Position numbers and translations under genes: made by a program
NCBI GenBank assembly: GCA_038064055.1
Contig: JBBTTW010000001.1
Coordinates: forward strand, 1-40,834
Source: Patescibacteria group bacterium
GTDB taxonomy: Bacteria; Patescibacteriota; Minisyncoccia; Phycocordibacterales; JACOZG01
Direction: 5' to 3'
Length of the DNA stretch: 40,834 nt
Shown: in pieces, positions 1 to 40,834 of the stretch
Layout: every line of letters starts with the position of its first letter
How positions within the stretch are numbered: position 1 is the first letter of the stretch
Notes under the pieces: model-generated
Told to the model about the DNA's origin: nothing
Databases searched by the model: none
Seen by the model: only the letters and a program-made list of their open reading frames with translations

Positions 1-64
1 AATTTTCAAACGAAATTATTTGATGAAAAATTTCTCCTTTAGACCCCCCCCCCGACAATTTCAA
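1..64 (-). CDS. DGR reverse transcriptase, N-terminal fragment (gene runs off the left edge)
   Basis: The minus-strand frame is open from 76 to the window edge. From TTG 64-62 (or TTG 58-56) it reads (M)KLSGGGSKGEIFHQIISFEN. This resembles the G-N-L-Y/F-E-K/Q-I-x-S-x-E-N-L N-terminal signature of DGR-type RTs as I remember it. It lies next to avd and the TR. Only about 21 codons are visible and no catalytic motifs can be seen. Confidence 0.35.
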   Translation of the reverse strand, partial: MKLSGGGSKGEIFHQIISFEN

Positions 65-83
65 TCTCTCGATTGTTCATAAG

Positions 84-443
84 TTGAGAGCATTTTATCT
101 GATTGCCTACCAACTTGGCAAAAAACTACCGAAGCAAGAAAGATTTGGTCTGTGGGCTAGGGTGGAACTGACAACGATTGAAGTTTTAACTCTTTTGATC
201 GAAGCGGGATTATCGCCAAAAATTAACAAATTACCGATTCTTGAAAAAACAAGAATCAAGATCGAAATAATTAAACAGTTAATTCGTCTCGGAAATGAAG
301 CAAAGATAATTGAAGATAAAAAGTATCTTGAATTAGAAACACGATTACAGGAAATATCTAAGATGCTCGCAGGGTGGATCAAGGACACTCAAACGCAAAA
401 GGAGCCCGTGAAAACGAACTCCTTGTGGCGCGAAACTTCCTGA
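84..443 (+). CDS. avd: Avd (DGR accessory variability determinant), four-helix-bundle / 23S-rRNA-IVS-protein family
   Basis: The translation contains LPKQERFGLWARVE...LLIEA...LIRLGNEAKII..KKY..L...LQEISKMLAGWIK. This matches the Avd pattern (LPrdhkFtLG.R...A....L....R.a......y..l...l.EiGk.lGGWik). The stop codon overlaps the TR end. The start is uncertain: TTG at 84 leaves a short first helix, the frame is open back to 27, and ATG 23 is out of frame by one C of a C10 tract. Confidence 0.8.
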   Translation: MRAFYLIAYQLGKKLPKQERFGLWARVELTTIEVLTLLIEAGLSPKINKLPILEKTRIKIEIIKQLIRLGNEAKIIEDKKYLELETRLQEISKMLAGWIKDTQTQKEPVKTNSLWRETS

Positions 444-551
444 CGGATACCACCGTTCGGGTTGGCATTGCCGTGATTCGACCAGTTGACCCTGAACTTG
501 CCGTTCGCCTCGTTCCAGTTGCCGTTAGCGACGTTACCGTCGGGATCCAGA
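436..551 (-). repeat. DGR template repeat (TR), sense on the minus strand
   Basis: This 116-bp copy is the invariant member of three direct repeats. All 30 mismatches to the other two copies lie on its minus-strand adenines (31 A in total). The pseudo-frame is rich in AAC codons (DGNVANGNWNEANGKFRVNWSNHGNANPNGG). Confidence 0.9.
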
Positions 552-760
552 ATTTGCCCGATACCATCCATGTCACCAATAATCTTTTACAAAATTATCT
601 GCGTTAACTCATCCTTGTGAGCTAAGTTTGGGAGCATCCACTGGAGTCAGGATCTCCGCTAGTACCGAGCAAGCAGTTTCAATTTCCTAATGGCAAACCA
701 TTACTCGTCCCGTTAATTAGCGGACAAATTGGTTGTATTAGCCATTGGTTTATTCTAACA

Positions 761-800
761 GATAAAAGGCGGCCCGACGCAACTTACGTTGCATCGGGCC
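761..800 (-). terminator. Hairpin downstream of VR1 / target gene 1 (intrinsic terminator and/or DGR target-recognition hairpin)
   Basis: Arms 771-783 and 788-800 (ggcccgacgcaac / gttgcatcgggcc) form 13 bp with one mismatch and a 4-nt loop. On the minus strand the hairpin is followed by GCCTTTTATC. It lies about 30 nt after the stop at 827. Confidence 0.6.
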
Positions 801-826
801 AAGTGTACAAATTCTAAGTGACAAGG

Positions 827-1603
827 TTACGCCACTGCCTGACGGAGACCACCGTGCGGGAGGGCATTGCCGTGATTCGACCAGTAGACCCTGAACCTGC
901 CGCTCGCCTCGAACCAGCGGCCGCTAGCGACGCGACCGCCGGGAGCCAGAGAGGAAGTGCGAGTCCAACTATTCTTCGGGTCGAAATGTTTCGGGATGCC
1001 GAACTTCTGGGCTTCATTGGGGTGAACTAGGTTCAACCAGAAAGCGAAGGGTTCCATAATGATCCGTTGGCGGATGGAGATGAAAGACCTCTTCTCGGCG
1101 ACGGCCTGATCATAGGAGATCGGGAGATCCTGATTGGCTTCGATCACTGGCCTCACAAGGATCACCACCGCCTGATCGATTGCCTGGAGATGGGGTTCCT
1201 TGACGCACAAGGCATTAAGATCGTCACGGTACTTCCAACAAGAGAAGAATTTGGTACCGACGGTCAGATCGTAGAGTTGGTCGGCCGTAAGATCACTCGG
1301 GGTAACAACGGGAAGGGTCAAGCCAGTCGTGGGGGTGGGGAGAGTGAGACCGGTGAGTGTGCGACCACCGACCACGCGCCAGAAGTCGACCCAGTGGTCG
1401 AAGAGATGGAGCGTGAAGTCGGAGTGGGTTGGTGTCTTGGCTCTCCGTCGTTTACTCTTGCCATCTGGCCTACCATTCTGAACTAACGGATTGACGGCTC
1501 GGTAAATTTCTTCCGGATCGAGCGACCCTTCTTTCACTCGCCTAAACCAGTCGTGTTGCTGGCGAGCGAAACGTCCGAGAACGTCATCGGCGACTTCCGT
1601 CAT
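827..1603 (-). CDS. DGR target protein 1 (258 aa, no signal peptide, C-terminal variable region)
   Basis: A long ORF whose last ~39 codons are VR1. It is a paralog of 2376..3188, sharing blocks such as LPVVTPxDLxAxQLYxLTVxTxFFxCWK and ME PF.FWLN. The C-terminus ...GRVASGRWFEASGRFRVYWSNHGNALPHGGLRQAVA follows an RV..G.W....P...G.R pattern reminiscent of FGE/C-type-lectin-fold DGR variable regions. Confidence 0.85.
   Translation of the reverse strand: MTEVADDVLGRFARQQHDWFRRVKEGSLDPEEIYRAVNPLVQNGRPDGKSKRRRAKTPTHSDFTLHLFDHWVDFWRVVGGRTLTGLTLPTPTTGLTLPVVTPSDLTADQLYDLTVGTKFFSCWKYRDDLNALCVKEPHLQAIDQAVVILVRPVIEANQDLPISYDQAVAEKRSFISIRQRIIMEPFAFWLNLVHPNEAQKFGIPKHFDPKNSWTRTSSLAPGGRVASGRWFEASGRFRVYWSNHGNALPHGGLRQAVA
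835..950 (-). repeat. DGR variable repeat VR1
   Basis: Aligns without gaps to TR 436-551. All 17 differences lie at TR minus-strand A positions. Confidence 0.9.
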
Positions 1604-1714
1604 GATTGTTCTCCCTTATCTTGTAAAAGACCTTTGTTTTTATGGTCTAGAGAACGCCCCTAAACCATTGAACCAACTGCCCTATAGCCTAGCAGATTGT
1701 GATACAAAAGTCAA
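1604..1714 (-). promoter_or_regulatory. Promoter and conserved structured 5' leader of target gene 1
   Basis: The minus strand reads TTGACT (1714-1709), a 17-nt spacer, then TAGGCT (1691-1686). The leader is homologous to that of target 2 and contains hairpin 1643-1667 (8-bp stem, 9-nt loop). Confidence 0.55.
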
Positions 1715-1757
1715 GGCCACGCAATGGTTCAATGTCTTGGAAGGACTATCGTTGAAT

Positions 1758-2015
1758 TCAGCGATAAATGTCGTGGTCACCGATGTTGATGAAAGTAACT
1801 TCATCTTTCCCAGAAAAATCAAACATGATCCGGTAAGAACCGGTGATCCAGAAGGACCAGAAATTCCGATACTCACTGTGCAGTTTATGGGTATCCAGCC
1901 GAGGATCAAAAGGATTGAGGCGAAAAAGATTTTCCCGGGCTTCGACTTTCAACTTCAGGGCCAATGGTAACTTCTTATAAACTCTCCGGAAGCGCGGGGA
2001 GTAATAAATCTGCAT
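1758..2015 (-). CDS. Type II toxin, RelE/ParE superfamily (85 aa)
   Basis: The C-terminal pattern ...HKL..EYRNFWSFWITGSYRIMFDF.....VTFINIGDHDIYR is typical of RelE/ParE/YafQ-like toxins. It lies 1 nt downstream of a small partner ORF. Confidence 0.7.
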   Translation of the reverse strand: MQIYYSPRFRRVYKKLPLALKLKVEARENLFRLNPFDPRLDTHKLHSEYRNFWSFWITGSYRIMFDFSGKDEVTFINIGDHDIYR

Positions 2016-2016
2016 C

Positions 2017-2217
2017 TTACCGTAAAGCTTTGAAGGAACGGAGAACTTTTAATTTACCCTTCTTTTTGGCTTCCATATAGCCTGCGATTGCTTGATCAGT
2101 ATCTTCCTTTTCAATTAAGCGCTTTTTTTCTAATTCTTGCCAGCGCAAAAATTGAGCATACTGACTTTTAGGTAAAGTAATGGAGTTAGTTTCTTTTATT
2201 TTAACAGCTGTTTTCAT
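2017..2217 (-). CDS. Putative antitoxin (66 aa)
   Basis: A small charged ORF immediately upstream of the toxin on the same strand with a 1-nt gap. Assignment is by position only. Confidence 0.5.
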   Translation of the reverse strand: MKTAVKIKETNSITLPKSQYAQFLRWQELEKKRLIEKEDTDQAIAGYMEAKKKGKLKVLRSFKALR

Positions 2218-2305
2218 AATATATAGTTATAACATAAAATCTAATCGAGCAAAAACTCCCCGCTTCGCCTCGGCGGGACCGATTGTATTAGCCAATATTA
2301 TTTTA

Positions 2306-2345
2306 AAATAAGGAAAGCCGCTGTGCAAACAAGTTGCACAGCGGC
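2306..2345 (-). terminator. Hairpin downstream of VR2 / target gene 2
   Basis: Arms 2317-2328 and 2334-2345 (gccgctgtgcaa / ttgcacagcggc) form a perfect 12-bp stem with a 5-nt loop. On the minus strand it is followed by TTTCCTTATTT. The flank TTGTATTAGCCA is shared with the region downstream of target 1. Confidence 0.6.
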
Positions 2346-2375
2346 GTAAGGGTACAAAACACAAATCACAAGGGT

Positions 2376-3188
2376 TCAACAAACTGCCTGACGGAGACCA
2401 CCGTGCGGGTCGGCATTGCCGTGAGCCGACCAGTTGACCCTGAACTTGCCGTGCGCCTCGTGCCAGCTGCCGTTAGCGACGCGACCGACGGGAGCCAGAG
2501 AAGCCGTGCGGGTCCAGCCTTTAGGATCGAAGTGCTGCGGGATGCCAAATTGCTTGGCCTCCCGCGGATGGTCCTTGTTCAACCAGAAGCCGAAGGGCTC
2601 CATGGTGATCCGATGTCGGATCGAGATGAAGATCTTCTTATCAGCGATGGCCTGATTGTAAGACAAACAGAGGTCAGCACTGGCTTCGACCACCGGCTTC
2701 ACGAGGATGACGGGGGCTTGGTCAACGACTTGGAGGTACGACTCCTTCACCTCAAGAACATCGAGGTTGTCCCAATTCTTCCAGCAGGGGAAGAAGTTGG
2801 TATCGACAGTGAGTTGGTAGAGCTGCTCGGCCTTCAGATCTCGCGGAGTGACGACGGGGAGAGTGAAGGCTTCCAACGTGGAAGCTTCTAACCCTGATCG
2901 CAGAGCAGGAAGAACGAGGTCAGCGTCGGTGAGTGTCCGCCCACCAACAACTTGCCAGAATTCAGCCCAGCGGTCACGGAGGCGGAGGATGATGTCGGGG
3001 GGGGAGAGCTTCTTGGTGTTTTGGATAAACGGATTTCTCCGCCCCAAAATAGCCTGTACTTGCTCACCCGTCAGCTCGCCATCCACAACCTGCCGTACTA
3101 ACTCTTTCCATTGAGGGCCGGTCACAGACGCTCCCTCGACGATCATTTTGGCTTTTTTCTTTGCCATGACCATCACCTTTCTTGTCAA
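2376..3188 (-). CDS. DGR target protein 2 (270 aa, no signal peptide, C-terminal variable region)
   Basis: A paralog of 827..1603. The last ~39 codons are VR2 (...GRVANGSWHEAHGKFRVNWSAHGNADPHGGLRQAVC). Confidence 0.85.
   Translation of the reverse strand: MTRKVMVMAKKKAKMIVEGASVTGPQWKELVRQVVDGELTGEQVQAILGRRNPFIQNTKKLSPPDIILRLRDRWAEFWQVVGGRTLTDADLVLPALRSGLEASTLEAFTLPVVTPRDLKAEQLYQLTVDTNFFPCWKNWDNLDVLEVKESYLQVVDQAPVILVKPVVEASADLCLSYNQAIADKKIFISIRHRITMEPFGFWLNKDHPREAKQFGIPQHFDPKGWTRTASLAPVGRVANGSWHEAHGKFRVNWSAHGNADPHGGLRQAVC
2384..2499 (-). repeat. DGR variable repeat VR2
   Basis: Aligns without gaps to TR 436-551. All 13 differences lie at TR minus-strand A positions. Confidence 0.9.
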
Positions 3189-3275
3189 ACACCTTGATTT
3201 CTATGGCCCAGAGAACGCCTCCAAGCCATTGAACTAACTGGCCAATAACTTAGCAGATTGAGGGAGAAAAGTCAA
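3189..3275 (-). promoter_or_regulatory. Promoter and conserved structured 5' leader of target gene 2
   Basis: The minus strand reads TTGACT (3275-3270), a 17-nt spacer, then TAAGTT (3252-3247). Hairpin 3204-3228 is homologous to 1643-1667 and shows compensatory changes. Confidence 0.55.
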
Positions 3276-3304
3276 GCCCCGCTAGAGGGTCGCTCTGGCG
3301 GGGC
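3265..3304 (-). terminator. Intrinsic terminator of the 3332..4228 gene
   Basis: Arms 3276-3287 and 3293-3304 form a GC-rich stem of about 12 bp. On the minus strand it is followed by TTGACTTTTCTC. Confidence 0.55.
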
Positions 3305-3331
3305 CGGACTTAGGTTTTTACCTAGTTCTGA

Positions 3332-4228
3332 CTAATTTGAAGTCATGAAGCTGGCGTCCGGAGTGGTAACGGAATTACCAGATTGATCTTGAGTCTTAAT
3401 GTAATAGTAGTAGGTCGTGCTAGCGGTAAGACCGGAGAGGTTCACCGAACTCGTGGTGCCGAGAGTGTTGTCGAATTGCACCAATCCCCCGCCTTGGCCG
3501 ACTACTGGTGTAGTAAGAGCATAGTGGACCTTGCCAGTCGTCATCTCATTCGTGAGCCAAGTGACCACAGCAGAGGAAGTGGTGATATTGCTCACCGACT
3601 TACTCGTGATAACTGGAGCGGTCTTGTCTTTGTCGCCGCGATCATCACCGTCATCATCACCGTCATCATCATTATCATCGTCGCAATCATAACCATTAGG
3701 GCAGGTGGTTGTGCCCATCTTCTTCCAGATCCCTGGAGCATGGAGAAGTCCGGGAGGAATCTTGCCCGACTTGCCAGCCCCATTCTTTAAGATTTCGTTA
3801 ATTCTCGAGATGGTTTGACTATCTAATTGACCCGTCTCTGGGAGGCCGGCTTTCTTTTGCATCTTTCTTACTGCCTTCTCGGTCAAAGGACCGTAGTAGC
3901 CAGTGATTACCCCCTCCGGATAGATCTCTGTGTCGGTCGAAAGCAATCTTTGTAGGGTCTTTATTTCGTCATGTCTTGAGCCCTTAGACCATTGCTTGGT
4001 CAATTGGAGTTCTGTTTGTATTCCCGTCGCTTGAGCCTTCAACTCATTGAGTTTGGCTTGGAGGGTGGCAATTTCGGCATAAAGACGATTCAAGGTCGCC
4101 ATTTGCTCGGCGGTCAGGGTCGATAACGGTGTCACATTGGTGGTGACTTCAGTTAAACCAACGGCCGGTAAGATAATAATCGCTATAAAAACTGCTAAGA
4201 CAGTTGCTAGTCTCTTAATTGTAATCAT
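3332..4228 (-). CDS. Membrane-anchored/secreted protein with coiled coil, peptidoglycan-binding-like domain, poly-Asp linker and FN3-like domain
   Basis: The N-terminus is hydrophobic (LATVLAVFIAIIILPAV). The block IKTLQRLLSTD..IYPEGVITGYYGPLTEKAVRKMQKKAGLPETGQLD looks like a PG_binding_1 repeat. It is followed by a DCDDDNDDDGDDDGDD linker and a Ser/Thr-rich beta-type C-terminus (VVTWLT...YYYYI). Confidence 0.75.
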   Translation of the reverse strand: MITIKRLATVLAVFIAIIILPAVGLTEVTTNVTPLSTLTAEQMATLNRLYAEIATLQAKLNELKAQATGIQTELQLTKQWSKGSRHDEIKTLQRLLSTDTEIYPEGVITGYYGPLTEKAVRKMQKKAGLPETGQLDSQTISRINEILKNGAGKSGKIPPGLLHAPGIWKKMGTTTCPNGYDCDDDNDDDGDDDGDDRGDKDKTAPVITSKSVSNITTSSAVVTWLTNEMTTGKVHYALTTPVVGQGGGLVQFDNTLGTTSSVNLSGLTASTTYYYYIKTQDQSGNSVTTPDASFMTSN

Positions 4229-4292
4229 TTTTAGTTTATTTAATTGTTTTTAATGGTTACTGCCTGATAATTTGGGCCCTTGCCCGAGGAGA

Positions 4293-6665
4293 TTATACCT
4301 CAAGCTCCCCCCAATTGGAACCACTCGCCACCTTCACCGATAAAGGAATGGGCCAGTCAACCACCGTTTCCATTGTTTTAACCAAAATTGGCTTTATTTT
4401 CGGGATTAATTCTTCTTTCACCTCATATAAGAGCTCATCGTGGACGGTGAGGAGGAGGTGGGCGTCATTAATTAACCCCGCTTGGCGGAGAGCGGCGTCG
4501 GTCTTGATCATTGCTAATTTGATAATGTCGGCGGCTGTACCTTGGATTGGCGCATTCATCGCCATTCGCTCGCCTTCGGCTCGCAGGAATGGGAGTGGCG
4601 AACGGAGGGTGGGTAAGTAGCGCCGTCGGCCAAACTCCGTCTCGGTGTACCCTCTGGTGCGGGCGGTGGCCTTAACTTGGTCGAAGTAGTTGCGGATAGT
4701 GGGGAAGGTGGCGAAGTAACGGGTGTAGAACTCGGTTGCCGCTTCGCGGGTGGTGCCGAGATTGGCGCGAAGGGCATTAACCCCCATCCCATAGATGATG
4801 CCGAAGTTGATCACCTTAGCTTGGCGGCGCATCTCGGGCGTCACTCCCGACGGCTCGACGCCGAAGACTCGCGAGGCGACGGCGGTGTGGATGTCGCCAC
4901 CGGCGCGAAACATCTCGATGAGCGCCGCATCGCCTGAGAGCACAGCTAGAACCCGCATCTCGATCTGGGAGTAATCGAGGGCAATGAAGCGATGCCCCGC
5001 GCGAGCTTGGAAAGCTTGGCGGATCACGCCACCGAGGGAGCCGGGGGTGGGAATGTTTTGGAGATTGGGGTCGCGGCTTGAGAGGCGGCCCGTGGCCGCG
5101 CCCATTTGGTCGAAGGTGGCGTGCAAGGCGCCGTCCGGCGCCACGAGCTCGGGTAAGGCATCGATGTACGTCGAGAGGAGCTTCTGTCGTTCGCGGTAAG
5201 CAAGAATCTCGGAAACGATCGGAAATTCGGGCGCGAGTTTAAGTAACTCTGACTCGCGCGTCGAACGCGCGCCACCGGCCGTCTTCTTTAGTCCTTTGAT
5301 TGGTAGTTTAAGTTCGTCAAAGAGGATTTGACCCAATTGCTTAGGCGAATTGAGATTAAATTCGTGTCCGGCCAAAGCATAGATCTTCTGCTCTAGAATG
5401 GTCAGTTCTTGATGCATTGAGACGGAGAGGTTTTTCAGTAAGACGCGATCGAGGAGGATGCCGCGCCCCCGCGCCGCGTCGAGGATCGAGATTAGCGGCG
5501 ACTCAATCTCAGCCCAAACGCGAGTGAGGTTCGCTTTTTTAATTTCAGTTTCCAGCCAAGCTCGCGCGTGAGTGAGATCAGTCGCACCAGTAAGCTCCTT
5601 AAGGGCCGCCCAGTCGAGATGATCGCGTTCGGAATTAAGTAACCAAGCGAGAATTTGTAATTCTCGCAAGGCGCCGGCTTCCGGCTCGGGATCAGTTTGC
5701 TTACTACTCGGGAGATCGAGTTTAGAACCTTCCGTTTTTTCAATTTGGAAAAGTTTGTGCCAACGTTCTTTTAAACTTCGAAATTCTAATCGATCAAAGA
5801 GTGAATCGACTGCCGTCATCGTCACCCCCTCGCGCCAAGTGGCGCTCGGGAGACGGAGCTCGACCGGCGCGTCGCGCCGGATCGTGGCCAAGGTTTTCGA
5901 GAAGAGCGCCTCCTCTTCCCCCGCCGTGAGCAGATTGATCACTCGATCAGTGAATTTAAGTTTCTTAAAAGTCGAAACATCTTTCTTTAACACTTTATAG
6001 ATCTTCTCCACTGGGCCGAAATTAGTGATGAGGGTAGTGGCCGTCTTCTCGCCGATGCCAGTAATACCAATAATGTTGTCCGACGGATCGCCGCGGAAGC
6101 CCTTCCAGTCCGGCAAGAGTTCGGGAGCGAAGCCGAAGCGCGTCTTTACCGCCGCTTCGTCATAGAGCATAGTGTCGTTCAACCCTTTTTTAAAAGTGTA
6201 GACTTGAACGTGCGTGCCATCGACTAGTTGGAGAGTATCGAGATCGCCGGAGGCGATAATTATCTTCAAACTTTTATCTTGCTTCGCCTGCTCGGCAAGC
6301 GTGCCCACCAAGTCATCGGCTTCGAAGCCGGCTAGTTCGTAGCAAGGAATGTTTAAACCTTCAAACACCTCGCGCGAGCGCTCGATTTGCGAGACGAGGG
6401 CGGAATCAGTTGGCTTACGTCCCGCTTTGTACTCCTTATACACCGCCTTACGGAAGGTCGGCTCAGGTAAGTCATAGCAAGCAATGAAGTAATCGGGTTT
6501 GAGATCGGTCGCTAGTTTAATGAGCATCGAGACGAGACCATACAAGCCCCCCGTCGGCTCGCCAGATTTAGTGGTGAAGTCGGGTAGCGCGTGGTAGGCC
6601 CGGTGGAGAATGGCGTGGACGTCGAGGAGGACGAGGGTTTTGGATTTAATTTCCGTTTTACTCAT
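4293..6665 (-). CDS. polA: DNA polymerase I (5'-nuclease plus polymerase domains; proofreading domain appears degenerate)
   Basis: The N-terminus LVLLDVHAILHRAYHALP... is 5'-3' exonuclease-like. The C-terminal Pol A motifs are present (DYSQIEMRVLA, RRQAKVINFGIIYG, QGTAADI, VHDE). I start the gene at the internal MSKTEIK (ATG at 6665) because the longer ORF-track start overlaps tsaE. The middle region is short and lacks obvious Exo motifs. Confidence 0.9.
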   Translation of the reverse strand: MSKTEIKSKTLVLLDVHAILHRAYHALPDFTTKSGEPTGGLYGLVSMLIKLATDLKPDYFIACYDLPEPTFRKAVYKEYKAGRKPTDSALVSQIERSREVFEGLNIPCYELAGFEADDLVGTLAEQAKQDKSLKIIIASGDLDTLQLVDGTHVQVYTFKKGLNDTMLYDEAAVKTRFGFAPELLPDWKGFRGDPSDNIIGITGIGEKTATTLITNFGPVEKIYKVLKKDVSTFKKLKFTDRVINLLTAGEEEALFSKTLATIRRDAPVELRLPSATWREGVTMTAVDSLFDRLEFRSLKERWHKLFQIEKTEGSKLDLPSSKQTDPEPEAGALRELQILAWLLNSERDHLDWAALKELTGATDLTHARAWLETEIKKANLTRVWAEIESPLISILDAARGRGILLDRVLLKNLSVSMHQELTILEQKIYALAGHEFNLNSPKQLGQILFDELKLPIKGLKKTAGGARSTRESELLKLAPEFPIVSEILAYRERQKLLSTYIDALPELVAPDGALHATFDQMGAATGRLSSRDPNLQNIPTPGSLGGVIRQAFQARAGHRFIALDYSQIEMRVLAVLSGDAALIEMFRAGGDIHTAVASRVFGVEPSGVTPEMRRQAKVINFGIIYGMGVNALRANLGTTREAATEFYTRYFATFPTIRNYFDQVKATARTRGYTETEFGRRRYLPTLRSPLPFLRAEGERMAMNAPIQGTAADIIKLAMIKTDAALRQAGLINDAHLLLTVHDELLYEVKEELIPKIKPILVKTMETVVDWPIPLSVKVASGSNWGELEV

Positions 6666-7113
6666 AACTAATTTGTCGGATGACTTCGTCGATAAATTTG
6701 AAATTAATTGAAATGAGATTAGGGGGCAAAACTTCCGCCACGCGCTCCGGCCACTCAATCAGAATTAAATTATTTTGATCTTCAACGAGTTCCGACCAAT
6801 TTAATTTTGCCAACTCTTCGGCTTTCTCTAATCGATAAGCATCGATGTGGATTAAGTATTTCCAATCACCTCCCGGTTTGGTAATTTCATATTTCTTCAT
6901 AATCACGAAGGTCGGGCTTGTCACCCGATCTTTGATTCCCAGGCTTTCCGCCGCCGCTTGAGTGAAGGTAGTTTTACCCGAACCCAAATCACCATGCAAA
7001 CCCACCACTGTGGCCCCTCGATTCGCCGCGGCGAACTCGGGGTTAACCAATTTAACCAAGAAATCTTTGGCTACGGCCTTTGTTTCCGCCAAACTTTTAC
7101 TCAAAACTTCCAT
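6658..7113 (-). CDS. tsaE: tRNA t6A37 biosynthesis ATPase TsaE
   Basis: It carries the P-loop GDLGSGKTTFTQ followed by SPTF...Y....HIDAYRL, and is 151 aa long. It overlaps the polA start by 8 nt. Confidence 0.8.
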   Translation of the reverse strand: MEVLSKSLAETKAVAKDFLVKLVNPEFAAANRGATVVGLHGDLGSGKTTFTQAAAESLGIKDRVTSPTFVIMKKYEITKPGGDWKYLIHIDAYRLEKAEELAKLNWSELVEDQNNLILIEWPERVAEVLPPNLISINFKFIDEVIRQISYE

Positions 7114-7198
7114 TGACTCATCTTAGCATATGGTGATAGTTATATAAGTAGACGGAAACGGAAACTTTGGCCCAAGAATAAAGCAAAGGAGGAACGCC

Positions 7199-7504
7199 AT
7201 GGGTCGCGTTGGGGCGCCGGTTCGGATGCCGATGAGCATGGAGGAATTTCGAAGAATCTTAGGTGGCTTACTCACTAAGGGTTGGGTGGCGGGGATCGAA
7301 GATGGTCGCATCCGCCTTTGGCCAAACAAGGAGAAGCTTGGTTATAGTTACGACCCGGTGGCAGCAGTCTTGCTCATGTCGGGAGGGAGACGCTTGGGTT
7401 TGACCGATAAAGTAGCCCTGCGGGTTAAGCTCGCGGCGGCCAGACCAGATAAACACAAACGCACGCGGATTGGGCTCCTGCGCACCCTCGGTTTGCTCCA
7501 CTAA
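7199..7504 (+). CDS. Hypothetical protein (101 aa)
   Basis: A strong RBS (AAAGGAGGA) lies 5 nt upstream of the ATG, and a terminator follows the ORF. No family was recognised. Confidence 0.55.
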   Translation: MGRVGAPVRMPMSMEEFRRILGGLLTKGWVAGIEDGRIRLWPNKEKLGYSYDPVAAVLLMSGGRRLGLTDKVALRVKLAAARPDKHKRTRIGLLRTLGLLH

Positions 7505-7524
7505 AAGTCCGATTTTGTCCGACA

Positions 7525-7558
7525 CCTCGAGTTATCACCAACTCGGGGTTTTATTTTG
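7525..7558 (+). terminator. Intrinsic terminator
   Basis: A 9-bp stem (7525-7533 / 7540-7548) with a 6-nt loop, followed by TTTTATTTT. Confidence 0.65.
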
Positions 7559-7585
7559 TCTAAAGTGTGCTAGGAATAGGAGGAG

Positions 7586-9277
7586 ATGACACTCGATTTC
7601 AAAGAAGACAATCAGCTTAAACGTCTAGACGAGCTCCACGCTAAGGAAGCGGAAGACCTGACTCAAATTTTAGCGACCAAACACAATCTCCCCTACATTG
7701 ATCTCTCAAAATTACCGATCAATACCGATGCCTTGCGCCTAATCCCCGAAGTAGAAGCGCGGCAAGCTAAAATTGCCGCCTTCAAAATCAGCGGCAAGAA
7801 GTTATTCGTCATCATTCTCTCCCCCGACAACCCGGAAACGAGATCCATTCTCCAAGAATTGGCTGGCAAGGGCTTCGCCGTTGAGGCTTACCTCGGTTCA
7901 AACGCGAGCCTCGGGCGAGCGCTGGAGCGCTACCAAGAAATTTCCGAGTCGAGCCAGACGGAAGCGGGCGTAATTGATATTGCAAACGACGAGATTAATC
8001 GCTTCGTGGAAGAAATTAAGGGTTTGGCCGGTATCCGCGCCCGCCTAGTGGAGGAGACGGCCCGTGCCGCGCATGGCGGTAGTGTCACGAGTTTATTGGA
8101 AATTATTTTAGCCGGCGCTTTGATTGTGAAGGCCTCCGACATCCATCTTGAGCCGGAAGAAAATCAACTCCGCCTGCGCTACCGACTTGATGGCGTACTA
8201 AATGACTTCGCTTTCTTCGAAGGTAAGATCTACCGCTCGCTTTTGTCGCGAGTTAAGTTAATTTCCGGTTTGAAGTTGAATGTGAAGACAACGGCCCAAG
8301 ACGGACGCTTCTCAATTAAGCTGGGGGCGAGTGAGATCGAAGTGCGCACCGCCATTCTTCCAGGCGCTTACGGTGAGTCAATCGTGCTTCGCTTACTTAA
8401 TCCGGAATCATTAATGGTTGAGTTCTCCTCCCTCGGCATGGAGCCACTTCTTTTTGAAACACTGCAAAAGCAAATTACTAAACCTAATGGACTCATTCTC
8501 TTAACCGGACCAACCGGTTCGGGTAAAACGACTACCCTCTACTCCATTCTCCGGACCTTAAATTCTTCGGAAACGAAAATTATTACCATTGAGGATCCGA
8601 TCGAGTACCACTTAGAAGGAGTGAACCAAACCCAAGTTAATCGGGGTAAGGATTACACCTTCTTAATTGGTTTGCGCTCGGCTCTGCGGCAAGATCCCGA
8701 CATCATCATGGTGGGAGAAATTCGAGATGGCGAGACGGCGAAGGTGGCGATTAATGCCTCCCTCACCGGTCACCTTGTGCTCTCCACCCTCCATACTAAT
8801 AACGCCGCTGGCACCATCCCTCGCTTGATTGATCTCGGAGTGAATCCGAAGATCATCGAAGCGGCATTAAACATCGCCATCGCCCAACGCCTCGTGCGGC
8901 AACTCTGCCCCGATTGCCGCGAGGCTTACGCCCCGTCGGACAAAGAGCAGAAGCTCATCGCCACCATTACCCCATCGATTGAGAAGAAGCGCGGCGCGAA
9001 AATTGAGCTACCGGCCTCGCTTTACCGCCCGAAGGGCTGTGGTAAGTGCCATGAGACGGGCTTCCGCGGCCGGACCGGCATCTTCGAGGCGGTAGTGATG
9101 ACGAGTGCCATCGCCACCCTCTTGGTGGGGAATGCGAGCGAGCGGGAAATTAAGCGTTTGGCGGACGAATCGAAGCTCCTCGATCTCCGTGAGGACGGAT
9201 TACTTAAGGTGCTTAGCGGCACCACCGCCCTCGCCGAGCTCGAGCGGGTGGTTGATTTGTACGCCGAAATTCTTTGA
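7586..9277 (+). CDS. pilB: Type IV pilus / type II secretion assembly ATPase, GspE/PilB family
   Basis: It has Walker A GPTGSGKTTT, Walker B IIMVGEIRD, a His box GHLVLSTLHTN and the tetracysteine motif CPDC...CGKC. The N-terminus looks like a GspE N-domain. Confidence 0.9.
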   Translation: MTLDFKEDNQLKRLDELHAKEAEDLTQILATKHNLPYIDLSKLPINTDALRLIPEVEARQAKIAAFKISGKKLFVIILSPDNPETRSILQELAGKGFAVEAYLGSNASLGRALERYQEISESSQTEAGVIDIANDEINRFVEEIKGLAGIRARLVEETARAAHGGSVTSLLEIILAGALIVKASDIHLEPEENQLRLRYRLDGVLNDFAFFEGKIYRSLLSRVKLISGLKLNVKTTAQDGRFSIKLGASEIEVRTAILPGAYGESIVLRLLNPESLMVEFSSLGMEPLLFETLQKQITKPNGLILLTGPTGSGKTTTLYSILRTLNSSETKIITIEDPIEYHLEGVNQTQVNRGKDYTFLIGLRSALRQDPDIIMVGEIRDGETAKVAINASLTGHLVLSTLHTNNAAGTIPRLIDLGVNPKIIEAALNIAIAQRLVRQLCPDCREAYAPSDKEQKLIATITPSIEKKRGAKIELPASLYRPKGCGKCHETGFRGRTGIFEAVVMTSAIATLLVGNASEREIKRLADESKLLDLREDGLLKVLSGTTALAELERVVDLYAEIL

Positions 9278-9285
9278 CAATACGA

Positions 9286-9455
9286 GTTGAGACCATAAAC
9301 CTCTAAGCAATCCTTTGGGCCCGGAGGCTCAAAGTGAGGCGTCGGTCTAAGGATGGCTCCAGTGTTTTCCACCGAAGCGGAAAAACCAGCACGTCCTTTA
9401 ACCAGCACCCGTTTAAACCCGGAAGTTTAGTTGCTTAGAGGTTTATGGCCTCAAC
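9286..9455 (-). ncRNA. Candidate structured small RNA (~170 nt, rod-like; family not assigned, 6S-like only as a guess)
   Basis: A 25-bp closing helix forms between 9286-9310 and 9431-9455. Its single non-Watson-Crick pair is G.U on the minus strand but A/C on the plus strand. The apical hairpin UUUUCCGC[UUCG]GUGGAAAA also favours the minus strand. A minus-strand promoter TTGACT-17-TAGGAT ends about 5 nt before the helix. Confidence 0.4.
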
Positions 9456-9472
9456 CACGATCCTAGCATAAA

Positions 9473-10504
9473 ATGGAAAAGAAGTCAAGTATCAAAAAAG
9501 AACCAGCAGCTGAACCAATTAATGATTGGTCTCTTGATCAATCGCTCCGACCCTCGATTTGGGAGGAGTATATTGGCCAAGAAAGCATTAAACAGAACCT
9601 GAAGATATTACTCCAAGCGGCGACAGAACGCCAGCACCCCCCCGAGCACCTCCTCTTCTACGGCCCGCCGGGGCTCGGCAAGACGACACTCGCCTATTTG
9701 ATCGCTAAAGAAATGGCGGCGCAGATTAAAGTGACGTCGGGGCCGGCGATTGAGAAGGTGGGCGACCTCGCCTCCATCCTCACCAACCTCGCCCCGGGCG
9801 ACATCCTCTTCATCGATGAGATCCACCGCCTAAACAAGCTGATCGAGGAGGTGCTCTACCCTGCTATGGAGTCGGGTAAGCTCAACATTATTATTGGCAA
9901 AGGGCCGGGGGCGCGAGTGATCCAACTCGACCTCCCCCCCTTCACCCTCATTGCCGCCACTACTCGCATCGCCTTGCTTTCGGCGCCGCTTCGCTCACGC
10001 TTCTCCGGTGGCACCTTCCGCCTCGACTTCTACACCGAAGATGAGCTGAAAAAAATTATTAATCGCTCGGCGAAGATTCTCGGCGTTAAGATTGACGCCG
10101 CCGCGGCCGCGGCGATTGCCGAGCGCAGCCGCTTCACCCCGCGGCTGGCGAACCAATTTCTTAAGCGCGCCCGCGACTTGGCCCAAATTAAAAAACAACC
10201 GATTAATGAAAATATCGTTAATGAGACCCTAACCATGATGGGGGTGGACGAGCTCGGCCTCTCTGGCGCTGATCGAAAATTACTCGCCGTTTTAATTGAG
10301 AAGTTTGGGGGTGGACCGGTCGGGCTTGGCACTCTCGCCACCGCCACCGCCGAAGAAGAAGCGACAATTGCTGAAGTGCATGAACCCTACCTGATCCAAC
10401 TTGGCTTCCTCGATCGCACCCCCCGCGGTCGCACCGCCACCCGCAAAGCTTACGATCATCTCGGCCACTCGGAACCAACAAACAAACAAGAGAAATTAAT
10501 TTAA
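9473..10504 (+). CDS. ruvB: Holliday junction branch migration helicase RuvB
   Basis: It contains LLFYGPPGLGKTTLA, FIDEIHRL, a sensor region and the C-terminal RTPRGR motif. Confidence 0.92.
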   Translation: MEKKSSIKKEPAAEPINDWSLDQSLRPSIWEEYIGQESIKQNLKILLQAATERQHPPEHLLFYGPPGLGKTTLAYLIAKEMAAQIKVTSGPAIEKVGDLASILTNLAPGDILFIDEIHRLNKLIEEVLYPAMESGKLNIIIGKGPGARVIQLDLPPFTLIAATTRIALLSAPLRSRFSGGTFRLDFYTEDELKKIINRSAKILGVKIDAAAAAAIAERSRFTPRLANQFLKRARDLAQIKKQPINENIVNETLTMMGVDELGLSGADRKLLAVLIEKFGGGPVGLGTLATATAEEEATIAEVHEPYLIQLGFLDRTPRGRTATRKAYDHLGHSEPTNKQEKLI

Positions 10505-10505
10505 T

Positions 10506-11042
10506 ATGGCTGGACATAATAAATGGACCCAAATTAAACGGCAGAAGGCGGTGGTGGATGCGAAGAAGAGTAAGCTCTTCTCAGTTTTGGTGAAGCAGAT
10601 CCAACTTGAGGCACGTAAGGCGAACGGCGACGAGACTGCTTCGGGGTTGAAAACGGTTATCGAACGCGCCCGAGTCGCCAACATGCCAAATGAGAATATT
10701 GAACGAGCGATTAAGTCGGCGGTGGGAGCGGAAGCGAAAGAACTAGAAACGATTCTCTACGAAGCTTATGGTCCGGGTGGAGTGGCCCTGATTATCGAAG
10801 CGATTACTAATAGTCGCAATCGCACCACTCAAGAAGTTAAGCACTTACTCGCCGAGCACGGCGGTAGTCTGGCGCTCGCCGGTGCCGCGACTTGGGCCTT
10901 TGAGAAAAGTGCCGCCGGTTGGCAAGCGAAGACGCTGGTACCGCCACCTGCGGGTGAGGTTGCCGACCAATTAACTAATCTCTTGGCCGAACTCAATCAG
11001 CATGATGATGTGGAGCGCGTGAGTGTGAATACGGCTTTATGA
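10506..11042 (+). CDS. YebC/PmpR-family DNA-binding regulator (short, 178 aa)
   Basis: The N-terminus MAGHNKWTQIKRQKA...K...K is diagnostic of the YebC/TACO1 family. It lies between ruvB and ruvC, as in many bacteria. Confidence 0.8.
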   Translation: MAGHNKWTQIKRQKAVVDAKKSKLFSVLVKQIQLEARKANGDETASGLKTVIERARVANMPNENIERAIKSAVGAEAKELETILYEAYGPGGVALIIEAITNSRNRTTQEVKHLLAEHGGSLALAGAATWAFEKSAAGWQAKTLVPPPAGEVADQLTNLLAELNQHDDVERVSVNTAL

Positions 11043-11572
11043 AAATCTTGGGTATCGACCCAGGTTATGATCGCTTAGGGGTGGCGGTGATCGAGAGTGT
11101 GGCGGGAAAGAAAGACACTCTCCTCTTCTCAACTTGCCTCACGACAGATAAAGATGACGAATTCTCTGAGCGGCTCTGGCAACTCGCCCAAGCGGTGGGG
11201 AAGATTATTAAAAAATATTCGCCCGACATTCTGGCTCTGGAGAAAATTTTCTTCGCCACTAACCAGAAGACGGCGATTAAAGTGGCGGAAGTGCGCGGCG
11301 TGATTAGTTATTTGGCGCGGCAATTTAATCTCACGCTTATTAATCTCGCGCCACTTGAGGTTAAGCTCGCCATCACTGGTTACGGTCAAGCCAGTAAAGA
11401 CCAAGTGAAGCGAATGGTGGGGTTGATGATTAAGGAAACCGGATCAATTAAGTCGGATGATGAGATCGATGCGGTAGCGATGGCTCTTGCCGGCGCGTCC
11501 CGCGCCGTGGCAATTTATCCACAAAAAAGCGCTCCCTTATTTGCAAAAAAATCTCGGTATGGTAGAAAATAG
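11039..11572 (+). CDS. ruvC: Crossover junction endodeoxyribonuclease RuvC
   Basis: The N-terminus reads MKILGIDPGYDRLGVAVIE and an acidic residue block is present (LALEKIFF...DEIDA.AMAL). It overlaps yebC by 4 nt. Confidence 0.85.
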   Translation: MKILGIDPGYDRLGVAVIESVAGKKDTLLFSTCLTTDKDDEFSERLWQLAQAVGKIIKKYSPDILALEKIFFATNQKTAIKVAEVRGVISYLARQFNLTLINLAPLEVKLAITGYGQASKDQVKRMVGLMIKETGSIKSDDEIDAVAMALAGASRAVAIYPQKSAPLFAKKSRYGRK

Positions 11573-11624
11573 TGGTTTAGTAAAATTAAATAAAAGGTCG
11601 GCCTTAAACAAGCCTAAAATAATC

Positions 11625-11780
11625 ATGGATTTCGAAAACGAACTCGACGACGTTATTGGTGGTGATGAGGGGTTACTGGATGATAGTGATGAGATCCTTC
11701 CCGGCGGCGCCGCTGCCGATAAAGATGGTCTCGGTGATGAAGATGAGGAAGAAGAAGAGGAGGTAGGGGGTGACGAGTAG
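11625..11780 (+). CDS. Possible small highly acidic protein (51 aa)
   Basis: The ORF reads MDFENELDDVIGGDEGLLDDSDE...DEDEEEEEEVGGDE from the ATG at 11625 and is followed by a terminator. There is no clear RBS and the sequence is low-complexity. Confidence 0.25.
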   Translation: MDFENELDDVIGGDEGLLDDSDEILPGGAAADKDGLGDEDEEEEEEVGGDE

Positions 11781-11801
11781 CTAAGAGACCATCACTTGAT
11801 T

Positions 11802-11840
11802 AACAAACTAGTCCGCCGCGGCGGACTAGTTTGTTTTTAT
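11802..11840. terminator. Bidirectional terminator between convergent genes
   Basis: A near-perfect palindrome, aacaaactagtccgcc/ggcggactagtttgtt (11802-11835), is followed by TTTTT on the plus strand. It overlaps the tyrS stop codon. Confidence 0.65.
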
Positions 11841-13025
11841 CTTCACGAAGCGGCGTTTGCCAATTTTTAAAACTACACCAGGGGTTGGCTGATAATGGGG
11901 ATCTTCAATCTTCTCATTCTCCCCCGTACGGATCGCCCCCTCGTCGATCAAGCGGCGCCACTCACCACGCGAAGCGATTACCTCCTTCTCAATTAAAGCG
12001 CCCACTAAGTCGCCATCCGCGCCAAGCGAGATCTCGAGCAGGTCTTCGGGGGTGGCGCCATCGCGGAAGGTTTTATCGAAGGTTGCTTCCGCCGCCTCGG
12101 CCGCCTCGGCGCCGTAGAAGCGCCCGACAATATCACGCGCCACTTTCGCCTTAGCTTGGCGGGGACCGAGACCCAAGAGTTCGCTTTTGGTTTCAAGCAA
12201 CAAGCGCGTGCAATTTATAAACAGTGGTTCAATCATCTCGTCCGGTTCGGCCATAATCGCGCCAAACATTTCGTTCGCCGGCGAGGAGAGGAAGACGCCC
12301 GTCCCCCGACTCTTCGACATGAGCGCTCCCGTCTTCGGGTTCGCCATGAGGTTTGTGACGATCACAAATTTATCTTTCCCTTTTAATCGTTTTAACAGCG
12401 TCCGGCCGGCGAGGGCGTTGAAGGTTTGGTCGGTGCCGCAAAGCTCGGCATCCACTTCCAGTGCCACTGAATCATAGCCCTGCATCAAGGGGTAGAGGAA
12501 TTCGTGGAGATAGATTGGCTGATTCTCCCGCCAACGCTTGTCGAACATGTCGCGCTCGATCATTTGCTGGACGGTGAAGTTGCTAGCCAGTCCAAGAATC
12601 TCCCCGAAGGTGAGTCGCCCCAACCACTCACCGTTGTAGACCACGCGCGGCGGATTCTCTTGATCGTTGAAATTAAGTAACGGTTTGATCTGCTGCAACC
12701 AGCTCGCCACATTAGTTTTAATTTCTTCGGTCGAGAGTTGCGGTCGGGCTTCATTGCGACCACTGGGGTCGCCAATTCTCGCGGTGAAGTCGCCAAACAA
12801 GATAATCACTTCGTGCCCGAGCTGTCGCAACTCCTCAAGCACCATATAATTCTTAGCGTGGCTTAAGTGAAGGGCGGTGGAAGTAGGATCCGCTCCAATA
12901 TAAATTTTTAACCGTTCACCACTTGAGAGTTTAGCCAAAAATTCGGCTCGCGAAGGTAAGATCTCGGTGATGACGCCGCGGTTTAAGAGAGCCTCGATAG
13001 TTTGACGATCGGTGTTGGTTTTCAT
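11826..13025 (-). CDS. tyrS: Tyrosine--tRNA ligase
   Basis: It has a class I HIGH-type block (GADPTSTALHLSHA), a KMSKS-type loop (LMSKSRGTG) and a C-terminal S4-like domain. It is 399 aa long. Confidence 0.85.
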   Translation of the reverse strand: MKTNTDRQTIEALLNRGVITEILPSRAEFLAKLSSGERLKIYIGADPTSTALHLSHAKNYMVLEELRQLGHEVIILFGDFTARIGDPSGRNEARPQLSTEEIKTNVASWLQQIKPLLNFNDQENPPRVVYNGEWLGRLTFGEILGLASNFTVQQMIERDMFDKRWRENQPIYLHEFLYPLMQGYDSVALEVDAELCGTDQTFNALAGRTLLKRLKGKDKFVIVTNLMANPKTGALMSKSRGTGVFLSSPANEMFGAIMAEPDEMIEPLFINCTRLLLETKSELLGLGPRQAKAKVARDIVGRFYGAEAAEAAEATFDKTFRDGATPEDLLEISLGADGDLVGALIEKEVIASRGEWRRLIDEGAIRTGENEKIEDPHYQPTPGVVLKIGKRRFVKIKTN

Positions 13026-13090
13026 CTCTTTTAGATAATCAAATTTAACATGTCTTACGAAGAATAACCAGAAATGCTAGGATAGAATCG

Positions 13091-15532
13091 ATGCGTTTCA
13101 TCAAGCGGCAATACTTACTCCCCGCCCTAACGGCGATCTTTGTCATCGCCGGGGTGACTTTGTTTTGGGCGATTAATCTGGAGTTACCGGATTTCCAATC
13201 ACTAAATGAGCGCTTAGTGACAGAATCGACTAAAATCTATGATCGGACAGGTAAAATTCTGCTCTATAACGTTGATGAGGGGGTGCGTCGGAGCCTCGTT
13301 CCACCGGATGAGATTTCTAAACAACTGAAGAACGCGACGGTGGCGATTGAGGATGATCAATTCTACGAGCATAATGGTTTCAAACTTAGCGCCATTCTAC
13401 GAGCCCTGTTCGTTAATCTCGGCTCCGGCACAGTCACGGGCAAGCAAGGTGGATCCACTATCACCCAGCAGTTAATTAAAAACACTCTTCTCACTCAAGA
13501 CCGTAAGATCACGAGAAAGATAAAGGAGATCTTCCTAGCTTTGAAATTGGAGAAAATAATGACGAAGGAGGAGATTCTTGGTTGGTACTTAAACGAAGTG
13601 CCTTACGGCGGCCATCTCTATGGCGCGGAAGAGGCGAGCCAAGCTTTCTTCAACCACTCAGCCCGAAGCCTAACGCTCGCCGAGGCGGCGTACTTGGCCG
13701 CCATTCCCAAAGCGCCGACTTACTATTCTCCTTACGGCGATCACCGCCAAGACTTGGACGCGCGGAAGGATTTGGTTCTTAAACGGATGCTCGAACTTGG
13801 CTTCATCAACCAAGCTGAGCACGATGAGGCTAAGGCCGCGAAGGTGGTCTTCCAAGCCTTCGCCCCGTCCGGCATTAAGGCGCCACACTTTGTAATGTGG
13901 GTGCTGGGGCAATTAGAAACGAAGTATGGTCGAGAATCAATTCGAACTAAGGGCTTTAAAGTCATTACCACTCTTGATTGGGAGATCCAGCAGTTGGCCG
14001 AGGGAGCGATTGATGCCTATGGTGATCTGAATGAGAAGAATTTTAATGCTCACAACTCCGGTATGGTGGTGATGGATCCGAAGACTGGTGGGGTGCTCGC
14101 GATGGTGGGTTCTCGAGATTATTTCAATCAAGAGCGAGAAGGTAATTTCAACATCACCCTCGCTCACCGCCAGCCAGGTTCGGCTTTTAAACCCTTCGTC
14201 TACGCCACCGCTTTCAACAAGGGTTTTACCCCCGAAACGATGCTCTTCGACGTCCCGACCCAATTCGATGTTCATTGCGAAGTTGATCCGACTCGTTGCT
14301 ATACACCGGTTAACTATGATGATCGTTACCGTGGCCCAATGTCGCTCCGTGAGGCCCTCGCTCAATCCATCAATATTCCCTCGGTTAAGGCTCTCTACTT
14401 AGCTGGAATTGGTGACTCGATTGAGACGGCGCGGCGAATGGGCATCCAAAGTTTGGGTAAAGCTAATGATTATGGTTTAACCCTGGTGCTGGGCGGCGGA
14501 GAGGTGTCACTTCTTGATTTAACCGGCGCCTACGGCGCCTTCGCTAATGATGGAATCAAAACCAAGACCCAGAATATCTTAGTAGTAGAATCGAGTGATG
14601 GTAAAAAACTGGAAGACAATCAACCCCAAGAACAACGAGTGTTGTCTGAAAATACCGCTCGGCTTATTTCCGATATTTTAAGCGATAACAAAGCGAGGAC
14701 TCCAACCTTCGGCGAGAATTCCCTTCTCTATTTTCCTGGCCGAGATGTAGCGGCGAAGACGGGTACGACTAATAATTACCGTGATACCTGGATTGTGGGC
14801 TACACACCAAACCTCGTCGCCGGGGCATGGGTGGGTAATAACGACAACAAACCAATGGAGCGGCGGGTCGCCGGTCTCATTGTCGCTCCGTTGTGGAATA
14901 AATTCTTCACTGCCGCCATAAAGAAGGTCCCCGCTGAGAAGTTTGTTCAACCTGAACCGACTTCGAGCGAACTGCCGCCGGTCCTAAGAGGTTTCTGGCA
15001 GGGTGGTCAAAGTTATATGATCGACAAAATTTCCGGCAAGCTCGCCACTGAATACACTCCGAAGGATCTCCAGGAAGAACGGGTGGTGAAGCAAGTTCAC
15101 TCCATCCTCTATTGGTTGAATCGAACCAATGATCAGCAATTCCCCTTGTGGGAAAAGTCGGTTTTGGAATGGGCGGCGTTAAATGGCCATCTAAACGAGT
15201 CAGAAACTATCATTCCTCAAGCGCTTGATGATGTTCATCGTCCCGAGTTTAACCCAATTGTCTCTCTAAAACCTTTTAGTTCCAGTTTTCGCTCAACGGA
15301 TCGGATTTTAATCGAAACCACCGCTCAAGCTTCGCGCTTTCCACTCTCGCATGCTGACTTTTTCTTTAATAATAATTTCTTGGGATCCAAGCGCGAAGCG
15401 CCATTCGTCTATAGTCTCTTGGTGGAGGATATTAAAGATCTAACCAGAGACGCTAATGAGCTCAAGGTGATTGTTTATGACAGTGTGGGTAATCAGGGTA
15501 CGGCTACCATCCCAATTTCCATCCTCGATTAA
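13091..15532 (+). CDS. Class A penicillin-binding protein (glycosyltransferase plus transpeptidase)
   Basis: An N-terminal TM segment is followed by the GT51 motifs EDDQFYEHNGF and GGSTITQQ. The transpeptidase motifs are SAFKP (SxxK), SIN (SxN) and KTGTT. Confidence 0.9.
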   Translation: MRFIKRQYLLPALTAIFVIAGVTLFWAINLELPDFQSLNERLVTESTKIYDRTGKILLYNVDEGVRRSLVPPDEISKQLKNATVAIEDDQFYEHNGFKLSAILRALFVNLGSGTVTGKQGGSTITQQLIKNTLLTQDRKITRKIKEIFLALKLEKIMTKEEILGWYLNEVPYGGHLYGAEEASQAFFNHSARSLTLAEAAYLAAIPKAPTYYSPYGDHRQDLDARKDLVLKRMLELGFINQAEHDEAKAAKVVFQAFAPSGIKAPHFVMWVLGQLETKYGRESIRTKGFKVITTLDWEIQQLAEGAIDAYGDLNEKNFNAHNSGMVVMDPKTGGVLAMVGSRDYFNQEREGNFNITLAHRQPGSAFKPFVYATAFNKGFTPETMLFDVPTQFDVHCEVDPTRCYTPVNYDDRYRGPMSLREALAQSINIPSVKALYLAGIGDSIETARRMGIQSLGKANDYGLTLVLGGGEVSLLDLTGAYGAFANDGIKTKTQNILVVESSDGKKLEDNQPQEQRVLSENTARLISDILSDNKARTPTFGENSLLYFPGRDVAAKTGTTNNYRDTWIVGYTPNLVAGAWVGNNDNKPMERRVAGLIVAPLWNKFFTAAIKKVPAEKFVQPEPTSSELPPVLRGFWQGGQSYMIDKISGKLATEYTPKDLQEERVVKQVHSILYWLNRTNDQQFPLWEKSVLEWAALNGHLNESETIIPQALDDVHRPEFNPIVSLKPFSSSFRSTDRILIETTAQASRFPLSHADFFFNNNFLGSKREAPFVYSLLVEDIKDLTRDANELKVIVYDSVGNQGTATIPISILD

Positions 15533-15789
15533 CCTAGGCGCTTGAAAAGTTTGGGTGCTAAGTTGGCATTTAAATTCTCTAAGACAATTTTTTGCTTCAA
15601 AATAATTTGGTTTCTCTTGAGGGGGCTGGTTTTTAATCGAACCATTCCGTCGCGATAAGTAAATTCACCTTTTTCTAATTTAATTCCGGAGTATTGAAAA
15701 ATTATTTCAATCACCGACTCATTGAAATCATCTTTCTTTTTAATTAACTCCCTAAGTCGGGCGAAACCTTGTTGGGCTGAGTGGAGCAT
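15529..15789 (-). CDS. DUF721/DciA-like small protein
   Basis: An 86-aa ORF directly downstream of dnaN. The pattern ...G.L.V...S......E.....ILE.LN is reminiscent of DUF721. The assignment is tentative. Confidence 0.45.
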   Translation of the reverse strand: MLHSAQQGFARLRELIKKKDDFNESVIEIIFQYSGIKLEKGEFTYRDGMVRLKTSPLKRNQIILKQKIVLENLNANLAPKLFKRLG

Positions 15790-15797
15790 CCTTTCGC

Positions 15798-16901
15798 TTA
15801 ACGTCTAATCGGCATAATAAGATAAGTGAAATTAGGATCATCCAAACCCTTAATCACTATCGGTTTAAGTGGGCCATTGAAACCAAGGATGATTTTCTCT
15901 GAATTAATCGCGTTTAAGCCATCGAGTAAGTACTTCAAATTCAAACTAAGGGCCAAGGTCTCACCCTCCACCACCTCGCAATTAATCCAGGCCACATTGT
16001 CACCATTATCATTAATGGTTTTAACTTCCAATTTACCCTCTTGGTTTAAACTTAATTCCGCTTGGTTTAATTTATCGACAAAAACATTAGCTAATTTAAG
16101 TAAGGGGAGTAACTCATTCCGTGCCACGGTGATTTGAGTGGTGAAACGAGTAGGGATAATTTGCCGGTAATCAGGAAAGACACCGTCGATTAATCTTGAG
16201 GTGAGGTGGAAGTTTTCAGCTTTTAATGATAGTTGGTGTTTATTGTATTCAACCTTCAAATCCAAATCCAAACCATCCAAAATTCTTATTATTTCAATAA
16301 TGTTTTTCAGGGGGATAATTAAATAAGGGAGATTGGTTTTGGTGTTCTTTTGGGTTAGTTTTTTTTCCGCTAAACGGAAAGAGTCTGTCGCCACCCAGAA
16401 TAAGCCGTCGGGTTGGTTATATAAGCAAACACTGGATATTTCAGCTTTCAGATTGGAAATTGAGGCGCTATACCAGACGTATTTTAAATCCTCAACCAAA
16501 TCTTGAGATTTTAGGTCTAAAGAATCAGGTTTGTCTGGTTTCGGGATTGAGGGGAAATCATCAGTGGGGTAACTTTTTATCTTCGTTGAATGATTAGGGG
16601 AAGAAATATTTAGATTACCATCAATTAAATCCAATTTAACTCGATCTTCGTTTAAATTAAGATTACTTAAAAAATTACCAAGGAGTGATCCATTAAGAGC
16701 AACTGATCCCTCTTTATTAATTTTTACCGGAATGGAAATCTCAAAACCTAAATCCAAATTAGTTGATTTGATTTTCAACACTCGATTATTAGCCTCAAGG
16801 ACAATATAGGACAAAACTGGGAGGGATAAATTCTTACCTGTAACTCGTTCGGCTAATAGTACAGCGGATTGTAATTTATTTTTAGAACACTCTAGATTCA
16901 T
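15798..16901 (-). CDS. dnaN: DNA polymerase III beta sliding clamp
   Basis: It is 367 aa long and starts with an N-terminus of the (M)..........L......V......LPVLS.I.LEA type. It sits downstream of dnaA. Confidence 0.88.
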   Translation of the reverse strand: MNLECSKNKLQSAVLLAERVTGKNLSLPVLSYIVLEANNRVLKIKSTNLDLGFEISIPVKINKEGSVALNGSLLGNFLSNLNLNEDRVKLDLIDGNLNISSPNHSTKIKSYPTDDFPSIPKPDKPDSLDLKSQDLVEDLKYVWYSASISNLKAEISSVCLYNQPDGLFWVATDSFRLAEKKLTQKNTKTNLPYLIIPLKNIIEIIRILDGLDLDLKVEYNKHQLSLKAENFHLTSRLIDGVFPDYRQIIPTRFTTQITVARNELLPLLKLANVFVDKLNQAELSLNQEGKLEVKTINDNGDNVAWINCEVVEGETLALSLNLKYLLDGLNAINSEKIILGFNGPLKPIVIKGLDDPNFTYLIMPIRR

Positions 16902-17036
16902 AATAGATTATTTATTAATTAAGAAAGATATATTAATGATATTAGGTCGGGGGATAAGTGGATAATTCGTAAATACACTCAAGTTTACTAATTCAATTAA
17001 ATTTATTTTTTGGTTCAAGTTGTGAATAGGTGTTAG
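16902..17036. promoter_or_regulatory. AT-rich dnaA-dnaN spacer with degenerate DnaA boxes (candidate oriC half / unwinding region)
   Basis: The spacer is very AT-rich. It contains AGTGGATAA at 16957-16965 (8/9 to TGTGGATAA) and TGTGAATAG at 17021-17029 (7/9). Confidence 0.5.
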
Positions 17037-18407
17037 TTAGTTTTGGTATAGTAAACTACGGATCTGTTCTAATTCACGAGTTAGTAACTGGTTATCCCCA
17101 AGATCATTCTTAATTTTATCGTAAGCGTGGATGACAGTGGTGTGATCTCGGCCACCAAGTTTTTGTCCGATATAAGGGTAGGAAGTATTAAAGTCTTCTC
17201 GAAGAATATACATCGCCACTTGGCGCGGCTTCACCACCTCTTTCTTCCGAGTCTTCTCATAAAGCTTCTTCTCATCAATATGGTAGAAATCAGCCACCAC
17301 AGTTGTCACATCTTTAATTGAGATGTTTTTCTTGGGTTTGATATTGTTTTTAATCAACCCCTTAACCTCATTGATTGTGAGGGGGCGTTTCTTTAAATAA
17401 GATTGGCAAATAATGATATTTAGAGCCCCTTCGAGTTCCCGAATATTATCTTGAATTACTGAACCCATATACTCCAAGATTTCATCTGGTGGGGTGAAAT
17501 TACTAAGCCTAGACTTGTGTTTTAATATAGCCAAACGTGATTCCAGGTCTGGTTTCCCCACATCCACCGTCATCCCCCCTTCTAATCGAGATCGCAGGCG
17601 GTCTTCGATTCCACTAATATATTTCGGTGCCTTATCAGAAGAAAAGATGATCTGTTTGTTGTTTTCGTAGAAACTATTAAAAAGATGGAATAATTCTTCT
17701 TGAGTCTTCTCTTTCCCGGATAAAAACTGGACGTCATCCATAATCAAGACATCATATTTACGATACTTCTCCTTAAAGAGATTACCCCGATTGTTTTGCA
17801 CGGAATTAATATAATCCATCATAAAGCGTTCCGAGGTGATGTAATGAACCCGCTTACTCCCACCGGAATTATTCTTCACATGATTACCAATTGCTTGGAT
17901 GAGGTGGGTTTTACCCAAACCAGTACCACCATAGATGAAAAGAGGGTTATAGAGACTCCCCACCTTCTTTACCACAGCTTGGGAGGCGGCATAAGCTAGT
18001 TCATTGAAGGAGCCAACCACAAAGAGATCGAACACATATTTAGGATTAAGGTTATCTTCTTTATTGATATAGATCTCCGACATTGGAATCTGTTGATTCC
18101 CCCATTCGGTTGGGGTGGGATAACCCTCCGGCTTCTTCGCCTTCTCTGGTTCCTCTTGGCGACTAATCAAATATTCCACCCCTCTAATCTCGGGTTGGAT
18201 ATTACGGAGAGATTTCAGGATAAACTTATGGTACTTATTAAGTAACCACTCTTTAACGAAGGTATTAGGTACCCCCAAGAAGACGATTCCCGACTCTAGC
18301 TTGTTAATCGAAGTGTTTTTGAACCAAGTGCCGAAAGTGGCTTGAGAAATACCCATTTCAATTTCTGCCAATACTGTTTCCCAAAGTCGCTTGTTGTCCA
18401 AAACCAT
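17037..18407 (-). CDS. dnaA: Chromosomal replication initiator DnaA
   Basis: It has the AAA+ block GGTGLGKTHLIQAIGN, the block VLIMDDVQFL and a C-terminal DNA-binding helix region (RQVAMYILRE....S...IG..LGGRDHTTVIHA). Confidence 0.95.
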   Translation of the reverse strand: MVLDNKRLWETVLAEIEMGISQATFGTWFKNTSINKLESGIVFLGVPNTFVKEWLLNKYHKFILKSLRNIQPEIRGVEYLISRQEEPEKAKKPEGYPTPTEWGNQQIPMSEIYINKEDNLNPKYVFDLFVVGSFNELAYAASQAVVKKVGSLYNPLFIYGGTGLGKTHLIQAIGNHVKNNSGGSKRVHYITSERFMMDYINSVQNNRGNLFKEKYRKYDVLIMDDVQFLSGKEKTQEELFHLFNSFYENNKQIIFSSDKAPKYISGIEDRLRSRLEGGMTVDVGKPDLESRLAILKHKSRLSNFTPPDEILEYMGSVIQDNIRELEGALNIIICQSYLKKRPLTINEVKGLIKNNIKPKKNISIKDVTTVVADFYHIDEKKLYEKTRKKEVVKPRQVAMYILREDFNTSYPYIGQKLGGRDHTTVIHAYDKIKNDLGDNQLLTRELEQIRSLLYQN

Positions 18408-18457
18408 ATGAGCCCCATTATAGGTTCACTGACTGGGATACTCAACTTGCGCACACC

Positions 18458-18487
18458 TGTTGATAATCAGTGGATTATTGTGGATAA
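18458..18487. promoter_or_regulatory. Cluster of three phased DnaA boxes upstream of dnaA
   Basis: The boxes are TGTTGATAA (18458-18466, 8/9), AGTGGATTA (18469-18477, 7/9) and TGTGGATAA (18479-18487, 9/9). All are in the same orientation and are spaced 11 and 10 bp apart. Confidence 0.65.
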
Positions 18488-18532
18488 CTAAAAAATTTGG
18501 AAATAGAGGCGAGATGAGCTACACTAGAACCA

Positions 18533-18667
18533 ATGTCTCAAACATATCAACCCAAAAAGCGAAAACGCCATAAAACACACGGTTTTTTGGTCCGAAAGCG
18601 AACTCCTGGCGGTCGTCGAGTGGTTCAAGCTCGTCGTCGCAAGGGGCGAGCTAAGCTCACCGTCTAA
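18533..18667 (+). CDS. rpmH: 50S ribosomal protein L34
   Basis: I translated this by hand because it is below the ORF-track size cutoff. It reads [44 protein letters not shown] (44 aa), the canonical L34 sequence, and sits upstream of rnpA. Confidence 0.92.
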
Positions 18668-18677
18668 TCTTTCCTCG

Positions 18678-19028
18678 ATGTTCCCACGCGAGCGGCGAGT
18701 TCTGAAATCTCTTTTTCCCGAGATTTTAAAGAATAGTCGGTCTTACCACTCCCCCAACCTGACTATTCGATTAACTGGAAGACTAAAAAGTGACGATCAG
18801 CAAAAACCAACCCAATTTTCCGTTATTGTGAGTGGTCAAGTGTCTAAGAAGGCGGTAACCAGAAATCTTTGGAAGCGCCGAGTGAGAAATATTACTATGA
18901 GACACTTAGATCGGATGAGAGGTGGACACTATTGTCTTATATTCTTAAAACCAAGTGTGATGAAGTTGTCTTTTAAAATTTTAGAAGAAGAATTAATGTC
19001 CTTGTTCTATAAGACCAAACTAATTTAA
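18678..19028 (+). CDS. rnpA: RNase P protein component
   Basis: It is 116 aa long and contains the basic RNR-type motif KKAVTRNLWKRRVRN. It lies in the rpmH-rnpA-yidC synteny block. Confidence 0.85.
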   Translation: MFPRERRVLKSLFPEILKNSRSYHSPNLTIRLTGRLKSDDQQKPTQFSVIVSGQVSKKAVTRNLWKRRVRNITMRHLDRMRGGHYCLIFLKPSVMKLSFKILEEELMSLFYKTKLI

Positions 19029-19030
19029 TT

Positions 19031-19789
19031 ATGATTTCAAGCCTATTTAAGTCTGTATTTATCGAACCACTCTATAATTCACTGGTTTTTCTAAGCGCGG
19101 TGCTTCCTTGGGAAAGTTTGGGTGGAGCGATTATCATCCTCACTTTAGTGGTTAAATTCATTCTCCTTCCATTCCAGCACAAAATCATTAAAACCCAAAA
19201 GCAATTAAAGTTAATCGAGCCAAAACTCCAAGAAATAAAGAAAAACACCAAAGATGATCGAAGTGAGCAGGCTAAACAGATAATGCTCCTTTATAAAACC
19301 CACGGCATCAACCCCCTCACCTCTTTCTGGACCCTATTGATTCAAATCCCGATCATTCTGGCTTTGTTTTTTGTCTTTAAGAGCAGTGCCACTCTTCATC
19401 CGGAATTGATCTACTCCTTTACCCCAAGTCCTAATGAAATGTCCTTAATCTGGCTTGGGTTGATTGATCTAAGTAAAACATATTTCCCCCTAGCCTTACT
19501 GGTAGGGGTGACGCAGTTTATCCAACTTTGGTTGGCTAATCCTAAAATCAGTCTTCCGGACAGTAATTCCTCTAGTAATAATCAAATTATCGCCCAGAAA
19601 ATGCAAACCCAAATGCGCTATATCCTACCGATCTTCATCATTTTCGCCGCTTCCAGCTTACCTTCAGCGATCGGCCTCTACTGGATAACAAGTAACCTCT
19701 TCGCCATTACTCACGAGTGGTGGGTGCGACGGGAGTCAGATCGTCTTTTAGCTCCACCTGACGGAGTTGCCCCGTCTCCCGCTCGATAA
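19031..19789 (+). CDS. yidC: Membrane protein insertase YidC/Oxa1 (short form)
   Basis: It has a multi-pass topology and the blocks KLQEI....KDD...Q..MLLYK.HGINP and GLYWITSNLF. The last 83 nt overlap the convergent gene 19707..21005. Confidence 0.85.
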   Translation: MISSLFKSVFIEPLYNSLVFLSAVLPWESLGGAIIILTLVVKFILLPFQHKIIKTQKQLKLIEPKLQEIKKNTKDDRSEQAKQIMLLYKTHGINPLTSFWTLLIQIPIILALFFVFKSSATLHPELIYSFTPSPNEMSLIWLGLIDLSKTYFPLALLVGVTQFIQLWLANPKISLPDSNSSSNNQIIAQKMQTQMRYILPIFIIFAASSLPSAIGLYWITSNLFAITHEWWVRRESDRLLAPPDGVAPSPAR

Positions 19790-21005
19790 AGATCACTTTT
19801 CGCTCATCCTTGGTGACCAATAATTGAGTCGCATCACCCAAACCGGCTGTTTCCGCCCAAACTAACTGGCTCGTACCAGTGTCGGCATTAATTTTCCAGA
19901 CTAAATCATTAAATTTCATTCCTCCTAAGAGTCGATTAACCAAAGAGAAACCCACTCCAACACTTTGCGGCGCAGCGCAGTAGACGAAGGTCGAATTATT
20001 GTTCCAGGCGCACTTATTAGCCAGAGTTTTCACCGTTAAAAGCCTGGTTTCCTTCGTGCTTCGGATGTAGAGGCTAAGTTCAAGGCCCAAATTGCCGATT
20101 TTAGAGTAAAGAATCTTTTGCCCGCTCGGACTAATGAGGGTGACTAAACCGTTAATTCCACTCAAAATCGGATCGGCGCTATTATTTTTTAAATTAACCA
20201 AGTATAAGTAGCCGGGTAAATTGTCGGCGGGGCGACTAGTGAGGCCAAGGAGACTCTTTTCCGGCCAAGCGACCAGCCATTGATTTAATTTCGAATTAAA
20301 AACCAAAGAAGTTTTACCGGTTTTAATGGTTGTGACTTTACCAATCGTGTCTTCCCCGACCGTCTCCAAGGTGAAGAATTGATCTCGGGCTGGAGACAAC
20401 ACAAGCTCACGTATCTGAGGGCTAAGACTCTCGATTGGTGGTTCAGGTAAATTTAACTCAGTGGTGCTTGTAGCGAGAGTAACGGTGGCTTGGAAGTAAT
20501 TCTTACTTTCCCCGGCTAGAGTAGAGAACCAAGCTGTTAATTTGCCACTATTTAGAACCAGCGACCCGGCCTCAATCGCGCCGCGGACGGGTAAGCGCGC
20601 GAGCGAGCGCTTCTCGCCGCTCCTTAGATCCACTTCCACTACGAGCCCCGTTTCGCGCTCGAGGAAGATGAGTTTATCGCTCGCGCTTGAGGTGGCGGCG
20701 CTAATAATCATCGCGCCGCTCGCGGCGCGGCTGTTTAAAATACTCAAACCCGAAGGTTGGTCGGGTGTGGGTGCGACTGAATCATTAGTTTGCGAAGGGT
20801 TAGGGTTTGGTTGATTGGGGTCGGGAAGTGGTGTGGGGTCAATGATTGGATCAGAGATGGGGAAATTCTGGCCCAAACTATCGTCAAGCACCGGCGCCGC
20901 TGGAACGTTGGGGCCACCCCGATTAAACTGGAGGTACCACCAGACGCCGCCACCGACGCCGGCGAGGATGAGGATGATAATTAAAACGATTAGAAATTGC
21001 CTCAT
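19707..21005 (-). CDS. Membrane-anchored protein with Pro-rich linker and beta-rich (propeller-like) domain; last gene of the T4SS-like operon
   Basis: An N-terminal TM segment (FLIVLIIILILAGVGGGVWWYL) is followed by a PxP-rich linker. The body repeats short beta-strand motifs (e.g. LIFLERETG..VEVDL / VIFIERETGQLRQVEL). It starts 6 nt after the pilin-like gene. Confidence 0.75.
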   Translation of the reverse strand: MRQFLIVLIIILILAGVGGGVWWYLQFNRGGPNVPAAPVLDDSLGQNFPISDPIIDPTPLPDPNQPNPNPSQTNDSVAPTPDQPSGLSILNSRAASGAMIISAATSSASDKLIFLERETGLVVEVDLRSGEKRSLARLPVRGAIEAGSLVLNSGKLTAWFSTLAGESKNYFQATVTLATSTTELNLPEPPIESLSPQIRELVLSPARDQFFTLETVGEDTIGKVTTIKTGKTSLVFNSKLNQWLVAWPEKSLLGLTSRPADNLPGYLYLVNLKNNSADPILSGINGLVTLISPSGQKILYSKIGNLGLELSLYIRSTKETRLLTVKTLANKCAWNNNSTFVYCAAPQSVGVGFSLVNRLLGGMKFNDLVWKINADTGTSQLVWAETAGLGDATQLLVTKDERKVIFIERETGQLRQVELKDDLTPVAPTTRE

Positions 21006-21011
21006 ATTATT

Positions 21012-21431
21012 TTAACGTGACGCCTCTTGCCCCACTTGCTGGGGCGGTTTAAGGTCGAAGTTAAGTTTAACCAACTCGGGGTTGATGCTTCTGAGTATAA
21101 GGTAAGCGGCGAGAGCCAATACGAGACCCCAAATCGCTTCCGTGATCTGCTTCTTCCCCTCCTCTTTAACCCCGGGGATGGAACTTAAGATATATTTAAA
21201 GCCACCGATGGCGATCATTAGAGCGGCGAGCGTAGCGGCTAAGCCAATAGCGATTGGGAAGACGAAACCCAAATATTCGGTTAAACCAGAAAATTGACCT
21301 TGACTCGTTAGAGTCACGGGGTTTTGAAGAGGTTCGAGTAAAACAACTCCGGGCGCATTTTCAGCCAACGCGACACCGCTCGAGGTTAAAATCATACCCA
21401 GAACCAAGATGATTAATCCAAACTTCTTCAT
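21012..21431 (-). CDS. VirB2/TrbC-like T4SS pilin candidate
   Basis: A signal peptide (…SSGVALA|EN) is followed by two hydrophobic helices separated by a short charged loop (GVKEEGKKQ). At 139 aa, its size and topology fit VirB2-type pilins. Confidence 0.55.
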   Translation of the reverse strand: MKKFGLIILVLGMILTSSGVALAENAPGVVLLEPLQNPVTLTSQGQFSGLTEYLGFVFPIAIGLAATLAALMIAIGGFKYILSSIPGVKEEGKKQITEAIWGLVLALAAYLILRSINPELVKLNFDLKPPQQVGQEASR

Positions 21432-21432
21432 T

Positions 21433-22164
21433 TTAAAATTGGAAGGTGTTTAAACCGAAACCGATCGGCAATTTACCGGTAGCCGATTGGAGTGGATAAT
21501 TCTTATTCAGCACCGCGAGATCAAGCGCCGTCTCCCCCACTTGATCGGCGGTAGCGACGACCGTCAGCCGGCGGGGATCCTCCGTGGCCGGCACAATCTT
21601 CTGCCCCTTAATCGACCATTCGAAAGACAAACGACGATTGAGCCAGTCCTCGATAGAGAAAAAGAGGGGTTCGGCAATGATCTTCGTCTCATCACTTACG
21701 ATTTGGAGTCGCGCCAGGCTCTTCGTGTGATCGATCACCCCATCTTTGATGGCATAGAAGCGGAGTTCGGGCCGAGCAACACTCACTCGCGCCTCCCCCG
21801 CGGCGACACTTACGCCATCTCGCCGCGCCACATTAACTTCAATTAAATTAACTTCGCCGGCGCGACTAGCGGCGCGGTAGTCGAAAGTGTCGCGCCCAGC
21901 GCCGGAGGCGCTCCTTATCTCCACCCCATCCTTCCGCCAATTGAAATCTAGATCTTGGACCTTAAGCTTCACCCCACTTGAGTTATAGATCGTCGGGACA
22001 GCGACCACGCGGACGAGGCTACTCGGGGTGGGTAGGGTCCGACCCTCATACCATACCGGCGCATAAGTCTTCGCCTCCCAAATAAGCGCTACCTCGGACG
22101 TTTGAGCTAGCACCGGAGTCGTGGCAAGCAAAAAGAAACTAAAGATGAAAAGAAATCTTAACAT
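21433..22164 (-). CDS. Secreted hypothetical protein (243 aa)
   Basis: It has a signal peptide (FLFIFSFFLLATTPVLAQT) and is beta-rich. It is tightly packed within the operon. Confidence 0.7.
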   Translation of the reverse strand: MLRFLFIFSFFLLATTPVLAQTSEVALIWEAKTYAPVWYEGRTLPTPSSLVRVVAVPTIYNSSGVKLKVQDLDFNWRKDGVEIRSASGAGRDTFDYRAASRAGEVNLIEVNVARRDGVSVAAGEARVSVARPELRFYAIKDGVIDHTKSLARLQIVSDETKIIAEPLFFSIEDWLNRRLSFEWSIKGQKIVPATEDPRRLTVVATADQVGETALDLAVLNKNYPLQSATGKLPIGFGLNTFQF

Positions 22165-22197
22165 TTAGCACCCTAATTATAACTTATTTGGGCAAAC

Positions 22198-22623
22198 TTA
22201 CTCAATCGAACCTCTTAAATAGCGACCCTTCTCCAATCTCTTGATCAATTTCTCAGCATCAACCCGTCCATGGGTTTTATTGTAAAGAGTGTCTTCAGCT
22301 TTAAGCCATGATATTTGTAACACTACACGCAATGTCCATATGGGAAGAGCATTGAAAATAGGTAATTCTTCCATAGGAGGAAGCACCCACATAATAAACG
22401 CTTGTTTTACTGTGTCAGACAGGCCCCAGCCCTTAATTGATGTCCAAAGATAGAAGGTTAACCAGACAAAAATACTAAAGAAAAATGACGCGATCCAGCC
22501 AACATAAACAATAGAAACAAGAAAAACTTGAACTAGGTCAAAAATAACCGCCGCCGATACCATTAGAAAAGCCGAGCTAAACTCCACCCGATTCCTCTTC
22601 TCAAATTCTTGGGGTTTAGGCAT
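22198..22623 (-). CDS. Small polytopic membrane protein (141 aa)
   Basis: It has three or four hydrophobic segments. Its GC content is clearly lower than that of the flanking operon genes. Confidence 0.6.
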   Translation of the reverse strand: MPKPQEFEKRNRVEFSSAFLMVSAAVIFDLVQVFLVSIVYVGWIASFFFSIFVWLTFYLWTSIKGWGLSDTVKQAFIMWVLPPMEELPIFNALPIWTLRVVLQISWLKAEDTLYNKTHGRVDAEKLIKRLEKGRYLRGSIE

Positions 22624-22642
22624 CGAATTGGTTTAAGAATAA

Positions 22643-24460
22643 TTAGGCCGCCCCCACTCCTGCCGCGAGATCGTTCTTCGCCTTCTTGATCGATAGTAAT
22701 TGGGAGGGGTCGGAGGTAATGATCTGATCTTCGGTGTAAGAGGAGATGATCTTAATGGCAATGTGCTTCAAACCGGCGAAGAAGATCCCCTCCCCAACGC
22801 CGGACTCAAGTAAGAGGTACTTCTCCTCATCGGTCAGTTGGAAGGTCTTCTGCACTAGGTCAATTGAGGCGGGCGACTGCTTCAAGAGGAGTTGGATTGA
22901 GGAGTTGGTGATGATCGGCAGGCCATAAGGTGAGAGGAGGAAGTCCCCGACGTCTTGAGTGATCGTCGCCACTCCCAAGTAGTACTTGCGACCCCGCTTC
23001 ACGAGGGAGAAGAGGAAGGAGGCGGTGTCTTTCGACTTCATCATCCACCAAGCCTCATCGACCACGAGGAGGCGCTTCTTTAGGTTGCGGCGGATGGCGT
23101 TCCAGATGTTGTGCATCACGATGTACATCGCCACCGGCTTCAACTCATCTTCCATATCGCGAACAGAGAAGACGACGAACTTCTTATTAATATCGACATT
23201 AGTCGGCTTGTTAATGAAGCCGGCCCAAGTGCCTTGAGTGTACTTGGCGAGCCTCTGCGCCAACGTCTCCCCGCCCTCCATGCCGGCGAGGACGAATTCG
23301 AGATCGGAAAGGAGCGGCGCTGGTTTGCCGCTAAAGTCGGAGTCGGGGGTAATGTCTTTCAGGGCATACGTTTCCGTAATCGCGCTATCAAGCACGGCAT
23401 CTTCTTCGGGAGTAAGGCCGCCAAGCATGAGTCGGAAGAGACCGACTAAGTTAATGATGTTCGACCGGAGCACATCAGCCGGTGACTCATCTTCGCGTGG
23501 GAAGGGTAGGTCAAAGGGATTGATGTGGTGCTCGGAAGTGAGGGAGATGTTGAAGTAGCGACCCCCGACGGCTTCGGCGAGGAATTCGTACTCGCGCTCG
23601 GGGTCAACGACGATGACGTCGGCGTCGAACATCAAGCTCCGCAAGATCTCAAGCTTGGTGGCGTAAGACTTACCGGCGCCCGACTTGGCGAAGATAACGG
23701 AGTTGTAGTTCTCAAGGGAGAAGCGATCGAAGAGGACGAGGCTCGAGTTATGACGATTAACGCCGTAGAGGATTCCTTTATTGGAAGTGAGGTCGAAGGA
23801 GACGAAGGGGAAGAGAGAGGAAAGGGGGGCCGAATTTAGTTTGTAATTAACTTGGAGTAAGTTCTCGGCAATCGGCAGAGTGCTCTTGAAACCCTCTTCT
23901 TGCTGGAAGAGGGCGGGCTTAAGGTAGACAAGCTTGGCATCGAGCAACCCCTTCACTTCCGATTCAATCTCGTTCAACTCATCTTCGGTGTCGCCGTAGA
24001 TGGTGAGGTATAGGCCAACGTCGAAGATCTTCTCCCGTGCTTGCTGGAGGGCGTCGCGGAGACTCTCAATGTCTTGGTAGGCCACATCGAGGACGGGGTC
24101 GCGCACTAACCCCTTCTCCTCCTTCATGCTGATCTGGCTTTGGACTTCAGCCACCTTCTTCTCCAGTTGGCGCAAAGCGACGGCGGTGTCGATCGGGTGG
24201 ATCAAGATGGAGACGTCAAAAATTTTGTCTAAATTAATTATCGGCGAGAACCAATCACCGGCAAGGAAGCGCGGGTAGGAGATGACGAAGAGAGTTCGCG
24301 CCACCTTCTCCCCCAAGTGGATGAGGCGCGGGGTGATCTTGAGCGCCGAAGGCGCGATGATGTCCTTCAGCTCAAGCACCCCCATCTTATAGATGTCGGC
24401 CGGTAAGATCGGGGCGATCGTGTTTTGGGTTGTCTTTGGTTTTTTACTAAATAATCCCAT
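22643..24460 (-). CDS. virB4: VirB4-family T4SS ATPase (central plus ATPase domains)
   Basis: It has Walker A FAKSGAGKSYATK and Walker B LLVVDEAWWMM. The block VARTLFVISYPRFLAGDWFSPII...DVSILIHPID matches the Gram-positive VirB4 (Tn916 Orf16 / PrgJ-type) mid-domain as I remember it. Confidence 0.85.
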   Translation of the reverse strand: MGLFSKKPKTTQNTIAPILPADIYKMGVLELKDIIAPSALKITPRLIHLGEKVARTLFVISYPRFLAGDWFSPIINLDKIFDVSILIHPIDTAVALRQLEKKVAEVQSQISMKEEKGLVRDPVLDVAYQDIESLRDALQQAREKIFDVGLYLTIYGDTEDELNEIESEVKGLLDAKLVYLKPALFQQEEGFKSTLPIAENLLQVNYKLNSAPLSSLFPFVSFDLTSNKGILYGVNRHNSSLVLFDRFSLENYNSVIFAKSGAGKSYATKLEILRSLMFDADVIVVDPEREYEFLAEAVGGRYFNISLTSEHHINPFDLPFPREDESPADVLRSNIINLVGLFRLMLGGLTPEEDAVLDSAITETYALKDITPDSDFSGKPAPLLSDLEFVLAGMEGGETLAQRLAKYTQGTWAGFINKPTNVDINKKFVVFSVRDMEDELKPVAMYIVMHNIWNAIRRNLKKRLLVVDEAWWMMKSKDTASFLFSLVKRGRKYYLGVATITQDVGDFLLSPYGLPIITNSSIQLLLKQSPASIDLVQKTFQLTDEEKYLLLESGVGEGIFFAGLKHIAIKIISSYTEDQIITSDPSQLLSIKKAKNDLAAGVGAA

Positions 24461-24461
24461 A

Positions 24462-25112
24462 TTAATTCCTTAACTGAGGCGCATCGATCTCACCCGGGTT
24501 GAAGATCTTAAAGAAGAGCTCAACCAGCTCTTCGGTGCCAAGTTGAACGACGCGGATGCCGAGGCGCGACAGGCCTTGCGCCACCACACTGGCTCGTTGC
24601 TCGAGTTGGGAGCGGTACTCTTCAAACTTCGCCACCGACGTGACTTTGTCTTGGCTGCCCTTCTTCCCAAAGAGGCGCGAGAGGAGACCCCCGCGCTTCT
24701 CCAGCACCGGCGGCTCGTAAGGGATGACGGCGAAGAAGGTCTTAGCCATAATGTTGGTACTCTCGGTAAAAGCGCGGATGAACTCAATGTATTCTCGAGT
24801 TTGGATCTTAATCAAATCATTTAATTGATTCTTCTCAAGCCCCTCGAGGATGGTGAGGTAGGGGCGAATGTCGAGCTTGCGGGATTGGACGAAGATTTGG
24901 AGATGAAACTCAAGCGAGTTTAAGAAATTCTGGTATTGCAAGAGTAGCGCCGTCTGCTCCTCCTCCGACTTCAGCGCGAAGTTGAGGGACGAGGCAATCA
25001 AGACGAGGCGGAGTCCCCCATCCTTCATCACCACCACGCCGTCGCGGATCTCTTCCACCGGCACGAAGTCTTGGGTGGCGCGAGCTTTATTGTCTTGGGT
25101 CGAAGTCGCCAT
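24462..25112 (-). CDS. VirB4 N-terminal domain encoded as a separate ORF
   Basis: The block QDFVPVEEIRDGVVVMKDGGLRLVLIASSLNFALKSEEEQTALLLQYQNFLNSLEFHLQI matches the first ~200 aa of Gram-positive VirB4 proteins. Its stop codon is 1 nt from the start of the ATPase ORF, in a different frame. Confidence 0.65.
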   Translation of the reverse strand: MATSTQDNKARATQDFVPVEEIRDGVVVMKDGGLRLVLIASSLNFALKSEEEQTALLLQYQNFLNSLEFHLQIFVQSRKLDIRPYLTILEGLEKNQLNDLIKIQTREYIEFIRAFTESTNIMAKTFFAVIPYEPPVLEKRGGLLSRLFGKKGSQDKVTSVAKFEEYRSQLEQRASVVAQGLSRLGIRVVQLGTEELVELFFKIFNPGEIDAPQLRN

Positions 25113-25116
25113 AACT

Positions 25117-25518
25117 TTAACGTAAATTTTCTTTAATATCTAAACTCCAAGCCAGGTCGCGGAGCTTACTCCCCGATAATTTGGGAATCGGCACCGCCGC
25201 TTGCTCCCCGAGCTTGATCTCGGTCGCGACGGCGGTCTTCGGCCGCCGCTTCCAGAGGTAGAGCTTGGCGGTGAGCACGTAGTGGAAGGCCGACTCAAGC
25301 ACATTCACAAACGGGCGGGAGTTAACTTTGTAGAAAGCGAGGGCGAAAGTGAGCGCCGCGAGAGGGATAATAATCCACACACTCAAGAAAAACGGGAGGA
25401 AGTTGTAGACCATGAAGACGGCCCCCGCCCCGCCGGCCAAGTAGACGAATTGTTTGAAGGTCAGTGGCCCGAAAATTTTGTCCTCGACCTCAATGAACTG
25501 GGGAACTTGGAAGTTCAT
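25117..25518 (-). CDS. PrgI/VirB3-like small membrane protein
   Basis: The N-terminus MNFQVPQFIEVEDKIFGPLTFKQFVYL is followed by two TM helices, which is the PrgI-family pattern. It lies immediately upstream of the VirB4 ORFs. Confidence 0.65.
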   Translation of the reverse strand: MNFQVPQFIEVEDKIFGPLTFKQFVYLAGGAGAVFMVYNFLPFFLSVWIIIPLAALTFALAFYKVNSRPFVNVLESAFHYVLTAKLYLWKRRPKTAVATEIKLGEQAAVPIPKLSGSKLRDLAWSLDIKENLR

Positions 25519-25539
25519 TGTCTCTATTTTACCACAGTT

Positions 25540-25992
25540 CTATTCTGGTTTCTCTAGATATGGATCCAAATCAATTTCTTCGCGGGGGATGCGGAAGAGT
25601 TGGCCGAGCTTCTTCTCAAACACCGTGTTTTGGTCGGCGGGCTTACTCGCCTCACTTCGGACTTCGCCCGAGGCCTTCGCCTCCTCCATCTGACGCATCG
25701 AATCTCGAATCGGGAGGAAGATCTCTTGATTAACCTCCCCCACGATCTTATTAATCACTTCGCCGGAAACACCCAATTCGATTAAATTCTTGGCCAAGTC
25801 ACTAACTGGCTCAAGGCCGATGATGCTAAGAGCGACGTGGTCAGCCAAGATGCCCATTTGGTCAACTTGGAGATGGTTGCCAATACCAATGTCGCCAATC
25901 GCGCCCTCGATGTCGAGATCCCAAATTGCCAACTGGAGATCCTCGGGGAGCTTAGAGAAGGCGGCTAATAATTCTTCGCTAGTGTGTTCCAT
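25540..25992 (-). CDS. Acidic cytoplasmic hypothetical protein (150 aa)
   Basis: It lies in the operon and has no TM segment or signal peptide. No family was recognised. Confidence 0.6.
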   Translation of the reverse strand: MEHTSEELLAAFSKLPEDLQLAIWDLDIEGAIGDIGIGNHLQVDQMGILADHVALSIIGLEPVSDLAKNLIELGVSGEVINKIVGEVNQEIFLPIRDSMRQMEEAKASGEVRSEASKPADQNTVFEKKLGQLFRIPREEIDLDPYLEKPE

Positions 25993-26002
25993 AGATTATA
26001 TT

Positions 26003-28330
26003 TTACTTATCATCCCTTGGTTTGTCTTTATCTTCCGGCTTTTCTGGCACCTGCTTGTTCTTAATCAATGCCGTTTCCTCTCTTAAGAGAGCTTGGTATT
26101 CAGCTTTGTTTTGATAATCGGGATCTAATTTCATTGTCTCAATCTTTTCCCTCACAAATTTAAGCCGTTCTTCTTGGCGCTTGGCGTTATCCTTCTTCTC
26201 TAGGGCTGCATCGAGTTTCTTCCGCTCGGCTTCAGGGAGACCTTGTTCTAGTTTAGTTAGGACTTGGCCGGCTCGTGTTACTCGATCTCTTGTTCCTTCC
26301 AGCCGCTTCGCCTTAGGCGACTTCTTTCGTAATTCAAGCTTCCCTTGTCGCTCCCTCATATATTTGTCGTAAGCTTCGACGGCTGGCTTATTCGCCCTTC
26401 GTTGTTCCTCAGTGGCACCGTTGTACCAATCAAGGGTTGATCGGTTGTTTAGATCGAGTTCCTCAATTTCTTTCGTGATCTGTTCCCTTGTCTTCATGTC
26501 CCCTGTTCCCTTAGCGCGATACTCGGCTAACTTCACCCGATCTTCGGGCTTCAGCTTCTCATAAGCTTTCTGTTGGGCTAGACCACCAGCGAGAGAGATC
26601 GAGGTCCCCGGCAAACCCACTCTCATCCCCTTCATATATTGAGCTAGGAGAGCCGGATCCTTCTTAATGTAGTCTGGAATCTTCGTCTTATCATCCAAGA
26701 CCTTGGCGAAGCCCTTCTTCGAGCCGAAGCCGGCCTTGGATCCATAATCGGCAATATTCTTTAACGCCCCACCCATGCGCGGGTTCCGCGCGGCGAGACC
26801 CTTCATTAGATTGGATTCCGAAGCTTTGTAAGCCAGTCGGCCAATAGTATTGCGCCCCACTGTGCCGCCAATGAAGCCACCAGCGAAGCCAAGGGCCCCG
26901 GCTCGCCATTTATCAATGTAAGATTGTGCTCCAGCCGCTCCTTTCGCTCCAAGCGACTTGGCGACAATAATCGAAGCCAGCATAAAGCCAGCCGCGATCA
27001 TAAAGTGGAACATAATTTGGAGTGATGAAGGATTGTTCCCCGTGAGGATCGCGGCCAGAGCATCGCTCTTCAGCACCACAATCGTGAGGTAGATCATTAT
27101 AAGGTAGAGCGGCGCGAAGAAGGCTTGATCAAGTAAGGTATGGAACCACTTATCAAATTGCCCTTTCTGGTTTGGCAGAGCGTAAGCAAGGAAGGCAAGC
27201 GGCGAGAGGATGATCGCGAGTACGAGCGACACTACTCGGTGGGCAAAGAGAACGGTAGCAGCAATGAAGACGAAGATGGTGATCACCATCATCACAATTG
27301 TGCCGAAAGCCACGACGGACGAGTTCACAAACTCCCAACCCACTCCCGCGGCGGGAATGAAGCCAGCTGTCCCCGCCTTACCGATCCAAGTGGTAAGAGG
27401 CAGGGCGTTCATAAACACTGCCGATAAGCCTCTTACGGAACCGGAGCCGAAGGCGACGGCGTAAGTTTCTTTATCTAAACTAACCGCTTTGTAGAATTGG
27501 TAAGCTACCACATTCGAAGCGTCGATGATGATTCGGGTGAAGAAGGCCGAGAAGTTAATTAAGAGCGCAATCACGATCACCGACACAAGGATTTGCCGGC
27601 CGTTGATTGAAGAGACTTGTAAGATCATGCCAATGGCGGCGTAGAGGAGGATGAAGATGAAGAAGAGATTAGAGACGTCGCGCAAGACTTGCCAGGCGCC
27701 ATTAACCGCCGGTGAATTGGCTAAACTACCGAAATTAACTACGGAGTATTGGACGGCGTAATCGAAGAGCCCACCCACTCCCCAGAGCACCAAACCAAGA
27801 ATTTGTTTTAAGAATTCGCCCACATAACTGATCCCCGAACGGAGGAAACACGAGAAGCTGGAAAAGAAACCACAACTTTCTGGTTTAGGCGGACTCACTC
27901 TATTACTAATGCTTTGTCTTGGATCAACTTGCGAATCTGGGTTCGAGGTTGGATTGTATAACTCAGAAAGTTCTCGGAGTTGCGCTTGGGTAGATTCTAG
28001 TTGCAATAGAACTGATTCATTGTTTGGGGACAACACCAGCATTTGTTGCAAGATAGAAGCTCTTTCTCGGAGCTCGTTTCCTTTATCCGTGACGTAATTT
28101 CTAAGCTCCTGTTCGTTTAAATTATTTAAATTACTCGCACCGTAAAATTCATCAGTCACGGCTAGCGCTTCATCTATTTCTGCCAATTGAGTCATAAGAG
28201 TTCCTAGGGGGTCATTTGTTTGAGCTAGGGCAAAATTACTCTGGGTTGTAAAACCCATGACAAAAAACATTACCATCGAGCAGACGACAAATTTTTTTAG
28301 AAAGCTAGTTTTCATTATCAAATATTCCAA
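26003..28330 (-). CDS. VirB6/TrbL-like polytopic channel protein with charged C-terminal tail
   Basis: A signal or anchor segment and a coiled coil precede about 300 aa containing at least 6 TM helices. A long Lys/Glu-rich tail follows. The real start is possibly MKTSFLKK at 28315. Confidence 0.7.
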   Translation of the reverse strand: MEYLIMKTSFLKKFVVCSMVMFFVMGFTTQSNFALAQTNDPLGTLMTQLAEIDEALAVTDEFYGASNLNNLNEQELRNYVTDKGNELRERASILQQMLVLSPNNESVLLQLESTQAQLRELSELYNPTSNPDSQVDPRQSISNRVSPPKPESCGFFSSFSCFLRSGISYVGEFLKQILGLVLWGVGGLFDYAVQYSVVNFGSLANSPAVNGAWQVLRDVSNLFFIFILLYAAIGMILQVSSINGRQILVSVIVIALLINFSAFFTRIIIDASNVVAYQFYKAVSLDKETYAVAFGSGSVRGLSAVFMNALPLTTWIGKAGTAGFIPAAGVGWEFVNSSVVAFGTIVMMVITIFVFIAATVLFAHRVVSLVLAIILSPLAFLAYALPNQKGQFDKWFHTLLDQAFFAPLYLIMIYLTIVVLKSDALAAILTGNNPSSLQIMFHFMIAAGFMLASIIVAKSLGAKGAAGAQSYIDKWRAGALGFAGGFIGGTVGRNTIGRLAYKASESNLMKGLAARNPRMGGALKNIADYGSKAGFGSKKGFAKVLDDKTKIPDYIKKDPALLAQYMKGMRVGLPGTSISLAGGLAQQKAYEKLKPEDRVKLAEYRAKGTGDMKTREQITKEIEELDLNNRSTLDWYNGATEEQRRANKPAVEAYDKYMRERQGKLELRKKSPKAKRLEGTRDRVTRAGQVLTKLEQGLPEAERKKLDAALEKKDNAKRQEERLKFVREKIETMKLDPDYQNKAEYQALLREETALIKNKQVPEKPEDKDKPRDDK

Positions 28331-31300
28331 CCACTATCTTGGCACGGACCCGGACCCGGGCACGGATCTTGGCTGTTGAAGATGCTCCCCCGCGCCGTGT
28401 CGGCGTAGGCGTCGAGGCCGGCACTAAACTCGGCTTCAATGTTTGGCAGTTCGCGCTTCACTGCGTCCTCGCTCGACTCATCAGCTCCTTCCAGTTGGCG
28501 CGTGATCGAGGTCATGAGTGAGGTGAAGTAGTCGCGTACCGTTGGCGCGGGGACGGTCGTCTTCCACTTAGCACAATCACCATTCTCTAACTGATCTTCG
28601 GCGGCACACTCACGCGGCCCGAGTACACCCTGACCCCAAGCGAGCTCCTCGCGGGCGTTTTGGTCGGCCTCGGCCGCGCGCCGCGCCAGCTCCTCGCGCG
28701 TTAAGTTCTCCACGCCGGCCGGATTATTCTGCGGCTGGATCAGTTTAAGCCAATTACCCCAAGGGTCGGCGGCGTCGGAGAATTTGCCCACGGTCGTGAT
28801 CTCATCGAACTCTTCTTTGGTTAGCGTTGGCTTGAGCCGCTCAGCGAAGGTCTCGTCCGGTTCTTGGGACAGTTTATTATAAATTTCTTGCACCAGAGGG
28901 TAATTAGCCTCATCTTCGGCCAGACCCTTCAACTGCTCAATCAGGATGCGCTTCTGCTCATTTTGAACTTCGGCTAAATGGGTGGCGGTGTTTTGGACGT
29001 AGAGCGGCTTCTTCTCCCCCGTTGCTCCGGGCACATTAAGAGCAGCAGCGCTGACTTCGTAACCATGATTGAAGAAGTCGGTGATCCAGCGATCCTTATG
29101 TTCGCTAATCGCTTTGGCCGACGCTTTTCGCGCCGCCGGATTCCAGATAAACATTCGATCTTCCGCGAGGATCTGAACTCGCCTAATCACTTTAGAGTTG
29201 GTGCAGGCTTGGATCTGGAGGTTAAGTAATTTCTCCGTTAGGTCAGAAATTTTCTTCTCCTCGCTCAAAATTTTTCCCGAAGTGCGACTAATTCCCTGCT
29301 CCACCGAGAGAATCCCTTTGCTTGACCAGAGCACCCCCACATCCATCACCGGGAAGCCACCAGCCGCCGGGGCCATGCCAATAGTCGACATTGTTTCAGC
29401 CAAAACCTGCTCGGCCACTTGAGCGAGGATTGGACCGACGTACGGCACCCCCTCAAGGACGGAGGTCACACCAGCGGTGAAGGTCCCAACGAGACCACCC
29501 TTTAGGCCCTGCGCAATGTTTGAGGTGAGACCACTTTGTACTCCCACACTACCGACGGCTTGCTCGGTGACCTGACCCACCGAAGCTTGGGTGGTTTCGG
29601 CGGCGGTACTAGAAATATCACCCAGAGCGCCGGTTAATGGAGCATGAGGCGGTAAGGCTGCTTGGTAGTCACTCCAACGCATTTCCCCTGGTCGGAGGGT
29701 GGCAATACTGTCGGGGACAATCCTAATTCCCTCTTGTTGCATCAAATCGAATTGTCCTTGGGGAACTTGACCCGGCCCAATAGGGCCATTGAAGTCATCA
29801 GGCACAACGCTAATCTCCGGTCGAGGGAAAATGGCATCTTGAATGCCGTAGCCAACACTATTGATTCCATCCGCCACCCAACTCCCCGCTTCGAAGGCGC
29901 CCATAGTAATGCCTTGAGCTAGAGGGTAGAGGGCTTGGCCTAGGGTGTTATCGATACTCATGGCAATCGTGTCGCCGATATGGTCAATAATAATCACCGC
30001 TGGCTTGGTGAGCTGGGCTACCGTCATACTGATTTGGAGATCGACGGCATCGATGATCGGATCGAGGAAGACCTCATCCATACTATCGATCGCATCTTCG
30101 AGCGCGCGGGTGGGGCCGACGATCGAGTCCATGACTTGATCGATCGAACTTTCGAGTTGGCGGTTGATTGGTCCGGAGATGGCGCCAGTGATCGCGTCCG
30201 CGAGCCTGGCAATGTTCTTCGGTTCAGTTAATGATTGCTCAAGTTGAAGCGAGAGTTTGGTAATCATCTGCTCGACGAAAGCATCCTGATTGTCAGTGTC
30301 TAAAAATTCGGTGAGCCAGGTTAGAAACTTAGTTATCCCATCAAGTTGCTCCACCATGTTTTTAAGTAAGGTGATCGCCTGGTTGATTTCAGGAAATAAG
30401 GAGTCAGCCAGTCCTTGCACTAATCCGAATGGTTCTTCTGGGTCGACGCGAACTGTTAATCCAGCAGTCAGAGCCCTTGTCCCAATACACAGAGGATCAC
30501 CTAGGCATTCAGCAGCTTGGGTTTTTAAATACTCTAGTCCGGCCATCGTTCCTCTAATTGTGTCTTCAATATGCTTCACCTCTTTCTCGATCATCCCGGG
30601 CACTTGAGCGAGGACCGTCTCGATTTGCGCGCGGTAGTAAGTCTCAACCGTTGGCCGCGCCACACGGCCGAAGTTGAGACGGAGATTATTTTGGAGTGAG
30701 TTTCGCAGGCCGCGATCAACCGAGTTCGAGACGGCGTTACCAACAAAGTCTTCATTCAAGACTCGGGGCAAGCTCTCGCGGATCGAATCGCGGACGAGAC
30801 TGGTGAAGAGTCCGCGATTGGCACGGATGTCGGCATCAGTTAAGCCGGTAGCGCGAGCGGCCTCGAGCTTCTCGGCTAAAGTGAGCGGTAACTCCTCCTT
30901 CAACCTTTGCTCGAATCCGGCCTTGAATTCGGTTTGGAGATCTTGCTCAATCGCCAAGGCAGCGCTCTCGTTGATCGTTTGATTTAAAGCGGTGGGGATG
31001 GCGTTGATACCCAGTTGCTCATTAATGGATTCTTTCAGGGGTTTAGTCACGGCTCCGGCTACAGCTTGTCCGACGGTCGGATTCTTTTTCTTACTCCCTT
31101 TAGCCTCAAGCTCGCAGGCCTCACGATCTTGCTCGCGCCACTCTTCGAGATTGGCCTTTGGATCTTGGCTTGCCAGTCGAGCGGCGGTGACGGGCGGCCG
31201 GAGGAAGTTCTCGGGATCAATCTCGCCCACCGGCACCGGAGGTGCCGGTGGGCCGACGAGGAGACTCGAGGCGGCCGGCTCTTCCACCACCACTGGATCT

Positions 31301-31386
31301 GCTTGCGCCACGGTCAAAATTGGCGAGAGGAGAAAATTCGAGATGAAGAAGAGAGCGAGAATTTGTTTTAGGATCGGATGGTTCAT
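28318..31386 (-). CDS. Large secreted protein (1022 aa), function unknown
   Basis: It has a signal peptide (...LSPILTVAQA|DP) and a long helical Ala/Glu/Gln/Leu-rich body. The C-terminus contains Cys residues (CAAEDQLENGDCAKW...DPCPGPGPCQDSGW). It is translationally coupled on both sides. Confidence 0.8.
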   Translation of the reverse strand: MNHPILKQILALFFISNFLLSPILTVAQADPVVVEEPAASSLLVGPPAPPVPVGEIDPENFLRPPVTAARLASQDPKANLEEWREQDREACELEAKGSKKKNPTVGQAVAGAVTKPLKESINEQLGINAIPTALNQTINESAALAIEQDLQTEFKAGFEQRLKEELPLTLAEKLEAARATGLTDADIRANRGLFTSLVRDSIRESLPRVLNEDFVGNAVSNSVDRGLRNSLQNNLRLNFGRVARPTVETYYRAQIETVLAQVPGMIEKEVKHIEDTIRGTMAGLEYLKTQAAECLGDPLCIGTRALTAGLTVRVDPEEPFGLVQGLADSLFPEINQAITLLKNMVEQLDGITKFLTWLTEFLDTDNQDAFVEQMITKLSLQLEQSLTEPKNIARLADAITGAISGPINRQLESSIDQVMDSIVGPTRALEDAIDSMDEVFLDPIIDAVDLQISMTVAQLTKPAVIIIDHIGDTIAMSIDNTLGQALYPLAQGITMGAFEAGSWVADGINSVGYGIQDAIFPRPEISVVPDDFNGPIGPGQVPQGQFDLMQQEGIRIVPDSIATLRPGEMRWSDYQAALPPHAPLTGALGDISSTAAETTQASVGQVTEQAVGSVGVQSGLTSNIAQGLKGGLVGTFTAGVTSVLEGVPYVGPILAQVAEQVLAETMSTIGMAPAAGGFPVMDVGVLWSSKGILSVEQGISRTSGKILSEEKKISDLTEKLLNLQIQACTNSKVIRRVQILAEDRMFIWNPAARKASAKAISEHKDRWITDFFNHGYEVSAAALNVPGATGEKKPLYVQNTATHLAEVQNEQKRILIEQLKGLAEDEANYPLVQEIYNKLSQEPDETFAERLKPTLTKEEFDEITTVGKFSDAADPWGNWLKLIQPQNNPAGVENLTREELARRAAEADQNAREELAWGQGVLGPRECAAEDQLENGDCAKWKTTVPAPTVRDYFTSLMTSITRQLEGADESSEDAVKRELPNIEAEFSAGLDAYADTARGSIFNSQDPCPGPGPCQDSGWNI

Positions 31387-32165
31387 TTTAAATTAGTCGC
31401 AATCTTCACTGTCACCGGTGTTTTAGCAATCGCCAAGTCGCTAGTGAGGAAGAAGAGGTTGATGTTGCCAATCGCGCTTGCCACCTTCTTTAAATTGGAA
31501 ATCTGTAATTCCGCGGCGCCGAGCGCGAGCACCGGCTCGCGTCGGATGGCGGCCATTAAGCGACTATTGCCCGCCAAGTCACTAATTAAATTAAGCAGAT
31601 TTAAATTGGATTGACCCAGCTCTCTCGGGGTGGCGATGGCGAGTAATTCTTTAATCGTCTCGTCGTAACGCGCGGTGGCCGCTTCAATCCCCGCCACCAC
31701 CGATGCTTCATTTGTCGGCGTTAAGTCGGCGAGGAGAGTCACTTCGTAACCGAAACCGTCGGTGCTGTAAGGTGTCATCGCCTGCTTAAGCTCGGTGCCG
31801 TAGTTGGTCAAAGTTTTATCGCTCATCGGCACGAGTCTTAGATCGGCCAGGGTGTACTCCTTGGCAATAGTGGCCGGTAAGGCCTCGATTGGCAGGAGGG
31901 GCGCTTGCTTTCCCTTTAGAGCATTAAGCACAAGCGAGACGGCCTGATCCTTCTGCTTAGTCAACGGCTCGGTCCAATCAGCCACCTGATTTTTATTCTT
32001 ATCTTCAATAGGGCGGATAACCGGTTTCTCCACCGCGGCGATTTTTGGCGTCACCACCTTCGGTTGCGAGTAGGAGAAGTAATGCTGTTCGCCCAAGAGC
32101 CACAAGAAAGACACGAAAACAGTTAAGACGAAAACAGCGATTATCCCAAAACGCTTCACGCTCAT
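31383..32165 (-). CDS. Bitopic membrane protein, first gene of the T4SS-like operon (VirB8-like topology, speculative)
   Basis: It has an N-terminal TM segment (FGIIAVFVLTVFVSFLWLL) and an external domain of about 230 aa. It overlaps the next gene by 4 nt. Confidence 0.65.
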   Translation of the reverse strand: MSVKRFGIIAVFVLTVFVSFLWLLGEQHYFSYSQPKVVTPKIAAVEKPVIRPIEDKNKNQVADWTEPLTKQKDQAVSLVLNALKGKQAPLLPIEALPATIAKEYTLADLRLVPMSDKTLTNYGTELKQAMTPYSTDGFGYEVTLLADLTPTNEASVVAGIEAATARYDETIKELLAIATPRELGQSNLNLLNLISDLAGNSRLMAAIRREPVLALGAAELQISNLKKVASAIGNINLFFLTSDLAIAKTPVTVKIATNLK

Positions 32166-32316
32166 TATTATACCTTAATTTTTTATTGCTCCGATAAGAT
32201 TTTTAGGCGTCAAAGTGGATAAAATTGGTCGGATTGACGGCGCGCCCAGATTTGCTAGTTTGAAAGTTGGTTTCGGAATGGGAAATTGGTCTTTTACCAC
32301 GGAAAGGTGGGGCGAA

Positions 32317-32571
32317 ATGACGCGAGATGATGTGAAAAAACAGGTTTTCGAAATTGTCGCGCTGCAACTCGGTCGATGCGAGGCCGACCTCGAGGAGAGA
32401 AATCGCTTTAAGGAAGACCTTAATGCTGACTCGCTCGACTCCGTCGAGATGGTGATTGAGATCGAAGATTTTTTCGATATCAAGATCCCCGACGAAACAG
32501 CCGAGATCTTACTCACGGTGGGGTCAACGATCGATTTCGTCTGTAAGAAGTTGGAAATTCGAGAAGACTAA
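32317..32571 (+). CDS. acpP: Acyl carrier protein
   Basis: The block DLNADSLDSVEMVIEIEDFFDIKIPDE carries the phosphopantetheine Ser in a DSLD motif. It is 84 aa from the ATG at 32317, with the RBS AAAGGTGG. The longer ORF-track start is unlikely. Confidence 0.85.
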   Translation: MTRDDVKKQVFEIVALQLGRCEADLEERNRFKEDLNADSLDSVEMVIEIEDFFDIKIPDETAEILLTVGSTIDFVCKKLEIRED

Positions 32572-32594
32572 GGGTTGTTTGGGCTAATCCCTAA

Positions 32595-33065
32595 TCAAGA
32601 ATCAAGCGGCCAGCTTAGCTGGTCGCCTTTTTTTATCCCTAACTTTTCCGCCGCACCGGCGTTAATTTCAAGTGCCGACTTGATCGGTTCGGGCGGGTAG
32701 AAGACTTGCGGGTAAGATTCGGGGGTAAGATTTTTGGTAATCCCCACCACTTGCTTTGCCTCATTGATCCAGACGATGTCGATCGGGAAGTTCATTTCCT
32801 TCATCCAGAAGCCATAAGTGCCGGCGCGATCGAAGACGAAGAGTAAGCCGGTGTCGCTAGGTAAGCTCGCTCGCCCCGAGAGACCCTTGGTGCGAGTGGT
32901 GTCCGTATCGGCCAGCTCTAATTTTAGTCCCCAATTGGTAACCAATTTTCTTGATTCGGTTACGATCGGCGCGCCGCCTTTGGCCGGCCAAAAATAATAA
33001 GTTAAGCCAGCGCCAGCGACGATTATTAAAAAGAGAATTAAATATTTTTTGATAAGCATAGCCAA
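32595..33065 (-). CDS. DUF192-family protein with N-terminal anchor
   Basis: The blocks KGLSGR..L....GLLFVF......FWMKEM.FPIDIVWI match the DUF192 pattern. An N-terminal TM segment is present. Confidence 0.7.
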   Translation of the reverse strand: MAMLIKKYLILFLIIVAGAGLTYYFWPAKGGAPIVTESRKLVTNWGLKLELADTDTTRTKGLSGRASLPSDTGLLFVFDRAGTYGFWMKEMNFPIDIVWINEAKQVVGITKNLTPESYPQVFYPPEPIKSALEINAGAAEKLGIKKGDQLSWPLDS

Positions 33066-33886
33066 TCTTCTAATTTTAAATCTTCGGCGCGGACTTTGCT
33101 ATCGAGAGTACAGAGAGTTAATACCTCCTCCTCTACGCCTAAATTATTTTTTAACATTTTTCGTTTACTCCCGAAACCTTGTTTTAAAATTTGAAAAACC
33201 TTTTCTTCGCTCACTTTCGCCTCAACGAATTTATTTTTATTAATCTGATCGATGAGGAGAATGGCCGAATCAACTTTCGGCACTGGTTGGAAATTGCCAG
33301 CGCGCACGGTGGCCACATACTTCGGCTCACCATAGATTTTAACACTGATAGAAAGTAAACTCTCTTTATTATTTTTAGAAACAATTCTTTCCGCCACCTC
33401 TTTCTGAAGCATCACCACCACGAGTGAGGGCTGGTGCGTGCTCGTTAATACTTGACGCAGGAGTTGGCCGGTGATGTAGTAGGGTAAGTTAGCAATTAGC
33501 TTGTAGCCCCGACGTAAAGTCGGGGTCCCGACCGAAGCGTCGGGAGTTTTGAGGAAGTCCAAAATATCCTTATGGATCAAGGTTAATTGGCCGGACTTAA
33601 TTTCCGGAGCGAATTTATTTTGGAGCAAACTAATGAGGCGATCATCCTTCTCCACCGCCACCACTTTGGCTCCCGTTGCGAGAAGGGCGGCGGTTAAGCT
33701 ACCCGTGCCCGGACCCACTTCGAGCACGGTCTCGCCTGCCGCGAGGCGCGCCGCTTCGATCATTCGCGCGAGTGGCGCGGGGTTCGTAAGCCAATTCTGA
33801 CCTAAAGATTTTTTAGCCCTAAACCCTAGATCCACTTTGTGGATAGGGTCGGGCGAAATTTTTCGAGAAAAATTTTTAGCCAACAT
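33038..33886 (-). CDS. rsmA: 16S rRNA (adenine1518/1519-N6)-dimethyltransferase
   Basis: It contains KKSLGQNWL and the SAM motif VLEVGPGTGSLT, plus ANLPYYIT. The start is set at MLAKNF (33886). The longer ORF-track version overlaps pcrA. Confidence 0.88.
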   Translation of the reverse strand: MLAKNFSRKISPDPIHKVDLGFRAKKSLGQNWLTNPAPLARMIEAARLAAGETVLEVGPGTGSLTAALLATGAKVVAVEKDDRLISLLQNKFAPEIKSGQLTLIHKDILDFLKTPDASVGTPTLRRGYKLIANLPYYITGQLLRQVLTSTHQPSLVVVMLQKEVAERIVSKNNKESLLSISVKIYGEPKYVATVRAGNFQPVPKVDSAILLIDQINKNKFVEAKVSEEKVFQILKQGFGSKRKMLKNNLGVEEEVLTLCTLDSKVRAEDLKLEDWLCLSKNI

Positions 33887-35831
33887 AAATTGTTTCTTCA
33901 AATAAACTTGAATCGAGATCGAGGAGAAATTCAGATGGTTGATTAACTCGCGTCGAGCCGTAGATGGTGCGCACTTCGGCGTAAGAGAGGTGGAGTTTGT
34001 CGCGAGCGCGAGTGAGGGCAACGTAGAAGAGTCGGCGCTCCTCTTCCGGATCGTAATTCGGATCGGCCTCATTACCGAAGCGTTCGTGGGGGAAGAGACC
34101 CTGCTCGAGCCCAACGATGAAGACTTGGTCGAACTCAAGCCCCTTCGCCGCATGCACCGTCATTAAATTAACGGAAGGCTTCTTCTTCGCCTCGAGCGAA
34201 TCTTGATCGGAGACGAGCGCCGCGTCAGCGAGGAGAGTGGCGGCACTCTCGGCCGGCGGCAAGTGATCATATTTGAGCGCCACACTCACAAGCTCTTCGA
34301 CGTTCTCCAGTCGTTCGCGATCTTCCGCGCCGCCGACGGCGAGCGCTTCCATTAAACCGGAATGTTTAATAATCCGACTAATCACTCGCGACACTGGTTC
34401 CGCCGCCGCGGCGGCGCTAATCTCACTCAATAAATTCTTGAACTTCTCTAGCTTCTGTCGTTGACCGGCCGGCAACGTCGCTCCTTGGCCGGCAAAAATT
34501 TTAGCCAACGCCACTTTGCCCAAACCGCGTGAGGGTGAGCCCAAGGCGCGCTCGAAGCTCTCGAGATCAGCCGGATTGAGCGCCGCCTTCAAATACGCCA
34601 GCACATCTTTAATTTCTTTCCGCTCGAAGAAGCGAGTGCCGAGGACGCGGTAAGGCAAGCCGGCTTGGAGCATTGCTTCTTCAAGTACTCGAGACTGGAA
34701 GTTGGCGCGGTAGAGAATGGCGATCTGGTCCGGCACCACTCCTCGCTCGATGAGCGCCGCCACCTTCTCCGCCACGGCCGTTGCTTCCGCGCGCTCATCG
34801 AAATTGGTGAGCACCGAAAGCCGCTCACCGTCGTGGCGATTGGTGTAGAGTGTCTTCTCCACCCGATTCAGATTCTTGCTGATAATTTGATTGGCCGCCT
34901 CAAGAATCGCTTTAGTTGAGCGGTAATTCTCCTCTAGTGTCACAATCTTCGCCCCCGGGTAATCGAGTTCGAAGCGGAGCAGGTGGCGGCAATCAGCCCC
35001 GCGCCAAGAGTAAATGGCTTGATCGAGATCGCCCACGGCACAGATGTTGCGCCGCTCGCCGGCGAGAAGCCGCGCCAGTTGGTATTGGATCAAATTAGTG
35101 TCTTGGTATTCATCGATCAGTAAGTAGTGCCAGCGATCTTGATAGCGTTTCAAAATGTCGGGTCGACCATTGAAGAGGAGCACCGGCCGGAGCAAGAGAT
35201 CGTCGAAGTCGAGGGCGCCGCGCCGCGCCAGTTCGGACTCATACTTCTCCCACACCGGTAAGGCCACGCGCGCCAAGTAAGCCGAGCGACTCTGCCCCAG
35301 GTCGTTAACCATGGTGGCGTATTGCTTCAAGCTTATGCCCTCCCCCTTCTCTTGCGAGATTAGATGGAGGATGGAGCGCGGACTAAAACGCTCGGGGTCG
35401 AGGCCTAATTCTTTGATCACTTTCTTTAAGATCGAGAGCGAATCGTCATGATCGGCAATGGTAAAGTGCCGATTTAGGCCCAAAGCCGAGGCTTCTTCGC
35501 GGATAATTGAGGCGCCGAGGGTATGGAAGGTGGCGATAGTCGGCCGGCCACGAAGCGGCCCGCCTTCGGCGAGGCGAGGCAAGCCTTGGCGAACCTGCTC
35601 GAGGCCCATTAACTTAAGTACTCGCTCGAGCATCTCGCGAGCGGCCTTGTTGGTGAAGGTGACGGCGAGAATTTCTTCCGGCTTCACTCCGCTTTCGATT
35701 AGATGGTTGATGCGGTAGGCAATGGTGCGCGTCTTGCCGGCGCCGGCACCCGCGACGACGAGGAGCGGACCATCGCGATGCTCCACGGCCTCTCGTTGTG
35801 ACTCGTTTAGTTCGCTTAAGCGCTCGCTCAT
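33876..35831 (-). CDS. pcrA: UvrD/PcrA-family ATP-dependent DNA helicase
   Basis: The SF1 helicase motifs are present: LLVVAGAGAGKTRT, TFTNKAA, LIDEYQDTN, VGDLDQAIYSWRGA, and VHAAKGLEF...YVALTRA. Confidence 0.9.
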   Translation of the reverse strand: MSERLSELNESQREAVEHRDGPLLVVAGAGAGKTRTIAYRINHLIESGVKPEEILAVTFTNKAAREMLERVLKLMGLEQVRQGLPRLAEGGPLRGRPTIATFHTLGASIIREEASALGLNRHFTIADHDDSLSILKKVIKELGLDPERFSPRSILHLISQEKGEGISLKQYATMVNDLGQSRSAYLARVALPVWEKYESELARRGALDFDDLLLRPVLLFNGRPDILKRYQDRWHYLLIDEYQDTNLIQYQLARLLAGERRNICAVGDLDQAIYSWRGADCRHLLRFELDYPGAKIVTLEENYRSTKAILEAANQIISKNLNRVEKTLYTNRHDGERLSVLTNFDERAEATAVAEKVAALIERGVVPDQIAILYRANFQSRVLEEAMLQAGLPYRVLGTRFFERKEIKDVLAYLKAALNPADLESFERALGSPSRGLGKVALAKIFAGQGATLPAGQRQKLEKFKNLLSEISAAAAAEPVSRVISRIIKHSGLMEALAVGGAEDRERLENVEELVSVALKYDHLPPAESAATLLADAALVSDQDSLEAKKKPSVNLMTVHAAKGLEFDQVFIVGLEQGLFPHERFGNEADPNYDPEEERRLFYVALTRARDKLHLSYAEVRTIYGSTRVNQPSEFLLDLDSSLFEETIYVG

Positions 35832-36077
35832 GGTCCTAAATTTATATCACAGATTATCCACAGCGACCTCTTTTCTCTTTGAATAAGCCTTCGAAATTTG
35901 CTAAAATTGTAGTCACGAGTGAAAGACTGATTGGAAATAAAATGGCTTAATAAAGCCATTTTCTGATAGAGATGAAAGAAAAGTCCGTGAAATTGGCTTA
36001 TTTTACCTTCGAGACATAAAAAACCCTTATTTTCTTCCCTTTTCCCTAAAAGGCTTATTGCTCTTGGGGTTATAATA

Positions 36078-37004
36078 TTGTCTGGAATCATCATTTTTAG
36101 CACTACCACCGAAGCGATTGGCCCTTCCTTAAATTCGCAAAACATGTCGCTCTTAGAATCCGCCCTCACCCCCGACCCTGATTGGTCACGTGGTGGGGGC
36201 GAAATTGTTGTCGTTGATGACAGCGCGCTCGAGCCGGAAGCTGGCCCCCTCGGCACGATTAAAGAGTTTGATAAACTACCCGCCAGCGACAAGATTAGTC
36301 TCTATGTGGTACGCAAAGGCGACACCTTGTCCGAAGTGGCGAGGATGTTTGAAGTGACGGTGAATACAATCGTCTGGGCCAACGATCTCCGTAAGGCGAC
36401 GGATATTAAAGAAGGCCAACTCCTCGTCATTCTACCGATTACCGGTGTGCGGCACACGGTGGAGAAGGGCGAGACGCTTCAAGGTTTGGCTAAGAAATAC
36501 CACGGTGATCTGGAGGAAATCATCCAATTTAACGATCTTGCGCCTAGTGCGACGCTCGCCGTCGGTGACGTTATTATTATCCCCGATGGTGAGGTGGCCA
36601 CGCCTCCGACCACCGCCGGCGCCGCGCCGCGAGTGATCCGCGGCGGCGGGCCGAGCTATGCCGGTTACTACCTCCGGCCGATCCGCGGCGGCACCCGGAC
36701 TCAAGGTCTGCATGGCTACAATGGTATCGCCTTAGCTACGGCCGCGGGTGAGCCGATCTACGCCGCCGCCGCCGGCCGCGTCATTATCTCCAAGTCTAGC
36801 GGCTGGAACGGCGGTTACGGCAATTACGTGGTGATCGAGCACAACAATAAGACTCAAACCCTCTATGCTCACAATACGAGTAATCTCGTGTCGGTGGGAC
36901 AAGCGGTGGTGCAAGGGCAGATCATTGGTTACGTCGGCTCAACCGGTAAGTCCACCGGCCCTCACGTCCACTTTGAGATCCGCGGGGCGAAGAATCCTTT
37001 TTAA
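36078..37004 (+). CDS. LysM-domain M23-family peptidase-like protein
   Basis: Two LysM repeats are present (YVVRKGDTLSEVARMF..., HTVEKGETLQGLAKKY...). The M23 core has GKSTGPHVHFEIR. The first metal-ligand motif reads LHGYNGIA rather than a clean HxxxD, so activity is uncertain. The start is uncertain because the in-frame upstream stretch back to 35991 encodes a signal-anchor-like segment with no canonical start codon. Confidence 0.8.
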   Translation: MSGIIIFSTTTEAIGPSLNSQNMSLLESALTPDPDWSRGGGEIVVVDDSALEPEAGPLGTIKEFDKLPASDKISLYVVRKGDTLSEVARMFEVTVNTIVWANDLRKATDIKEGQLLVILPITGVRHTVEKGETLQGLAKKYHGDLEEIIQFNDLAPSATLAVGDVIIIPDGEVATPPTTAGAAPRVIRGGGPSYAGYYLRPIRGGTRTQGLHGYNGIALATAAGEPIYAAAAGRVIISKSSGWNGGYGNYVVIEHNNKTQTLYAHNTSNLVSVGQAVVQGQIIGYVGSTGKSTGPHVHFEIRGAKNPF

Positions 37005-37245
37005 ATATTAACTCTCTATGCTTAACCAACTAACTAACTCTCCAGCCATGATCACTTGAAAAAGGAAATTAGGTTGGAAAAATTGATCTAGGTAATATCC
37101 CACTCGACGCGCCCCACTTAAAAGGTGGGGCGTGCTCGTGGTAAACCCTTGGTGGACAAAATCAGGCTTTAGTGGTAGTTGTATTAGTTGGAAGATCTTT
37201 GGAACGAAACCAGCCGCCGCTAGGCGGAGAAAGTGAGGAGATGAA

Positions 37246-37983
37246 ATGCTTAACCCGGATAGATTGTTCACGGATCGGTCGCGGAAGGTGTTTGCTCTAG
37301 CCAATCAAGAGGCCCAACGCTTCAACCACGAGTACATCGGACCGGAGCACATCCTGCTCGGCTTGGTGAAGGAGGGTTCGGGGGTGAGCGCGAACGTTCT
37401 TAAGAATTTGGACGTTGATTTGCGCAAGGTGCGGATCGAAGTCGAGAAACTGGTTAAGAGTGGCCCCGATGCGGTGACGATGGGCAAACTCCCCCAGAAT
37501 CCACAAGCAAAAAAGGTTATCGAGTACGCTATCGAAGAAGCCCGAAGTCTCAGCCATAGCTACGTTGGCACCGAGCACTTACTCCTTGGGTTGCTCCGCG
37601 AACAAGATCCGCCAACGGTGGCGCATCAAGTTCTCGCTAATCTTAAGGTGGAGCTTCAGGTCGTGAGGGAAGAGGTCTTGAACCTTCTCGGGCTCGGGAA
37701 TTCGGACAAAGGGCTTGAGGGTGTAGAAGCTGCTCTCCAGAAACTAGAACTGCCTGCTGTTTCTCCAGTGGCGCCCGAATTCGGCCCGGAGAAGGTCAAG
37801 ATTCTTCGCGCTGTAGGTGATCCGGAAAAGCTGGAAACAAAATTTGCTGAATGGAGAGAGGCAAACCCAACGATCAAAGTGACTGACTACGGGTTTTCTT
37901 CCCACGCTTACGGGAAAGGTAATCCTGCTGAATTCTGTATTGCCATCTTCTACCGCGAGCTGATCAAGCCGAGTCCGAAGTAA
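37246..37983 (+). CDS. Stand-alone Clp N-terminal (Clp_R) repeat protein with unknown C-terminal domain
   Basis: Two Clp_N repeats are present (FT.RSRKVFALANQEAQRFNHEYIGPEHILLGLV..., AKKVIEYAIEEARSLSHSYVGTEHLLLGLL...). No AAA+ module follows. The RBS is GTGAGGAG. Confidence 0.8.
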   Translation: MLNPDRLFTDRSRKVFALANQEAQRFNHEYIGPEHILLGLVKEGSGVSANVLKNLDVDLRKVRIEVEKLVKSGPDAVTMGKLPQNPQAKKVIEYAIEEARSLSHSYVGTEHLLLGLLREQDPPTVAHQVLANLKVELQVVREEVLNLLGLGNSDKGLEGVEAALQKLELPAVSPVAPEFGPEKVKILRAVGDPEKLETKFAEWREANPTIKVTDYGFSSHAYGKGNPAEFCIAIFYRELIKPSPK

Positions 37984-38012
37984 TCAACTCTCGGTCAAGA
38001 GTTCCCTACCCA

Positions 38013-38050
38013 CCCCGTCCGCCTTTGGCGCGTCGGGGTTTTATTTTTTA
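38013..38050 (+). terminator. Intrinsic terminator of the Clp_N gene
   Basis: A GC-rich imperfect hairpin (ccccgtccgcc...ggcgcgtcgggg) is followed by TTTTATTTTTT. Confidence 0.6.
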
Positions 38051-38063
38051 AAAATAATTTTTA

Positions 38064-38420
38064 GACAAAAAAGAGCCGCGGTTCTCAACACAATGTCGAG
38101 AATCCGCGGCCGGCCGTTTTTTCTATTGGCCTAGTCCCGGGGTCCCACTTGCCCGAATGCTCTCGAGCTGAGTGCTTCATTTCGTTTGGTCCCAAAAGTG
38201 GTTAGTGACCCCATATCAAGAAAAAGTGCTGTTTGGCTTGGCGCTAAGGAGGGTGTCCAGACATCATTCGCGTATCTCCTACGCTCGTACCAGTCTTTCT
38301 CTTAAGCTCTGTTTTGTCCGTTGGGTTGTTTACGTCCTAGGTGTGCGTCCGGCAAAGTCTGACCCGCAGACTCCGATCCCGTCTCACCAAGACTACCAAC
38401 GAACCATTAACCTAGCCACC
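38064..38420 (-). ncRNA. Candidate ~350-nt structured RNA gene, family not assigned
   Basis: A minus-strand promoter TTGACA (38452-38447), 16-nt spacer, TATACT (38430-38425) lies directly upstream. At the 3' end is the hairpin 38075-38110 followed by CUCUUUUUUG. The 5' UGGCUAG can pair with the 3' CUAGGCCA. Several internal hairpins exist, e.g. 38353-38375. There is no credible ORF on either strand. Confidence 0.5.
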
Positions 38421-38424
38421 CATC

Positions 38425-38452
38425 AGTATACACGAATACGAAATCCTGTCAA
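38425..38452 (-). promoter_or_regulatory. Near-consensus sigma70-type promoter driving the RNA candidate
   Basis: TTGACA, a 16-nt spacer and TATACT lie on the minus strand, in a 470-bp non-coding gap. Confidence 0.55.
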
Positions 38453-38531
38453 CCCCGTTAGGGGTTTACCTCTAACGGAGTCAAGTCATTAACCATAATA
38501 CGGCCTATTTTAAGGGGTTTTTGATTAGGCA

Positions 38532-39053
38532 TTATTTCTTAACCCGAAAACCGATGGGTCGCCGTGGTTCTTCGGGCGGAATCATTAGTTGGCGGATAGC
38601 TTCGAAGACGACACTGAATTGTTTATCATATTTCTGCTCTAGCTCGGCTAATTTGCGTGCCAGATCAGCATGAGTGGATAAGATCTGGCGAAGCCGAACA
38701 AAGGCTCGCATGATTTCAATATTGACCCTCACCGCCCGGGGACTTCGGAGCACACTCGAAAGCATGGCGACCCCCTGCTCGGTGAAAGCGTATGGTAAAT
38801 ATTTACGATGTTTTCCCCGCCCCGAACTTTTAAAGGTCACAAATTGTGACCTTAGAGAGTCAGCTTCTACTTTGGTTAATTGGAACATAAAATCTTTCGG
38901 AAATCTTTCCACATTTCTTTTTATTGCTTGGATCATAACCTTTATTTCTACGCCATAAAGATCGGCTAAATCAGCATCGAGTAAAACCTTCTGCTTCCGG
39001 ATAAGTAAGATCGAACGCTCAATTCTTTCGGCTGGAAGAAGTAAATTGGTCAT
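38532..39053 (-). CDS. ORF6N/KilA-N-like DNA-binding domain protein
   Basis: The block [43 protein letters not shown]...[17 protein letters not shown] is the ORF6N-domain pattern. It overlaps the comM stop by 4 nt. Confidence 0.75.
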
Positions 39054-40609
39054 GAATTATTCTTTGGCCGGTATTGGAGGGCCTCAAGAAGGTGTTCATC
39101 GCGGATTGCCTCACTCCTGGCGAGATCGGCAATCGTGCGAGCGAGTTTAATGACGCGGTGGTAGGCGCGAGCCGAGAGATTGAGCCGCCGAGCGGAGTCA
39201 TTTAGTAACTTTAAACTCTCAGCCGAGAGTGGAGCGAAGGTCTTAAGCTCGCGCACACCCATTTGGCTGTTCAGTTTAATTTTATTTTTAAATTTCTTAA
39301 AGCGCTCGCCTTGGATCGCTCGCGCGCGGACGACGCGCTCGCGAATGGCCGCCGAACTCTCTTCTCGCCCACCATCGCCAAGCTTCTCCGGATCAATCTG
39401 CGGCACTTCCAGCCAGAGATCGATGCGATCAACGATCGGGCCCGAGAGCTTGCGCTGGTAGCGGGCCAAAGCGCCCGGGTTACAGATGCAATCTTGGCCG
39501 CGCAAACCGCGCTTGCCGCAAGGGCAGTAGTTCATCGTGGCGACAAGGAGGAAGTTGGCGGGGAAGGTGATCGTCCCTTTCGAACGCGAGATGGTGACGA
39601 CGCGATCTTCGAGCGGTTGGCGGAGCGACTCGATCACCCGCTTATCAAACTCGGGGAACTCATCGAGGAAGAGGACGCCCTGATGAGCCAAGGTGATCTC
39701 CCCCGGCTTCGGCGTGCCACCACCACCGACGAGCGCAATGTAGGAAGCAGTGTGATGGGGTGAGCGGAAGACGGGGCTCGTGATGAGATCTTCCATGAGC
39801 ACCCCGGCCGCCGAGTGGATACCCGTCACCTCCAAGATCTCGTCGAAGGTGAGCGGCGGGAGGATTGAGGTGAAGGCGCGAGCGAGCATCGTCTTGCCCG
39901 TCCCCGGCGGCCCGGCCATCGCCACATTGTGGCCGCCGGCCGCGGCGATCTCGAGGCCGCGTTTCGCCGTGTGCTGACTCCGCACATCAGCGAAGTCGGT
40001 GAGCCAACTTGGCTCGCGATGCTCGATGGCTGTCGGTGGTTGCAGGACCAAGGGTTCCGTTCTAACTTCAACTACCCCCTCCTCACTTCTCGCTTTCGGT
40101 CCGAGATGGTTAACGAGTTGGCGGAGATTCTTAACCCCGTAAATCTTGATCTCCGTGGTAAGCGCCGCTTCGCGCGCGTTGGCGAGCGGCAGGTAGAGCT
40201 CTTCGAAGCCGGCCTCGGCCAAGCGCCGCGCTAAGAGGAGCGAGCCTTTGATCGGCCGGAGCTCGCCACTCAAGCCGAGCTCACCGAGGAAGGCGCGTCG
40301 GGTTGTCTCAAATTTAGTTTCTCCGGCGGCCAGTAAGTAAGCGATGGCAATGGCGAGGTCGAAACCGGCACCCTCCTTCTTCAGGTCGGCCGGTGCGAGC
40401 GAGACGACCACTTTGCGATTGCCCTTCTGGGGTGAGGGGAAGCCCGAGTTCTTAATTGCCGCCGAGAGACGATCTCTCGCCTCCTCAACGGCTTGATCGG
40501 GCAGGCCAACGATGGTGAAGGAGTGCAGCCCGCGACCAATGTCGATCTCTACCTCAATCGGGTCGGCGCGCAATCCGGAAACTTGGGCTGACGGGACCTT
40601 GGCGAGCAT
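39050..40609 (-). CDS. comM: YifB/ComM-family Mg-chelatase-like AAA+ protein
   Basis: It has a Lon-protease-like N-domain ([24 protein letters not shown]...R), Walker [14 protein letters not shown] and Walker [13 protein letters not shown]-terminal helix-rich domain follows. Confidence 0.9.
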
Positions 40610-40618
40610 GGGTAGCGA

Positions 40619-40834
40619 CTAGGCGTGCTCGAGGTGTTGCTTGCAGGTGGCGGCGGCGGGGTTGGCTTCGAGGCGTTCAACTTCAATTTGATTTTGACAG
40701 ACGATGCAATTACCGTAAGTTCCGGCGTCGATTCTTGCACTCGCGGCCGTCACTTGGTGCAAGCGACCCTCAAGAGCGGCTACCATTGGTTCTCGATATT
40801 CAAACTCATCCATACGGTCGGCCACATCGACGCG
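40619..40834 (-). CDS. TraR/DksA-type zinc-finger protein (N-terminus may lie beyond the right edge)
   Basis: The block GTYGNCIVCQNQIEVERLEANPAAATCKQH resembles the C4-type TraR/DksA finger (CxxC...RL.A.P.A..C). The frame stays open to the window end. Confidence 0.55.
   Translation of the reverse strand, partial: RVDVADRMDEFEYREPMVAALEGRLHQVTAASARIDAGTYGNCIVCQNQIEVERLEANPAAATCKQHLEHA

Follow-up and report, generated by a model that had tools for sequence, protein, structure and literature searches.

A diversity-generating retroelement of the Patescibacteria type and the predicted structured RNA that holds its template repeat

The left end of the DNA analysed here (the window, by which we mean the whole stretch of 40,834 nucleotides from a Patescibacteria metagenome-assembled genome) carries, read along the minus strand, a target gene ending in a variable repeat (target 2 with VR2), a small toxin-antitoxin pair, a further target gene (target 1 with VR1), the gene for a structured RNA containing the template repeat (TR), an avd gene on the opposite strand and a reverse transcriptase (RT) that is truncated by the contig end (Table 1).

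Table 1. Features at the left end of the window, with positions in the window
Feature	Position	Strand	Remarks
RT, first ~21 codons	1..64	-	runs off left edge of window; aligns to N-terminus of L002 RT
C10 on plus strand, G10 on RT strand	44..53	.	meeting point of divergent avd and RT 5' ends
avd accessory gene	84..443	+	four-helix-bundle Avd; opposite strand to TR, RT and targets
Stem-loop directly 3' of TR, U-rich tail	399..424	-	fold z -3.2; overlaps avd 3' end on other strand
Conserved GAAGUUUC at TR 3' end	432..439	-	AGUUUC complementary to GAAACU at 680-675
TR	436..551	-	adenine-rich, invariant, intergenic
Structured 5' domain of TR RNA	545..696	-	RNAalifold and pair counts over 7 loci; covariance model
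5' domain, P1 3' strand	565-554	-	
5' domain, P4	603-574	-	
5' domain, P3	621-608	-	
5' domain, P2	657-631	-	
5' domain, P1 5' strand	672-661	-	
5' domain, GAAACUGC	680-673	-	
GC-rich hairpin, T-rich tail	770..801	-	~35 nt downstream of VR1; fold z -4.5
Target gene 1, 258 aa	827..1603	-	uncharacterised family of CPR DGR target proteins
VR1	835..950	-	3'-terminal ~39 codons of target 1; differs from TR at 17 positions, each a TR adenine
Target 1 upstream region	1612..1718	-	promoter-like TTGACT; repeat family D2
GC-rich hairpin, T-rich tail	2317..2345	-	~40 nt downstream of VR2; fold z -4.9
Target gene 2	2376..3167	-	263 aa from ATG 3167, or 270 aa from TTG 3188; paralogue of target 1
VR2	2384..2499	-	3'-terminal ~39 codons of target 2; differs from TR at 13 positions, each a TR adenine
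Target 2 upstream region	3173..3279	-	second copy of duplicated promoter region; repeat family D2

Diversity-generating retroelements (DGRs) are marked by a near-repeat pair, TR and VR, whose mismatches are confined to the adenines of TR; the VR forms part of a protein-coding target, usually the 3' end, and the TR adenines fall at codon positions 1 or 2 (AAC codons). An earlier note on this DNA had reported three gap-free 116-bp copies with 17 and 13 differences, all on plus-strand T. Our recomputed alignment reproduces this exactly: all 30 differences from the TR copy sit on plus-strand T (minus-strand A), which accounts for 31 of its 116 positions (hypergeometric chances of 2.6e-12 and 3.7e-9, one value per diverged copy), and none of the 85 non-adenine positions differs across the three copies. 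The two VRs, earlier described as differing from each other at many sites, do so at 13 of the TR-adenine sites. With N placed at every adenine, the TR-derived pattern occurs at exactly three sites in the 40.8-kb window and at none in 100 shuffles. The TR frame reads LDPDGNVANGNWNEANGKFRVNWSNHGNANPNGGIRQE, with eight AAC codons; 30 of the 31 adenines are at codon positions 1 or 2, and the changed codons, 13 and 11 in the two VRs, are all non-synonymous. Re-translation also bears out the earlier readings of the TR pseudo-frame and of both gene ends, and the VRs do form the ends of two paralogous minus-strand genes. The non-adenine positions are 100% identical, against only 74% identity in the flanks (74.3% nucleotide identity between the two targets outside the VR), and this shows that transfer from TR to VR was recent.

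The VR of a DGR has at its 3' end an IMH, unlike the IMH* of TR, and downstream of it a GC-rich inverted repeat. Here the three 3'-most differences (window 438, 448 and 457), all within the last 22 nt, are the identical A-to-C change in both VRs, and on this ground they may be fixed IMH/IMH* differences and not products of independent mutagenesis. Both VRs are then followed, after 35-40 nt, by a GC-rich, plain-terminator-like hairpin; the one behind VR1 resembles a terminator of target 1 and is a possible DGR target-site hairpin. The VR1 sequence is the same in both assemblies that carry it (the window contig and an independently assembled contig, L002), and a scan of JGI metagenome contigs found no VR variants.

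Avd is an accessory protein of most, though not all, DGRs. The product of the plus-strand open reading frame next to TR matches Pfam bAvd PF22296 (E 7.1e-13, 49.4 bits, cutoff 40) and NCBIfam NF033474 DivGenRetAVD (E 2.9e-15, 56.4 bits, below its cutoff of 80). The earlier statement that an Avd gene abuts the invariant copy thus holds, with an overlap of 8 nt, and is to be corrected in that avd lies on the opposite strand. The Avd frame is conserved as far upstream as ~54, and the gene may actually begin ahead of the TTG at 84.

At the left edge the minus-strand frame reads GGGSKGEIFHQIISFEN (frame -1, LKLSGGGSKGEIFHQIISFEN), with in-frame TTG codons at 64-62 and 58-56; the contig of the window ends 44 nt further left, inside the RT N-terminus. 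As the window holds ~21 RT codons, the full-length RT was tested on the sister contig L002, which is 99.46% identical to the window contig over 2,220 nt and runs on into an uninterrupted 343-aa RT (RVT_1 match, E 1e-24). What had been read as an RT-like N-terminus aligns with the N-terminus of this protein, and the leftward extension, where absence of an RT would have refuted the earlier call, yields an intact RT with LGNVTSQ (residue 204) and YCDD (residue 236), and without QGxxxSP; DGR RTs are recognised by [I/V/L]GxxxSQ in place of QGxxxSP (PMC7826257). The RT of the window's own organism, the bulk of which is absent from the window and its contig, is thus extrapolated from this sister sequence. 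Over the last ~120 nt the window contig departs from L002 at 10 positions and by one indel, and its RT fragment encodes AGREF where relatives keep a conserved AWREF, so this end of the contig is either noisy or degenerate.

The target genes are preceded by two upstream copies of one repeat that are 79% identical. Their products belong to a family with 222 representatives at 50% identity, which is the main substrate of the RT clade of this locus. No member of the family matches Pfam, and a PDB sequence search with the targets returned no relatives. A predicted structure of high confidence (pLDDT 92.4) has no Foldseek match in PDB or BFVD at E <= 0.001, and the hits to canonical C-type lectin domains reach no better than E ~6 and TM 0.3, a comparison in which Foldseek may overlook very divergent CLec variants. 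The targets nevertheless share several features with the C-type-lectin-fold variable proteins of other DGRs (Mtd, TvpA, AvpA, TaqVP), namely the C-terminal VR, a conserved Trp followed ~24 residues on by a conserved Arg near the C-terminus, and variable codons spread across the last ~35 residues; they differ from them in lacking any Pfam, PDB-sequence or significant Foldseek match. A confident target model without a significant match to a solved fold bears on the question whether every DGR scaffold has a C-type lectin fold.

Database relatives of the RT number more than 7,300, and this makes the DGR a further case of a known kind; among the 120 listed, the source names shown are all Patescibacteria, Paceibacterota or plain 'bacterium', or else generic labels for an RT or a retron. 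Relatives with the same layout repeat the base-specific signature, with differences at TR adenines in 14/14 (L003), 16/18 (L018), 19/19 (L020), 17/18 (L022), 24/24 (L024) and 27/28 (L025) cases, and homologous target genes occur in two further loci (L014 and L006) without an adjacent DGR core. The minus-strand TR, the plus-strand avd and the minus-strand RT running leftwards from ~64, in a Patescibacteria genome, conform to architecture B3, which has been reported for 90% of CPR DGRs (Wu et al., 2018, PMC5758913). Compared with the CPR/DPANN B3 DGRs of order TR-(avd)-RT (PMC5758913) and with DGR clade 2 (Roux et al., 2021, PMC8144416), the locus has in common the Patescibacteria host, the chromosomal location, the order of target, TR, reverse-strand avd and RT, and small targets that lack a recognisable domain and carry the VR at the C-terminus; among the matches listed, its closest RT relatives are all CPR RTs. 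There is no essential difference, the locus being set apart by two tandem paralogous targets with the toxin-antitoxin pair inserted between them. We accordingly assign a probability of about 0.93 to the locus being a chromosomal DGR of the type typical for Patescibacteria (CPR); the earlier reading as DGR mutagenic retrohoming is backed by the adenine-only pattern, the Avd match and the RT of the sister contig. It is an ordinary representative of a large and well-known CPR class, and the call by itself adds one more to thousands of CPR DGRs and leaves the field unchanged. Its value lies in what the locus and its relatives reveal of the CPR type.

One such feature is a G/C homopolymer at the junction of avd and RT. 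A tract of G9-G12 is present at the shared 5' junction in 9/9 loci examined (the window and eight others); its length varies between related genomes and the reading frame across it is not conserved. Seven of the nine loci have a canonical start in frame for the RT. In L003 and L018 the G10 tract leaves the RT without one; in L003 avd likewise has no in-frame canonical start, and in L018 avd has an in-frame TTG right after the tract, which is the gene caller's start. Homopolymeric contingency loci of Campylobacter, Neisseria and Bordetella, which undergo phase variation by strand slippage, have a comparable G/C run of 9-12 nt at the extreme coding 5' end; the DGR tract differs in lying at the head-to-head junction of two genes, and its variation is known from comparison between genomes. 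A literature search found no paper connecting such tracts with DGRs. Conservation of the tract suggests that the hypermutation machine is controlled in a simple way, on/off or by dosage.

These observations bear on whether the DGR is a fossil or silenced element, displaying the signature of past activity with an RT or Avd that is unexpressed or damaged in the host organism. Pointing that way are the contig ending within the RT, the AGREF substitution at the conserved Trp in the window fragment, the G10 tract that leaves two close relatives (L003 and L018) with no in-frame canonical RT start, the sameness of VR1 in two assemblies, and the target homologues of L014 and L006 with no DGR core alongside. 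On the other hand, L002 has an Avd open reading frame and the uninterrupted RT with all catalytic motifs, the TR retains its AAC codons and an open frame, and the full homogenisation of the 85 non-adenine positions against flanks diverged by 26% argues for recent homing; we hold a dead element to be unlikely. Far less credible, to the point of being effectively refuted by the base-specific pattern, is an origin without reverse transcription, through ordinary recombination or gene conversion between the ends of three paralogous genes. The targets are indeed arranged as tandem paralogues whose promoters and terminators are duplicated, but such a process is unable to restrict 30/30 differences to a single base in a single copy, the invariant copy is intergenic, between the Avd gene and the conserved RNA domain, and the same signature stands beside RT genes in six other loci. 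Equally negligible is an RT of another class (group II intron, retron or defence RT) merely situated near the repeats: its best NCBIfam match is indeed a group II intron RT/maturase at 148 bits, with weaker Drt and retron matches, but these scores are far under the curated cutoffs (148 vs 300, 87 vs 200, 57 vs 235), the RT has LGNVTSQ and not QGxxxSP, Rfam shows no group II intron or retron RNA, and Avd with the adenine-mutagenised TR/VR set adjoins the RT.

Returning to the DGR itself, the second feature of wider bearing is the RNA around its TR. Across seven loci, the domain 5' of TR folds into 38 pairs, of which 23 have compensatory changes, and 91.6% of the cells are paired as against 38-52% in slid controls; the 3' strand of helix P1 stops 2-3 nt ahead of the TR start. 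The covariance model of this domain has one match per DGR locus and recovers a locus on which it was not trained (L026, E 1.4e-16). Covariation thus demonstrates the helices and, as judged from sequence, places TR within a discrete structured RNA. Rfam has no match in the window at gathering score, and at E <= 10 positions 350-830 have four chance-level matches to unrelated families and no RT-associated motif, RT-10 included. The GAAACU of the 5' domain and the AGUUUC at the TR 3' end could form a primer-like duplex, which has double changes in 2/9 pairs and, being mostly invariant, modest support from covariation. The hairpin directly 3' of TR is at the same place in 7/7 loci examined, with unrelated stem sequences; it is a candidate for an Avd-binding stem-loop and/or a terminator, and a stem-loop element of this type 3' of TR has been described (bioRxiv 10.1101/2023.10.23.563531). 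By analogy, the TR RNA resembles a permuted form of the Bordetella spacer RNA. The covariation-backed domain together with the primer-like complement offers a testable account of how a DGR could function with an antisense avd between TR and RT.

In the mechanism that we consider most likely, a discrete RNA of ~300 nt would be transcribed from roughly 696 to 395, and the RT-Avd complex would copy its TR segment into cDNA, misincorporating opposite adenines. Synthesis would begin at the TR 3' end, where AGUUUC may be duplexed with the GAAACU of the 5' domain as primer strand, in analogy to Bordetella Sp53-56:TR118-121, and would halt at helix P1 abutting the TR 5' end, in analogy to the Bordetella stop duplex. 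The adenine-mutagenised cDNA would then replace the homologous 3' end (last ~39 codons) of target 1 or target 2, such that up to ~15 surface codons could be re-randomised with no stop codons created. The priming and stop roles are thus proposed by likeness to Bordetella, and the transcript ends and present-day activity are likewise our inference. To our knowledge, there has never been a biochemical study of the CPR DGR mechanism.

Finally, the locus may be set against the mechanistic prototype, the BPP-1 DGR of Bordetella (mtd-avd-TR-brt). The two have in common adenine-specific transfer from TR to VR and an Avd together with an RT carrying [I/V/L]GxxxSQ; in both, the target has its VR at the 3' end and a GC-rich hairpin after it. 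Both also have a stem-loop directly 3' of TR and two duplexes, one next to the TR 5' end and a short one of primer type at the 3' end. They differ in that the targets of our locus are cellular proteins without a significant match to a solved structure, CLec-fold proteins included, and in that avd is antisense between TR and RT, where no spacer RNA on the TR strand is present; the Rfam RT-10 motif, which represents the BPP-1 TR-RT spacer (PMC5737381), does not match the RNA of the locus. The conserved structured RNA lies instead 5' of TR in a permuted order, which would run GAAACU-GC, P1, P2, P3, P4, P1', TR, AGUUUC, stem-loop. We tentatively propose, as an idea somewhat short of even odds, that the TR RNA of this element and of the whole CPR B3 clade is a circularly permuted DGR RNA and, separately, that the G9-G12 tract gates the enzymes by slippage. 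The Bordetella spacer 3' of TR holds the primer strand, the stop-duplex strand and the protein-binding hairpins, whereas in the permuted RNA these would sit in a four-helix domain of ~130 nt 5' of TR. If true, the permuted template would be a self-contained small RNA, and the interval between TR and RT would be freed for the antisense avd.

The adenine-restricted divergence of the three 116-bp copies, on which the earlier note had built its call of a diversity-generating retroelement (DGR), was borne out by a recomputed, gap-free alignment. VR1 differs from the template repeat (TR) at 17 positions and VR2 at 13, with all 30 differences falling on a plus-strand T, i.e. a minus-strand A, of the template. 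The latter has 31 such adenines in its 116 nt, and none of the 85 remaining positions varies; the probability of such a restriction to A is 2.6e-12 in one copy and 3.7e-9 in the second. A pattern of the TR with an N for each adenine matches the three known sites only in the window and nothing in shuffled sequences; in the JGI metagenome contigs scanned, this pattern found no VR alleles. When read in the coding frame of the targets, the TR contains eight AAC codons and 30 of the 31 adenines fall on a first or second codon position, and the changed codons (13 in one VR, 11 in the other) are all non-synonymous. Outside the repeat the two target genes are 74.3% identical over 490 nt, while inside it all 85 non-adenine positions equal those of the template, which implies that sequence has flowed from the TR to both genes since their divergence.

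The earlier note had also seen an RT-like N-terminus at the left edge, where the minus-strand frame reads LKLSGGGSKGEIFHQIISFEN, and had proposed extending the contig leftwards to check for RT motifs. The contig carrying the window (CAYICM010000004.1, from a Patescibacteria MAG) ends 44 nt to the left of it, and the extension was run on a sister contig from an independent groundwater assembly (L002), which is 99.46% identical over 2,220 nt and has an identical target 1. This runs on into a 343-aa RT (RVT_1 match, E 1e-24) with the motifs LGNVTSQ and YCDD; the RT signature of DGRs is [I/V/L]GxxxSQ, as against QGxxxSP in other RTs (PMC7826257). Its matches to group II intron, retron and Drt models all lie far under the cutoffs. 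Ten of the 11 mismatches between L002 and the window's contig (L001) are in window 8-74, and the sole indel is also in the last ~120 nt of the contig. This tail (window 1-74 and the 44 nt beyond, L001 11604-11647) encodes AGREF where relatives have AWREF, with the conserved Trp lost; the contig end is probably assembly noise or a strain mix.

The gene adjoining the invariant copy is indeed an avd, matching Pfam bAvd at E 7e-13, over the curated cutoff, and NCBIfam DivGenRetAVD at E 3e-15, under that model's cutoff. It is convergent with the TR, which it overlaps by 8 nt, and therefore lies on the strand opposite to TR, targets and RT. An exact-sequence look-up returned no record of this ORF; avd is not called in public records because the TR pseudo-ORF has been called in its place. 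The public gene calls on L001 (11033-11215) and L002 (1649-1831) both list the latter (389-571, minus strand; 60 aa) as a gene, an artefact that is typical of annotation at DGR loci.

The A-only TR/VR pattern, the Avd matches and the motifs of the L002 RT together support the DGR interpretation. The same layout is found in seven further independent loci (L003, L018, L020, L022, L024, L025 and L026), and, in the six of these covered by a tally, the TR/VR differences lie at TR adenines in 14/14 (L003), 16/18 (L018), 19/19 (L020), 17/18 (L022), 24/24 (L024) and 27/28 (L025) cases. Relatives of the L002 RT number more than 7,300 at E < 1e-20. The target-TR-(avd)-RT order is architecture B3 (Wu et al., PMC5758913), and such elements form a clade restricted to the Patescibacteria (CPR), with targets typically lacking a recognisable domain (Roux et al., PMC8144416). 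The shared layout, adenine bias and B3 order mark a known kind of element: that of the window is a standard CPR DGR, and the earlier finding is correct. What is worth further work is the apparently permuted structured TR RNA, the homopolymer between avd and RT, and the target family, whose fold is unassigned.

Coordinates of the DGR components, the avd/RT homopolymer tracts and other features (in the window unless a locus is named)
Feature	Position	Strand	Remark
RT N-terminus	1-64	-	
avd	84-443	+	
TR	436-551	-	
VR1	835-950	-	
VR2	2384-2499	-	
Target 1	827-1603	-	with VR1
Target 2	2376-3167	-	with VR2
Four-helix RNA domain (P1-P4)	545-696	-	covariation in 7 loci; with 432-439 and 399-424 elements
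Putative RelE/YafQ-like toxin and small antitoxin	1758-2015 and 2017-2217	-	weak matches, below curated cutoffs
Type IV secretion-like cluster	~19700-32200	-	T4SS pilin, TraG/VirB4-type ATPase, PrgI-like protein
C10/G10 run	44-53		junction of divergent avd and RT 5' ends
G10 run	L003 ~7361-7370		avd/RT junction
G10 run	L018 2847-2856		avd/RT junction (L018/L019)
G12 run	L020 2531-2542		avd/RT junction
G11 run	L022 2461-2471		avd/RT junction
G10 run	L024 2523-2532		avd/RT junction
G9 run	L025 2503-2511		avd/RT junction
G9 run	L026 3006-3014		avd/RT junction
GGAG9 run	L002		avd/RT junction

The rest of the window is ordinary CPR chromosome, with polA, tsaE, a pilus ATPase, ruvABC-type genes, PBP, dnaN, dnaA and the type IV secretion-like cluster; this cluster adjoins yidC, dnaA and dnaN and is flanked by proteins of 775 and 1022 aa without a Pfam match. 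The putative toxin-antitoxin pair sits between target 2 and target 1. The position of the DGR core relative to polA differs among relatives (L003 5821-10709; L018 1-4706), and in L003 the RT ORF continues into polA without a stop codon. A PD-(D/E)XK Cas4-like nuclease that follows the RT in L002 was rejected as a DGR accessory, for it keeps the same place in L014 (4001-4970), where its gene comes directly after the target gene and TR, avd and RT are absent.

The two targets are paralogues in tandem, and their upstream regions and terminator hairpins are duplicated too. An exhaustive profile search yielded a family of 222 representatives at 50% identity, mostly of 230-270 aa and with a variable C-terminus in all. 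Of five related DGR loci with a translated target, four use this family; it is missing near the RT in some genomes, with orphan copies in L006 and L014. No Pfam match was obtained for any of the 75 members tested, nor any sequence relative in the PDB, and the target proteins have neither a signal peptide nor a hydrophobic segment (maximum KD19 1.1-1.3). An AlphaFold model based on a 75-sequence alignment reaches a pLDDT of 92.4, superseding one from 5 sequences only (pLDDT 47). Foldseek searches with the target model against the PDB and BFVD gave no match at E <= 0.001, canonical C-type lectin domains appearing at E about 6 and TM about 0.3. Going by this model, the VRs may sit on a scaffold that is not recognisable as a C-type lectin fold; it may either be the very divergent CLec fold that Roux et al. 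expect for such scaffolds (PMC8144416) or a different fold.

The N-terminal ~45 residues of target 1 (VADDVLGRFARQQHDWFRRVKEGSLDPEE; window ~1470-1603, minus strand) constitute a module common to many small CPR proteins that are otherwise unrelated; it is 60-80% identical in 15 or more of these, which have 175-228 aa and unrelated C-terminal parts. Target 2 begins with a diverged version of it. Target 2 also has a G8 run on the plus strand (C8 on the coding strand) at 2997-3004, inside its proline-rich linker (LSPPDI), where the relative P0003 carries a long poly-proline.

At nine of nine loci, a G/C homopolymer of 9-12 nt, variable in length and frame, occupies the point where the 5' ends of avd and RT join or overlap. 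Among the best 120 of the more than 7,300 RT homologues, 76 have GGG 17-40 residues (mostly 20-25) before the conserved AWREF anchor and another 21 have GG, many as RGG or RRGG, i.e. the tract in another frame; these alternative readings imply that the nucleotide run is conserved, and not the peptide. In L020 and L024, both avd and RT are in frame with an ATG beyond the tract, such that their N-termini overlap head to head. With G10, the RTs of L003 and L018 have no in-frame canonical start, nor does the avd of L003; the avd of L018 has an in-frame TTG directly after the tract, and the RT of the window has in-frame TTG codons. A single tract length that switches avd and RT together fits the window, L003, L018, L020 and L024 but not L026, in which avd and RT would require different tract lengths; hence, a simple switch is not general. 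Phase variation, transcriptional slippage and near-cognate starts are all possible, and the tract may regulate the DGR enzymes through slippage or phase variation. We found no paper connecting DGRs with such homopolymer tracts.

Upstream of the TR, near-identical blocks occur in two genomes whose target proteins are just 53% identical. Analysis of seven independent loci with RNAalifold recovered a four-helix domain directly 5' of the TR, with compensatory double changes in 23 of its 38 pairs. By pair counting, 91.6% of cells are paired as against 38-52% with the partners slid, and the covariation score of 0.59, which none of 500 shuffles attains, compares with 0.08-0.16. P1, the 12-bp closing helix, is 100% paired, and 10 of the 12 pairs carry double changes. 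Searched with a covariance model of the domain, 151 kb gave one match per DGR locus and no others; the model also picks out the untrained locus L026 directly upstream of the TR (72.8 bits, E 1.4e-16). The TR-flanking RNA has no match in Rfam 15, including the RT-10 motif, which is the Bordetella TR-RT spacer (PMC5737381); a conserved 22-mer upstream of the TR gave two matches in a metagenome scan, both by chance in unrelated Tara contigs. GATAAT at 599-594 was rejected as the -10 box of a TR promoter, since these bases form the 5' arm of P4, a covarying hairpin.

The domain starts with an almost invariant GAAACUGC, in which GAAACU is the complement of AGUUUC, the sequence closing every TR (8/8 loci). 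In L020 an A-U pair of this duplex is replaced by G-C, a compensatory change, and the flanking pair takes five pair types; the covariation support is only modest because most of the pairs never vary. Just 3' of the TR, every locus has a stable hairpin (z -2.5 to -6.7), with stem sequences unrelated between loci. While the helices emerge from covariation, we infer their roles: P1 would set the 5' end of the cDNA, because TR/VR homology begins 2-3 nt past it, and the GAAACU:AGUUUC duplex would set the start point of synthesis.

The Bordetella RNP provides a template for comparison. Its RNA runs from the stop-duplex partner through the TR, the primer-binding site and the Avd-binding stem-loop to the primer (Sp53-56), G57, C58, the stop-duplex strand and further hairpins (bioRxiv 10.1101/2023.10.23.563531). 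The order in the window is GAAACU-G-C, P1 strand, hairpins, P1 partner, TR, AGUUUC and stem-loop. Compared to the Bordetella RNP, every element retains its neighbours, but the spacer portion lies 5' of the TR; by this analogy, the TR RNA of the window element appears to be a permuted DGR RNA.
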